A DNA stretch of 58,525 nt, counting the filler, from Sphacelaria rigidula (Eukaryota), in assembly GCA_964200075.2 (NCBI GenBank). It is 6 parts of 6 records of this genome, joined end to end, with 100 filler letters (N's around TTAATTAATTAA, not from the genome) between each part and the next. Parts side by side here need not be neighbours in the genome. Positions count along the whole stretch, not along the records: positions 29,315 to 38,985 come from CAXNAA020007994.1; 5 more parts are not named here. One strand, given 5' to 3'. Positions 1 to 58,525 of the stretch are shown piece by piece. The position numbers and the translations under genes were made by a program. How positions within the stretch are numbered: the stretch's first letter is position 1; each line of letters opens with the position of its first letter. The notes below the pieces were generated by a model, which ran no database searches, was not told the DNA's origin, and worked only from the letters and a program-made list of their open reading frames with translations.

Positions 1-71
1 CGACGATCTGACTCGAAATTTCGAGCGACAAATGGCCCAAAATACCCCTCCCCCTATCGTAGGATGACTCT
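1..71. mobile_element. Right terminus of a MITE-like element inserted into the copia RT
   Basis: Ends in CCCCTATCGTAGGATGACTCT, identical to the terminus at 39160-39180 and similar to 39871-39902; copia coding sequence begins immediately after it. Confidence 0.6.
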
Positions 72-1206
72 GAGGCTACCGCCAGGTTTGGGTGAACGAT
101 CTGGCACTGTCGTGCATTTGCACAAAACGCTTTATGGGTTGAAACAAGCTGCTAGAGAGTGGTACGGAAAACTGGGTAGAACTCTGAAAGGTCTGGGTTT
201 TGAACAGAGTTTGATAGATCCATGTGTGTTCAGGCTGATGGACGGCGAGGGCGTCAAAGCTCTGGTTGTGGTTCACGTCGATGACATGTTCGTTGTGGGT
301 GCTGAGTCTGTGTGCAACAAGTTCGCAGAGGATCTCAACGCACATTTTTCAACGAAGAACCTTGGTGAGCTGGTCTGATACGCAGGATGCGAGTACAATC
401 ACGATCTCGAGAAAGGGACCCTCAAATTGTCTCAGACTGCGTATACCCAGCGGGCTCTTAAAAGATTTTCGATCTAAAGGACCGCTGCAACCCCTGCGTT
501 TGTTTCTTCTGACTTCAAGGTGGATAAGGGAGAGGATTTCGAGGGGAGGTACCGTGAGGCGGTGGGATCTTTGATGTGGCCCTCCATCAACACCCCCCCG
601 GACATCGCTGACGCCGTGAGAGCTGCATCCCGCCACAACGAAAACCCGACGCCTGAGGACTGGCGCAAAGTGTCGCGGATTTTCGAGTACCTCAAGACAA
701 CAGTAGACTTGGAAATCACGTATGCTGGGGGTTCGAGTGACGAGTTGGTGGCGTATGCCAATGCAGACTATGCGAAATTCGATGATCGGCGTTCAGTGTC
801 GGGAGGGGCGATATTTTTCTGCGGGGCTGCTGTCGGGTTTTTCTCTCGCACCCGAAAGAATGTGACTCTCTCTTCTACTCAGGCTGAATACGTAGCGATG
901 GGCGACGTAGTGAAGGATGCTCTGTTCGTGAAGGCGGTGCTGAAATTTTTGCAGCCGCAAAGGAAGGAATTTTGTATGCCACTGGCGGTGTATGAGGATA
1001 GCCAGGGGGCGATTCAACTCGCGAAAAATCCGCGAAGCTCGCACAACAGCAAGCACATTGCTGTGCGTCATCATTTTCTGAGGGAATCGGTGTCTGAACA
1101 AATCATTCTAGTGGAGTATGTCAAGCCTCCTCAGTAGCACGCAGACGTTTTGACGAAACCTTTGCCTGTTGGTAGCTTCAGGTACCACAGGAATGTCCTG
1201 ATGTGA
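72..1206 (+). mobile_element. Ty1/copia retrotransposon pol 3' part (RT and RNase H), pseudogenised
   Basis: Motifs LHKTLYGLKQAAREW, DPCVF, VVHVDD, YREAVGSLMW, RRSVSG, TLSSTQAEYVA, SKHIAVRHHFLRE and ADVLTKPL all lie in one frame, broken by stops at 376, 475 and 1135. Confidence 0.95.
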
Positions 1207-1320
1207 ACATCAAGTGACTTTGACAATCTTGAAAGTTGAAGTGAGACTGGTTTATAGTCTTGGACCTTGTATTTTCTACGTCAAGCTATGAACGTTTGAA
1301 GTGAGGTGCGGCCGCGAGGC

Positions 1321-1830
1321 TGTAGCTGAGCGTGTCTCATTAGGAGCAAAGCGCATTCTCACGAGACTCGTGTCTTAGCCAAGGCCAACCTATATTTCGG
1401 TCATGGCTTGGGTGTGATTTGCGTTTTTTCGGGAACAGAAAACGGTTTTTGGTCGAAGTGGTCTGAAATGTTTTCTTGTGTGTTGATTCGATTTTTTTAC
1501 ATGCGTTTGATTTCTCAGTGTGCAAAATCAGGGAGGGTGTTAATTGTGTGATATCACTCATGGTGAATGTAAGATCCAGGATATTCTGACGAGACTGTCG
1601 GAGGAAAATGTGGCGGATTAGCCGATAGGAAACGGTACTGGTGATTTCCAGGAATGGTACTGTAGAACGACGGTTCGGATCCATTCTCGTAATGTTCTTG
1701 AAAGTGTTGGTTGTTCTTACTTTTGTTCTCGAATGATCCGGAAACGACGGGAAGTTATTTTGTGATATACCATACGCTTCTGCGGGATGAAACAGGAGAT
1801 ATTTGCCGTAGCTCGAGAAGTCGTCAACGA
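1321..1830 (+). mobile_element. Possible 3' LTR of the copia element
   Basis: Starts with TGT about 115 bp after the pol stop, behind a G-rich tract. No second LTR is available for comparison and the right end is uncertain. Confidence 0.3.
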
Positions 1831-1867
1831 TGATGCACCCCCGCGTCTCTCGCCCCACCGTCTTCAG

Positions 1868-1892
1868 TGTGTGTGTGTGTGTGTGTGAGTGT
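1868..1892. repeat. (GT)n microsatellite
   Basis: Direct reading. Confidence 0.9.
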
Positions 1893-2559
1893 GCTTTCCG
1901 ACCCATGAGCGGTCTGAAATGAATGAGACAGTAAAGGACAAGTATACACTTCTGCTTCTGTGACTTCATCTTCGACAGCGGACGCTGTGCGAGATTGCCT
2001 TCTACTTTTTTGGTTGAGCAGTGAGTGCTCAAGCCATATAACTCTAGACTCTACCGAACACTTCTATCTTGCGAGATCTCAATAGCCTACGTACCGCTTG
2101 GTGCTCCTTCTTGTAGGTCATGTGGTCGGTCATCGTTAAGGTGTTTGTTTCATGAGTGCAGCAGGTCTTGATATTTATGTCATGCATTGTCCACTCTTTC
2201 CTTTCAATAGGTGCCTTTTGCACCTGATGTCGGAAATTTCTAGAAATGACTGATCAGACTTCCATCACCTACTGAAAGCCGGTAGGGTTTCACTGGTATC
2301 TCACCACGAGACTCCAAACTCCATGTGAATTTGACATGGAGAGGGTCATGACCTTACCCTATCCGTACTGGTTATACCTTCTATACTTTCGATTTGCATG
2401 TAAGGTGGTCAACCTGCACGCTGTTGTTTACATGTCTAGGGTTTGGGTTTATCATTGTCTTCCGTTTGTGGTCATGGTATTGGGCGGAGAATCTCGGTAT
2501 TTTTCCGACTTGATATGGGACAGGAGATCTGTTATTTTTCGCGATCCCATGTTCGTGTA

Positions 2560-2925
2560 TGGGCTGTGTTTTGGTAGGTTAAATAAACAGAAGGGTTAGC
2601 TTTTCTATTTGATGTCTATGCCCGCGCTGTGTTATAGTAGGTAAAAGAAAAAGAAAGGTTAGCTTCTTTTTTTTCATGCCTATGTCCGCGCTGTGTTATG
2701 GTAACTCTGAGAAAAATGAGGGTTAGCTTCTCTATTTCATGTCCATGTCTGCGCTGTCTTATGGTAGGTTAAAGAAAACGAAAGGTTAGCTTCTTCATTC
2801 CATGCCTATGTCCACGCTGTCTTATGGTCATTTAAAGAAAAACGAGGGTTAGCTTTTCTATTACACGTCCCTGTCCGGGCTGTGCTGTGGTCGATTACAG
2901 AAAAAGGACGGTTAGCTTCTCTATA
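2560..2925. repeat. Tandem repeat, ~63-bp unit, about 6 diverged copies
   Basis: GGTTAGCTT recurs near 2594, 2657, 2721, 2784, 2847 and 2910, with conserved ATGYC.GCGCTGT.TTATGGT between copies. Confidence 0.9.
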
Positions 2926-3979
2926 CAAAAGACGGGAAAGGGGGAAATGTAGAGAAAGAGAGGAGGGGAAATACTAGAAAGGAAGGAAAAACAGATTGGC
3001 TGAGGAAAAGGAAGTAGTAAGGTTAGGGGCAAGAAAGCAGCTTCGGTTCATCATGTCTATATCTATTTTGTGTACTTCTGGGCGGAAACCATTGGGTTGT
3101 TCGGGTTTTCGAATGTTGTGTCTGTCGGTCCGGGACTTTCTTCATCCAGTGGCGGTCCCCGGTATATGTACGGTGACAGTCTGTACATTTCCTAGGTTTT
3201 GGTGGCTTGTTTTACAGCGCCGTTGCCACTCGACGCCATCCCAAGAGTCTAGAGGTGTGGGGTTACCGGATAGGGGGCGCTATTCTCAGAATAGAAAAAC
3301 GCTGACTCGTTTTTTTTTGCCGGTTTAACCGGTTCACCGGAAGACCGGGGTCACCTGATGAGCAAGGGAACACGCCTCAAAATCATTGAAGCGCAGGTAA
3401 ATTAGGCGTTGTTGTCGCGTGTTTCGTGTGTGGTGGGTGGTTGATACTCTTCGACGCCCCCATTGCCGGTGGCGGCAAGGTTAAATCTCGTCACACCTCC
3501 ACATACATGCAAGATCTGTCGAACGTACACACAGTGGCTGATGACACCGAGTTTAGTGCTTGATAGGAAATAGTGTTGGTGAGTACTTGAACAGAGCTGC
3601 TGTTGTTCGAAACTGGACCCTAGCATAGACAAATCGACGAGACATAGACTACTTTGTCCATCAGAAGAGTCTCCAGCATGAGCAATAGCGTGCAAGCCAA
3701 TAACATAAAGGGTGTCGAAACGGAAAATTCTGGACCCCACACCCCGCCCATCCTGCAGCCCAATACTCACAAACAGGAAGGAGGAGCAGAGGTAATGCTC
3801 CCCCTCAACTTTTCATGGAAACGTGTACCGGCTCAGTATCCCAAAACAACGGAACAGCGGACAACGAAAACCCACACTACTAAGCGCGACAAACCTGTCA
3901 TGAAGATGCATATCAGTCTGTTGTCATGCCGCTTCAGACCCGTTGTCGAGTCTGGCTATCGGTATTTCGGATAAAATGT

Positions 3980-6900
3980 GTATCCTTACTGGACATCGGC
4001 AGCCCGCAAGCATTTCTTCGAGAATCAACATGGAAACACATGAAACAGACTGGCGCTGCTACGGCAGCTTGCGAAACCACCACCTAACCTCGAGTATGGG
4101 GCGGTTTCGGTTATTCTGCCGCACTACCGACGACACGTAAATCCGCACGTCTCAGTGTGCAATTATTTCACAACACCACTCGATCTGCCAGCCTGGCAGT
4201 CTGGGAATACGTTGTCCCCGACAGCACAATGCATCATGCCATATTATTGGGCAGATATAGCTATATGCGGTTTCATAAACGCACCTACCGCACGCTTCCA
4301 CCACTAGCGCCACATTCCACTCCTCGTGGAGAATTCAACCTCGAGCACTTTGGTACTCTCCACGGCGCCCTGGCCTACCAGAAAAATACTCAAGCACCCG
4401 AAGCTGCTTACCACCTACGATACAACGGTAGCGTTGGTATTACACTCTCCGACGACCCCTAACTTCTAGAAGTTGCACTAGTTCGCCGAAATGGCATGCC
4501 AGCGCTTACGGGTCATTATCTTGCCGACATGTTATTCCCCGTATTGGCGCACCAGCCGACACAGAACATTTTGTGTCGGCGGTGCAACAACTCCTCCCAC
4601 TTACGGGTCGTGCTAACTTGGAACCCGGCGATGTTATAGGAATCGCCGCTGCTCCCTTCATGCACATCCCACTCGAGACGTGCGTAACAGAGTCTGCCGC
4701 GCCAAACGCCACATCTCCGGCTGCGTCAGTCCATTGTGTCGATGAACCTTATTTCGACCTCGCCTCTGCGACTCCACCTCAGGTCCATACCGTGGATCCT
4801 GCCCAGTTAGATTCCGATGCTCCTGCTGAAGTACTTCAACGCTCATCACCAGATTCTCGGAATAGCTTCTTGCAGATGTGGCACCAACTGCCTCCACAAA
4901 TGCGCGACATCAACTTTGACCTTCGTGGGCCCGGCTGGGAACCGGCAGTCATCCGAGAACTCAGTGATGTCCTGCTACAGTACCAAGACCAATTTTCCCG
5001 ATCCAAGACGGATCTTAGGCATTGCAAAACGCTGCCCTTTGAGGTTACCCTCCAACCCGATATTTCGTCGATTTCTTCCCAGTCATACCGAACAAACCCA
5101 ATCCTTACCAAGAACGTTAACGCCAACTTAGATGCGTATTTGGGAGCGGGATTAATACAACATTCCTTAGAGCTTGGAAGTGGTGCCAGTTATAACTGGC
5201 CATTATCATTATAATGGTGATAATGGTAATGGTTACATGAAAAAAATGGATAATGGTTTCGAACCATTATTTACCGTTACCGGCTTTACAGGCCGTTACC
5301 GGCTACGTATGCTACATACAGTCCTTGAAACTGGCCCAAAATTGACGCACTTTCAGCTCAAGTGAAGCCAATTCGCGTACAAACGTGCCTCCGGCACGGC
5401 GCCTCCAGCGTCCCCCCCCTCTAGACTATGGCATACATGATCATGAGTACACCCTCTGCCAGGGGGGAGCTTTTCGGCTCGCGGCTGCGCCGCTCGATGA
5501 CCGAAACCATCATGTACCATTTAACTGGCTGATAAGTGCGCTACGCGTGACCATTCAACTGGTGAGTGGTTAGACAAACCATTTCCGAGCTCCAGCATCC
5601 CTCCTCTTCTTGGGCCTCGCCCCTTGTGGTCGTCCCCAAAAAGGATGGGAACATACGCATAACCGTGAATTACTCACGGTTGAACCGCGTCACCGTGGTC
5701 GGTTTACCTCCAATTCCCCGCATTGATGAAGTATCCGACGCCTTAGGCGAAGGAAAACCATTGAGCACCTTCGACCTCGCTGCTGGCTTTTTTCAGAATG
5801 CTATACACCCTGACACAGTCCCACTGACGGCTTCTTGTACCTCGTCTGGACTCTATGAGTGGCTTCGAATGCCACAAGGCGCCGCCACTGCCCCGGGATG
5901 CTTTCAATGCTTAATGCAACGCGTCACCGAGGGCCTCGAGCACATCATCATGTACCTGGATGACGTTATCGCTTTCGATGCCTCACCTACTGCGCATACC
6001 CGCACTCTACGAGAATTTCCCTCTCGCCTACGCACGCGCGATTTGAAACTGTCTCCATCCAAAGCTCGCCTTGGTGCGGCTGACTTGGATTTCTTGGGGC
6101 ATTCCATTTCGCCAGCAGGACTGCATCCGGATACAAACAAAGCCAAGGCGATGACTGACTTGCCGATGCCAACTAACATTTCTCATCTTCGCTTCTTGTT
6201 GGACGGACTATCCCACTAACGCAAATGTTTGCCGAATTTATCTAAACGGATCCGCCCCCTACTGAGTGACTCAAGAAAGGAGCTGTGTTTTCCTTCACAA
6301 CCGAAATGGAGAATATCACCCGCGAATTACTCAAGACGCTTACCGAAAAGCACAAGATGGCTCCCGCCTTTTCCAACTTCACCCTGACGCCAGCACGAAC
6401 GAAGCTGGAGGAGTTTTGAATCAACCTCAGGTTGGTGGCTCCGTCCGACCCATCCTCTGTATCAGCGGCGGTACCCTGCTCAACGAGGTCAATTGGAGCC
6501 CGCTAGAACTGGGAGGCGGAGTAATCACTTGAGCCATTAAGCGCCTTCGACGATATCTGTTTCACGTGCCCTTTGAGATCTATACGGATCACGGAGCACT
6601 CGAACAACTCGCCAAGGTTGGCGAACACAACCCGCGTGTACAACGATGGTTGGAGTTTCTAATAGCATATCAGTATACCATTAAGCACCGTCCGGGCAAA
6701 ACCAACGGGAACGCTGATCTTCTTTCTTGCCTACCCCTGCCGCCTACGGCCGCAGATTCCAGCCCGGCTTACCGTCTAACGGAACCCGATGAACCTGGAA
6801 TTTACGCGATGAGACGTTTTTCAATAACCGTTTACGCCCTCGACTTACAGTGCCCAGAAACCGGTGTGCATATGGGAGGACCTCGCCCTCTACCATATGG

Positions 6901-9587
6901 CGCCGTCTTGGGTAGGTTAAAGCCCACTACCTCCGATTTGGTCGATTTCCGCACTTTTGGTACTCGTGCGAAGCTCTTCGCGAAGACAACTCCAGTCACC
7001 CACCCAATCTCCGACAACACGCTCTCCCGGTCTGCCGCCCGCACCACCCCAACTGCCCCGCCGCCACCGGTAACACCTGCATATTCCACGAGCCACGCAG
7101 CACAAGTTCCACGGACCAACACACAACGCTCCGCGAAAACTCCTGCAACGTGCACAACGCGCCACGGACAATTTCCGCTGCGCACTGATACAGCCCCGCC
7201 GCCCACACCGGCACCGCAAACATCTACCGCTCCCGAGCACGGAAATGGCGAATTAGCTCCTGCTCCCGGGACATTTATTGACGTCGGCATTTCTGCCGCG
7301 TCGCCTATTCCCCCGCCGCCTGCCCCACCGTGTTCGATCGGCTCGCCAGCGGAAGGTCAACTACGCGAGTTTCTCGCCAGCTACTCTCACCGCGATTGGG
7401 CTTGCAAACAAAACACAGAACCGCTATGTCGTGCAGCCATCCGGTTCTTACAACTCGACTGTCCAGTCCCTTTTCCATCCACACTTCTGGCCCCGGTTGG
7501 CACACTGCCACCACCAGTTATTTCTGACGTATACGAGCTCGTGCGTAAAGGCCCCCTTTTTATTACGGATGAAGGTGTGCAACTACTCGTGCGTCGGCCC
7601 ACGCCTTTGACAGATGCAATTTCTGCCTCAACCACGGGACGCCACGCACGACTACTCGATGATGAACCAACGCGCATATATATCCAACACTTAATGCGCC
7701 CCGGGATCATGAAAGGCTGCCAGAGAGACTTGTCATCTCACCTTGGCGTCACCCGCACCGTAGCGCTCTTGGAATGCTTCTACTGGTGGGTTGGCATGGA
7801 AATTTCCACCCGCTTCTGGATTCGGCGATGCTTCAAATGCCAAGCTCGAAAGGCTTCACGACAGACAGTACGCTGGCCCGTCATCTCTATGGGACTCCCC
7901 AACGAGCCAGGCCACCTTGTGTCCTTTGACTACTGTGTCCCTCTACCGACCACAGGTCGCGGCAACACCTACATCTTACTCTTCACTGACCGCTTCAGCC
8001 GCCACGCGTCCATGTACGCGGTAACCGCCGCAGATTTCACTACCGCCGGAACGGCCGACATATTAGTCCACGACTACATTAAGCACTACGGCTGCCCAAA
8101 GCGACTCCTTTCAGACAATGGTCAGCCATTTTGCTCTGATCTCTCTGATGAGCTTTACAAGCTCCTGGGCATCCGCAACATTGCCACGAGCGCCTACTAC
8201 CCGAACGGTAACGGTGGTACCGAAAGAGTTAATCACACCATGGCCCAGATGCTCTCTATGGTTGTCAATGACCGCCAAAAATGACTGGGACCTACACCTC
8301 TCGCACATCATGTTGTCCTACAACAACTCGGTTAACGCCGCCACAGGCCTTTCTCCGAACGAACTCCATCTTGGACGTTACCCTCGGCTGCTCATCACCG
8401 TGTTTGAGCGCCACACGTTCGACGGCCACCAGGGATTGGATCAGGATCAGATATTCTAACACGAGCTAGCGCATGCACGACAACGCAAAGCGTTCACCCT
8501 CGTGCGCGAACAACACGCTATCAACGCCTCGCGCCTGTAGAGATCTAACACTGCTCTCTACAACCTCATGCACGAACGCCCTAACTGGAAAGTTGGTGAT
8601 TGGGTTTGGATCTACAAAAGTTTGTCGACCATCCGCCAAGGCATCAGCAAGGCAGCCAACGAGACAATTTTGAAGTCAAAATTGCCCCTCAATTGGACGG
8701 GACCATTCAAGATCCTGGCAGTCGGACCACCGTCACTATCACCGGATGATAAACTCGTTGGTGACAAACTGTTCCATGTCGACTTGCCTCGCGACTTGCA
8801 GGGCAAGGACACCGAACCCCGCGTCTCCGTGCACAGATACAAACCCTGCACGAACCCGCATGATACAAGCGACATGCCCAAGTACCTACCTGCCGGACTC
8901 ACACAGTATGTTCTCAACAGCTACTCGACCAAGCCCCCGCCCTACCACGTTACAACCGACGACGTGACGGAACAGCCCCTCCGGTTGACCGTGTCCTCCA
9001 CCTCCGGCCACCAGATAAACCGTTGTCGAGGTGGCAAAATTTCTGTCATGTCTAAGACACACTGGCACGGTCGTGGGAGAGCGTCTTGGGAACGCGAATC
9101 CGACCTTCAATTGTACCGCCGTGCAATCCTCCTGTACTGGACGCAATCCCAACATCAGCATCTTGCTCACAACAAGAAATATCGCAACATGCGTCGTGGC
9201 GCAGCAGCCCGCGAACTTCACCGCGATCAGGGATTACGCTTCGTCACCGATGGTTACGAACTTGTACTCACCAAGACTTGTAAGACGAAGTTCTTCGCAA
9301 ACCAGCGAATACTACCTGAGGGCAGCTACCTTTGGTTCAAAGGCAGCGATAACCTCTGGTGGTTGGGTCAGGCCCACTCCGCTAACCTGGTTTCGGCCGA
9401 CACATACATCGTGCGTTTCATCGATGACCCTGGACCCATACAGCTCAAGCTTCGGTCAGCACTACACACCACCAGTTCATCTGCACCACGCGGATCCTGG
9501 TGCCTCCAGCGCCTTGAGTCTCATGAACTTCGCCGCGGTCTCCAACGCAACATCGACCACACCCACGACGTCCACGCTCCGCTGTGA
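3980..9587 (+). mobile_element. Ty3/gypsy (chromovirus-like) retrotransposon pol, decayed: protease-RT-RNase H-integrase-chromodomain
   Basis: LLDIGS protease (3986); WASPLVVVPKKDG, RMPQG and YLDD (RT); YTDH..RVQRW..NADLLS (RNase H); HLGVTRT..CFKCQ, FDY, SDNG and GTERVN (integrase); WTGPF; KTHW..SWERE chromodomain. Several stops and frameshifts; gag and LTRs not seen. Confidence 0.95.
5168..5594. mobile_element. Non-autonomous hAT-like DNA transposon (MITE) nested in gypsy pol
   Basis: TIRs TAGAGCTTGGAAGTGGT / ACCATTTCCGAGCTCCA; 8-bp TSD ACATTCCT (5160-5167) / GCATCCCT (5595-5602). Removal restores in-frame GLIQHSSSSWASPLVV. Confidence 0.85.
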
Positions 9588-9643
9588 ACCACGCTCCTTC
9601 GTCGCAACTGTTGCCCCCCCCCCCCCATTTTTTCTGTAGCAAA

Positions 9644-9672
9644 GCCGGTCGCCCCGGTGGCTCAGTTGGTAA
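9644..9672 (+). mobile_element. 5' end of tRNA-derived SINE, cut by the contig end
   Basis: GCCGGTCGCCCCGGTGGCTCAGTTGGTA (A-box) matches the minus-strand element starting at 19190. Confidence 0.7.
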
Positions 9673-9772
9673 NNNNNNNNNNNNNNNNNNNNNNNNNNNN
9701 NNNNNNNNNNNNNNNNTTAATTAATTAANNNNNNNNNNNNNNNNNNNNNNNNNNNNNNNNNNNNNNNNNNNN
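9673..9772. other. Artificial contig linker (44 N + TTAATTAATTAA + 44 N)
   Basis: Exactly 100 nt with a six-frame stop core; repeated five times in the window. Confidence 0.99.
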
Positions 9773-10221
9773 TGGGGGTGGAGAAGAGAAGTCAGTATCC
9801 TATCCGCGATCTATAGGGAGGAGGTACGGGGGAAGCGATGAGGTATTCCCCCCCTCCCCTCCCCTCCCCTCCCCCCCCCTCGAAAGCACGGTATCGTCCC
9901 AAGAAAGGAGAGGGGATGAAGACTGTTATCTTTGGGCGAGAATCTGACGGTGCACATGTGGCGATCCGTCAAGATACGTACACAGCACCGAGGACTTTTT
10001 CCTCGGAGCCTTGGGAGCGTCTCGGTTGCATCCTACAGCAAGCCCTACCCCCGTGTAGTTTTTTTTTTATCCAACACTTGGATCCTCACGCCGCGAGCGT
10101 CGTCAAGTGTATCCTGAACCCTTTTGGTACCCATTGACGATTTTTGTTTTCGTGAATCGGCATCATTTTCAGTCATTTTGAAGTCAAGATGATGCCGAGT
10201 CACCAAAACGAAAATCGTCTG

Positions 10222-10286
10222 TGGGTTCCCAAAAGGGTTCATGTGGGTTCCCAAAAGGGTTCATGTGGGTTCCCAAAAGGGTTGAT
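10222..10286. repeat. 22-bp tandem repeat x3 (GTGGGTTCCCAAAAGGGTTCAT), with an inverted copy at ~10114-10134
   Basis: Direct reading. Confidence 0.85.
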
Positions 10287-10338
10287 ATATGTATGCACGA
10301 CAGTACGAATGATACCATACTTTTTCTTCTCTCACAAG

Positions 10339-13300
10339 GTTGCACCCGAGCTCGTTGCTGGCAAGCATGACATGGAAACTGTTGTACCTGCTAAACGTAA
10401 GTTGTTGATGCAGCACCTCTCGACGTCAGTTGTTTCGCGAGGCGTGCTGAGTTCCCGTGCAAGACAAACTTTGTTGCACTACTACCGTATATGAAGCACT
10501 CGAGAATGAATCGTCCGTCGTGCCCCATCCTGCGCCTCTGTTGGTCGGCGTTGTATGGTTGCAACTGTTTCGAATTACGCAGCACAAGGAAGACGACCCC
10601 AGCTACGTGGTGATCGACACTCCGAAGGTGGTGCACAAGGTCACGGGCGTGCAGAGGGTGTCAGATACGCACCTCAGAGTTTCCGTGCTGAAGGATGAGC
10701 AGGGACTGTACCTCGTTGCGTCCGACGCCGCCGATGGACAGGCGTGGTTCGATGCGTTGGAACGGGCGTGCGTCTGGGATGTCGCCTCTTCCGCCCAGAC
10801 GGTAATGTTAATATCTGTTACACATACCATCAAATATCATCCTCTTGAACGATCGATCTGTGTGTCGTTGAAAATTGGTACATCTCATGTCTCTTGACTG
10901 GGAGTGGAGAGCGAGATGTTTCGGAGCGATGGGGAGATGCTATAATGGGCAGACGGGGCGGGGTGGACAAAGTGCGTAGGGAACAGCCTCTCGCTGGAGT
11001 ATGACGGAAGGTCCGCCACCGGTCATACTTGACCCCAAACGTTCCCCCTCCCCTCACTTACTTTCGTGAGTCGTATCCACCCCATTCAAGCAACCGTATA
11101 TAGCAAAATTATCTGTTGCACGCCTGCCTCTGGTGCATTTGGTCATCACGTGCATGTGCGTATTCTCACGAATGATCCAGGTCGAGACACACGTGCGCAA
11201 CTCGGACGCTTTTCTGAAGCGGGTCAAGATCGCGTACGCTAACAACACAACGTGCGAAGGCATAGAGAAATCACTTGGCGTCACCGAGGCCCTCGCCAAC
11301 CCCAAGAAGCCGGACGCCGACCGGCCTCCGTCGATTCAGGCCGGCGGCGAGTCTCTCAAAGCCGGCGGCGGCGGCGGCGGTAAGGCGGGCGGCAAGTCCG
11401 GCAAGGGCAACGCGGGGGCCGGAGGTAATGCGGCGGCCGGTATTGCGCCGGGCGGGGAGCAGGGAGTGGGCTGGGGCGCCGTGCCGTGGGGCTTGACCCC
11501 AGGCGGCGCCAACGGTGCAGTCGGCGGTAAAAAAGGCAAGAAGGGCGGTAAAATGAAGGCCTTGGGCATGGGGGAAGAAAAGACGGAGTTCGGCGTGGAG
11601 TATGGGGAAGAGAAGATGCCGGACCTCGTAGATTCGAGTCACCGCTCTGCCCTTGGGTATTCGACGGCCGTAGCGGGGGTGGCGGCTGCCGGTATGAATG
11701 GCATGGGTGGGAGCTTCTCCTCCAATAGAGGAATGGTGCCGCCACGAGGAATGCCTCCGAGCATGGGCGGTAGCATGACAAATGGTATGCACCACCGAGG
11801 GATGTCGAATGGTGTTGGTCCCCACCCTCCCGGTATGAACATGAGCATGATGGCCCGTGGGCCCAGGCCGACGATGCCCCAAGGTCACTCCTCGGCCAGG
11901 ATGATGCTGGAAAACCCGCCGCCAGTAATGATGGGGCCGGACGGCCCTGTGACGCTTATCCAGGGGGGCATGCAGGGTGCGAGTATGCCAGGGGGCCCGT
12001 CCGTGATGATGGGGCCGAACGGTCCGGTCACGTTGATGGGGGCCGGCACACCGGGTCAAACTGGCGGAGCGTGGGGGTCTAGTTTCGGCGCTAGAGGACC
12101 TTGGGGTTCTACCAGCACCATGGGAAGCCGGTCCTTTGCGACGCGGTTTGGTCCTCAAAGGACGCGTCCAGGAATCATACAACGTACACGAAGCTTGGGC
12201 ATGGAGAACGTCCGTGAGTGCAGTTTGTTGGCGCCTCGCGCATCAATGGACATACATTGAGGTGTTTTTTTCGTTTCTCTCCCTGTCGCGTGCGTAGACA
12301 AATCATTGGAATACCCAACGACTGGATGCTTATCAGGACGCATTCTGATTGTCGTACTCCTTCTAGTACCTGTAGCTAACTGCTTCTCCTACCCTCTAAT
12401 AACCTCTCAACCCTCCCCGCCTTACCTCACTTGCGTGTTCACCAACTGTTGCCGGCGACACACCAGCCGGTCCCTATGGCTACACTCGCGACGACGTCAT
12501 GTACGACGACCAGACGATGTACCCGCCTCATCACGCCCACCACTCCTCGCTTGGCCCGGGGTCCTCGGTCCTCGGCGCCGCCGCTGCGACGGCGACTATG
12601 GCCACGGGAGCCGCGGCACTGAACGGCGTAGAAGGGGCACCCGCACCAGCCCCAGCGTCTGCTGTCCCTGCACCTGCTGCCGCTATCCCTACCCCTGTTG
12701 CCCCTACCCCTGCCCCTGCCCCTGCGACGGAGACCCCAGTCTCCACCGCTGATCGATCTGTTTCTGCCGAGAGCGCGGCTGCTACCACCACCGCCCCCAA
12801 AATCGCTAAAACTCCGGTCGTAGCCCCTGTTGCCGCCGCCCCTTCCGCAGTGGCGTACGTTGACGAACCCACGGATGACGACGAGGACGAGGGCGACGAG
12901 ATGTTTTCGGCTGAGGAGAAGTCGCCGTTGCCAGACGTTGAGGTCACGCAAGTTTCCAAGGCGGCAGCGGCCACGGCAGCGGCCGCGGGAGCTGCGGCCG
13001 CGGCGGTGGCGGCGAAGAAGAAGAAGCAACCCACAACATCATCTGCAAATATGACGTCACCGATGCCAACGACGCCAGCCACGGGCAGCCGCTCGGTGGA
13101 TGTACAGGCGACGGCGGATAAGGCATCCGTTTCTTCGAGAAAGCTCAATAGTAACCGGAGCGCGGTCTTTGCCCGTCCCAAGGATATCGACGCGACGCTC
13201 ACGGCGACTACCGAAGCGCCCAAGACCACTGGCCGGTCGTTGTCCATTGACCCCGCTGTCGCGTTCACCACGGAGTCAGCCAAAACTAGCCGCCCCTCCC

Positions 13301-16300
13301 GCGGCCGCACCACTGGTGCCCTGTCGACCTATGCCGGATTCGTGCCGAAGACTCCCGACGGTGATGCTGACAAGAGTGCAAACTCCGCCGAAGATGCACG
13401 CGCCAGCGCTGACGACGAAGGCAAGCAGAAGAAACCCTACCGTGGGTGGAGGAGAATGATGAGTCTCGGGTCTGGGACGGACGTGGCGAAGAGGTACGCC
13501 GTTAACGCAAAGGATGGATACGACGGCGCGGCCGACACCAGCAGCAGCGGTGCTGACTCCCGCCAGCGGTCAGACGCGCCCAGGTATGTTGTATTGTATT
13601 ATGTGTCCTTGGCATCTGGGAGAGTCGTGGTGGTGTGTCGGCGGCGTCTTTGTTGATGATACGCTGCCAGGGAGATCGTGGTCAAGCAAAACCTGGAGAA
13701 GTAATGCACTATTCCTGCCCTTCGCTCTTTGGAGTTTGATGTACATGTATTACTGCTTGAACCGCATCGGCAAATGGCGAGTGGAAGTGTGATGCCAAAC
13801 CAAATGAACTACCGCGTGTCCTAGGTGTGCCTTCAAAGATCTAGTACTCTGCCGCGATTTTTTCTTGTCGAAACCTGGGGAATTTTTTTTTTACGGAAAA
13901 TGGTACAGTGAACCAAACCATCGCTTTGTCTACATGTTTTGTCAACGTTTCACGCACGTTGGTCGTGAGCAGGAGTAGGTCCCTTACTCGAACCAAGTCG
14001 GAACGCTGGCCAACCAGGAAGAAGACAACATTCCCGAAGGATGTCATCGACGCGGATGAGGCATCGGCCTCGGCGGCCGCGGATTCGACATCCGACGACA
14101 AAGCTTCCGTCCCCGGCCCGAACGCCAAGCCGGCCGCCGATGAGAAACTACAGGCAGTACAAAAGAAGTCGTCCAGGTCGCTCCCTGACTTTGGTGCTTC
14201 CGCCAAGAGCAGCAAGTCTACCCCAGCCGCCGGTGCCCCTGCCGCCGAGGTGGACACCTATCCGTCTCCTGTCGGGCCTTACGCGAAGCCCTCCATGAAC
14301 CTGGGTGAAGAACGGAAGGCCACCCCCACGGAGTCGGAAGGGTCAGGATTTTCACGGCCCGGGAAGGAAGGGGAATCATCCTCGGGGAAATTGGCAACAT
14401 CATCCTCAGGCAGATCCTCCGGGAGCGGCAAAATCGCTGCGGGCTGGGCGGCGGCGGCAGCCGCAGCAGTTGGCCTGGGTTCCTCGAGGAACAAGACCGC
14501 TACCGACAGGTCGAAGACATCGGAAATTGGCGACGGTGGTGACGGGACTGCCCCGAGTTCGGGCGATATGAAGAGGTCGTTGACGAAGCAGACGTCGTTT
14601 GCGTCCACCGTCGTTAACGATACTGTGGCGCCATCCCCGCCGGCGCCGGCGCCGGCGCTCGTGAAGCCCGGCAGCGTGAAGGAGCGCGTGGCGTCGATGA
14701 ACGAGAAAATCAGCGGTGGGGTCGCAGGCGGCAGTCCCAACGCTGGCGTTACCGTCGGCAGCGCAGAGGCTGGCGGAGGCGGCGCTAGCTTCGACCTCGT
14801 GGTCGACGGCACCCGGGGCGCGGTAGACGTTAGCGACATCGGGATCCGAGGAGGGGGAGTTCATGCTCCGGTCACCGGCGATTCCGGAACGAAAGACGTC
14901 GGAGTGCTGCGCGACCTTGACGTGTCCGGCCTCGACACGAACTCCACCGTGCCGACGACCACCGCGACTCCATTCATCACCAGCAAGAACACCTCTATGA
15001 ATACGCCCCTTGGAGGTGTGGTCGGCTTCTCGCCCACGCCAGATGCCGCCGTGCCGGGCGGGGATGGTCCTGTTGAAGTTAGGGCCGACCAGGCCCCCAT
15101 GGTCGACAAACGCGAGAACAGCGCTGCCGCTGATGTGGAGACATCTGATGCCTCAGGGGTACCATCGATCGCCCCTGCCGTAGCCGGCTCAGGCACAGGA
15201 ACAACAAAGGAAGCGACACAACCAACACCAGTTGTCACGGAAGGGTACGAGGGAGACGAGAGCGGCAGCCAAGGCAACGGCAGCGGTACCGTGAGCAGCT
15301 CGGGTAGCAACATTGACCCGGCGGTGGCGCAGGCTAAGGTATTCCTTCGCCTCTGCGGTGCGCGAGTTGCGGGGAGCGCTGGCGGGTCGGTTGAGGCCGA
15401 GGGCGGGGACGCCGGAGGCGGGGGCGAGGAGCCTACGCTATCGTTTGAGCAGGTCGGTGAAGTACTCCGAGCTGTGGAATTTGAGTCGTAGTGCGGCCCT
15501 GAACGGTGACGCAGAGGTGACAGTCTTTTTGCATGCACCCACTATTCCCCAGACTTTCGAGGCTACATGCCTGTTGGCGGAGCCTTCCATCACACGTGAT
15601 CAAAGGACGGAGTACATACACATGATGAATATAATCAGAAGTGCGCGCGAGGGGAAACGGGGTTTATGGATGTAATACGGCTGATAGCGTACATTGTCGC
15701 AGCGATACACCTCTCCCCATCCGTCGGCTAGTCGCTTCATACTTCCGAATATTTACGTGAGTAAAACCGTGTTCGTGTTGCCATATCAATCTCATCCGCC
15801 CAACGAATCGTATTTGTAGTGATTCGCGCGCGTTTTGCCTCGTCATATCTCGTTTATCAACTCGCGTTTTCTCTTGTATGGCGTTTGTGTACCGCTGTTG
15901 TGCCATGGTCCAGCTGATGGCGTGGGACGAAGTGCAAGAGCTTATCGATTACGGCGCTCTGAAGGAGAGCGAAGTCAAGACCGTTTGGACCGTGAGTAGT
16001 TTTCTGTTTGTCCAATCGGTTTTGATTTTCAAGGCGACCTCTACCTCGACCTTCAAGCAGCTGGGTTCGTCTGTCTTCCTTGATCGTCCACTTGGATAGA
16101 ATGTCGCGGCCACTGCCGCATCTAGCGTTTGTAACGCAACGAGTCAGATGCCCAGTACAGCACTGCGCAGATACCGGAACGACTTTTTGATGTGAAGACA
16201 ACAACAACAACGCAACTAACCAAGCGATGCGAAATATGCACCCGCCTCCCCACCCCCCTCCCACCCGCCGTCACCCTTTCTCCCAACACACGAAACACCC

Positions 16301-16585
16301 CTACAGGAGGCCCTGCGGTCTCAGGACGAGAGAACCATCGCGTCGACAGCCAAGGCGCACGGAGACATTTGGACCTCGCCAACGCCTTCGTTGAGTGAAA
16401 CCAAAGAGGAGAGTAAAGCGGGTGACGCGATGTCGCGCCACAGGCGAGGGGGTGAGCCTAGCGCGGCTTTGACCCAGCGAGGCTTCTCGATGCTTGTTAA
16501 GCTGATCGAGGAATTGCAGTTCGAGAAGGAGCTGGAACAGGAGAGGGGGGTGGGATTGGTGCCTGGACCTGTCTGCGTAGTGTAA
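10339..16585 (+). CDS. Multi-exon gene, ~1400 aa: N-terminal PH domain, long G/M/P- and A/S/T-rich disordered region, C-terminal EF-hand-like module. Exons 10339-10396 (ATG at 10367), 10583-10801, 11181-12213, 12467-13583, 13973-15452, 15914-15991, 16307-16585
   Basis: All six introns are GT..AG with matching phases (0,0,1,2,0,0), giving one open frame to TAA at 16583. PH signature WKLLYLL...LYLVASDAADGQAWFDALERA. The true start may lie in an unseen upstream exon. Confidence 0.85.
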
Positions 16586-17337
16586 ATAATTCTTTCATCC
16601 CAAGGATACGCCTGGTGACTTGGGGAGCGAAGAGAGGAAGAGATGGGAGGCGCGAGAGGGTGTCGGGCGGTGGGCGAATCATATTAAAAGTGATGTTTTG
16701 GTCGAGGAAATGTGGAGTGCTTTTTGAGGGTTTTGTCTTTTTGTTGTCCTTGGTTGAGGTGTTGCGAGTATATGTTTCTTGTGTGTGTAATGTCTTTTTT
16801 TGGTTTCTTGCTGTTTGTCGCTGGGCTAGTGTGTTGTGTTTTTTTATGAGTGTTGTGGGTACTTGAGTTTTTTTTGGTTGCTTTGGTTCGGGTACACATT
16901 TTTTCGGCTTTGCATTCTTGTCTGCAAGGTCGATAGGGAGGGTGGGGAGGTGGGGGTGAGGGGAAGAAAATACATGCGAGAGAGCGACCACCTATGGGGC
17001 AGTTTGTCTTTTTGATTCACCGTTGAGGAACCAACCGGCTTCTTCGAATTTCCTGATTATAGTCACGGTACCCCTGGTGGCCCCCCTACCCTTCACCACC
17101 AGTGTTTGTCTAGATGTTGTCTAAACAGTATGGGGTTCGAGAAAGGGGTTATTAAGCCTCATGAGTATGGAAAGTGGATACACGTCAGAATTTTCCATCA
17201 AGGTCAGCCGCGAGTCACACGAGTTGTCCAGCGGAGCAAAGAGATGCCAGTCGAGAGGCGGGGGCAGGAAGAAACGTAAACTTCGCCGATTGGATACACA
17301 CGCCTGCCCGTTCCTGGCATCTTATCAACCGAGGATG

Positions 17338-17338
<1 letters not shown>

Positions 17339-17388
<50 letters not shown>
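17339..17388. repeat. Poly-C homopolymer (~50 nt)
   Basis: Direct reading; length may be an assembly artefact. Confidence 0.9.
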
Positions 17389-18894
17389 TTCCAGTGAGCA
17401 CAGAAACTAACATTTATGAAGGACGAGTATTTTCCTAAACGACTACGGTTGGGTTTGAAGGGAGAGAAGCCCGGAGAAGGTCGGTTTACTAGCTCGGCGC
17501 GACCGAATTGGGTGTGTCGAGTGTTTTGTGTTTCCCCCCATGAGAGTCGGGCGTGTTGTTTATTTTGTTTCGAGGGAGGGATTGTGTGTGTTTGTGTTGT
17601 ACTACAGTCCCCAAGAAGAGCGGGTGCTCGCTGCGAAGGGGAGGTACTCCGATGAGGTCCAAGCTGTACGTAAATAAACGATCTTGAAAGTGTGTCATTG
17701 TGCATGTGGGTCTGTTTTAATGAGCGTTTTGTTTCAAGTGTTTTGGAGCCACGAGAATTGTGATTTCGGCTCCATGCGGTGCGTTCATCTAAATCCAACA
17801 TAGCCGCTGTGCCCCGGCGGTGTTCGTCGAGTTGTGCATGTGTAGGTAACCCGAGGGTACCTGTTATCTACCATAGGTCGGTAAGGCAGGACTGGCCGGC
17901 GTGGATATTTATGGGGAAACACACGCGTCGAGGGTTTTGTTGGATCGAACATACAGTACGATTTGAGTCGTTCAAATTGGCAAGGTTGAGAATTAGGGTG
18001 GCTTGGTAAACGGGTGAACAGTGAGGGTTTCCGTGGGTTTTTGTATACCCGTGGTTATATGGTGGTTTCTTTTTTTGTGTGTTTTCGTAGAGAGTTGGAT
18101 GTTGGGCTCATTTCCATTTCTCGGTGCTTGTAGGAGTAGTAACTGTCAAGCGAGAAGAACGCTCAACAGGAGGGGAAATTCGAGTGGGTTGTACTGCATA
18201 TTGCGGGATTGCAGTGTCGGGTGGAAAGGAAGCCGGCTTTCTGTGCAAGCAATGTTGCTTCGAACGTCTTGAAGATGATGGGAACTGGTTGATATTGTCA
18301 TTGTTTTCACCGGTATTTATTTATTTTGTTGTGTTCAAGAAATGACAATGTAATATATTGTTTTTTCTTCTCACCTTTTGGTGTGTGCTCATGTTGCTTT
18401 GGCTGATTGATTGGGTGCTTTTGTCGTGGAATGCAACATCAAGGAGTACTGGGCGGGTGACAGTTCCGTTGTCTGCAATGTTCCCTCTCGGGCCGTTTCC
18501 GTTGGTCGATGGGATCGTGCGTGCGTGCGTATCTTTTCTAGGATACGTGGTGGTCTCTGTGTGACGTCGGTCGAAACACGAGGTTATTTTATTGTTTGGA
18601 TCCCTGCAAACTTACATGTGAGTATCGTGCGTGTCGTGGTGGGTGCGTTGTTGTAGAGTGTTTGGAGGGTCGATTTTGTTTAGTTTTGAAGAAGTTGGTG
18701 ATGATATTTTGATGATACCATCCGTACAGTAGTTGTTTTGTGTTGTCACCCCATTTAATCTGGGCCCGAGTTCACACCTGAGGAAGGTCAAAACAGGTGT
18801 TTTTACTATTTTATCTTTTTCAAGTGCTGTACCTCGCTCCTTCTGTGGTGCTCGTGTTCTTCATCTCGAGAAGGGTTCAGCTACATACTGCTTC

Positions 18895-19190
18895 GACGGT
18901 AGGGGTGCCCTATTTCCCCTCTTGAGGCTCTACACTTCATTAGCGTCTCAATGGCGAACATCTGGGCATTGAGCGTGCCGCATCAGAGAACGTGCACACT
19001 AACAAGATGCAACCCTATGGTATAATCACTCAATGAGCATATTTTTCTCGTCGATCACGACATACGTGACCGCTCTCCACTGTTGGGCAGTGAGAGAATC
19101 CCACATCGTGTGACTTCACCGACATTTGAACCCACTTCCCGATCTTCAGAAGGTTTCAAGGCTACTAACTGAGCCACCCGGTCGACCGGC
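18895..19190 (-). mobile_element. tRNA-derived SINE
   Basis: Minus strand starts GCCGGTCGACCGGGTGGCTCAGTTAGTAG (A-box) and has a B-box-like GGGTTCAAAT ~45 nt later, then continues as a non-tRNA body. Second copy at 9644; 3' end approximate. Confidence 0.75.
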
Positions 19191-19443
19191 ATACGTCTAG
19201 CTTTATGATTTCCCGTCTATGGAGAAGAACATTTCTCTTCGGAATCATGCACGCCTTGGACACTGTATCAGTGTTGTTCCTTTTCAATATTATGGAGGCG
19301 GTATTTTTGGAGATTGGGCGCCCCAACACAGTACCCCAGGCGTCGGATGATACTGAAACTTGACGTATGTGTGGACGGAAGCCGTAGGTAGGTGTTGATG
19401 CAATAGTTTCGGTGAACCAGGGCGGTTTGTGCGCTGCGTGGCT

Positions 19444-19543
19444 NNNNNNNNNNNNNNNNNNNNNNNNNNNNNNNNNNNNNNNNNNNNTTAATTAATTAAN
19501 NNNNNNNNNNNNNNNNNNNNNNNNNNNNNNNNNNNNNNNNNNN
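19444..19543. other. Artificial contig linker
   Basis: N44-TTAATTAATTAA-N44. Confidence 0.99.
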
Positions 19544-19750
19544 TCACCATATTTTTGGTACTCTGGAGGGATTCAGACCTCAGAAGTCACTGGACCATCA
19601 GATGCCCTCCAGAGGATTCGTTTCATGACCGGAACCGAGTATGAAATACCCTCTATGGGGTACTTGTATCCTCAGGAGAGTCACTTTACCCTCGAGAGAA
19701 TGAAAATCGCTACAGAGGATTATGAGGGGTTAGCCGAATGGCCGCGTGTG
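19544..19750. mobile_element. Right end of a CACTA/CMC-like non-autonomous element (same family as 27965-28289)
   Basis: Ends TAGCCGAATGGCCGCGTGTG (one mismatch to the TIR at 28270-28289), preceded by CCTC..GAGG-type subterminal repeats. Confidence 0.75.
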
Positions 19751-20226
19751 AGGTGGCCATTCGGACTTCAGGGGGTGGCACTTGGCTTCCCAACTCGACG
19801 CGCGAGGCGAAGTAGAAGTGAACATGACGAACATGGCGTGACCTTGCTCAAGTCTGTTCAGAATTCGTTGAGAAATGATGATTGGTGTGAGACACGCGCA
19901 GGGGCGCAGCGGTGTCACACAAAACGTACCATCCTGGGCCCAGTTCTAGGAGTTTTGGGCTGAATTTTCACCAGGATCCCCTGCACAAAGGTACGCAGAA
20001 TATTTTTGGGGATGCCGCCGTTTTTCGTTTTTTTCCCAGAGTCATGGCATGTCCCCAGTTTTTGCTCAAATTTCACATGACTACAGGTGTACATGCTGCC
20101 CGGAGTTTTGCCATGGGGTACGTGCGTTCATACTTTGTACATTCTTTGTAAAGTGGTTTACTGTACTGTATATGCTGGTACACACGTCGACATTTTCCTG
20201 TCGCCGACATGAAGCGGTACCTCGTG

Positions 20227-20308
20227 GAGGATCGGCACAGGGTCTCTATACCTTGTAAGGGTCGCCACAGGGGTCTATACCTTGTAGAGGATCGGCATAG
20301 GGTCTCTA
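20227..20308. repeat. ~30-bp tandem repeat x3
   Basis: GAGGATCGGCACAGGGTCTCTATACCTTGTA and variants. Confidence 0.85.
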
Positions 20309-22212
20309 ACTTGAGACAGTATTCCCAAGGTGCAGCACAGTGTCTACATGTAAAGCCAGAGCCAGCGGGGTAATGCTGAAATCTATGACATTCACGTACA
20401 AACTGATCTCCTACTATCGTGCTTTCGCTGTCTGACTTCTTTCGAGACAGAGCTGGCTCACCTCGAGCATGTTGGATCTTGCGGGTATGGTTTATCACAC
20501 CAACGGCAATTCCTTTGTTACGGTCTATTACACTATACCAGGTGAAAAAAAAGGTCGTGTGCGCATCATCGCGAGCGCTGATTTTTTTGCCTGGATCACG
20601 CGCAGTGCAGTTTTCGTAGAGCGTTCTGTGCAGCTTCGCACATTAAATTTTCCGTCAGAGGAAGGAAAAGACCTCTGGCGATGTTCTTGCCGGTAGGCGA
20701 AAAAATGGGGATCCTTTCTGCGCTGTTTTGCGTATTTTGACCGGGAAATACTCTAATTTTGGCGTTCGGCAGCCGCGACGCGGATGGCGCTCTATGGAGC
20801 CCTTGCACGCAAATCGCCTCTTGCTCTCGTCAGCGGTGGCGCAGATGGAGCCTCCGCGACTTTTCCAACCCTCGCCGGTACTGCGTCTGTTGGTGGTAGT
20901 GGTGCCTCTGCTGCACCACATCATACCTCTACACAATAATAAACGCGCTGTTCACCGGCGGCTGAAAACGACGATATAAATCGATCGGCCTGTCGTGGCT
21001 CTCCTCAGCCCACGGCACTCTGCTGTACAGGCTGGATCACGCAAAAGACCCAACATTCTGTCATCAGCAAATGCCTTTTGCAATGCGCACCCAGTAATCG
21101 CATATATGACATCATACTGACCGCAATGAACGGACGAAGCGAGTGACATAGCAGGACTTTTGTTCAAGACTAAAGCGGTGGCGCTATGGACAAAAATATG
21201 GCTCGACCAATCAGCGCCTTTCAAATTGTTAGGAAGTGAAAACACGAGTTCCAAGCCCAGTTTTCACCGAATCTGGACATATGCTTTAAATCGTAGTGAC
21301 CGTCATCACCTCAGGAATCTGACGGGAGAAACATATTTTCAAACGGTTCCAAAGGGGTTGAATTATACTCGAAACCGTAATGTTTCGTTGATGTGGAGTT
21401 TTGGCGTCGTCTCATTCCTCTCATGATACGTACACAAGACTCCGGGAGCCTCGTAAAGATTTCCCTTATATCTACTGTAGAAAATCTCAGATCATGCTCA
21501 AACTTGGTAGTTCCGTAGGTATTGATGCTTTGAATAGAAAAAAAATGTGTTCTTGGCACGATTTCCAAGTTTCTTTGTCCTCTACCGGCTTCCGGGGATT
21601 CCAGTACAAAGACCCCCGGAAGGCAGTACAGAATGACTCCTCAACAAAATAAAGAATAACATGATGCGTCCCGGGATAGTTAGAGGAACATATGTACAAA
21701 GTATGGTGGAAAAAGTGTCGAACATTTCATACAGTTTTTCTTGCCTTGACGTAAAATTCACCAAAAAATGACGTTTTCATACTAGAACCAAGTGGTTGAG
21801 AGTTTGCATGTTTTAAGCTCACCCCCTCGCACGAACGCGCAAACCTTCACACCTGAATCTTTGCACAAATTTGCTATGAATCATTACGCAAGTTTCGATC
21901 GACGAGGTTGTTTGTACTCCTTGAATGTTTTACCGTTTTTCGGGGGCCCGACGGGATTCAAGGCGTTTTTCGAAGTCGTCCATTGTGGGACCCCGGAAAA
22001 CCGACAACGACATTTTTGCCATTTTTTCCGTAAACGCCCTGCCGCCACAAAACCCAAGGAAGGGCCCCACAAAGTTTGGTAGCTAAGCTCGATAAGCGGA
22101 TGCTTGACTTTCGTGTTTACGTCAAAGAAGGCCCCAAAAAAGTATTTAATCTTTTATCTAGTAGTTTGCGATTTCACCGTGGCACGGCAAGGTACATCGC
22201 ACAAACGAGAAA

Positions 22213-22495
22213 AACTTCACGCCGTTTCAATGAGTTAAACCCTGAAATTTTGCACAGGTGTTCTATGGACCGTTACGCAACTTTCGATGAACAAGGTGTT
22301 TCGATTTGTTTCGTTTTTACCGTTTTACAGGCGTCCGAACAGATCGAAGTTTCCCGCAGAAAACTAGGACCCCCGAAAATCGGTGAAAAGCGTGGAATAG
22401 TAAAAAAACCTCGACCTTGGAAAGTTGCGTAATGAACCATAGAACACTTGTGCAAACTTTCAGGGTGTAACTCATTGAAACGGCATGAAGGTTTG
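22213..22495. repeat. Inverted repeat (~75-bp arms, ~135-bp spacer), with a further direct copy at ~21845-21905
   Basis: 22213-22286 is the approximate reverse complement of 22420-22495. Confidence 0.8.
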
Positions 22496-24891
22496 CCGAT
22501 GAGTGTTTTTCGGGTATTTTCCATGAACCAGCTTGTACGCCGACTCTGTACCTGCTCAGTGCTCCACAACCAGCACTGCTGACGGTGCAATGCGCAGCTA
22601 TCTTAGCAGCACAAGAGGGACCAGGGAGGGCGCTAAGAGCACCCACAGCTTAAAACAACCTCCTTTGCTTGCACTTCTCTATGTTTGAGTGCAAATTGTC
22701 AAACACGGAAACACCGCAAAAAAGGAATCTGTTGTGGAATAAAGTGACCAAATTGACCCACCAGCACCATCAAAATCGTCACTTCCTTCGGTTTGAGCTT
22801 CCGCCTTTGCGTCAATCTTTCCTGCGGAGAGTTCCAAACACGCATGGTTAGAATAATACTCAAGTGTGCGGGCGCGCCTATTATTGTCGCTGACTTCCTT
22901 GCTTGCTGTACAGGTTCAATGTCACGCCCTCGCCGGCCACAGGTCTTATAGGTATGGAGGAAAATGTGTTGCTGAGCACGTTCTTTCACTGCCTGGGGTT
23001 CTTGCAGCTGGCTAGTCAAAGGTACAGTGTCATATGTTTTTTTCAATCCCCCTTGCGATTTTGTGGAGAATTACGTCTCTGAACATCGGTTGTTACTGTT
23101 TTTCACGTGACTTCTCAACTACACGTCCAATCACAAGCGCTCACAAGGAGCACTTATGGCTCAAACGAAAGAGGGTCGAGTTTCTACTGTATACCACTGA
23201 TACCCCACGATGCAAACGTGTCGTGTTCAATCTCTACCCCCGCACCCCGATTATGTTCTTTCAATCCTATAGCACCATCAGGAAATTCTTGGTTCAAAGC
23301 ATTTTCGCACCACCGCCGCAAGCCGCTACTCATGTTGGAGACCCCAACGACGAGTGTGTGCGACCAAAATGCACCGGGTCCAGTCTAGCGAGAGAGAACG
23401 CTCGTATGGAGGCCGATAGAGTGTCCTTCCACGCTGCTGCCTCTGTGTTCTGGTGTGCCGTCGCACTGGGAGGCCTGGTCCAAGGTCGTTCACCAAAATC
23501 GGTGAGCCGTCGGCGAAAGATGAGCACAGTACATGAGTGATGAAAACTCCACCCCCCCCGCCTCTTGGATCCAGTAAACGGCAATGCAACATCATACCGT
23601 GAACCAACGCTCATTTTCTGGGAGCAATACGCCGTCGCGATTCGTGCCACGAAAATTAATTGTCGTGATTTACTCGGAGTGCTCTGTGGCATGCATGCCC
23701 GTCCCCTAGAAAGTGGGATCACGTATTTACTGACCGATCCTCTCGAGAGGCAATGCTGCAATTCGTCTTCCTTACAGCCTGGACGTTGTGGTGTTGGTGG
23801 GTGAATCGACAGCTATTCCGCTCTTTCCGTCGTGATCTACTGTACTGACTGTGTGTACGCTCTATCTCCTGCATCACGCGTGGCGGTGAAGACGGCACGG
23901 TTTACCAGGCGCGCAAACGATTCTCTACAGGAGTGCTTAGGCGGGAGAACCGCGGCAGTTGCCAGGTCTGAACTTTCTTCTAGATTTCGAAAATAGTGCC
24001 TGGTTTGGTGGGAGAGCAGATGTGAACTCACTTTTGAGGTGGGAAGGCGTCAGCCCCAGCTTCAGTAGCAGCCCTCGTCCTCCGATAAGAACTCCATTAC
24101 AGAAGTTTACTCAAGCCCCTAGATATAAATTCCTAGCTGACACGTGCGAGCTGGGTTGGCCTACAATAGACGCGGATACGCGGATAAGCTCTCAAAACAA
24201 TATCTCATCGACACAGACGATTGGGCCGTGATCGGCATATCGACATTAATCGTCTGATCATGGGGAAGGTGCCCATGTGCTCAAAAGTCTAGGCCATTTT
24301 TTTTTCATTGATGAAATCCCATGTCAAGTAATTCCTACGAGTATACCGTACGGACATAGCGTCCATACTAAATTCTATGTGAAACCCCGAACGATACATG
24401 CAGCGGATGAGGATGCTTTTTGGTGTGGATATTCCCTGGAGCACGGGCAGTATCCTCGCTTTTGCCTAGTTCGTTATCTGTCTTGAAATATCGTGCCCAT
24501 AAGGTTCTATACCACAATCAACACATTTCGAGCAGAGGCACTGAATGCACTATATCTGGATATTTCGTCTCATTCTTTGAGAGTTGTGCTTGAAGATTTT
24601 ATTCGGAGAATCGCTAGTTCACAATGAAAAACATATATGGTTTTGGTTTGTTTGCTTTTTCTAGGGGAGTTATACGGGAAAAATGAATAATGCTCTCGGA
24701 CCGCTCATTAGTTTTTCAGCTCAATTCAAGTATTGGAATTTGAAACTTATCATGGAGAATCGCTAAGGCATGCCGAAGACAAACAAAATGGGCCTTTCAG
24801 TTCTTCTTTTTGAAGAGGTATGGGCGTTCTCGTGAAAATACGGTGTTTGCTATACCAAAACGTCCCAAACAAGTGAAAAAATATAAACATA

Positions 24892-25018
24892 CAAGGTTCC
24901 CCTTCGGGAGGTTGGTACGGGCCTCCCGGGGTGGCGCAAGTCGAAAATATATGGTTGAGAGAACAGGCTGTTGTATCTCAGTGTACAGTGTAGTGATCGT
25001 GGCTGTACAAAACATCGC
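24892..25018 (-). mobile_element. Dispersed repeat with Helitron-like 3' end, copy 1
   Basis: Near-identical to 25806-25928; minus strand ends GGGAGG-cccgtaccaa-CCTCCC hairpin, 10 nt, CTTG|T. Confidence 0.55.
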
Positions 25019-25805
25019 ATGTGTTATCGGATATCGTTCGGAAAATATGGGAATTCGGACGGAGGCCGACGGCGGGACCGCCGGCGGAGGACATGTATGT
25101 GTGGTATTTCTGAGGTGCCAGAGTGCGAAGTAGCTCTCGTGCCACAAAAGCATGACAGCGGGAGGCACTCCCAAAAAATTGGAACGCGTGGGACATCCTT
25201 GGCATGTTCATTGTACATCACTGTTATGGCTTCCACATCACCGGGCCTTTTTTTATGACGGGGTAATTGTTTTTGCGGCAAAACATTCCCGTGCTGCCGT
25301 GCTGCTGTGCCTTGTTCAACTCGCCAACGACCCATTGCACGGTCTTGTGTTTGCTGCTGACTAAGGCCAAGGCAATGTTCAATTGTTTTGAGCTGCTTTG
25401 CTCTCATGTTCTCGTGACATTGACAGCATACCCAGTGTGGTCGTGCTCCCAAATGAACAAGAACGCGACAAAGAGAAACACGAGGGAGAAATTATACCCC
25501 GCCAAAAGTTATTCTGTCTGAAGATCTTGAAGAGGCTTTTTATTGTGGTTCAGGTTCTTGTTTCAAGTTTTACATGATCTTGAAAAGGCTTTCGTGGTTC
25601 GGGATCGACACCCCGCGAAAAGGGCGAGTTTGAGCGACTTTCAGTGGCCAGAAAACGCGCTACAGGTATCAGGTGACAGCTAAACCTGAACGTTGATGTA
25701 CCGCTGAGCCTTCTCAGTGCGCTGCAAAAGAAGGCGCGGGAAAATGCATTTCCGCCAGAGAAAACTCGGCAAAAGTGATGAAAATCTTGAAATTTTATAT
25801 ATATA

Positions 25806-25928
25806 CAAGGTTCCCCTTCGGGAGGTTGGTACGGGCCTCCCGGGGGTGACGCAAGTCGAAAATATATGGTTAAGATAGGCTGTTGTATCTCCATGTGTAG
25901 TAGTGATCGTGGCTATACAAAACATCGG
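25806..25928 (-). mobile_element. Dispersed repeat with Helitron-like 3' end, copy 2
   Basis: As copy 1; homology ends within a few bases of CTTG|T. Confidence 0.55.
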
Positions 25929-26369
25929 ATGGTGGCTCCGGATAAGGTTGACCAACTTGAGTAACACGAATGGAAGATCGTACAATCGTTGGGCCGCAAT
26001 AATTTCGACATGTGTGGCATATGCGTAGCTGCTCATCAGCTGTGCTCGTTGTGCGTGACCTTGCCAAATCTGTTCACAACCTATATTGGGAAATGATGAA
26101 TTTTGTGAGGTCGCTTCTCATAGACTGACAAAAGTCTCTGAGATAAGTCATTCCGGACTACTTTTCTCAGAGACATTTCAGTGAAATCAGTTTTCAAAAC
26201 CCCACCTTTTAGCTTGTACAAAAACCTGGGGATTTGTACACACGAGGCCATCAAGCCCGCGTGAAGACGGTGGTATATTATCGTGGTCATCATTTGCATT
26301 TTGTGCTCGTCCCAACTGCGGTGAACTAATACGTAAATAATCCCGTCGAGGTACAGGATAGATGGGATG

Positions 26370-26372
<3 letters not shown>

Positions 26373-26424
<52 letters not shown>

Positions 26425-26442
26425 GCACGCACGCACACGCAC
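26373..26442. repeat. (AC)n followed by (GCAC)n microsatellite
   Basis: Direct reading. Confidence 0.95.
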
Positions 26443-27004
26443 AGTAGCTAGAGGTATTCAAATAATCGAAATGACAGGCGTATCAACACTTATTTCAGCC
26501 AACCGCCGCTTGGTACAGTTGTAGTGTTGCAAGCGGTGCAGTGTGTGCAGCATACGGTTTGTGCCATAACGCACACAACATACTCACGTGACAGTCAGTA
26601 GTGCGGTAGCAACCGTCTCAATACACAGAATATTACAGAGTTCGAAATCGGTGGCGGGCACGAGTATGACACGATACGAGCAGTCAACACAGCCAGCATG
26701 AGCGCCATCGTGCTATTTTAGAATGGGAAAGCTGTCGACGAAAAAAGCACTGTACTGTAATGTCTGTCCCCACGGTACTGTACATACAACATGCACGACT
26801 ACTTTTGGACTGACTGTACTACACTTGTAGGGGAGGAGTGTGTGACGGAGCGTCAATTCCCAGACAGAAAAACGTCTCTGCGAATCGATGGCTTTTGCCA
26901 GAGGGATTTGGAAAAATCTCGTTGTCTGGGGATTTATATGTTTCCAGAGATTCGCTCCTCTCATCATGACATGGGTGTGGAATATTTGTTATCAGAGGTG
27001 TCCC

Positions 27005-27192
27005 AAACTCGGCTCTCGGCATCCTGGTTTGTCTTCCCCTATTTTTTCAAGTGAAAGTGATGCCGATTCATCAGAAAATGAGACCCTTTGACCGCCAGGT
27101 CAGGTCCTCCCATGAATCGCGATCACTTTCACTTGAAAAAATAGGACACCACTCAGAGCCAGCGAATAAACCAGGATACCGGGAGCCGAGTT
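27005..27192. repeat. Inverted repeat / foldback (arms 27005-27071 and 27112-27192)
   Basis: AAACTCGGCTC..CCTGGTTT..TTTTTCAAGTGAAAGTGAT pairs with ATCACTTTCACTTGAAAAA..AAACCAGG..GAGCCGAGTTT. Confidence 0.8.
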
Positions 27193-27693
27193 TGAGATTC
27201 GTGAATGTCAGATGTGACGCAACGCAAATCCAAGCCAGACCGTAACATGCAAATATGTGCATGTGTTCATCTCTGTTATCGCATTCCCTATTACACGCCT
27301 CTTCTGATTTCCTCTGAAATCGTGCCATACGCAATGCCCGGAGCCTGTGCCTCCCGGTCCAACTACGGTGTTAATGTAATATTTCCCCCGATCGTGAATA
27401 CACGATATGACCAAACAATCTCAATCTCCGTAACTGACCTATTTGTTTGCATCGACCGTTCCACAATTAATTGCCCTCAGATAAGCCTAGATTGTTTACT
27501 TTCGTACCCGTTCCACAAGCCTCAGATCCCGCGACGCTCCGATCTTTCACCTTTTTTCATGAAAAATGGCCCTACGGTATGAAAAGGCCGGATGTTTATG
27601 GCAAACAGATTTTTGGCCCACGGATTGTTCACTTTCGGGACCTTGAACCCACGTTTTGATCCCCAAACAGGGAAAATCGCTTACACACGTCTC

Positions 27694-27956
27694 GTACACT
27701 TTGCATCACCCCACAGAGAGGAGCTTAGCTTACTTTTCAGATTCGCTTGGCTCCGAGGTTTCGAGATTGGCCGCTGAACAATAAGTCGTGTGCAATCATC
27801 TGTGCTTGCCAACATCACTCTGCCCAATAATCTGTGAAGATCGCCATAGATTTTTTTGCACACAGATTATTGTTCAGCGGCCACTCTCGAAACCTTGGAA
27901 CCAGGCGAATCTGAAAAGTGGGCTAGGCTCCTTTCTGTGGGATGATGCAAAGTGTG
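27694..27956. repeat. Foldback hairpin, ~110-bp arms
   Basis: ACACTTTGCATCA..TTTTCAGATTCGC..GGCCGCTGAACAATAA pairs with TTATTGTTCAGCGGCC..GCGAATCTGAAAA..TGATGCAAAGTGT. Confidence 0.85.
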
Positions 27957-27964
27957 TAAAACAA

Positions 27965-28289
27965 CACACGCGGCCATTTGGCTACACCCCAAGATGCCTT
28001 CGGAGGGATGCGCGGGGAAAAACAAGCCTTCGGAGGCCTTCCATCCCTCCAGAGGAGACCAAACTCTACCGACCCGGAGGGCCGCGCACCCCATCCGGAG
28101 GAATTTGGGGGTATGCGCGGCCCTCCGGAGGCAAGACTACGCCTCCAGAGGCGTTCAACCCTTCTGGAGGGAACCAAAAAATCTCCTCTGGAGGGCCGCT
28201 CACCCCTTCGAAGGCGTTTAATTCCCCTGGAGGCTCGAAAAGTGTACCCACCCGGAGGAAGTTTGGAGGTAGCCAAATGGCCGCGTGTG
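27965..28289. mobile_element. Complete 325-bp CACTA/CMC-like MITE
   Basis: Perfect 21-bp TIR CACACGCGGCCATTTGGCTAC, flanked by AA on both sides; interior filled with palindromic CCTYCGGAGG-type repeats. Confidence 0.85.
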
Positions 28290-29214
28290 AATCGTTTTCG
28301 ATCGAAAACATGCGGTCGAAGGGCATGAAGCGGCGCTTCACTCCTATCTTATAGATTACCACGCCAGATAACACCTGTTCACAGGACCATGCAAACTCCA
28401 TCCAACTCATTCCCAGCTACTTGGCCATTAATTCCGCTCGGGTGCGTTAGTCGTTAGTGCACGTGCATGTAATTACTCTTGTGTTCGGGGAGAAACACCT
28501 GAGCCCACTGAACCCATGGTTACGGATGTTTTGTGCTGCACGATCTTGTTTCGAAACTAAATATAGAGTAGAAACCCCCGAGCCGTCCAACCCCATGGTT
28601 GCGAACTTAATGTACTGTGCGGTCTTGTTACGAAAAAACTAGTACAGTCTGTGGTGTTGCCAGATGATATCGCCTAGCTAGCTAGCTACCTACCTAGCCA
28701 TATATCCAGCAGACGGTCCACGAGGGAAAGGCAGTGCTGATCCCCTGTCAGGCCGCTTCTTATAGACTGAAAAAAAAATCTGTCTGAAAGCTGCCCTTTT
28801 GAACCTTTCATCACGGATTATTGGCGGAATATGGGCCTTAGCGGATTTGGCCTCGGAAAGATTTGCTCTATTTTCCACGAGGATTCCAGCACGCTTGTTC
28901 GATATTTCGTACTCCCAGTTTTTCTCTTGGCTGGATTCTGGATTTTTTCAGTCAGTTTGAAGTATTTGACCACGACAGCCGGTCACCTGCTGACGAGGCA
29001 TGGATATCGACTCTTTTCATCGTATCATCAACAGAGGTATATCCAACTTTGCTCTCGGTTTCTCGGTTTATTCGCTGGCTCCTTGTTCTATTTTTTTCAG
29101 CCCGAGTTTGAGATACAACTATTAATAACTTAAACATGCTTTCAACAGTGTTTTCGTGAGATTGAGAGTAGATGATACGATTGAGAGTGGCTTTGATCAT
29201 TCCCTTTAAGTGAG

Positions 29215-29314
29215 NNNNNNNNNNNNNNNNNNNNNNNNNNNNNNNNNNNNNNNNNNNNTTAATTAATTAANNNNNNNNNNNNNNNNNNNNNNNNNNNNNN
29301 NNNNNNNNNNNNNN
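29215..29314. other. Artificial contig linker
   Basis: N44-TTAATTAATTAA-N44. Confidence 0.99.
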
Positions 29315-29616
29315 AAAAAGAGACCTGCTGTTGTCACAGCAAGCACTGCAGTCTATATACCTCTCTCGAAATATGCAGCTACGTATAACAAAGCGTTTTA
29401 CACGCATCACTCCTTAATGATACTCTACGTAGCAGCGTGTACAGCAGTAGTAGTACTATCGCAGCAGGACACACGACGCTATACCGTAAATGCCCCGTGG
29501 ACATCACTCCCCCTTACTACATACGGTTTTGTGTACAGCAAGCTGTGTACAGCAAGCAGCGGGTGCAGTATGTGATATGTGGTGTGTTGAGAGGGGGGTG
29601 GAAGATCCGTGCCAAC

Positions 29617-29810
29617 GGCAAGATCTCTATCTTGGGGCCCTTTGCTGGGAGAGAGAAGTGATTCCTTCGACCAAAGTGACCGATGGAAGATCCGTGGTCA
29701 CGATATGCTGCACGGGCTGCATGGTTGTTTGCAGCGGTAAGATCTGTATTTTGGGGCCCTTTGGTGGGAGTGGGAAGCGATTGTTGCGTCGAAGATGGCC
29801 GATGGAAGAG
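29617..29810. repeat. Diverged tandem duplication (~118-bp period)
   Basis: CGG.AAGATCT.TAT.TTGGGGCCCTTT...CCGATGGAAGA occurs at 29617 and 29735. Confidence 0.75.
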
Positions 29811-32589
29811 ACTGATCTCCCGTCACATGTGGATACAATTTCCAAAAACAAGGGTACAATTGGGAGAAAAGTAGTCACAGCAGGGTACACCGTGGTCGTC
29901 TACCGCCGCCGCCGGGTGAAAATGGTCGTTGGCCAATCAGCTGCTCTCATTTCTCCTCCAAACAAAGAGGGTACCCAGGTTCGTCGCTAATGCACCATGG
30001 TATACCCTACTGTGACGTTTGCCCATTTTTTTTCTTGGGATGTGTAGCGGATACAAATATCTTCATCTCCCCGATGTGATGAGCGGTGGCAAGCGAAACG
30101 AGCCCGGGAACATCGCCAATTACGAAAAAATCACAAAATGCCACAAAATGAATAGTTAGACCGCCCACTACTGTAGGAATACAGCAGTACAATACAGCAT
30201 AGCTATGCGACTTTAGCCAACTTGACGTTTGAACGGGACACTCTTCAGGCGGGAAGGAGCGCCGTCGGTGACAAACCACTTCATCTCGCCCCCTCCTATA
30301 TCACCATCCATCTCGTCTCTGCCGGCCTCACAATTTGTTTTCAACACGTTTGCCCAACTTCGTCCCTTACAAGTTATTGAAATCAAGGGAAAACTAACGT
30401 TGAAGTGTTCATCTGGATAGCGTGTACCAGACCGTGCCCAAGCGTCTGATGAGATGGGATTCTCCCCACTCATGCCATGACCCTTACCCCATGGGGCCGA
30501 TGAAAAATCCACTCTCCAATCCCGCCGTCACAGCTATGTGCAGGACATGTACGCACAGCCAATCCGCTCAGCGTGAATCTCTTGATCGTCAACATCAACA
30601 TCGTTCTCGGTGGTTTTCACAGGCGCGGCGCCGCTGCTCGTGATCTCCAAATTGTGCACTTTCTCGTTCTAGCACTACGACAAGCGCGCCTTTCACTGCA
30701 GTTGCGTGGGTGTGTGGCGGCCACAACTGCTGCTGTTCGTCTTCTTGTGTTGTTATCTTCGCAATGGCGGTAAACGTGAGGTGGCAGCTCGGGGGCGTGT
30801 GCTTCCCGAGTATAGTACAGCAGCTGGACACTAGTGCACCAAGAGATTCCACCCAGTGATCTGGAGCGATATTTCCGGAGAAACAGCATCATGTCAACAC
30901 CGCCCACTCACAGGCTTGAATTAGTGTACTAGAAATATAGTACATTTCATATGAGCCAGGTTGTTTTCAGGTGACGCGTCAATTTTTTATTTACATGATT
31001 CGCCCGATTACCGTCCAGTTCTTGCGCATATAACGTTCGTGACCCACTTTCCGGAAATTTAGTACCCAAAATCGGCCCCCATTCCCGCCCATAACAGTCG
31101 TACCATCCCACACAAACTGTTCAAGTGTGGGTAGGGCAGGTATTTCCAAATTTGAATTTGTGGACATGTGTGACTTGAAAGGGTTTGAAATGAAGGGCCC
31201 TCCCCACGTATTTGAAGTTGGAAATACCTGTCCGACCCCCATTTTACTAGGTTGACGGCCTGTCGAGGATGCGTTTACATTTGACGTACGAACATAGCCG
31301 TACAATGGAATAATGCAGCAGAAGCCGGGCATGAACGCGAGAACATGCCACATCTTAGACTGTATCCTATTTATTCTGCCGTGCTGCAGTGCAATACGTT
31401 TGTATTTGATATACGAACATAGCTGCAGTGGTTGTAGAATGCCGCATAGGTGTACAGGGGTACTGTCCCACACATGGCGTTCAAATGTGCGTCGGAAAGG
31501 TTTTTTCAAATTTGAATATGTGGGGAGATGTGAAGTGAAAATCTTTGAACTGAAGGGCTCCTATGCAATGCACGATTTCCCGAAACAACAGAGAACTCCC
31601 GCCAGGGATGACACGTGCTCCCTGCACTTCCCAACAGAGGATGAGTGCTATAGGGATGGCGCGCGAACGTGGTGGTATGTATAGAGTCAATACGACCAAC
31701 AAAAGTAGAAGCATAATACAGACGCCATGATGTTGCTTATTCCGGTACACGCCGCGCTCTCTACGTTGGCTTCGCTGTGCCGCTGGTTACGCAAAGTGGT
31801 AGCTCGTTTTGAAGTGTCTGCGGTGTCGCTTGCGCAGTGTAGTAGTGTGTTTATTTTGCAAGTCCTCTAACACGAAGGCGTTGCGTGTAACAGTTACGAA
31901 GGGGCCCTTTTTTCGGCATTACAGGGGTTTGTTTATTGTGCTCTTTCCCCCATTCCCCCCCGTTGCGCCCAGAAGAGCATCCCACAAGAGGGTCGTGGGC
32001 GTGGGTGTCCAATCGTGTGGCGATAAGGTGTGCTATATCGTTTGTATATGTAAAAGGATATGAAATGATGTTATAGGAAGAGGACGGGCAGGAAGGGGGC
32101 GTCCGACACAAGAAGAGGGTTTCGATTAAGATGTTGCTCCGAAAATGATTATTTGCTTCGACAAAGTATGGAAGAAGCGTAGTCGATTGATTTGATTTCA
32201 ATATCCAACGGAGAGACATGATGCTGATAAAAAATGGGATTGCGCCCGCAATACATCGTAATATTCCAATATAATCGACGAATATGTGCCGAAGACATGT
32301 TTCGTCCAGGGTTTAAAATGTTCGCATGACAGTATCATTGTGAGAATGAGTTGATAGTTCCAACGCACAGAAACCCCTTCACTTCTTTTCGCAGGTTTGA
32401 TTCTTGAACCAATGTAGCCTCCGCATGGCTACGCAAGAAGAGCTGTACGGTACCACCTACAAACGCTATGCAGCTCATCCACGCCGGAAAACCCTGCACA
32501 GGGTCACGAAACCTCGTCAGGGTGGTGTTCAGGGCGCTATTTGCGTTAGTGAAAGCCGTTCAGGCGCAGTAATGGCGACCTTTCACCAA

Positions 32590-32820
32590 ACTGTACAGTT
32601 GGCTTTCCCAATTTTCAAAATGGTTGTTGTGTCAGGCTATTCCAGGTCCGGCCTTAGATCTCTGTGACAGAAAGCATTCTCGTTCTTCTCGGGATACCTT
32701 TTGATGACACAAGGAGAACGTTTCGACAAACTGCTCGAACCATGACGCCATTATATGGAGTACAGGTTAGTACACTGAAAACAAGATAACTGTACAATGG
32801 TGTATGGAGTGCAGAGTACT
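32590..32820 (-). repeat. Dispersed repeat family copy (homologous to 39184-39400, opposite orientation)
   Basis: TTTCAAAATGGTTGTTGTGTCAGGC...CAGAAAGCATTCTCGTT aligns with the reverse complement of 39280-39365. Confidence 0.65.
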
Positions 32821-35688
32821 ATACAGAACACAAGACAACATGACAGCTCTGCAGTGTTTTTTTTTGTTTTGGAATGAAGACGGACTGAATACAGTATGTA
32901 TCAGCTTCTCTTGTTGCTAAATTAATCTTGCCGTGGCCGCGAGCGCTGGCGCCGATGCCAACGGCAGCAGCCGTCATGCTGACGGGTGCAAATACCCTGG
33001 CGGTGCAGTATATCCGCACAGTGCTGTGCCTCGCTCCTTTCATTGGAGCATGGGATCTGGCCCGGCCGGTCGAGCGGTGTATACTGGTGCTGGTTGCGTG
33101 CCTTTACCCAGCAGTGCTCGGTATCGTGCAAGTGATGGGTGCGGGTAACATAAAAAAAATAATTTTCAACAGTCAAGTGTGTAGACAGCACCGCGTCCTG
33201 ACTGATACCATATGTTACAGCTTGGTTACAGGGAGACGAAAACAACAAAACAGCACATCAAGCAATCTCAGCGGAGACCAAACCGTCTTCGCAAGGTCTA
33301 AACACACGCCAGAACAGTGATAGATACAGCACATGAGAGCGGAAGTGAGTGTGTTTGTGCTGCAGTACAGTGAGACAAGACATGTCCCATGTTTTAGTCT
33401 TTCGGCTGATTTCGAACGAGCCCTCAGTGCTTGCAGGGTGCTGATCTTGAACGCTCGGACATAATCGCCCTTCGCGCAAATAATTGTATTTTCGCCCAAG
33501 ATACAGGCAGCCATGACAGCAGCAGAGGCGACCTTTCACTCCTGCGGACGCAACCTGGGGCAAACGCACGCTGTAGCTACAACACGAAGAGCTTTACAAA
33601 ATGATATCCCGCGTGCACGTTGACCGCAGGTACAAGCAGTTGCGTGCATGATGTGGCGACCTGCATAGGACAGCGCGAAATCAATGCAGCACAGGGGTAG
33701 GCTGAGGATGTGGCGTTCTGTGGTGTGCTTTGTCACCGTGCACCCTGCCGCTGTGCAGTGAGCAGGTAGTACCACCGAAAGCGTAACCTCGCGATTGGTA
33801 CGAAGTGTCGAACCCATAGCAGCAAACAGCATATTTCTTGTACAACAGACGAGGATGTGTGTTTCAAGACCGATGCGCACAGAGTGGGACCCGTGTCTAG
33901 AGAAATCTGCACCAACTCGCCCTGTTCTTGTTGATGCCTGAATCAATTTAGCAAAAAACGCTTGTAACGTGTTCTGTGACGAATGTCATGCGCCATGCAG
34001 CTTTTTCCCATGTGCGGCATCGCCCGTGAAGCGAGCTGTTGAAGCTAACAGTGCCCAACCCTATTCCCGCGATGACCTCCTGTCTGAGCTCGAGATGATT
34101 GAAACTGCGGGAACATGACTTCAACTAGTTGAACGTTCACCTCACCGTGGTTAAAGCTTTCATATTATCGAAAAGGAACACTACTGTGAGGGCGTCTGTC
34201 TGTTCTATCCCTTTTCCATTCCATTCCAATGTAAGAAAGGAGGGGAAAATTGGAGGCGCGATGCGAAGCAGAGCAACCTATGAATTTATAGCCAGCACAG
34301 TATACCAGCGCTGACCTCACGTGATGCCCTGTACAGCACGATATGTGTGGCGACGTATGTGCAGGCTCACCACTGCAGTTAACCAACACCAGCAACAGCC
34401 ACAACACAGCACGACACAGCTGCTCATTCGTACACGCCGATGTTGAACATCAAGTGTATTTGTATATACAAGCTCTTGTGGAGCCCATCTAATACAAAAC
34501 ATGAAATCATGTCGATTCAGCGCAAACACTGAAAGAGCATGAAGTCGCGGGAACCAATTACTGCCTTGACACGCCATGTACTGCTTTGCCACGCCGGCCA
34601 GCAGATGATGGAACGTTTTGAGACATCACGCCACCGACGCACCGGCCGTATTCCGATAGTGCATTTCGGAGCTCTCGTGTCCACCCATGGTACTGCTGTT
34701 GCTACTTTACGTTGGCCGACGATGGTTAGGACACTCCTCCGATTTTATACAAAGATGAAAGACAACCTGACCCGGACGATGCACCCGAACGTGCCTTCGC
34801 ACGCCGGGGCGCACCTGCTGAACCGTTTTCCGGCGGCATTAATGCATGAATCGTGTCCCTGTTGGGCATCTAGGTGTTGTCGTGGCATATGGGCCGAGTG
34901 TGTATCGAGAGAATGACAGTAGCAGTGGTGGCTGTAATACTCTTCCAACTGTCTACTTTCTGTTGGAGTTCTGGCCTTCACGACGGCGGTATGGCACTTC
35001 AAAACTATGGAAAGAATCACAAATCTTCAACGAGTGGACGCAGTTGTTGAACAAATTGAACATCGCTGAAACTGTCGCAGAGGCCGCAGAGTGATCGTAA
35101 GAGCACAAAATCGTGGAACATTAGTTCCCGCTCAGTCGCTTCAGGTCTTGCCGGAGCTAAAGTTTGATCAAAACCTTCTGGCGAATCCTTGCTGGTGTAT
35201 TTTGGATGTCGATATCGTTACACCCGTTTTTGTATCGCCAGTGTTGGCGAGCTGTACGCAACAGATGAGCAACTGATTCTATATGAAGGCTTGCGCTGCC
35301 ACCACAACGACACCTGCCGTACATGCACTACATGTCTTCTTTCGATTTGTCCTGTAATAGTTCGACGTGACTTTTCTCACAAGCAATGATGCGGCCCGCG
35401 CATTTCTGCTGGCGCGGTTGAACATGGAAGCATCTCTCCTTCACCCACGGTTCACGATATATTTGCCACCGTCTGTTCATGCTACCATAAGCAGTTGGTT
35501 TCGACAACACGACGCGACGGAGCTGATCGCCGACGCTACGAGAAAGAGGCACATTAGCAAGAACCGCTACAAGGCCACAAGGCGGAGTTCTGTTCCAAGC
35601 ATGCCAGGGCAGGAATGGTGAATGTGGAGGGCAAGAAGAGCGGCGACGAGGGTTGCTCAAAGCATCCACCGTATGGTATTGCGGAAGC

Positions 35689-37440
35689 ATGAGAGCGGAG
35701 TTCTGCTTCATGCATTCCAGGGCGAGAATGGTGAAATTGGCGGGCAAGAAGTGCGGCGACGAGGGCTGCTCGAAGCATCCATCGTTCGGTGTAGCAGGAA
35801 GCAAGGAAGCGAAGTTCTGCTCTAAGCATGCCAGGGCGGGAATGGTGAATGTGGCGATCAGGAAGTGCGGCGACGAGGGCTGCTCCACGCGTTCATCGTA
35901 TGGTGTAGCGGGAAGCACGAAGGCGGACTTCTGCTCTAAGCATGCCAGGGCGGGAATGGTGAATGTGGCGATCAGGAAGTGCGGCGACAAGGCCTGCTCT
36001 AAGCAACCATCGTTCGGGGTAGCGGGAAGCAAGAAAGCGGAGTTCTGCTCTAAGCATGCCAGGGCGGGAATGGTGGTTGTGGTGAAATGGAAGCACAAGT
36101 GCGGCGACGAGGGCTGCTCCACGCGTTCATCGTATGGTGTAGCGGAAAGCACGAAGGCGGAGTTCTGCTTCAAGCATGCCAGGGCAGGAATGGTGAATGT
36201 GGTGAACAAGAGGTGCACCCACGAGGGCTGCTCCACGCGCCCATCATACGGTGCAGCAGGTACCACGAAAGCGGGGTTCTGCTCCAAGCATGCCAGGGCG
36301 GGAATGGTGAATGTGGTGGACAAGAAGTGCGGCGACGAGGGCTGCTCCACGCATCCGTCGTATGGTGTAGCGGGGAGCAAGAAAGCGGAGTTCTGTTCCA
36401 AGCATGCCAGGGCGGGAATGGTGGACGTGGCGAACAAGAAGTACGGCTACGAGGGCTGCTACACGCGTCCATCGTATGGTGTGGCGGGAAGCACGAAAGC
36501 GGAGTTCTGCTGCAAACATGCAAGAGCGGGAATGGTGGGGGTGGTGGCCAAGAAGTGCGGCGACGAAGGCTCCTCTAAGCATCCATCGTTCGATGTAGCG
36601 GGAAGCACAAAGGCCGAGTTCTGCTCCAAGTATACCATGGCGGGAATGGTGGATACACAGGAGAAGAGGTGCGGCGACGAGGACTGCTCCAAGAATCCGT
36701 TGTATGATGTCGCGGGTATTAAAGAGGCGACGTTCTGCTCTGTGGATGACAGGGCGGAAATGGCGAATGTGGTATACAAAGTGTGCGGCGGCGAGGAATG
36801 CTACAAGTGGGCTATCGACGCGAAGCATACCGTTGATGAGTCGAAGGTTTGCCGGCAGCACGCACGTGCACACACCACAGCCACAGTGTCCGACACCACG
36901 AAGCTCAGGATTAGGGAGGACACCCCCGACCGTAGCCCGACTGCGGGGGACGGAGGAAGCGTTGCCGATGTGCAGAGAGCGAAGCGCAAGCTTGCAGCGT
37001 CCTCTGGTTCCGTTGCAAACCACAGGGATAATGTTCGCCTTAGTGTTGCTTACGCCGGTCCCAGTCAGGGTTCAAGAATGCCATCGAACTCGGGGCACTC
37101 ACTTTCCAAGGCTGAGGGTGAAGTGGCATTGGGAGCAAGGGTAGGTGCAGGAATGAAGGTGGAATTGGAAATGCCTTCTTCCACACACGGTGGTGATGAG
37201 GTGGGGGAGTATCGCGAGCGCGCTGCCCCGTCGAGTGGTTGGAGATGCAAACGTGGTGACAATGGCTTCATGGTCAGTGGTGACGGGAGTATGGGGCGGC
37301 ACTGTGGTTCGCTGGCAGTGGTACCTGGACGCCTGGGCACATCTGACTATGTGGCTTTTGGAGAGGCAGGGGAGAATACAAATATAAAGTTGGAGTTGGG
37401 AGTTTCTGGTCCTTTTTTTCGGACGTCCGGTACACGGTAG
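35689..37440 (+). CDS. EsV-1-7 cysteine-rich repeat protein (583 aa from ATG 35689), intronless; an extra 1.5 repeats upstream (35579-35688) are out of frame
   Basis: Ten 38-aa units of type KKCGDEGCSKHPSFGVAGSKKAEFCSKHARAGMVNV (C-x4-C-x16-C-x2-H), the EsV-1-7 motif of phaeoviruses and brown algae, followed by a low-complexity tail. Confidence 0.9.
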   Translation: MRAEFCFMHSRARMVKLAGKKCGDEGCSKHPSFGVAGSKEAKFCSKHARAGMVNVAIRKCGDEGCSTRSSYGVAGSTKADFCSKHARAGMVNVAIRKCGDKACSKQPSFGVAGSKKAEFCSKHARAGMVVVVKWKHKCGDEGCSTRSSYGVAESTKAEFCFKHARAGMVNVVNKRCTHEGCSTRPSYGAAGTTKAGFCSKHARAGMVNVVDKKCGDEGCSTHPSYGVAGSKKAEFCSKHARAGMVDVANKKYGYEGCYTRPSYGVAGSTKAEFCCKHARAGMVGVVAKKCGDEGSSKHPSFDVAGSTKAEFCSKYTMAGMVDTQEKRCGDEDCSKNPLYDVAGIKEATFCSVDDRAEMANVVYKVCGGEECYKWAIDAKHTVDESKVCRQHARAHTTATVSDTTKLRIREDTPDRSPTAGDGGSVADVQRAKRKLAASSGSVANHRDNVRLSVAYAGPSQGSRMPSNSGHSLSKAEGEVALGARVGAGMKVELEMPSSTHGGDEVGEYRERAAPSSGWRCKRGDNGFMVSGDGSMGRHCGSLAVVPGRLGTSDYVAFGEAGENTNIKLELGVSGPFFRTSGTR

Positions 37441-37794
37441 ATCATATCGTCCGTTGTAGCGATCTCGTTGCTGAGATCACCCGAGGGTGATGTCGATGTA
37501 TGCTCTCGAATGTTGTCAGCGGTCTTGACGGCAACTAACTGGTCGGCACTGTTGTTTCTGTTCTCGTAATGCATCCCCACTTTGATGCGAAATATCGATC
37601 TTGACATTTTGCGGCATAACTTCTGTAGTAGGTGAATCATTTCATTTGTTTTCTTTCTAAACACGCCGCATTTGCGCGGGTGCGTTTGCGCGGCCATTGG
37701 AGTAAAAGACACACCCAGTCTCGCACGCACACACCGACAGCTCGCAGCAGCAAATAGACGCCGTTTCTTGCAAAGTGGTTGAAAAGCCCCCCCT

Positions 37795-38300
37795 ATAGGG
37801 TAGCCTGGTCCGGCGAGAACCCGGCGTGCTCCGCCCCGGCTTTGTAGGGATGCGAGGTCAATGGTCTGATGGCTATGACATGCATGATCATGACTACACC
37901 CCCCTCCAAGGGTAAAATGAACATGTCTAGCGCTGAAAGTGCTGCCAAGAAAGCTGGGAGAAAAAACCTCAACAAGGATGAGCGGAGTGCTGTGGTGAGC
38001 AATGCTTCGGTAGGGTTGCACTTTTTGTTTCTGGGGCACTTTTTTGTAGGAGCCCAAATACAAGAAGAGGCTTACCAAATCTCCGGGAACCGGACTCCCG
38101 GACACATGGTGTTTGCACGTAGGGGCCTTGTCGTGGATCGGCATCATCTTCACTTTGTATCAAAGTAAAAATGATGCTGATTCTCGGAATGACCGGTCCA
38201 ACATCCCGAGCATCCCCAAGAAACGTTTTCGCTGAAAACGTGCAACCCCTACCGTAGCATTTCTCTGGTGCAGGAGCTTCTCGAAGAACACGGGACTTTA
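37795..38300 (+). mobile_element. Possible mariner-like (DD39D-type) transposon remnant
   Basis: RKNLNKDERSAVV resembles the N-terminus of plant/stramenopile mariner transposases. Leader TAGCCTGGTCCGGCGAGAACCCGGCGTGCTCCG recurs at 58438. Interrupted by a MITE. Confidence 0.4.
38008..38254. mobile_element. MITE with ~14-bp TIRs (Tc1/mariner-like)
   Basis: CGGTAGGGTTGCAC ... GTGCAACCCCTACCG, followed by TA on the right (TT on the left). Confidence 0.65.
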
Positions 38301-38985
38301 CATTTTCGGATTGATGTTTTTTTTTTGGGGGGGGGGGGATGAGAACCCGGAGAAATCAAATCTTTGTATCCACACCAAACCTTTAATATATGGTCCGATT
38401 TCTTCACTCTCTGGTAGCTGTTGATAACTATTACGAGCTGGGCCGCCCAAGAAGCCACCAGGAATGTCGAAACGCATTTCCTGCGCTCAATTTCGGATCG
38501 TTTTCGATGAAAGTTTGACACGATATACAGGACGAATGTGCAAACACCCCACCTTTCATCCCCTGTTTTTTTTTTTCCTCGTGAGTGATTGACAATTTTG
38601 TTTCGGAACAAACTGGTTTTCTTTCGGCTAATTCCGCCGCACATGGTACCTTCATCTCTCCTTATTTTCGCACTTGATTACAGTTTGGTAATTCGTTCGA
38701 TGAGACCTTGTCGGATCGCAGTTCTACAAGGGTTTGAAGACGTACGCTGATTTGCCAATCACCACGATGTGTCATAGTGGGCACAACTCGCGATACATCG
38801 TCAGTTAGAACAAGCTGGATGAAAGTGAGCTTCCTGGGCGGCTCAGCCTGTACGCGCCATACAAATTGGTATTTCGATAACCGAAATGTTAAGGTCCCAG
38901 GTGAAGAACCAATTTTAACAGCCAATCATCTATGTTGAGGATGGTGCTTTTGATTGAGGATGAGAACCCGGAGGATTAAAATCTT

Positions 38986-39085
38986 NNNNNNNNNNNNNNN
39001 NNNNNNNNNNNNNNNNNNNNNNNNNNNNNTTAATTAATTAANNNNNNNNNNNNNNNNNNNNNNNNNNNNNNNNNNNNNNNNNNNN
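38986..39085. other. Artificial contig linker
   Basis: N44-TTAATTAATTAA-N44. Confidence 0.99.
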
Positions 39086-39180
39086 CCGTCCCGAAAGGGA
39101 GGGGTGGTACATGGCCAAATAACTAAACAAAGAAACAAATGGTTACCCCCCCCCCCCCCCCCCTATCGTAGGATGACTCT
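39086..39180. mobile_element. Right terminus of the same MITE family as at 1-71
   Basis: Poly-C followed by TATCGTAGGATGACTCT. Confidence 0.6.
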
Positions 39181-39644
39181 AGGACTTCTGTATTTTAGCA
39201 ATAGGGATTACAGTATGTGGGAGTGGTCACGTTTTGGGCAGCTTCTTGAAAAGTTCTGATTGGTTCTGACAATATATTCTGAAAAAAACGAAACACTTTT
39301 CTCGCACATAAATCCAATGCCGAATCTGAAATGGCCTGAAACAACAACCAATTTGAAAGTTGGAATAACAAAAGTTGAGCACACGGAGTGGCTGAGAAAT
39401 CCCATGTCTGCATTTGTTTTCGCCAATGTTGCCCATATGAGGTGCTGCATGCAGTCTGAAACCAATTATCATGCACTATTCCGCCATTTTTTTCATGACA
39501 GTGTTGGGGCTGGTTTGGGGATCGAGGAGTCTATCGAGGCATCAGCCATCTATGAAAATACGGAGACGTTGAAAAGTGTACAGAAAAAACAAGTTGGCCG
39601 GCGGCGTAAGCGCTGTTCTTGCTGATTGTTTCGATAATTAGCGC

Positions 39645-39902
39645 TGAGTGATCCCACGATAGGAAGGGGGCGGGGAGGGGGGGGGGTCATTTCACGAAAA
39701 ACAGGGGCTCCCAGGTCTATCCGACGACCTGATACACTCTCGGTGCGCTTGACTTTGGGTGAAAACGGCGTCAAGCAATATGGATGACGAGTAGAGAGCG
39801 CGTTCGAACAGGAGTTACTACTTTCGGCGACGTTTTGAAGTGGCATTTTTGTGGAAGAAACGCCCCATATTACCCCCTCCCCCCCCATCGTAGAATGGCT
39901 CT
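39645..39902. mobile_element. Decayed full-length MITE (GAGTCATCCTACGATAGGG family)
   Basis: Left GAGTGATCCCACGATAGG + G-tract; right C-tract + ATCGTAGAATGGCTCT. Confidence 0.6.
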
Positions 39903-39963
39903 ACTGGCTTGTCATTGCTCGGGTTTTCTGACACCATCTGAATTACCCGATATTTCCATATCA

Positions 39964-42900
39964 TTATTGAGGCGGTATTTCCATCGGAACATCTTCAACG
40001 CAATTAGTACTGTCTTCTATCCTATTATCAATTTCTGCGGTGTTCGCAGCTTCAGCTCGCTCTTCTTCTTCTCGCTGCTGTTGCTCGTATTTTTCTTTTC
40101 TGTAATACTCATGGTTGACTGAAGTCTCCGCGGCAAACAGCGCACAATACAGACGTTCATGTGCTCGACTTGCTCCAGCGGACTGCGCCCGACGGACTTT
40201 TGTCACCGCCATAGATGCATTGACTTGCGACACGCAAGTATGTAACGGCGACACCTTGCGGGGTTTTACGAGTGGGCCCCTGATACTCCTCGATTGCCTT
40301 GTCGTAGTATTTCCTCTGAAGATCTGATTCGGCCCCCAACAAGGCAGCGACGGTAATGGGCGCGCCTTTTTTCTCATGGCACCCGTCTTTCTCTTGTGAG
40401 CCTGGATTGCTGACCGTATCGTCACTCGAAGCTGGAACTGAGTAATTGAAGATTTTGGATTCGGCTCTGGGGGATCTCGGAGTCGTCTGAGGATCGCCAG
40501 CGGAGCGGCTGTCGGGACTCTCCCCATCCCAGCAACAACGCCCGGTGATGGCGACGACGCTACCACGGTAGACCCAGCAACAATCGGTAGCTCAGGAACC
40601 TTATGATGGCGACTGGGTCGTGGTTTGGCCGCTCCTGCGTTTACGCTTGTGGCAGGAGATCCGCCTTTGTTGGTATTCATTACCTGGTCTCGTCTACTGG
40701 ACACCCGATTTGTGATCATCTGTCTTGAAAAATTCGCTGTTCGTCTGGCAGAAGCCCGCCTCCGCGCTTGAGCCTGAATTTTTGTCGCCGCTCGCCTTTT
40801 GTTTTGTCCCTCATCATCACTATTATCCCAGGTTTTTTCATGTTTACACGAAGCATGCGTCCGTGACACGATATCTTCGCTGGAAGTTTTTCCCGAGTCC
40901 AATTCTTGACTCTCACAGCCGGCACTAAAGGGATGAAAAGGAGACGCGTCGACCCGGCGCTGGCGCATAGCCGCCTCGCTCTCCTTCACGGGGCGGTGTG
41001 ACATGCACCGACAGCAAGGTTTCTGTATTTGGGTCGCTGTGAGGTCCCGGGTGAGGCTATCGACCTCTCCCTTTGCCTCGATCTCCACATCTCCTCTGAC
41101 AGACACCGGTACTTCACAACCAAATTCGACACCATCCAAACATGCCTTGTACTGCAGCTTATCTGAACCGGTAGCTTGAGCGGAAGCGAAGCCTTCGGAT
41201 TCTACAGTTTTGTTCGTCTTCGCCGAAAGGGGTTCGAGCAAATCGCCTGATTTACACAGACAGTCGACATTACTCCCATCAGCTTCAACGATCTTCAGAT
41301 TATCCAAACCATAGTACCCACGTTTGCTCGAGTTTTCGGGGTTTTCCACGATGTATGCCAGCTCAATCGGAGCAAGCTCGCCTGAATCACCGCCGACTCT
41401 CAGTACGCTTTCTGTTTGACCATCAGATGGACTGCCAGCGTCATGTTTTCCTCCAGTCGAGCTTGCCCTGTCCAAAGCTACGTCGGCAACAACAGCAAAA
41501 TCCGCACCAGGAGATGTCTGGCGGTCCCGAGTTGCTTTGTTTTCTCGGTCGAGGCTCCTGTTGTAGGGCTTGCTTTGCTCATTCTCCTTCACTAGAATGT
41601 CAAACTCATTATGGTGGTCTTGTTGTCCCGATATCGCCACCAGTTTGTTACCAACTATCGCTTCTATTTCCCCCTGATGCGGTTGAAGCTGAGATTCGCT
41701 AACCGTACCGTCCCCTTTTCTTACTCCCGGAAATTGTGGGCTACAACGATTCTCCGCAGACGAGTTTCTCGCCGATTGATTCACTCCCCTGTTGACATCG
41801 TCGTGATTGCCGGTTTCTTTTCCCGCTGCCACATGTCCCTCATCCCTGCCACCAAGACCACAACCTGAAGGAGACATGTCGACTATGACATCGTCACTAC
41901 TGCACGTGTGCGTCAATAATTTGTCAGCCTTTCTGAATTTGACGTTTGTCGATAGGTTTTTGGCATTCCCATGTGACCTGTTGATGCGTCCGCACCCTAC
42001 GAACTCTATTTCTATGCCCACCGCCTCGATTTCGTCTTGTACCGTGATTTTAACCGTGCTGTCTTCACCAAGTTTGGTTTCAAAATCGATAGTGAAGCTA
42101 GGTATCTGCTCTGAATCTGATTTGGTACTTGACCTCGTGTCGATATTCTCGATGGCACTACCCTCGAATAGCTTGGACGGTGCTTCCTTCTCTATGCAAA
42201 ATTTAGGAGGGTCTCCTCGATATTCTGGTCCCTCCGGAGGCGACACGCCTACACACACTGTAGACTGCCCTTGCACATCTTGGATTGCGGAGTCGACGCA
42301 TGGTGGACTGTCGATGTTCGGTTTAGAGACCTGGGGGTGCATCTCGCTAAACCGTCTGGGCACCTGAGATCTAGCCGAGGCTGACGCTGCAGTGCAGGTT
42401 GGATCGCCGCCGGAACAAACAACGCTCTCGGGTTTACACCCGTGTCCTGCGCTGAGATCTCGGGGCGCGTGCTGTTGAGTGCTTCTGTTATCAGCCGGCT
42501 CACCACGCTGCGATGACAGCTCAGTAGAGCTGCTAGTGATTTCTGCGCCGTCCTCGCCAGAGACCGGTGCCGGCTCGTGTGCAGGGGGGCTGCCGCTGTA
42601 GGGTAGCCGCAAAACCGCACGATCCGGCGTCTCCTCCACGTCCACTCCAGTAGTATCTCCTCGACGTTTCGGTTCCACCGAAGGCGACACGCTTGGAAAC
42701 ACTTCGGACTGCCCCTGAATATCTTGCCCCACAGCATCAAGGCATAACGCACTATTGACATCCGGCTCAGAGACCTGAGGGTCCATCTTGTCCAACCTTC
42801 CGGGCAGTTGACATCCAGCCCAGGCTCCAGTACAGATCGAATCATCACCGGAACAAACAACGCTCTCGGAGCCGCATCCGTGTGCTACACTGGAATCTCC

Positions 42901-45900
42901 TGGATTGTGTTGATGCCTACCCCTATTCTCAGCCGGCTCACCACCTTGCGATGACAGCTCCGTAGAGCTTACAGTGATTGCTGCGCCGTACTTACAAGAC
43001 GCCGGCACCGCCTCGTGTGTAGGGGGGTCGCCGCTGAAGTCCGCACGGTCCCGCGTCTCCTCCACGTCGAGCCCAGTGAAATCTCCTCGATGTTCCGCTT
43101 TTACCGAAGGCGACACGATCCGAGACATCGCAGACCACCCCTGGACATTTTGAACTGCGGCGTCGACGCACAACGGACAGTCCCCGTCCGACTCAGGGAC
43201 CTTCGAACCGACCTCGTGCAACCGTCCGGGCAGCTGAGATCCAGCCGGAGCTGCAGTGCGGGTCGAATCGCCACTGAAAAAAACGATGCCTTTTGTGTCA
43301 CACCAGTGTGCTGCACTGGAATCTCGAGGCTCGTGCTGATGCTCGTTCCTGTTCTCGGTCGGTTCACCACGTCGCGGTGACAGCTCAGAAGTGCTGAGAG
43401 TGATAGTTACCCCGTCCTTACCAGAGATTGGCGCCGGCTCGTGTGCAGGGGGGTCGCCGCTTACCTCCGAGTGACCTTGCTCCTTGGTCACGTCCAGTGT
43501 AGTAGTGTCTCTTGGATGCTCCGGTTTCATCGACGGCGACACACCCGAAGACATTGCAGGCTGTCTTTGAATATCTTGACCCGCGACGTCGACGCATAGC
43601 GGATTGTCTACGTCGGGCTCAGAGATTCGAGGGTCGAACTCGCCCAACCGTCCTGGCAGTAGAGATCCAGCCAAGGCTGGAGTGCGGGTCGAATCGCCGC
43701 TGGAATAAACGACGCTCTCGGGTTCGCACCCGTGTCCTGGGGTGGGATCTCGGGGTGCGTGCTCCGGCCTGCTCCTGTTCCCGGACGGCTGATCACGCCG
43801 CGATGGCAGCTCAGTGGAGCTGACAGCGATCGTTGCGTCGTCCTCGCCAGAGACTGTCGTCGGCTTGCATGCGGGAGGGTAGCCGCTAAAGCCCGCACGG
43901 TCCCATGCCTCCTTCATACCCAGTTCAGTAGTATCTCCGCGACATTTCATTTGCACCGGAGGCGAAGCATATGAAGGCAGCACATTTTGCCGCTGGACGT
44001 CTTGACCTTCGGTGTCGACGCGTAGCGGACTGTCTTCGTCTGGCCCAGAGATTCTAGAGCTCACCCCAGACAACCGCCCAGGCGTTTGGGATCCAGCCGG
44101 GGCTAGAGTGCAGGTCGAATCGTCGCTGGAACGAGCAATTTCACACCCATGTGCTGCGCTGACATCTCGGGGCACGTGTTGTTGCTCGCTCCTATCCTCG
44201 ACTGGCTCACCACGCCGCGATGACAGCTCAGTGGAGCTGACAGTGATTGCTGCCCCGTCCTTGCCGGAGACCGGTGCCGACTCGTGTACATAAGAGTCGA
44301 AGCTACAGCCCGCACCGTCTCGTGTCTCCTCCAAGTCCAATCCAGTAGTATCTCCTCGATGTTTTGGTTCCACCGGACGGGACACGTCCGGAGACCCTGT
44401 TGACTGCCCCTGGACATCTTGGACTGCGGCGTCGACGCATTGCGGACTGCCTACGTCCGGCTCCGAGATTTGAGGAGCCATCTCATTCGACTGTACAGGC
44501 AGCTGAGATCCAGCCGAGGCTACACTGCAGCTCGAATCGTCGCTGGAACTAATAACGCTTTCGGCGTCATACTCTTGTGATACGCTGGAATCTCGGGGCT
44601 CGTGCTGCTGCCTGTTTCTGTCCTCTGTCGCCTCACTTCCCCGCCATGAGAGCTCAGAAGAGCTGGCAGTGACTGATACCCCGTCCTCGCGAGCGACCGT
44701 CGCCGGTTCGTATGCAGGGGCGTCGCCGCTGACTTCCGAATGGTCTCGATCCTCCGTTACGACTAGTGCACCGGTATCTCCTCCACATTTCCGTCCCGCC
44801 GGAGGCGACGTACATGAAGACACTGTAGAATGCCCATGGAAGGCCTGACCCGCGGCGTCGACGCGTAGCGGACTGTCTACGTCTGGCTCAGAGACTGGAT
44901 TGTCCACTTCGTCCGACCGTCCACGCGGCTGAGGTCCAGTCCAAGCTACAGCAAAGTTCGAACCGTCATTAGAAGTCACACCACACCCGTGTGCTGCGCT
45001 GGAATCTCGGGGCTCGTGTTGCTGCTTACCCCCATCGCCAATCGGCTCACCACGCCGCAATGACAGCTCAGTGGAGCTGACAGTGATTGCTGCCCCGTCC
45101 TCCCTAGAGTTCGATACCGACTTGTGTACAGAAGGGTCGCCGCTACAGCCCGCACCGTCTCGCGACTCTACATCCAGTTCAACATCATCTTCCTGACCTT
45201 CTGGTTCCAACGGAGCAGATGCGCCCGGAGACCCTGTTGACTGCCCCTGGACGTCGGCGCATAGCGGACTGTCTACGTCCGGCTCCGAGATCTGAGGAGC
45301 CATCTCATTCGACTGTACAGGCAGCCGAGATCCAGCCGAGGCTACACTGCAGCTCGAATCGTCGCTGGAACTAACTACGCTGTCGGCGTCGTACTCTTGT
45401 GCTGCATTGGAATCTCGGGGCTCGTGCTGCTGCCTATTTCTGCCCTCTGTCACCTCACTGCCCCGCCAAGAGAGCTCAGAAGAAGTGGCAGTGACTGCTG
45501 TCCCGTCCTCGCGAGCGACCGTCGCCGGCTCGTATGTAGGGGCGTCGCCGCTGAGTTCCAGACGGCTACGCGTCTCGTCCACGCTCAGTCTAGTTGTATA
45601 TTCGCGACGTTCGGATTCCACTGGAGGTGACACGCCCAGAGACGCGGTATACTTCCCGTGGTCGTCTTGACCCGTGGCGTCAACGCTAAGCGAACTGTCT
45701 ATTTCCGGCTCCGGCATCTCAGAGGCCAACTCGTCCAACCGTTCATGTAGCTGAGATGCAGCCGAGGCTGCAGTGCAGGTCGAGCTATTGCTAGAACAAA
45801 CAGTGCTTTCGGTGTGTCTTGCGCAGGAATCCCAAGGCCCGTGCTGCTTCTCGCTCCTGTCCTCTACCGGCTCACTACGCGGCACTGAGAGCTCAGCAGA

Positions 45901-48467
45901 GGTCACAGTGATTGCTTGCTTGTCCTCGCCAGAGATCGGCGCCGGCTCGCGCGCAGAGGCGTCGCCGCTGACTTCCGAGAGGCCCCGCGTCTCCTCCGCT
46001 CCCGGTGTAGCAGCATCTTCACGTTTCGGTTCCAAAGGAGGCGACACGCGTGAATGCACGGAAGACTGCACGTGGAACTCTCGGTCCGGGGCGTCGACCC
46101 ATTGCGGATTGTCTACGTTCGGCCGAGAGATTTGATGGTCCACCTCGTCTAACCGTCCAGGCAGCTGAGGTCGAGCCGAACCCGCAGTACAAGTCGAATC
46201 ATCGCTAGAAGCCGGACCGTGCTCGTCTTCTCTGCTTGAATCCCGGGGCTCGTGTTGCTGCTCGCTCCTGTCCTCGGGCAGCTCACCACCCTGTGATGAG
46301 AGTTCAGTGGTGCATGTTGTGAGCACGCCCCCGTCCTTGCTAGAAGCCAGGGCCGGCTCGTGTGCAGGGAGTTCGCCGCTGGAATTCAAACATTCCTCCC
46401 TCCGCAGTCGATTTTTCTGACCTCCCACGCGATTCTCGTTCGCTTTTCCTTCTTGTTGGGATCCTGTGGAGACATTCTCACCCATCATTTCCCTTCCCAT
46501 GTCTTCCTTCCACCGGGAATCATCACCGCAAATTAAGAGATCGTTGTCGCCATCTCTACTCTCGTTGCAGACCGCTCCGATTTCACCGCGTTCTTGTCTC
46601 TCGTTTTCCTCGCGAACACCTTCCCCTGGGATTCCACGAACTCCACCAGGGTACATGCAGATACCTCTGTGCTCGTTGATTTCGTCGCCCCCCTCACAAT
46701 TCAAGCTCCTTCTTTGGATTTGTTTCGCGTCAATTATCGCGCCTTCTCCGCCTAATTCAGCGTCGCCAACAGACAATGCCTCCCGTGTAGTGCCACCCTC
46801 GTCGATGACATCAGCAACGCCACGATCCGAGTCGACCCCACGACTACTGCTATCATCTTCCTGTTTCAAGATGCATGGATCTTTGGTACCCTCGCCAGCT
46901 GTCACCACCTTTCCACTGTCATCTCCTCGCACAGGTAACACGGAAGTAGATTTCATCGTTTCCACTTCGGCGCCTACATGCCTCTCTCCCTGGTCGTTAC
47001 AGTCAACCGACTCCTGCTCACTGTGCAGGCCATCGACAACTTCATTTTCGGCACCTGCCCAATTAGCCATGGAGCTAAAACGCTTGTCCATAACTTCCGT
47101 AAGTCCCTGTTCCAACAAAGCTACTGTCCTCGATGGAGAATTGCCTTGGCCGCTGGTGAAATCGCTGCCGATACCCAGACCATTTGCTTTTGGCAACTCC
47201 CTGTTCCCACATACTCCCTGATCTAGGCGAGCTTCCGTGCGAACAGCCCCAAGCATCTCTTCCAGACTGACAGATGGTGATAGAGTACTCGTTTCGCAGG
47301 GGGGAGTTTCGCTGCCGCACGGTGCACTGTTTTCGCGCCGGGGAGTACTGCTGGTCCGTGTGAAGGGTTCGTCGTTGTGACTGGCAGGCTCCTCGTTGTA
47401 ATGAGCTGCTTCTGCTGCGATTCGCTCCCTTAGTTCCTCAAGCCCCAGGGACTCGTCTTCGAAACTGCAGCCGTGAGTCGTTGCGAGGGGATAAGGTAGA
47501 CGCACAATAATGGGGGTGACATGTGCAGGAATACAGAGCGAGATGGAGCGAACCACAGCAGATGAAGGTCAGTACCGAGCTGCTTCGTTCTCTCACGTCT
47601 GAAGTTGACTTACACGTATTGACTGGGGTGGTTTGTCTAGGTTCTGGCGAGAGCAACAGACAAACTTTGCACAAGAAGCGCCGTGCGGTGTCGTGTGTCC
47701 GACGCAAACAACTTGATGCGCGTACTGTATTTTTGTGTTCTTCTGGTTGGGCGTCAGTTTCTCTTTTTTTTTTGTCGCACTTTGAACCCCTCCCCTTCCT
47801 CGGGACGAGTCCGTGGTCTCAAGGGAGCATCCTATCTCTCCCCCGGTACACGCCTTGCGTTTTGCTGTCGCGGATCCGGTCTGCACTCCCGCACCGCGTC
47901 AACTCACGTCAAACAAACTCAATCGACTACTTTGTTTGCTCACGTTCTCATGCTTTTCACGGTGGAAATAAGGTATTACGACGAAGAACCCAACGCGTCG
48001 GGAATGGAACCCTTGTTTTCTCCACCCTAATGGCGACAGTCGGACCATTACACCACTGGGGCGCGGCATTTTGATACCTGAATACACGACATATTGACGG
48101 CTGATCTGTAGTCTGATCCCATATCAACAGAACAGCCTGAGCAACTGTTTCCAAGTCAAATATTTCTATAGAGCGTACTCAACATGGCTTCTGGCATGCC
48201 ACAGGAATATTACACTGCACGACGCCGTGCTCTTAACGCAACATGTTATTCAACATGTGTTGTACCTGAAGTCAACCGTTTCCTCAACACCGGGAAAGTC
48301 CAGTACCGAATCCTGCGTTGGAAGCTCCTGGCAGTCGGAGAGAAACTCATGCTCCAGCGCACGCTTGGCCGAGAGGCGGAGATTTACGTTCAAGTCTAAA
48401 GTCTTCCTCAGCAAATCTAGCGCACCCGTTTCGACCTCAGATGGTACCAAATCCTCCAAAGCCGGTC
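39964..48467 (-). CDS. 3' part of a MAP kinase-like gene with a giant C-terminal extension. Exons 48467-48266 and 47464-39964 (>2560 aa visible); kinase core lies beyond the contig end
   Basis: The first exon gives kinase subdomain XI (ALDLLRKTLDLNVNLRLSAKRALEHEFL). A phase-2 GT-AG intron joins it to DF|SFEDESLGLEELRERIAAEAAHY, the MAPK C-terminal L16 pattern. Then a 7.5-kb stop-free exon with ten ~140-aa repeats and the IQ motif AATKIQAQARRRASARR (40741-40795). Confidence 0.85.
42200..46385 (-). repeat. Coding tandem repeat, ten units of ~410-440 bp
   Basis: SGD(P/A)PxHEPA..DG..IT.SSTELS.RGE..R.QQHEPRD..S.DS.C..A..QLPGR..SEPDVDSP.CVD..VSPP recurs ten times. Confidence 0.95.
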
Positions 48468-48755
48468 CTAAAAGGTAGGTGTATCGTGTTATCCAGCGTG
48501 GCGAATTCCAACGACAACGGCGCGAAATCGACAGGAGAAACAGGAAGTGAAACACGCAATGATTTGCTGATGAACACAAAGGGACTGATGTCGAGCCACT
48601 TCGGTCCCTTCGAGTAGTAAGAAATTCTGGCAAGTGCGAAGATGTACACATTTACAAGGCTGTATCGTCACCACACAGAAGATTGCAATGACTGTGTACC
48701 GGGGGAGAGAGGGGTTGATCCCTTGAGACCACGGACTCATCCCGAGGAAGGGGAG
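47790..48755. repeat. Two inverted copies of a ~62-bp repeat (47790-47851 and 48694-48755) in the introns flanking the kinase exon
   Basis: CTCCCCTTCCTCGGGA.GAGTCCGTGGTCTCAAGGGA..CTCTCCCCCGGTACAC and its reverse complement. Confidence 0.85.
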
Positions 48756-48855
48756 NNNNNNNNNNNNNNNNNNNNNNNNNNNNNNNNNNNNNNNNNNNNT
48801 TAATTAATTAANNNNNNNNNNNNNNNNNNNNNNNNNNNNNNNNNNNNNNNNNNNN
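48756..48855. other. Artificial contig linker
   Basis: N44-TTAATTAATTAA-N44. Confidence 0.99.
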
Positions 48856-49384
48856 TTTGGGCGGCCCCCGGCGCGTGCGCCTCCCCCCCCCCCCCCCCCC
48901 CCCCCCCCCCGCCTTCCGCATGAACGATACCACAACACCTTCGGCTCTGCTCCTGCCAGCCCCTCTCGACGTAGACACGGATTGAGCTTGTCTTGTTTCC
49001 TGCAAGCTGATCAGGCCTGGAGACTCACTTCTGGCTTCATGTATCACTCGTCTGACAGCGAGCCCAATAAACGATGTTAGTAGAAATAAGTCACTCGAGA
49101 TCAGTCTGCCACGTGGACTTCTCCCGTAGACTTCAGCAGCTGTGAGTTATTCATATACGAAGTACTGACCCCAGCTGTTCATTATACAGAACAGGAGCAT
49201 TTCGTCTCGTCCTCCCACGGAGAGAGTGAAGAATTATCCTCAAACCAACGGCATCGAACACTCACGGAGTCTGCTGACCAGACACGCAAACTCGCAATCC
49301 TTCAATCAGCCGTGAAGACGCTACCGTGCGTTCCGAACGCATTCGTGTACCTAACTTACGTAACAGTGGTGGCCAGAATTTACA

Positions 49385-51806
49385 CGTACCAGCATGGCGC
49401 TAATGTTGCGAGTGTGGTATCTGCAGCATGCTGTTCCCAAACTACCGCGCACCCCGACGCAACCTGTTGATGAAGGTATAGGATATGTGCGTGGTGGTTG
49501 GGTCTTCACTTGCTGTAACGAATCGGACTCTGCCGGCGTTCGCACTCCAAGAGTGACGAAATCGAGAAAACGACACGGCGATGAAATTATTCTACTGTGC
49601 CCTCGTCAACAAACAGATGTGGCACACAGCACATGCCTGCTCGGAAACGCCTGCATCCAGCTCGGCCTCGGGATACGAAAAGCGAAACCTTCGGCCGAAG
49701 GGGTCCTGCATGTCCTTCCGACGACCTCTGTGACGATTGGCGCGAGTTCAACACAGTACTGAGCGGTACCGCTTGCGCAGCGTGAAAACTGGCGCGTGAT
49801 GTAGAGCGCGAGTGCGCCGGGTGTAAGGGTGAGGCGGACTGGGGACGCCGGAAAAACAGGTAGCGACTAGGGTCACGATGGCGAGTGTTGGGCAACACAT
49901 TCCCGTAAACATGTGACACGAAGTGTAGGACTACGCGACGGTCTTGAGACGGAGCGCCAGGAAGACTTCGGTACCCTCAACAGCCGAAAACCCTATTGCG
50001 GGCATTGAATTCAGCGCTTCATCTACGCGACAAGGGATTGTACGCATGCAGATTACGCCAAAGCCTCTAGGAAACAACGGTTGTCGCCAGGCAGGTACTG
50101 TGGAGAAGAATACACGTTGTGGAACTCACGCACCATCGTTCACTCATTTCTACTTTCTGTCAGCGGCTGCTGCATCATCCATCCGCCGTAACTCGCGGAT
50201 TTTACACCGATCAAGTCCTCCCTTGCGCCTCTATTTTTGCTTCAGTCGCTGCTGCTGCTTCTTTTTTATATCCATCTTCAGGCATCATGCCCTTTGTTCA
50301 TGCCCCGCAAGTATCTGCCGAGGACGTTTTTTCCCCTCACCCTTGTACATGACCTCTTCGTCCCGCACCGGCACATCTCGTCTCCGACGCCGTGCAGGTG
50401 CGCAGCGAACAGCGCAGGGACAGGGGTGCGAAAAAAAAACGACCTTGGCGGGTTCTCGCAGGATCTCAAGAACGGGCATCATACGTTGAGAACGAGTATA
50501 AGCAGAAGCCAGCAGTCGCTCAAGGCACGAATCGTGCCTCATTTTATAATGAGCCTTTCTCGACGTGTCATACCCGTTCTTCACATCCCACGAGAACCTG
50601 CCGAAGTCGATCTTTCTTCGCACTTTCGTACCCGAGCTGTTCGTCCCGTACCTGCACATCTCGGCGCCGGCGCCGGCGCCGGAGCCGAGGAGTGCAGGTA
50701 CGGGACGAACAGCTCGGGGACGAAAGTGCAAAGAAAGAATGACTTCGGCTGGTTCTCGTGGGATCCCAACCACGTGTACGACACCGGGAGCAAGATGCAT
50801 AAAAAACGAGGCAGCGCCCACTGAGTCAAGGAATCAGAGACACAACGGAGGAGTTCATGGGCGAATTACCGCACGTCAGTTACAGAATGGATTTGTTTTT
50901 TTCCCGTTGCGTAACATCAGCCGGTGCAAATTGATACAAAGAGAAGTATGTTTGTTCAAACGCCCGTTCTTTTTCACCTCTTCGAGGATTCTATGTTGAC
51001 GCATAGCCCCCGAGTATCTTCACAAAATATCTTACAGCGTAAGTGAGGTTCACGTTGCAATTTGTAAGTGACACGGAAACGCCTATCGCCAACAGGCAAG
51101 TCCCCCCGTGTGTTTCCCAGAGGCTTTGGCGTAATCTGCACGCGTACAACCCTTCACAGCTCAATTCGAACACTGGATTCGATGCCCACAGTAAGCTTTC
51201 CCGTTATTGAGGGCTCCCAAGCCCCCCTGACGCTTCGTCACAAGATCGCCGAGTAGTCCTACACTTCGTCGTGTCACATGGACATGACGATGTGTCGCCC
51301 GACACTCGCCACCGTGTCCCCAGTCGCTACCCATTTTTCCGTCGCCCCCGGTCCGCCTCGTGATTTTCCCTCGCCCACCCGTGCCCTGCATCACACGCCA
51401 CTTTGCGCGCTGCGCAGCGGTACCGGCCAGTACTACCTTGATCTCGCGCCAATCATCATAGAGGTCGCTGGGAAGGACATGCAGGTCCCTTTCGGGCGAA
51501 AGTTTCTCTGTAAGTACCCCGGGGCCGAGCTGGATGCAGGCGTTACCGAGCACGCGTGTGCTGTGCGCTACATCTGTTCGTTCATGAGGGAAAAGTAAAA
51601 TAATTGCATCGCCGTGTCGTTTTTTTCCATTTCACCACTGTTGGGTTGCAAATGCCGACGAAACCTGGTTGGTCACAGGAAGCGTAGATCCAGTCATTAT
51701 CCATATATCCTACATGCTGATTGGCAGGCTGCGTCGGGGTGCGCGATGGTTTCAAAGCAGCATGCTGACGGTACAACATTCGCAACAAGTGCGCGATGTC
51801 GACACG
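49385..51806. repeat. Long diverged inverted repeat (arms ~49385-50020 and ~51168-51806) enclosing tandem hairpins
   Basis: Collinear matches such as CGCGCACCCCGACGCA, AACGCCTGCATCCAGCTCGGCC and ACGAAGTGTAGGACTAC appear on opposite strands. Confidence 0.85.
50585..50764. repeat. Near-perfect GC-rich hairpin (~80-bp arms, extendable to ~50533-50815); decayed sibling at ~50315-50465
   Basis: CCGAGCTGTTCGTCCCGTACCTGCAC pairs perfectly with GTGCAGGTACGGGACGAACAGCTCGG; the loop is (GGCGCC)n. Confidence 0.9.
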
Positions 51807-52379
51807 AGTGGGAAGCGTCGATCGCAACACCCTCGGCAGATGCGGATCGTGCCTCTGTCGAGCCACATTGCAATGCCAAGTTCCATAGTAGTGTAGATAC
51901 AGCGGATACCGAGGCAGAGGGAGTGCAACTGAAAGCGAACCAAGGTCGGGAAATCGTCACACCCACCTCCTACACCGTTTTAACTAGACCTGGAATATTT
52001 TGAGATGAAAAGTGAACCAATTCCATGTCCCCCAGTATGCACATGCGATAAACATCCACGCACCACTCCCCAATAGCTGTGCATCTATTTCGAGCAAACG
52101 TGATCGCAGTGCAACGACAACACGGCGAGAAGCGCAGTGGCATCACTGGCATTGTCGAACGCATATTGCGGGCTTTGGCAACACTGTGGCACCTTGTCTC
52201 CTCTGCAAAAGAGAGCCCCGCTCTCCGTCGGCTGATACATTCTTGCTCGGGCGTGAGGTCACGCCAGGTGTTCACGCAACGTCAGGCAGAGCTTCCGTCG
52301 TCTCGGCGAAAGAACTCGTCGATTTCCACTTTTTGCCTCATTCCTGTGTGCTGTGGGACCCCGTCCGCCTTCACGCTGC

Positions 52380-53570
52380 CAAGCCATCGCCGACAACACT
52401 GCGTGCACACCAGGTCGTCCACCATGTGCGAGCGATTTTTCCCGTGCTACTATTTCACCTACTACACTCTAGCCGCGTCCTACGCTTGGAGTTCTTCGTG
52501 TTGTGTCTTCTCACTCCTCGAACTCGGGAGAGTGTCCGGGTACGATACAAATCGCCGCCCTTGCCGTCACTGGCACCGTCACCCCGGCGGGGGAACAAGG
52601 TCGTTCTCCTCAGAGAAAACCTCCATCATCGCCCGCTACTCGCTCTTCATTTTGTTCTTGTTTTGTTCAAATCACTGCACATTCTATTCGACTCCTTCAC
52701 CTCGTTACGGGGGCGTCTTGCATGGTATATTCCGGAAATGTCTCGGGCGGTGCGTATAGTGTCCCACCCCCACCCTCACCACTACCAACTTCCGCATTCC
52801 CAGCCTGAGATAGCGGAGTCTTGTCTTTCGTGTGTGGAGTACTTTCAGCTGTAGGCCACGTGTATGTTGCGTTGAAACTATGTCTTTCTCTCGGGCATTG
52901 TCACCGCGTCCGTCGATGGTGTCATGGTCGAAAGACAGCTGTGTCCTGACTGGGCTCGCTTGGTGTGCTCGGTCTTGGGTATCATGGGTTCTGCAGCGCG
53001 TATTCGACGATTACACCAGTGAATTGTGGAGTTGTCTTCCGTGCGGTCAGTCTCAGGCTACCCACTGCAGTGTACTACAGGAACGTCCTGCGCACATGTC
53101 TGCGCCTCCCGGTGCTCTTTAAGAGTGACTCATCCGAATCGTCGCTCCGCTACGGGTGTCGTGGTGATTTTTGCTATAGCGTCGGCCGAAACGTTAGAAC
53201 ACATCATCTGTGCATCCGTTTGTATACCTTCACTTCGGGTGAGAAAAAGGTACCAGCTGACACATGTACATTATGGAAGTGGGCTGCCTCTGGTATTTGG
53301 CTTATATCAACGGATTAGCATCTGCAGGACTGTTAGCAAACCTGATGAAACTCAAGCGACTCTGATGAGTCATGTGTGAGTGCGTTTCGTTTGCACTCAT
53401 GTCAACAATATTTGCTGCCAACTTCAACCGTCGTGGCCCATATCCCATATGTGCACGATACGAAGAATGACCATGTCGATGAAGAAGTTACATGGTTTTC
53501 GTGTAGCGTACGCAAGGCCCACTTTCCTCGTCGAAATATTGGCCACGACAAAGAAATGTTGACAGTGCAC
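52380..53570 (+). pseudogene. Very decayed Ty1/copia protease-integrase remnant
   Basis: Ordered degenerate motifs across frames: VVLLRENLHHRPLL (protease end), VFDDYTSELW (integrase VDDxxRxxW), LRYGCRGDF (RSDxGGEF-like). Confidence 0.4.
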
Positions 53571-53934
53571 ATGTGCCTCTCATAGCTCGCTCTCACCATG
53601 CGCTTCTGGTATCCCATGTCAGAGTCTGCCGATGAAGAGACTGCCATGGTGACGACCCTACCAGTGTCAGCGACGTACTGGAGCCCAGGAATGAGAATGA
53701 ACGAGATGAGCGTGCCCGGGTGCGTCCTGAACCAACAGTTTATGCCCGCCATATCCCGCAATGGCACGGTGAGCTACAGGAGAGCTAGGCAAGGCGACTG
53801 GTGCATACGCGTGAGGCCTCCCTGCATGTGGTCGGGAGGTGCTCAGCCCATGAAGATAGTAGCCTTTACCTCCTCCGGGTGCCTTGGCTTTCCCACTCTC
53901 GCATGTGCCCCATATGGCGGTGACTGCGATGTTC

Positions 53935-54301
53935 GTCCACTCCCAGCGGCACCTAGTGAGTGACCACATCTGACCCAGAGCCAGCCCCCGCACCACTGTC
54001 CACACCTCTCTCTCCCTCGGCATCTTGAGCCTCTCCTCTTCGAGGAAGAGCTGAAGCTGCCGAGCGAGAGAGAGGTGTGGACAAGGCCGAGGGGGAGCTC
54101 AAGCTGCCGAGGGAGGGAGGTGTGGACAAAGTGCTGGCCCATCCCGACTGCCATGAGCTCCATGTGAGGGCATGCGAGACAGTCCCCTTCGCAGTGGTAC
54201 CCGCAGGCCAGTACACAAAGCTGGGGGCAGGCTCTCGTCCGGGTGCAGGGGCTGGCTCCGGATCAGATGTGGTCACTCACTGGGTGCCGTTGAGGGTGGA
54301 C
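53935..54301. repeat. Nested inverted repeat (60-bp outer arms; inner ~30-bp units)
   Basis: CGGCACC.AGTGAGTGACCACATCTGA.CC.GAGCCAGCCCC.GCACC at 53947 and inverted at 54241-54290; inner TGTCCACACCTCTCTCTC pairs with 54054-54083 and 54102-54130. Confidence 0.85.
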
Positions 54302-55121
54302 TATATTATAGGCTCTGCCGACCTGATCTGTATCGAAGACTGTTACGTCGACACTGCGCCTAGGCCAAAAGAACAGCAGGCAAGGTACATGACGAGAGTA
54401 TGTCACTGCAGGGATACCCCAATCGATCACCGACGTTCTTTTGGAGCAGTTCGCTTCCGTGTTGAGTTACCCTGCGAAGTACAAAAGGTCCGAGGTGCAC
54501 GAAGGCTCCATGTGGATGAGGATGACGATGGGAGCGCGCATAGATTTCAAGCTACTGAAGCAGGCAAATGAGGGAGCCGAAGGAGGAGGAGGAGATGGTC
54601 AGGCGATCGATGATAGCTTCAGTCTCGCTTTGGAGCCGATAGGGACAGATGTGCGTGAGGGGGTAGGACGGTCCTTTATATTTATACTGTATAAACATAT
54701 TTATACGTGTTCTTTCCTCAGTATCAAAAGCAATCTCGGGGTCTTACTGTGTTTACTACCGTATGTAGGGTACTAGGCGCCGCGCTGTAAACCCATCATC
54801 GAATTCAGCGTATCTCACGGTACCCCGTCTACCATTGTAGAACCCGGTCTGTGAAGGTGACTATATTGTATGTTCGGAGGGATTTCTTTCATGACATGTA
54901 AACCGAACGACGCCGTTATAGAAGCAGATTCAACCACGGACTGTCAACAGGACCGATCCAATCGTAGACTGTCCGCGGGGCCGATCCAACAGCAGATTGT
55001 CCGAGAGGCCTGAAACTCTCGTACCTGTGCAGTCGACTCTGAGACCCTAGGCAACAGGATCTCGACGATCAGAGTTCACCCTGAAAAACCACCGTCGAGC
55101 CCCCCTGGGAATCACTCTTTA

Positions 55122-56540
55122 AAACTCTGCCCATAGTCTGGTGCTTCGTGATTCAACAGCTCAACACTCGACTACAGTCAATCATTGCCCACATGACGAA
55201 TAAGAAAATCACCGCCTAGCCTTTCACGGATAAACCCCGTTCACGCTGGCTCACACTAGATTGCAGAAGTGCACATTGGCGATTCCGGTTACTACAAATT
55301 CGGGTGTGTGAGGCATCCTTGGATTTCAGAGCAGAGCGAGAGCGAGAGCGGCGACACCATCGTGGCCAAGCACAACAACACACAGCAACATCGGATCGAA
55401 CCCCACCTCCTCCTCCCCCCCTGCCCAGCTGACGCCCACTCGAGAGTCAACGGCTACTGCGGAGATTACCCTCTGGCCCCAGCAAGATAAGGGAAAGGAG
55501 TAACAACAAGCCCATCCGCCCGCCCCGAAAACCTCCAAGCAGCACAAGCAAAAATCTCAGCAGGGACGAGCCAAGGGACAAGACGACCCTGGGCGTGGGG
55601 ACACGACAGGAGGCAACGCGGCCGTCGCTTCCTGCTGTGCCCCAACGCCCGGGGCTGTCTTGCCCCTTGGTTTGTCCTTCCTTAGATTTTTGCTCGTGCT
55701 GCTTGGAGGTTCTCGAGGCGGGCGTCTGTCTTGCCCCTTGGCTTGTCTCTCCTTGGACTTTTGCTCATGCTCCTTGAAGGTTTTCGAGGCGGGCGGGTCG
55801 GCTTGTTCCCTTCCTTTTCCCCTACCTTGCTCGGGTATTAGAGAGCTTTTCGCCGTCATTTCAACATACGCGAAAGAAACAATTATTTCAATGTCCGTCG
55901 ACAAAGACAAGCTGCGAAGTGAACAGGCGAACGAATACGGCTCCTGCATTGAGTATCTGACTGATGACGAAGCACAAATACCGGGAAAAGAGACCCTGGC
56001 TTCTATGTCCTACTATTCTGTCGAAGTCGGTATTTTGTTCAAGTCATACTTGTCAGGGCATCTCCGAAAAAGAGGCACCTATCGCGATACGAAATAGACG
56101 TCAGAACATATCGCTCACCTTAAACAGGACTACTCACGATGAAAAGCACCGGCACCCGATTTTGATCGACTCGCTAAATATTCTCTAGGAAAAAAATCAC
56201 CCTTGCCGCAAGTTGACCGTCCATGTGTGTAACGAAACCGAAAATCGAGCGTTACATCGTTGACGAAGTGGTAAACTGACGAGGCCCGGGCAGAAAGAGC
56301 CATCACAAGCACTAAAACCATCTCCGCCTCAAAGGCTACGGCCCATCCGCAGGCGTAGATTACCGAGCAGAGGGGGTACCACAGTGTCAACACCTTACAC
56401 GCGGGCAGAATTGAACTCTGCCCATAATCTGGTGCTTCGTGGCACTCGACTACGGCCGAATCATCCCCCACATAACAAGGAAGAAAATCATCGTCTAGCC
56501 TTTCACGGATATATTCCGTTCACGCTAGCTCACACTAGTT
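55122..56540 (+). repeat. Two direct ~135-bp repeats (55122-55260, 56413-56539) ending CTCACACTAG
   Basis: AACTCTGCCCATA.TCTGGTGCTTCGTG...CTAGCCTTTCACGGATA...CCGTTCACGCT.GCTCACACTAG in both copies. Confidence 0.85.
55481..55832. repeat. Inverted repeat whose right arm carries a ~71-bp tandem duplication
   Basis: CCTCCAAGCAGCAC.AGCAAAAATCT (55532-55558) pairs with AGATTTTTGCTCGTGCTGCTTGGAGG (55684-55709) and its duplicate near 55757. Confidence 0.8.
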
Positions 56541-58437
56541 CACAATACCATAGATTGAAGAAAACGACTGGGCGTGCTCAGCACTTAGAGGCAAGTGCGG
56601 CCACTTCGTGGGGTTGGTGCCAAGTCCACACTAGGTACCTGACGAGAAGGCAGCTGCCCAAGGAGCTGGGCGATCCAAGCTCTCAACCCCTCGCTTCCGG
56701 AAGCAATCTTCGGGAGCGGAAAACACGAGTTCCCCACGCACACTAGTCAACGGCGAAATCGCGTCTCGCTTTCGTCTCGATTCAAAATTTGGTTGAACCT
56801 CTTGGTACTAGCGATGGAAAAGTGTGGATTCCGAGGTGCTATTTTTTTCACGACACGGCTGAGCTTTTACAGCTTTCTCGCAAAACTATCATCCCGAGCC
56901 GTGTTTTCCAGATCCGTACAAAAATATGCCCCAGTGCAGCACGGCACTCAGTACACAGAAAATAGAGAGAGGTGGTGCCGATTTTTGTTTATTTAGAGTT
57001 CAGGTACGCCAAAGGTGCTGATTTTCGCTGTGTGCACAAAGTTGAACACACATAACCCGTTACGTCCCCTCATTGCACAAAACTTTAGTAATACGACCGC
57101 ACCGGGGTGATATTTTTGGTGCGCGCCTGACGCACATTCTGGCGGATTCTTCGGTGACCTTCCGACGTAAAAGTGGTTGCCGTCGGTGTTCTCTGTTCCC
57201 ATATTTTCTTCATCAGGGTTTGAAATAATAAGGCGTCAATGGAGTTGAATCGAGTCAACACGTTCTCGTTAAAGGCAGTTCTGGGTCCACAGGAGATTGA
57301 GCGAAGAAACAAATGGCTCTTCGTATGAACAGGGAAATCTACGATGCTGCGATCCGCGATGCAGAAGCGACGCATTTCTGCAATGTGCTTTGACAGGTAC
57401 ACGCGGCGGAATTTATTAGAGTATTTGTCGTGTTGGGGAAATACGTGAATGTGCTTCCCACACCGAGCGTGAGGCCATGCCCCCTCGCGGACAATCCTCT
57501 CATCAAGCTGACAGACTGCCCTACCACTTTTCTACCCACGTTTGATCGGCTACTTGTATCAGCCATGTTCCCTGATCGATTATCCTAGGCGTGCCCATCG
57601 CACTGATTCTGGGGGTCACAAAATACGCAACACTCTATTGTAGAGTTTAGCCGGTGGTTAGTGGTCCAATAGAAATGGCAAACAGAAACGACGCCGCCAA
57701 ATCCTCGGCTGGAAGGCGCCGACAACACACCATCTTCGACCGAATTCGTGGAGAGAAGCGTAACAAAGATCAGAGAAGCTGTGAGATGCACAGCTGGGCA
57801 GCTCGCTAAGTTTCAAGTAGCCTTGTCACAACTATAATAGTGTAGCTCACACCGGCTGCGGCGCCAGGGCATCAAGGGAGCAGTGGAGGGGAGGCACGTG
57901 ACTTCAGCTTCGGCCACATGCTATGTGAAGCAGAGTCGACAAACCAATGCCGCTGAATCTGGGGTTGCGCGTTACGGCAGCGCCCAAGGGTAGGCTTCTA
58001 TTCCGTAAGCGCGTTGTTTTTCTCAAAGTTAAGCTTCTACTTCATTTTTCATAAGCGTTACAATTTTTTCAATCCCCACTTGAAGGATTTTTTTGCGCAA
58101 ATTAGGCGCGCTTTATGCGCCTTATTCCCGTCCTTGTTGTGGCGTCGTGGTAGCCATTAGCGAGGCGCGTCTTCTACCATGGGGACAAGACAAGTTGGGC
58201 ATTCGAAGTTTTGATGTTTATTTTCAATTAAAAAATGAACCTTTTCTTCAGTCATTGAGTTTGAAGGCCACAACCCGTACAACTACACCATAACCCACGT
58301 GCGGAAACGATAAATGCAACTACACTCATGATACATGATACAGCAGTAGGGCATTGTATCCTCTGGACACAAAGCATTGCAGCCTTCGGCCTCTCGTCCG
58401 GCAAGCTAGAAGCAACCTCCCCCCCCCCCCTCCCCCA

Positions 58438-58495
58438 TAGCCTGGTCCGGCGAGAACCCGGCGTGCTCCGTCCCGGCTTTGGAGGGGGGGGCCCC
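58438..58495 (+). repeat. Dispersed repeat copy shared with 37801-37850
   Basis: TAGCCTGGTCCGGCGAGAACCCGGCGTGCTCCG.CCCGGCTTTG in both. Confidence 0.85.
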
Positions 58496-58525
58496 CGATG
58501 GGGTGGGCGTCGGTTGGCGATGGCG

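Follow-up and report, generated by a model that had tools for sequence, protein, structure and literature searches.

An EsV-1-7 repeat gene of Sphacelaria rigidula belongs to a large subfamily whose units vary most at two positions

EsV-1-7 repeats and comparable modular systems

Published accounts describe the EsV-1-7 family as expanded in brown algae, lying in tandem clusters and without other Pfam domains. According to these accounts, it is the largest brown algal orthogroup, includes the developmental regulator IMMEDIATE UPRIGHT (IMM), and has already been put forward as a candidate new class of zinc fingers, its members being hypothesised to be transcription factors. No per-position analysis of EsV-1-7 units turned up in the literature that we searched. 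Here we describe a gene of this family in the brown alga Sphacelaria rigidula (assembly GCA_964200075.2), within an analysed stretch of 58,525 nucleotides joined from six parts of the genome (the window); the gene lies on the plus strand of the part from CAXNAA020007994.1. It has the same repeat as Ectocarpus IMM. However, IMM is described as having five repeats preceded by an N-terminal domain of its own, whereas the window subfamily has long arrays and a shared tail with NLS-like and psi-K-x-E motifs, and the window ORF begins inside the array without the IMM-specific N-terminal domain (a comparison made by description).

TALE proteins resemble these arrays in being built head to tail from almost identical repeats of comparable length, each with two residues that vary strongly. 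Their 34-residue RVD repeat is helical and zinc-free, its two RVD residues are adjacent, and each repeat reads one base, whereas the present unit carries zinc ligands, has no TALE Pfam match, and has its two fastest sites (positions 9 and 36, counted from the first Cys) 11 residues apart across the zinc knuckle; a one-repeat-one-base rule for it would be hypothetical. In tandem C2H2 ZNF proteins, including PRDM9, a 28-residue beta-beta-alpha finger is combined with effector domains such as KRAB and SET; in contrast, the unit here is a 38-residue CCCH module with no C2H2 Pfam match, Pfam finds no such effector in the window protein, and DNA binding is putative. KRAB-ZNF and FiNZ-ZNF genes likewise represent lineage-specific expansions of tandem zinc modules, and published work on them reports hundreds of paralogs, with entropy highest at base-contacting positions and positive selection in some clades (PMC10547256). 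In giant viruses, homologous EsV-1-7 arrays, whose residues at 9 and 36 resemble those found here, are joined to a Vsr/EDxHD-like nuclease, a domain that the window protein lacks. In I-Bth0305I (PDB 3R3P), NUMOD DNA-binding motifs hold the N-terminal place that is taken by arrays in these fused homologs.

Anatomy and state of the window copy

The window gene is an EsV-1-7 (PF19114) family gene, and its array is real, if less tidy than first described. TRF places a repeat of period 114 at 35582–36807 (10.7 copies, 79% matches, score 1327), and Pfam EsV_1_7_cys matches the array in 10 stretches (E 3.8e-124, 404.6 bits against a cut-off of 25), which bears out the family assigned by a sequence-only reading of the locus; the ten six-residue patch states listed by that reading are also all present, in the same order. 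Its description of eleven 114-bp units holds for the repeat and its period, but not for a uniform length: unit 1 (35639–35751) has 113 bp, a base being missing near 35683, which changes the frame and gives TGA at 35690–35692, and unit 4 is 120 bp, with a linker longer by two residues. Assembly error as the cause of the unit 1 frameshift was ruled out, since contigs of all four runs aligned here span 35600–35760 without gaps. Because unit 1 is one base short, the first listed patch state falls out of the main ORF frame.

The near-invariance proposed for the scaffold also fails at the ligands. The ligands of the tandem C-x4-C...C-x2-H units are intact in the cap and in units 2–7 (35752–36441), the latter being six C-x4-C-x16-C-x2-H modules, variable at positions 9 and 36, that are seen in the Pfam match, the unit alignment and the structure model. 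They are broken in unit 1, where Ser replaces the first Cys, and in the degenerate units 8–10 (36442–36783), which in the unit alignment lack one or two ligands each: the first Cys is Tyr in unit 8, unit 9 is without the second Cys and the His, and unit 10 is without the His. Unit 11 (36784–36861) is a divergent cap, of a form common to close paralogs. Variation was also said to be concentrated in the patch after the second Cys; among window units 1–10 the most variable column is instead position 36, which lies three residues ahead of the first Cys and has 8 residues and a pairwise difference of 0.96, and position 9 (4 residues, 0.73) is equalled by positions 33 and 35.

The gene looks spliced and transcribed, the RNA status of runs X5 and X6 being our guess. 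One contig of run X5 links 33765 to 35495 by a GT..AG joint, with 33 letters on its short side. It marks a probable upstream (5' UTR) exon end at 33733–33765, in high-copy repeat DNA, of approximate start and uncertain placement, and a 5' UTR intron at 33766–35494. This intron is of spliceosomal type with a conserved acceptor, its CAG being kept in 44 of the 47 loci with an alignable region (of 101 loci), and its 3' part matches paralogs at 64–82%. The leader that follows (35495–35688) is a decayed 5' part of the array: the ancestral start position reads ATC (35526–35528), a half unit stands there in a different frame, and four out-of-frame ATGs occur at 35601, 35615, 35622 and 35673. The main ORF (35689–37440) encodes 583 residues from the first in-frame ATG, inside the array and 21 residues ahead of the first Cys of unit 2, with further in-frame ATGs as alternatives at 35710 and 35728; run X4, from another individual, has ACG at 35689. 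Two other ORFs scanned on the same short 9.7-kb contig gave zero Pfam matches.

The first unit and the last three of this copy are lost, and it probably yields either a truncated protein of six fingers or hardly any protein. It may even be a transcribed pseudogene, a possibility that we hold tentatively and for this copy only, whatever the family does. The lost start, the two frame breaks, the upstream ATGs and the ACG allele would fit such a state, as would the ligands lost in three 3' units (against 680 of 700 inner units intact in unbroken arrays) and a tail omega of 0.70 and 0.90 in comparison with the two nearest paralogs; however, the 583-codon ORF stays open up to the family-typical end with all three tail motifs kept. 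Many family members show decay at the 5' end, these two paralogs likewise having ATC and breaks, at least one upstream ATG is found in 30 of 45 loci, and a near-neutral tail is the family norm (median omega 0.85 over the whole tail). As a damaged member, the window copy is a poor choice for a binding test.

Variation across the repeat unit

The same tail occurs on at least 105 contigs of the S. rigidula genome, and arrays of this subfamily hold a median of 14 matched units (range 4–28) in one coding exon, the units being basic (mean charge figure +3.2). Across 74 unbroken arrays of 38-residue units, positions 9 and 36 stand out. The Cys/His ligands are fixed at 97–98% across 1197 units, and these two positions exceed all others in entropy (3.16 and 3.20 bits) and in within-array difference (0.74 and 0.76). 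As the earlier reading had supposed, variation across the unit is uneven in the family-wide test. The ratio of pN to array-wide pS is 1.60 (1.50–1.70) at 9 and 1.51 (1.40–1.62) at 36, and elsewhere exceeds 1 only at position 35 (1.27), with a unit average of 0.53. Among near-identical unit pairs (at most six differences outside the tested codon), the first/second-base difference is 0.23 for codon 9 and 0.22 for codon 36 against a fourfold-site mean of 0.10, about twice as fast; the fastest single fourfold site (0.24) equals them.

In the ML codon model, nonsynonymous change runs at 1.6–2.5 times (position 9) and 1.3–2.1 times (position 36) the synonymous rate of the whole array; tree-based rates of this kind can be raised artificially by gene conversion between units. 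The site-own omega is 1.76 at 9 and 1.59 at 36 under equal codon frequencies, 1.32 (p 0.064) and 1.11 (p 0.31) under GC3-based frequencies, and 0.94 and 0.87 in a repeat GC3 fit that did not converge. Top variation at 9 and 36 is robust, and positive selection there is model-dependent, supported by one codon model and not by another. The expectation that the variation would prove other than neutral stands as regards rates above the array-wide synonymous rate; for a site omega above 1, it held up under equal frequencies only.

As the candidate recognition site, the variable patch fared unevenly: its position 9 is among the two fastest, its K/T position 8 was discarded as a fast code position because it is under purifying selection (site omega 0.34–0.72), and position 36 had been overlooked. 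CpG hypermutation was ruled out as the source of the variation (fourfold diversity 0.223 against 0.216, CpG o/e 1.0). The residues R/K/H/Q/N/S/T/D make up 77% at position 9 and 89% at 36, while G/A/P/V account for 3% and 7%, in GC-rich genes.

The unit model is a 38-residue CCCH module with one helical turn, no recognition helix and no long helices, and DSSP, applied to two models, assigns a beta-bridge at residues 38 and 9 in 2 of 5 modules of one and 3 of 7 of the other. The array model (five modules, pLDDT 67), at a pTM of 0.32, does not establish a common face for the variable residues. Against treble-clef zinc domains (RING, PHD, LIM, B-box), the module reached at best Z 2.5 (rmsd 3.9, 44 aligned), below significance, and Foldseek returned E of 0.83 or more; both searches used the five-module model, and their lack of a significant match implies neither a new nor a different fold. 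Sequence searches for a solved structure gave none for the window array, a single match at E 2.2 for a profile of the fused homologs, and unrelated matches (E of 0.44 or more) for the nuclease domain alone. The NCBIfam scan gave nothing useful, and an ESM Atlas feature search skipping PF19114 gave no usable match. Similarity to Zf_WRKY19 in homologs was set aside, being restricted to the first knuckle.

Tail motifs, nuclease fusions and possible function

The tail of the window protein is low-complexity and lacks an E-x-D-E-x-x-H motif. A basic cluster that we take to be NLS-like (36976–36996) is among its best-kept columns and is found in 85 of 92 complete tails. Tail comparison also gave two psi-K-x-E motifs (37153–37164 and 37384–37395), presumably matching the SUMO-acceptor consensus; at least one such motif occurs in 91 of 92 tails (8.4 in shuffles) and at least two in 78 of 92 (0.26 in shuffles), and other non-nuclease homologs have it in 25 of 50 (4.8 in shuffles). 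Among longer homologs, fusions to other domains (RdRP, mTERF, EF-hand, RT, copia gag) are isolated cases, some of them probably artefacts of joined gene models, and no chromatin effector recurs.

A C-terminal E-x-D-E-x-x-H domain is present in 33 of the 120 homologs listed (30 by a stricter pattern). Its model best matches the homing endonuclease I-Bth0305I (Z 7.8, rmsd 3.3, 96 of 98 aligned), a score in the range of common arrangements and tied by an RNA-associated RAP domain (Z 7.3). The domain keeps D, E-x-D and H residues of catalytic type, which Vsr-like EDxHD DNA endonucleases also have. Nuclease-fused arrays have R/Q/H/T at 9 and N/S/H/T/D at 36, similar to host arrays; in divergent ones many positions vary, with position 11 as variable as 9 and 36. 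A search of the S. rigidula genome with one query gave no match to the nuclease domain, which is not proof of absence. An Ectocarpus Mariner transposase also carries an N-terminal EsV-1-7 domain (PMC12477816). The nuclease fusions and the NLS/SUMO-like tail motifs lend independent support to nuclear DNA binding.

With moderate confidence, we read the window gene as a gene of the host, in a large EsV-1-7 subfamily that has expanded in its lineage; it would encode a nuclear, modular nucleic-acid-binding protein, its target most likely DNA, and the family would work much as the tandem C2H2-ZNF expansions do. A single zinc, held by C1, C6, C23 and H26, would organise the fold of each unit, and successive units would be strung like beads along the target. 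A per-repeat recognition code is hypothesised, in which residues 9 and 36, near the unit junction and with the help of 8, 35 and 38, would set the preference of each unit. The disordered tail would direct the protein to the nucleus and, through its two SUMO-type sites, could bring in repressors; duplicated genes, shuffled units and rapid change at positions 9 and 36 would be the sources of new specificities.

On one hand, the basic surface might bind DNA or RNA with little sequence preference, with 9 and 36 merely exposed and unconstrained and no code at all, as suggested by a site-own omega near 1 with GC3 frequencies, a fourfold site as variable as both codons, weak covariation between 9 and 36 (excess MI 0.05 bits), and the greatest specificity of I-Bth0305I lying near the cut, with little further off (PMC3239194). 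We consider this unlikely, given that in each of the four analyses the rates at both positions lie above the array-wide synonymous rate, and that the restricted residue set is similar between host and nuclease-fused arrays.

On the other hand, the arrays might be diversified protein-recognition surfaces rather than nucleic-acid readers, such as sensors of viral or parasite proteins or nuclear-complex adaptors. Fast change at fixed surface positions also suits an immune-type receptor, and the sole weak structural neighbours (Z at most 2.5) are protein-binding zinc domains; however, these matches are below significance, the units are strongly basic, and homologous arrays precede a nuclease fold and also occur on a transposase, which makes such a role quite improbable. 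Similarly improbable is an RNA target, read by a PPR/PUF-like or CCCH-type modular array: the CCCH ligand set and the near-equal RAP match of the fused domain would suit it, but the D, E-x-D and H residues conserved in that domain are those of DNA endonucleases.

As far as is known, brown algae largely lack DNA methylation. A bolder extension of our reading as a DNA-binding protein, which we regard as doubtful, is that EsV-1-7 is a programmable DNA-reading scaffold with its code at 9 and 36, which aims nucleases in giant viruses and in brown algae supplies KRAB-ZNF-like, SUMO-dependent repressors tracking transposons and viral inserts; brown algae would have adopted the array without the nuclease and then expanded the family. 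The analysis singles out targets for mutation, namely two residues in each unit and three motifs in the tail, and a single genome offers more than 100 natural array variants, so DAP-seq can address the function of EsV-1-7 directly. Should there be a code, the family would add a new programmable scaffold for DNA binding and would parallel the metazoan ZNF expansions independently.

The EsV-1-7 family and its copy in the window

The EsV-1-7 family is the largest orthogroup in brown algae, occurs in Ectocarpus with no other Pfam domain, and is expressed preferentially in unicellular stages (10.64898/2026.04.27.720984). A role as transcription factors of a zinc-finger type has been put forward for these proteins (Macaisne 2017, cited in 10.1101/2025.04.25.649966). 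The molecular function of IMMEDIATE UPRIGHT (IMM), an Ectocarpus member, is unknown (PMC7457493; see also PMC12993054), and a Mariner transposase carries an EsV-1-7 domain (PMC12477816). Searches of the open-access literature turned up no study of selection on single positions of EsV-1-7 repeats, no motifs in the tails and no measurements of binding.

The window copy is a partly damaged member of this known family. Its tandem array (35582-36807; period 114, 10.7 copies, 79% matches) matches Pfam EsV_1_7_cys at E 3.8e-124. With each 38-aa unit numbered from its first Cys, zinc would be bound by C1, C6, C23 and H26; units 2-7 and unit 11, a divergent cap, have all four. The sequence-only reading had described eleven regular 114-bp units on a near-invariant scaffold, with ten states of a variable patch. 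On re-reading, all ten states are correct and the array is present, but the 113-bp length of unit 1 causes a frameshift that brings in a TGA at 35690-35692, unit 4 is 120 bp, and one or two presumed ligands are missing in units 1, 8, 9 and 10. Position 36 is the most variable column inside the array.

The array's contig spans 29315-38985. The window consists of separate contigs joined by N runs round a fixed 12-base linker (9673-9772, 19444-19543, 29215-29314, 38986-39085 and 48756-48855), and because of this joining distant neighbours need not be linked to the array. Elsewhere in the window lie an LTR retrotransposon at 5566-8284 (+), whose ORFs (reverse transcriptase, RNase H, integrase) follow a gypsy-like order, a 63-bp tandem repeat of 5.7 copies at 2563-2924, and a low-complexity open frame of 2534 codons at 39964-47568 (-), which contains degenerate repeats of ~150 aa and for which a Pfam search gave no match.

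Gene structure and 5' decay

The main ORF (35689-37440) encodes 583 aa. Contigs from 4 of the 11 listed sequencing runs, no run being recorded as RNA, were placed on 32500-35760. In X5 and X6, small assemblies from two studies, contigs begin at 35493, with a depth of 177-223 against 0-6 immediately upstream. A single X5 contig bridges 33765 and 35495; the skipped stretch has GT..AG ends, and the contig's short side is 33 letters, within repeat DNA. The CAG acceptor is conserved in 44 of the 47 loci, among 101, where the region could be aligned. From these contigs, we read the gene as spliced and transcribed, with a 5' UTR intron and a single coding exon. The probable first exon maps inside high-copy repeat DNA (32600-34350), and the promoter may therefore be repeat-derived. 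About 800 bp of 5' intron, at 35431, are present in the two closest paralogs (L041 and L042) and missing from the window copy.

The frameshift was found in all four runs examined. In one of them, the DNA-like X4, ACG replaces the first in-frame ATG. The ancestral start is ATC in the window copy and in both closest paralogs, which likewise have 5' breaks; over the 27 loci with the motif, it is ATG in 18, ACG in 6 and ATC in 3. Four out-of-frame ATGs lie upstream of the main ORF, and at least one does so in 30 of 45 comparable loci. Given these start-codon losses, 5' breaks and upstream ATGs among paralogs, and a Met in every unit, 5' decay with restart at a per-unit Met is common in the family, and the window copy is worse damaged than most. 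The stop of a 25-codon upstream ORF (35615-35692) shares bases with the main start codon (ATGA), which could allow reinitiation or be chance. As for this copy by itself, we think a transcribed pseudogene a serious possibility, though we lean against it.

Variation and selection within the unit

A PF19114 search of the genome of Sphacelaria rigidula, the species to which the best named homologs are assigned, gave 4575 candidates, and all 150 that were scored lay above the cut-off. With the tail of the window gene as query, 107 matches came up, spread over 105 contigs. Besides the window's own contig, 100 of the remaining 104 were taken in, for 101 arrays in all, 20 of them with a stop or frameshift. 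Units were those fitting the scaffold pattern with at most five mismatches and followed by the next exactly 38 residues on (n = 1197), leaving out last units and units with indels. Selection tests used 953 units from 74 arrays with at least six units and no stop or frameshift flag. In L041 (G000:C124), multi-unit blocks recur within the array, which shows that it grew by duplication of several units at a time.

The ligands are 97-98% fixed over the 1197 units, and entropy is highest at positions 9 (3.16 bits) and 36 (3.20 bits), as is within-array difference (0.74 and 0.76), followed by 35, 38, 3 and 33. The ratio of pairwise pN to array-wide pS averages 0.53 across the unit but is 1.60 [1.50-1.70] at 9, 1.51 [1.40-1.62] at 36 and 1.27 at 35, and below 1 at all others. 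Second-base diversity is 2.1 times that of the mean fourfold site at codon 9 and 1.9 times at codon 36; that mean is also exceeded at certain individual bases in codons 3, 24, 33, 35 and 38. Pairs of near-identical units, with six or fewer differences beyond the codon under test, were also compared (~110 pairs from 36-39 arrays). Here the first two bases differ at a rate of 0.23 in codon 9 and 0.22 in codon 36, fourfold sites average 0.10 and reach 0.24 at most, and CpG context had no effect on differences in these pairs. Positions 9 and 36 are thus robustly the fastest sites of the unit. The comparison of these arrays bears out the uneven variation that the sequence-only reading expected, with 9 among the two fastest sites, but that reading had missed 36, and omega at its favored K/T position (8) is 0.34-0.72.

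In a pooled codon model, with gene conversion outside the model, the nonsynonymous rate with equal frequencies is 2.5 times (9) and 2.1 times (36) the array-wide synonymous rate, and it stays above that rate when third-position frequencies are used (1.6-1.7 times and 1.3 times). When each site is judged by its own synonymous rate instead, equal frequencies give an omega of 1.76 (9) and 1.59 (36), with LRT 26 and 29. Third-position frequencies give 1.32 (p 0.064) and 1.11 (p 0.31); a repeat fit, which did not converge, gave 0.94 and 0.87. Positive selection at 9 and 36 is likely but falls short of proof. Residue 9 covaries only weakly with the 36 before it (0.05 bits, z 3-4).

Tails, nuclease fusions and a proposed function

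Of the 101 tails, 92 are complete with 200 aa or more. Their overall omega is ~0.85, but three islands are conserved, comprising a basic cluster and psi-K-x-E motifs, which we label NLS- and SUMO-like, respectively, after consensus motifs. The basic cluster occurs in 85 of 92 tails, psi-K-x-E at least once in 91 (shuffles 8.4) and at least twice in 78 (shuffles 0.26), counts that are not independent because tails share ancestry. The tails of 50 other non-nuclease homologs have psi-K-x-E in 25 (shuffles 4.8) and the basic cluster in 36 (shuffles 11.1); psi-K-x-E is found in 1 of 33 nuclease-fused proteins.

Among the 120 homologs listed of 181 found, a C-terminal P-D...E-x-D-E-x-x-H domain follows the array in 30 (strict pattern) or 33 (looser), and its Atlas neighbors are Nucleocytoviricota clusters. 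The model of homolog P0043 (pLDDT 83) best matches I-Bth0305I (Z 7.8, rmsd 3.3, 96 aligned of 98), but several others tie with it to within 1 Z, among them a RAP domain (7.3) and a putative endonuclease (6.9); Vsr scores Z 6.7, and Foldseek lists PD-(D/E)xK nucleases at E of at least 0.009. In I-Bth0305I, NUMOD DNA-binding motifs occupy the N-terminal place (PMC3239194). Across 124 units from 22 fused arrays, the residue sets at position 9 (R31/Q19/H10/T8) and position 36 (N29/S21/H19/T7/D6) are close to those of host arrays (Q23/R20/H15/K12 and N28/S16/K10/H10/D7), although many other positions vary too in fused arrays. Single homologs combine the repeats with RdRP, mTERF, copia gag, RT or EF-hand (P0178, P0181, P0116, P0170 and P0153), which may be gene-model joins.

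A five-module model (129 sequences; pLDDT 67, pTM 0.32) predicts small beta-bridged modules with a single helical turn at C23-H26, and sequence and fold searches matched no solved structure for the array. DSSP bridges involve residues 38 and 9 in 2 of its 5 modules and in 3 of the 7 modules modeled for P0043; if these two pair together, patches 35-38 and 8-9 would meet at the zinc-knuckle base. We somewhat favor a nuclear, modular DNA-binding protein, in which residues 9 and 36 would mainly set each unit's preference and the tail would bring in partners through SUMO. Low-specificity binding, with 9 and 36 as free surface sites, seems unlikely to us; that the arrays recognize protein is improbable, and that they read RNA at least as improbable. 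Fish FiNZ-ZNFs show a similar variation pattern (PMC10547256), though the EsV-1-7 module is not a C2H2 finger. The value lies in this signature at the level of the family, through which the function of EsV-1-7 proteins becomes open to a concrete test.
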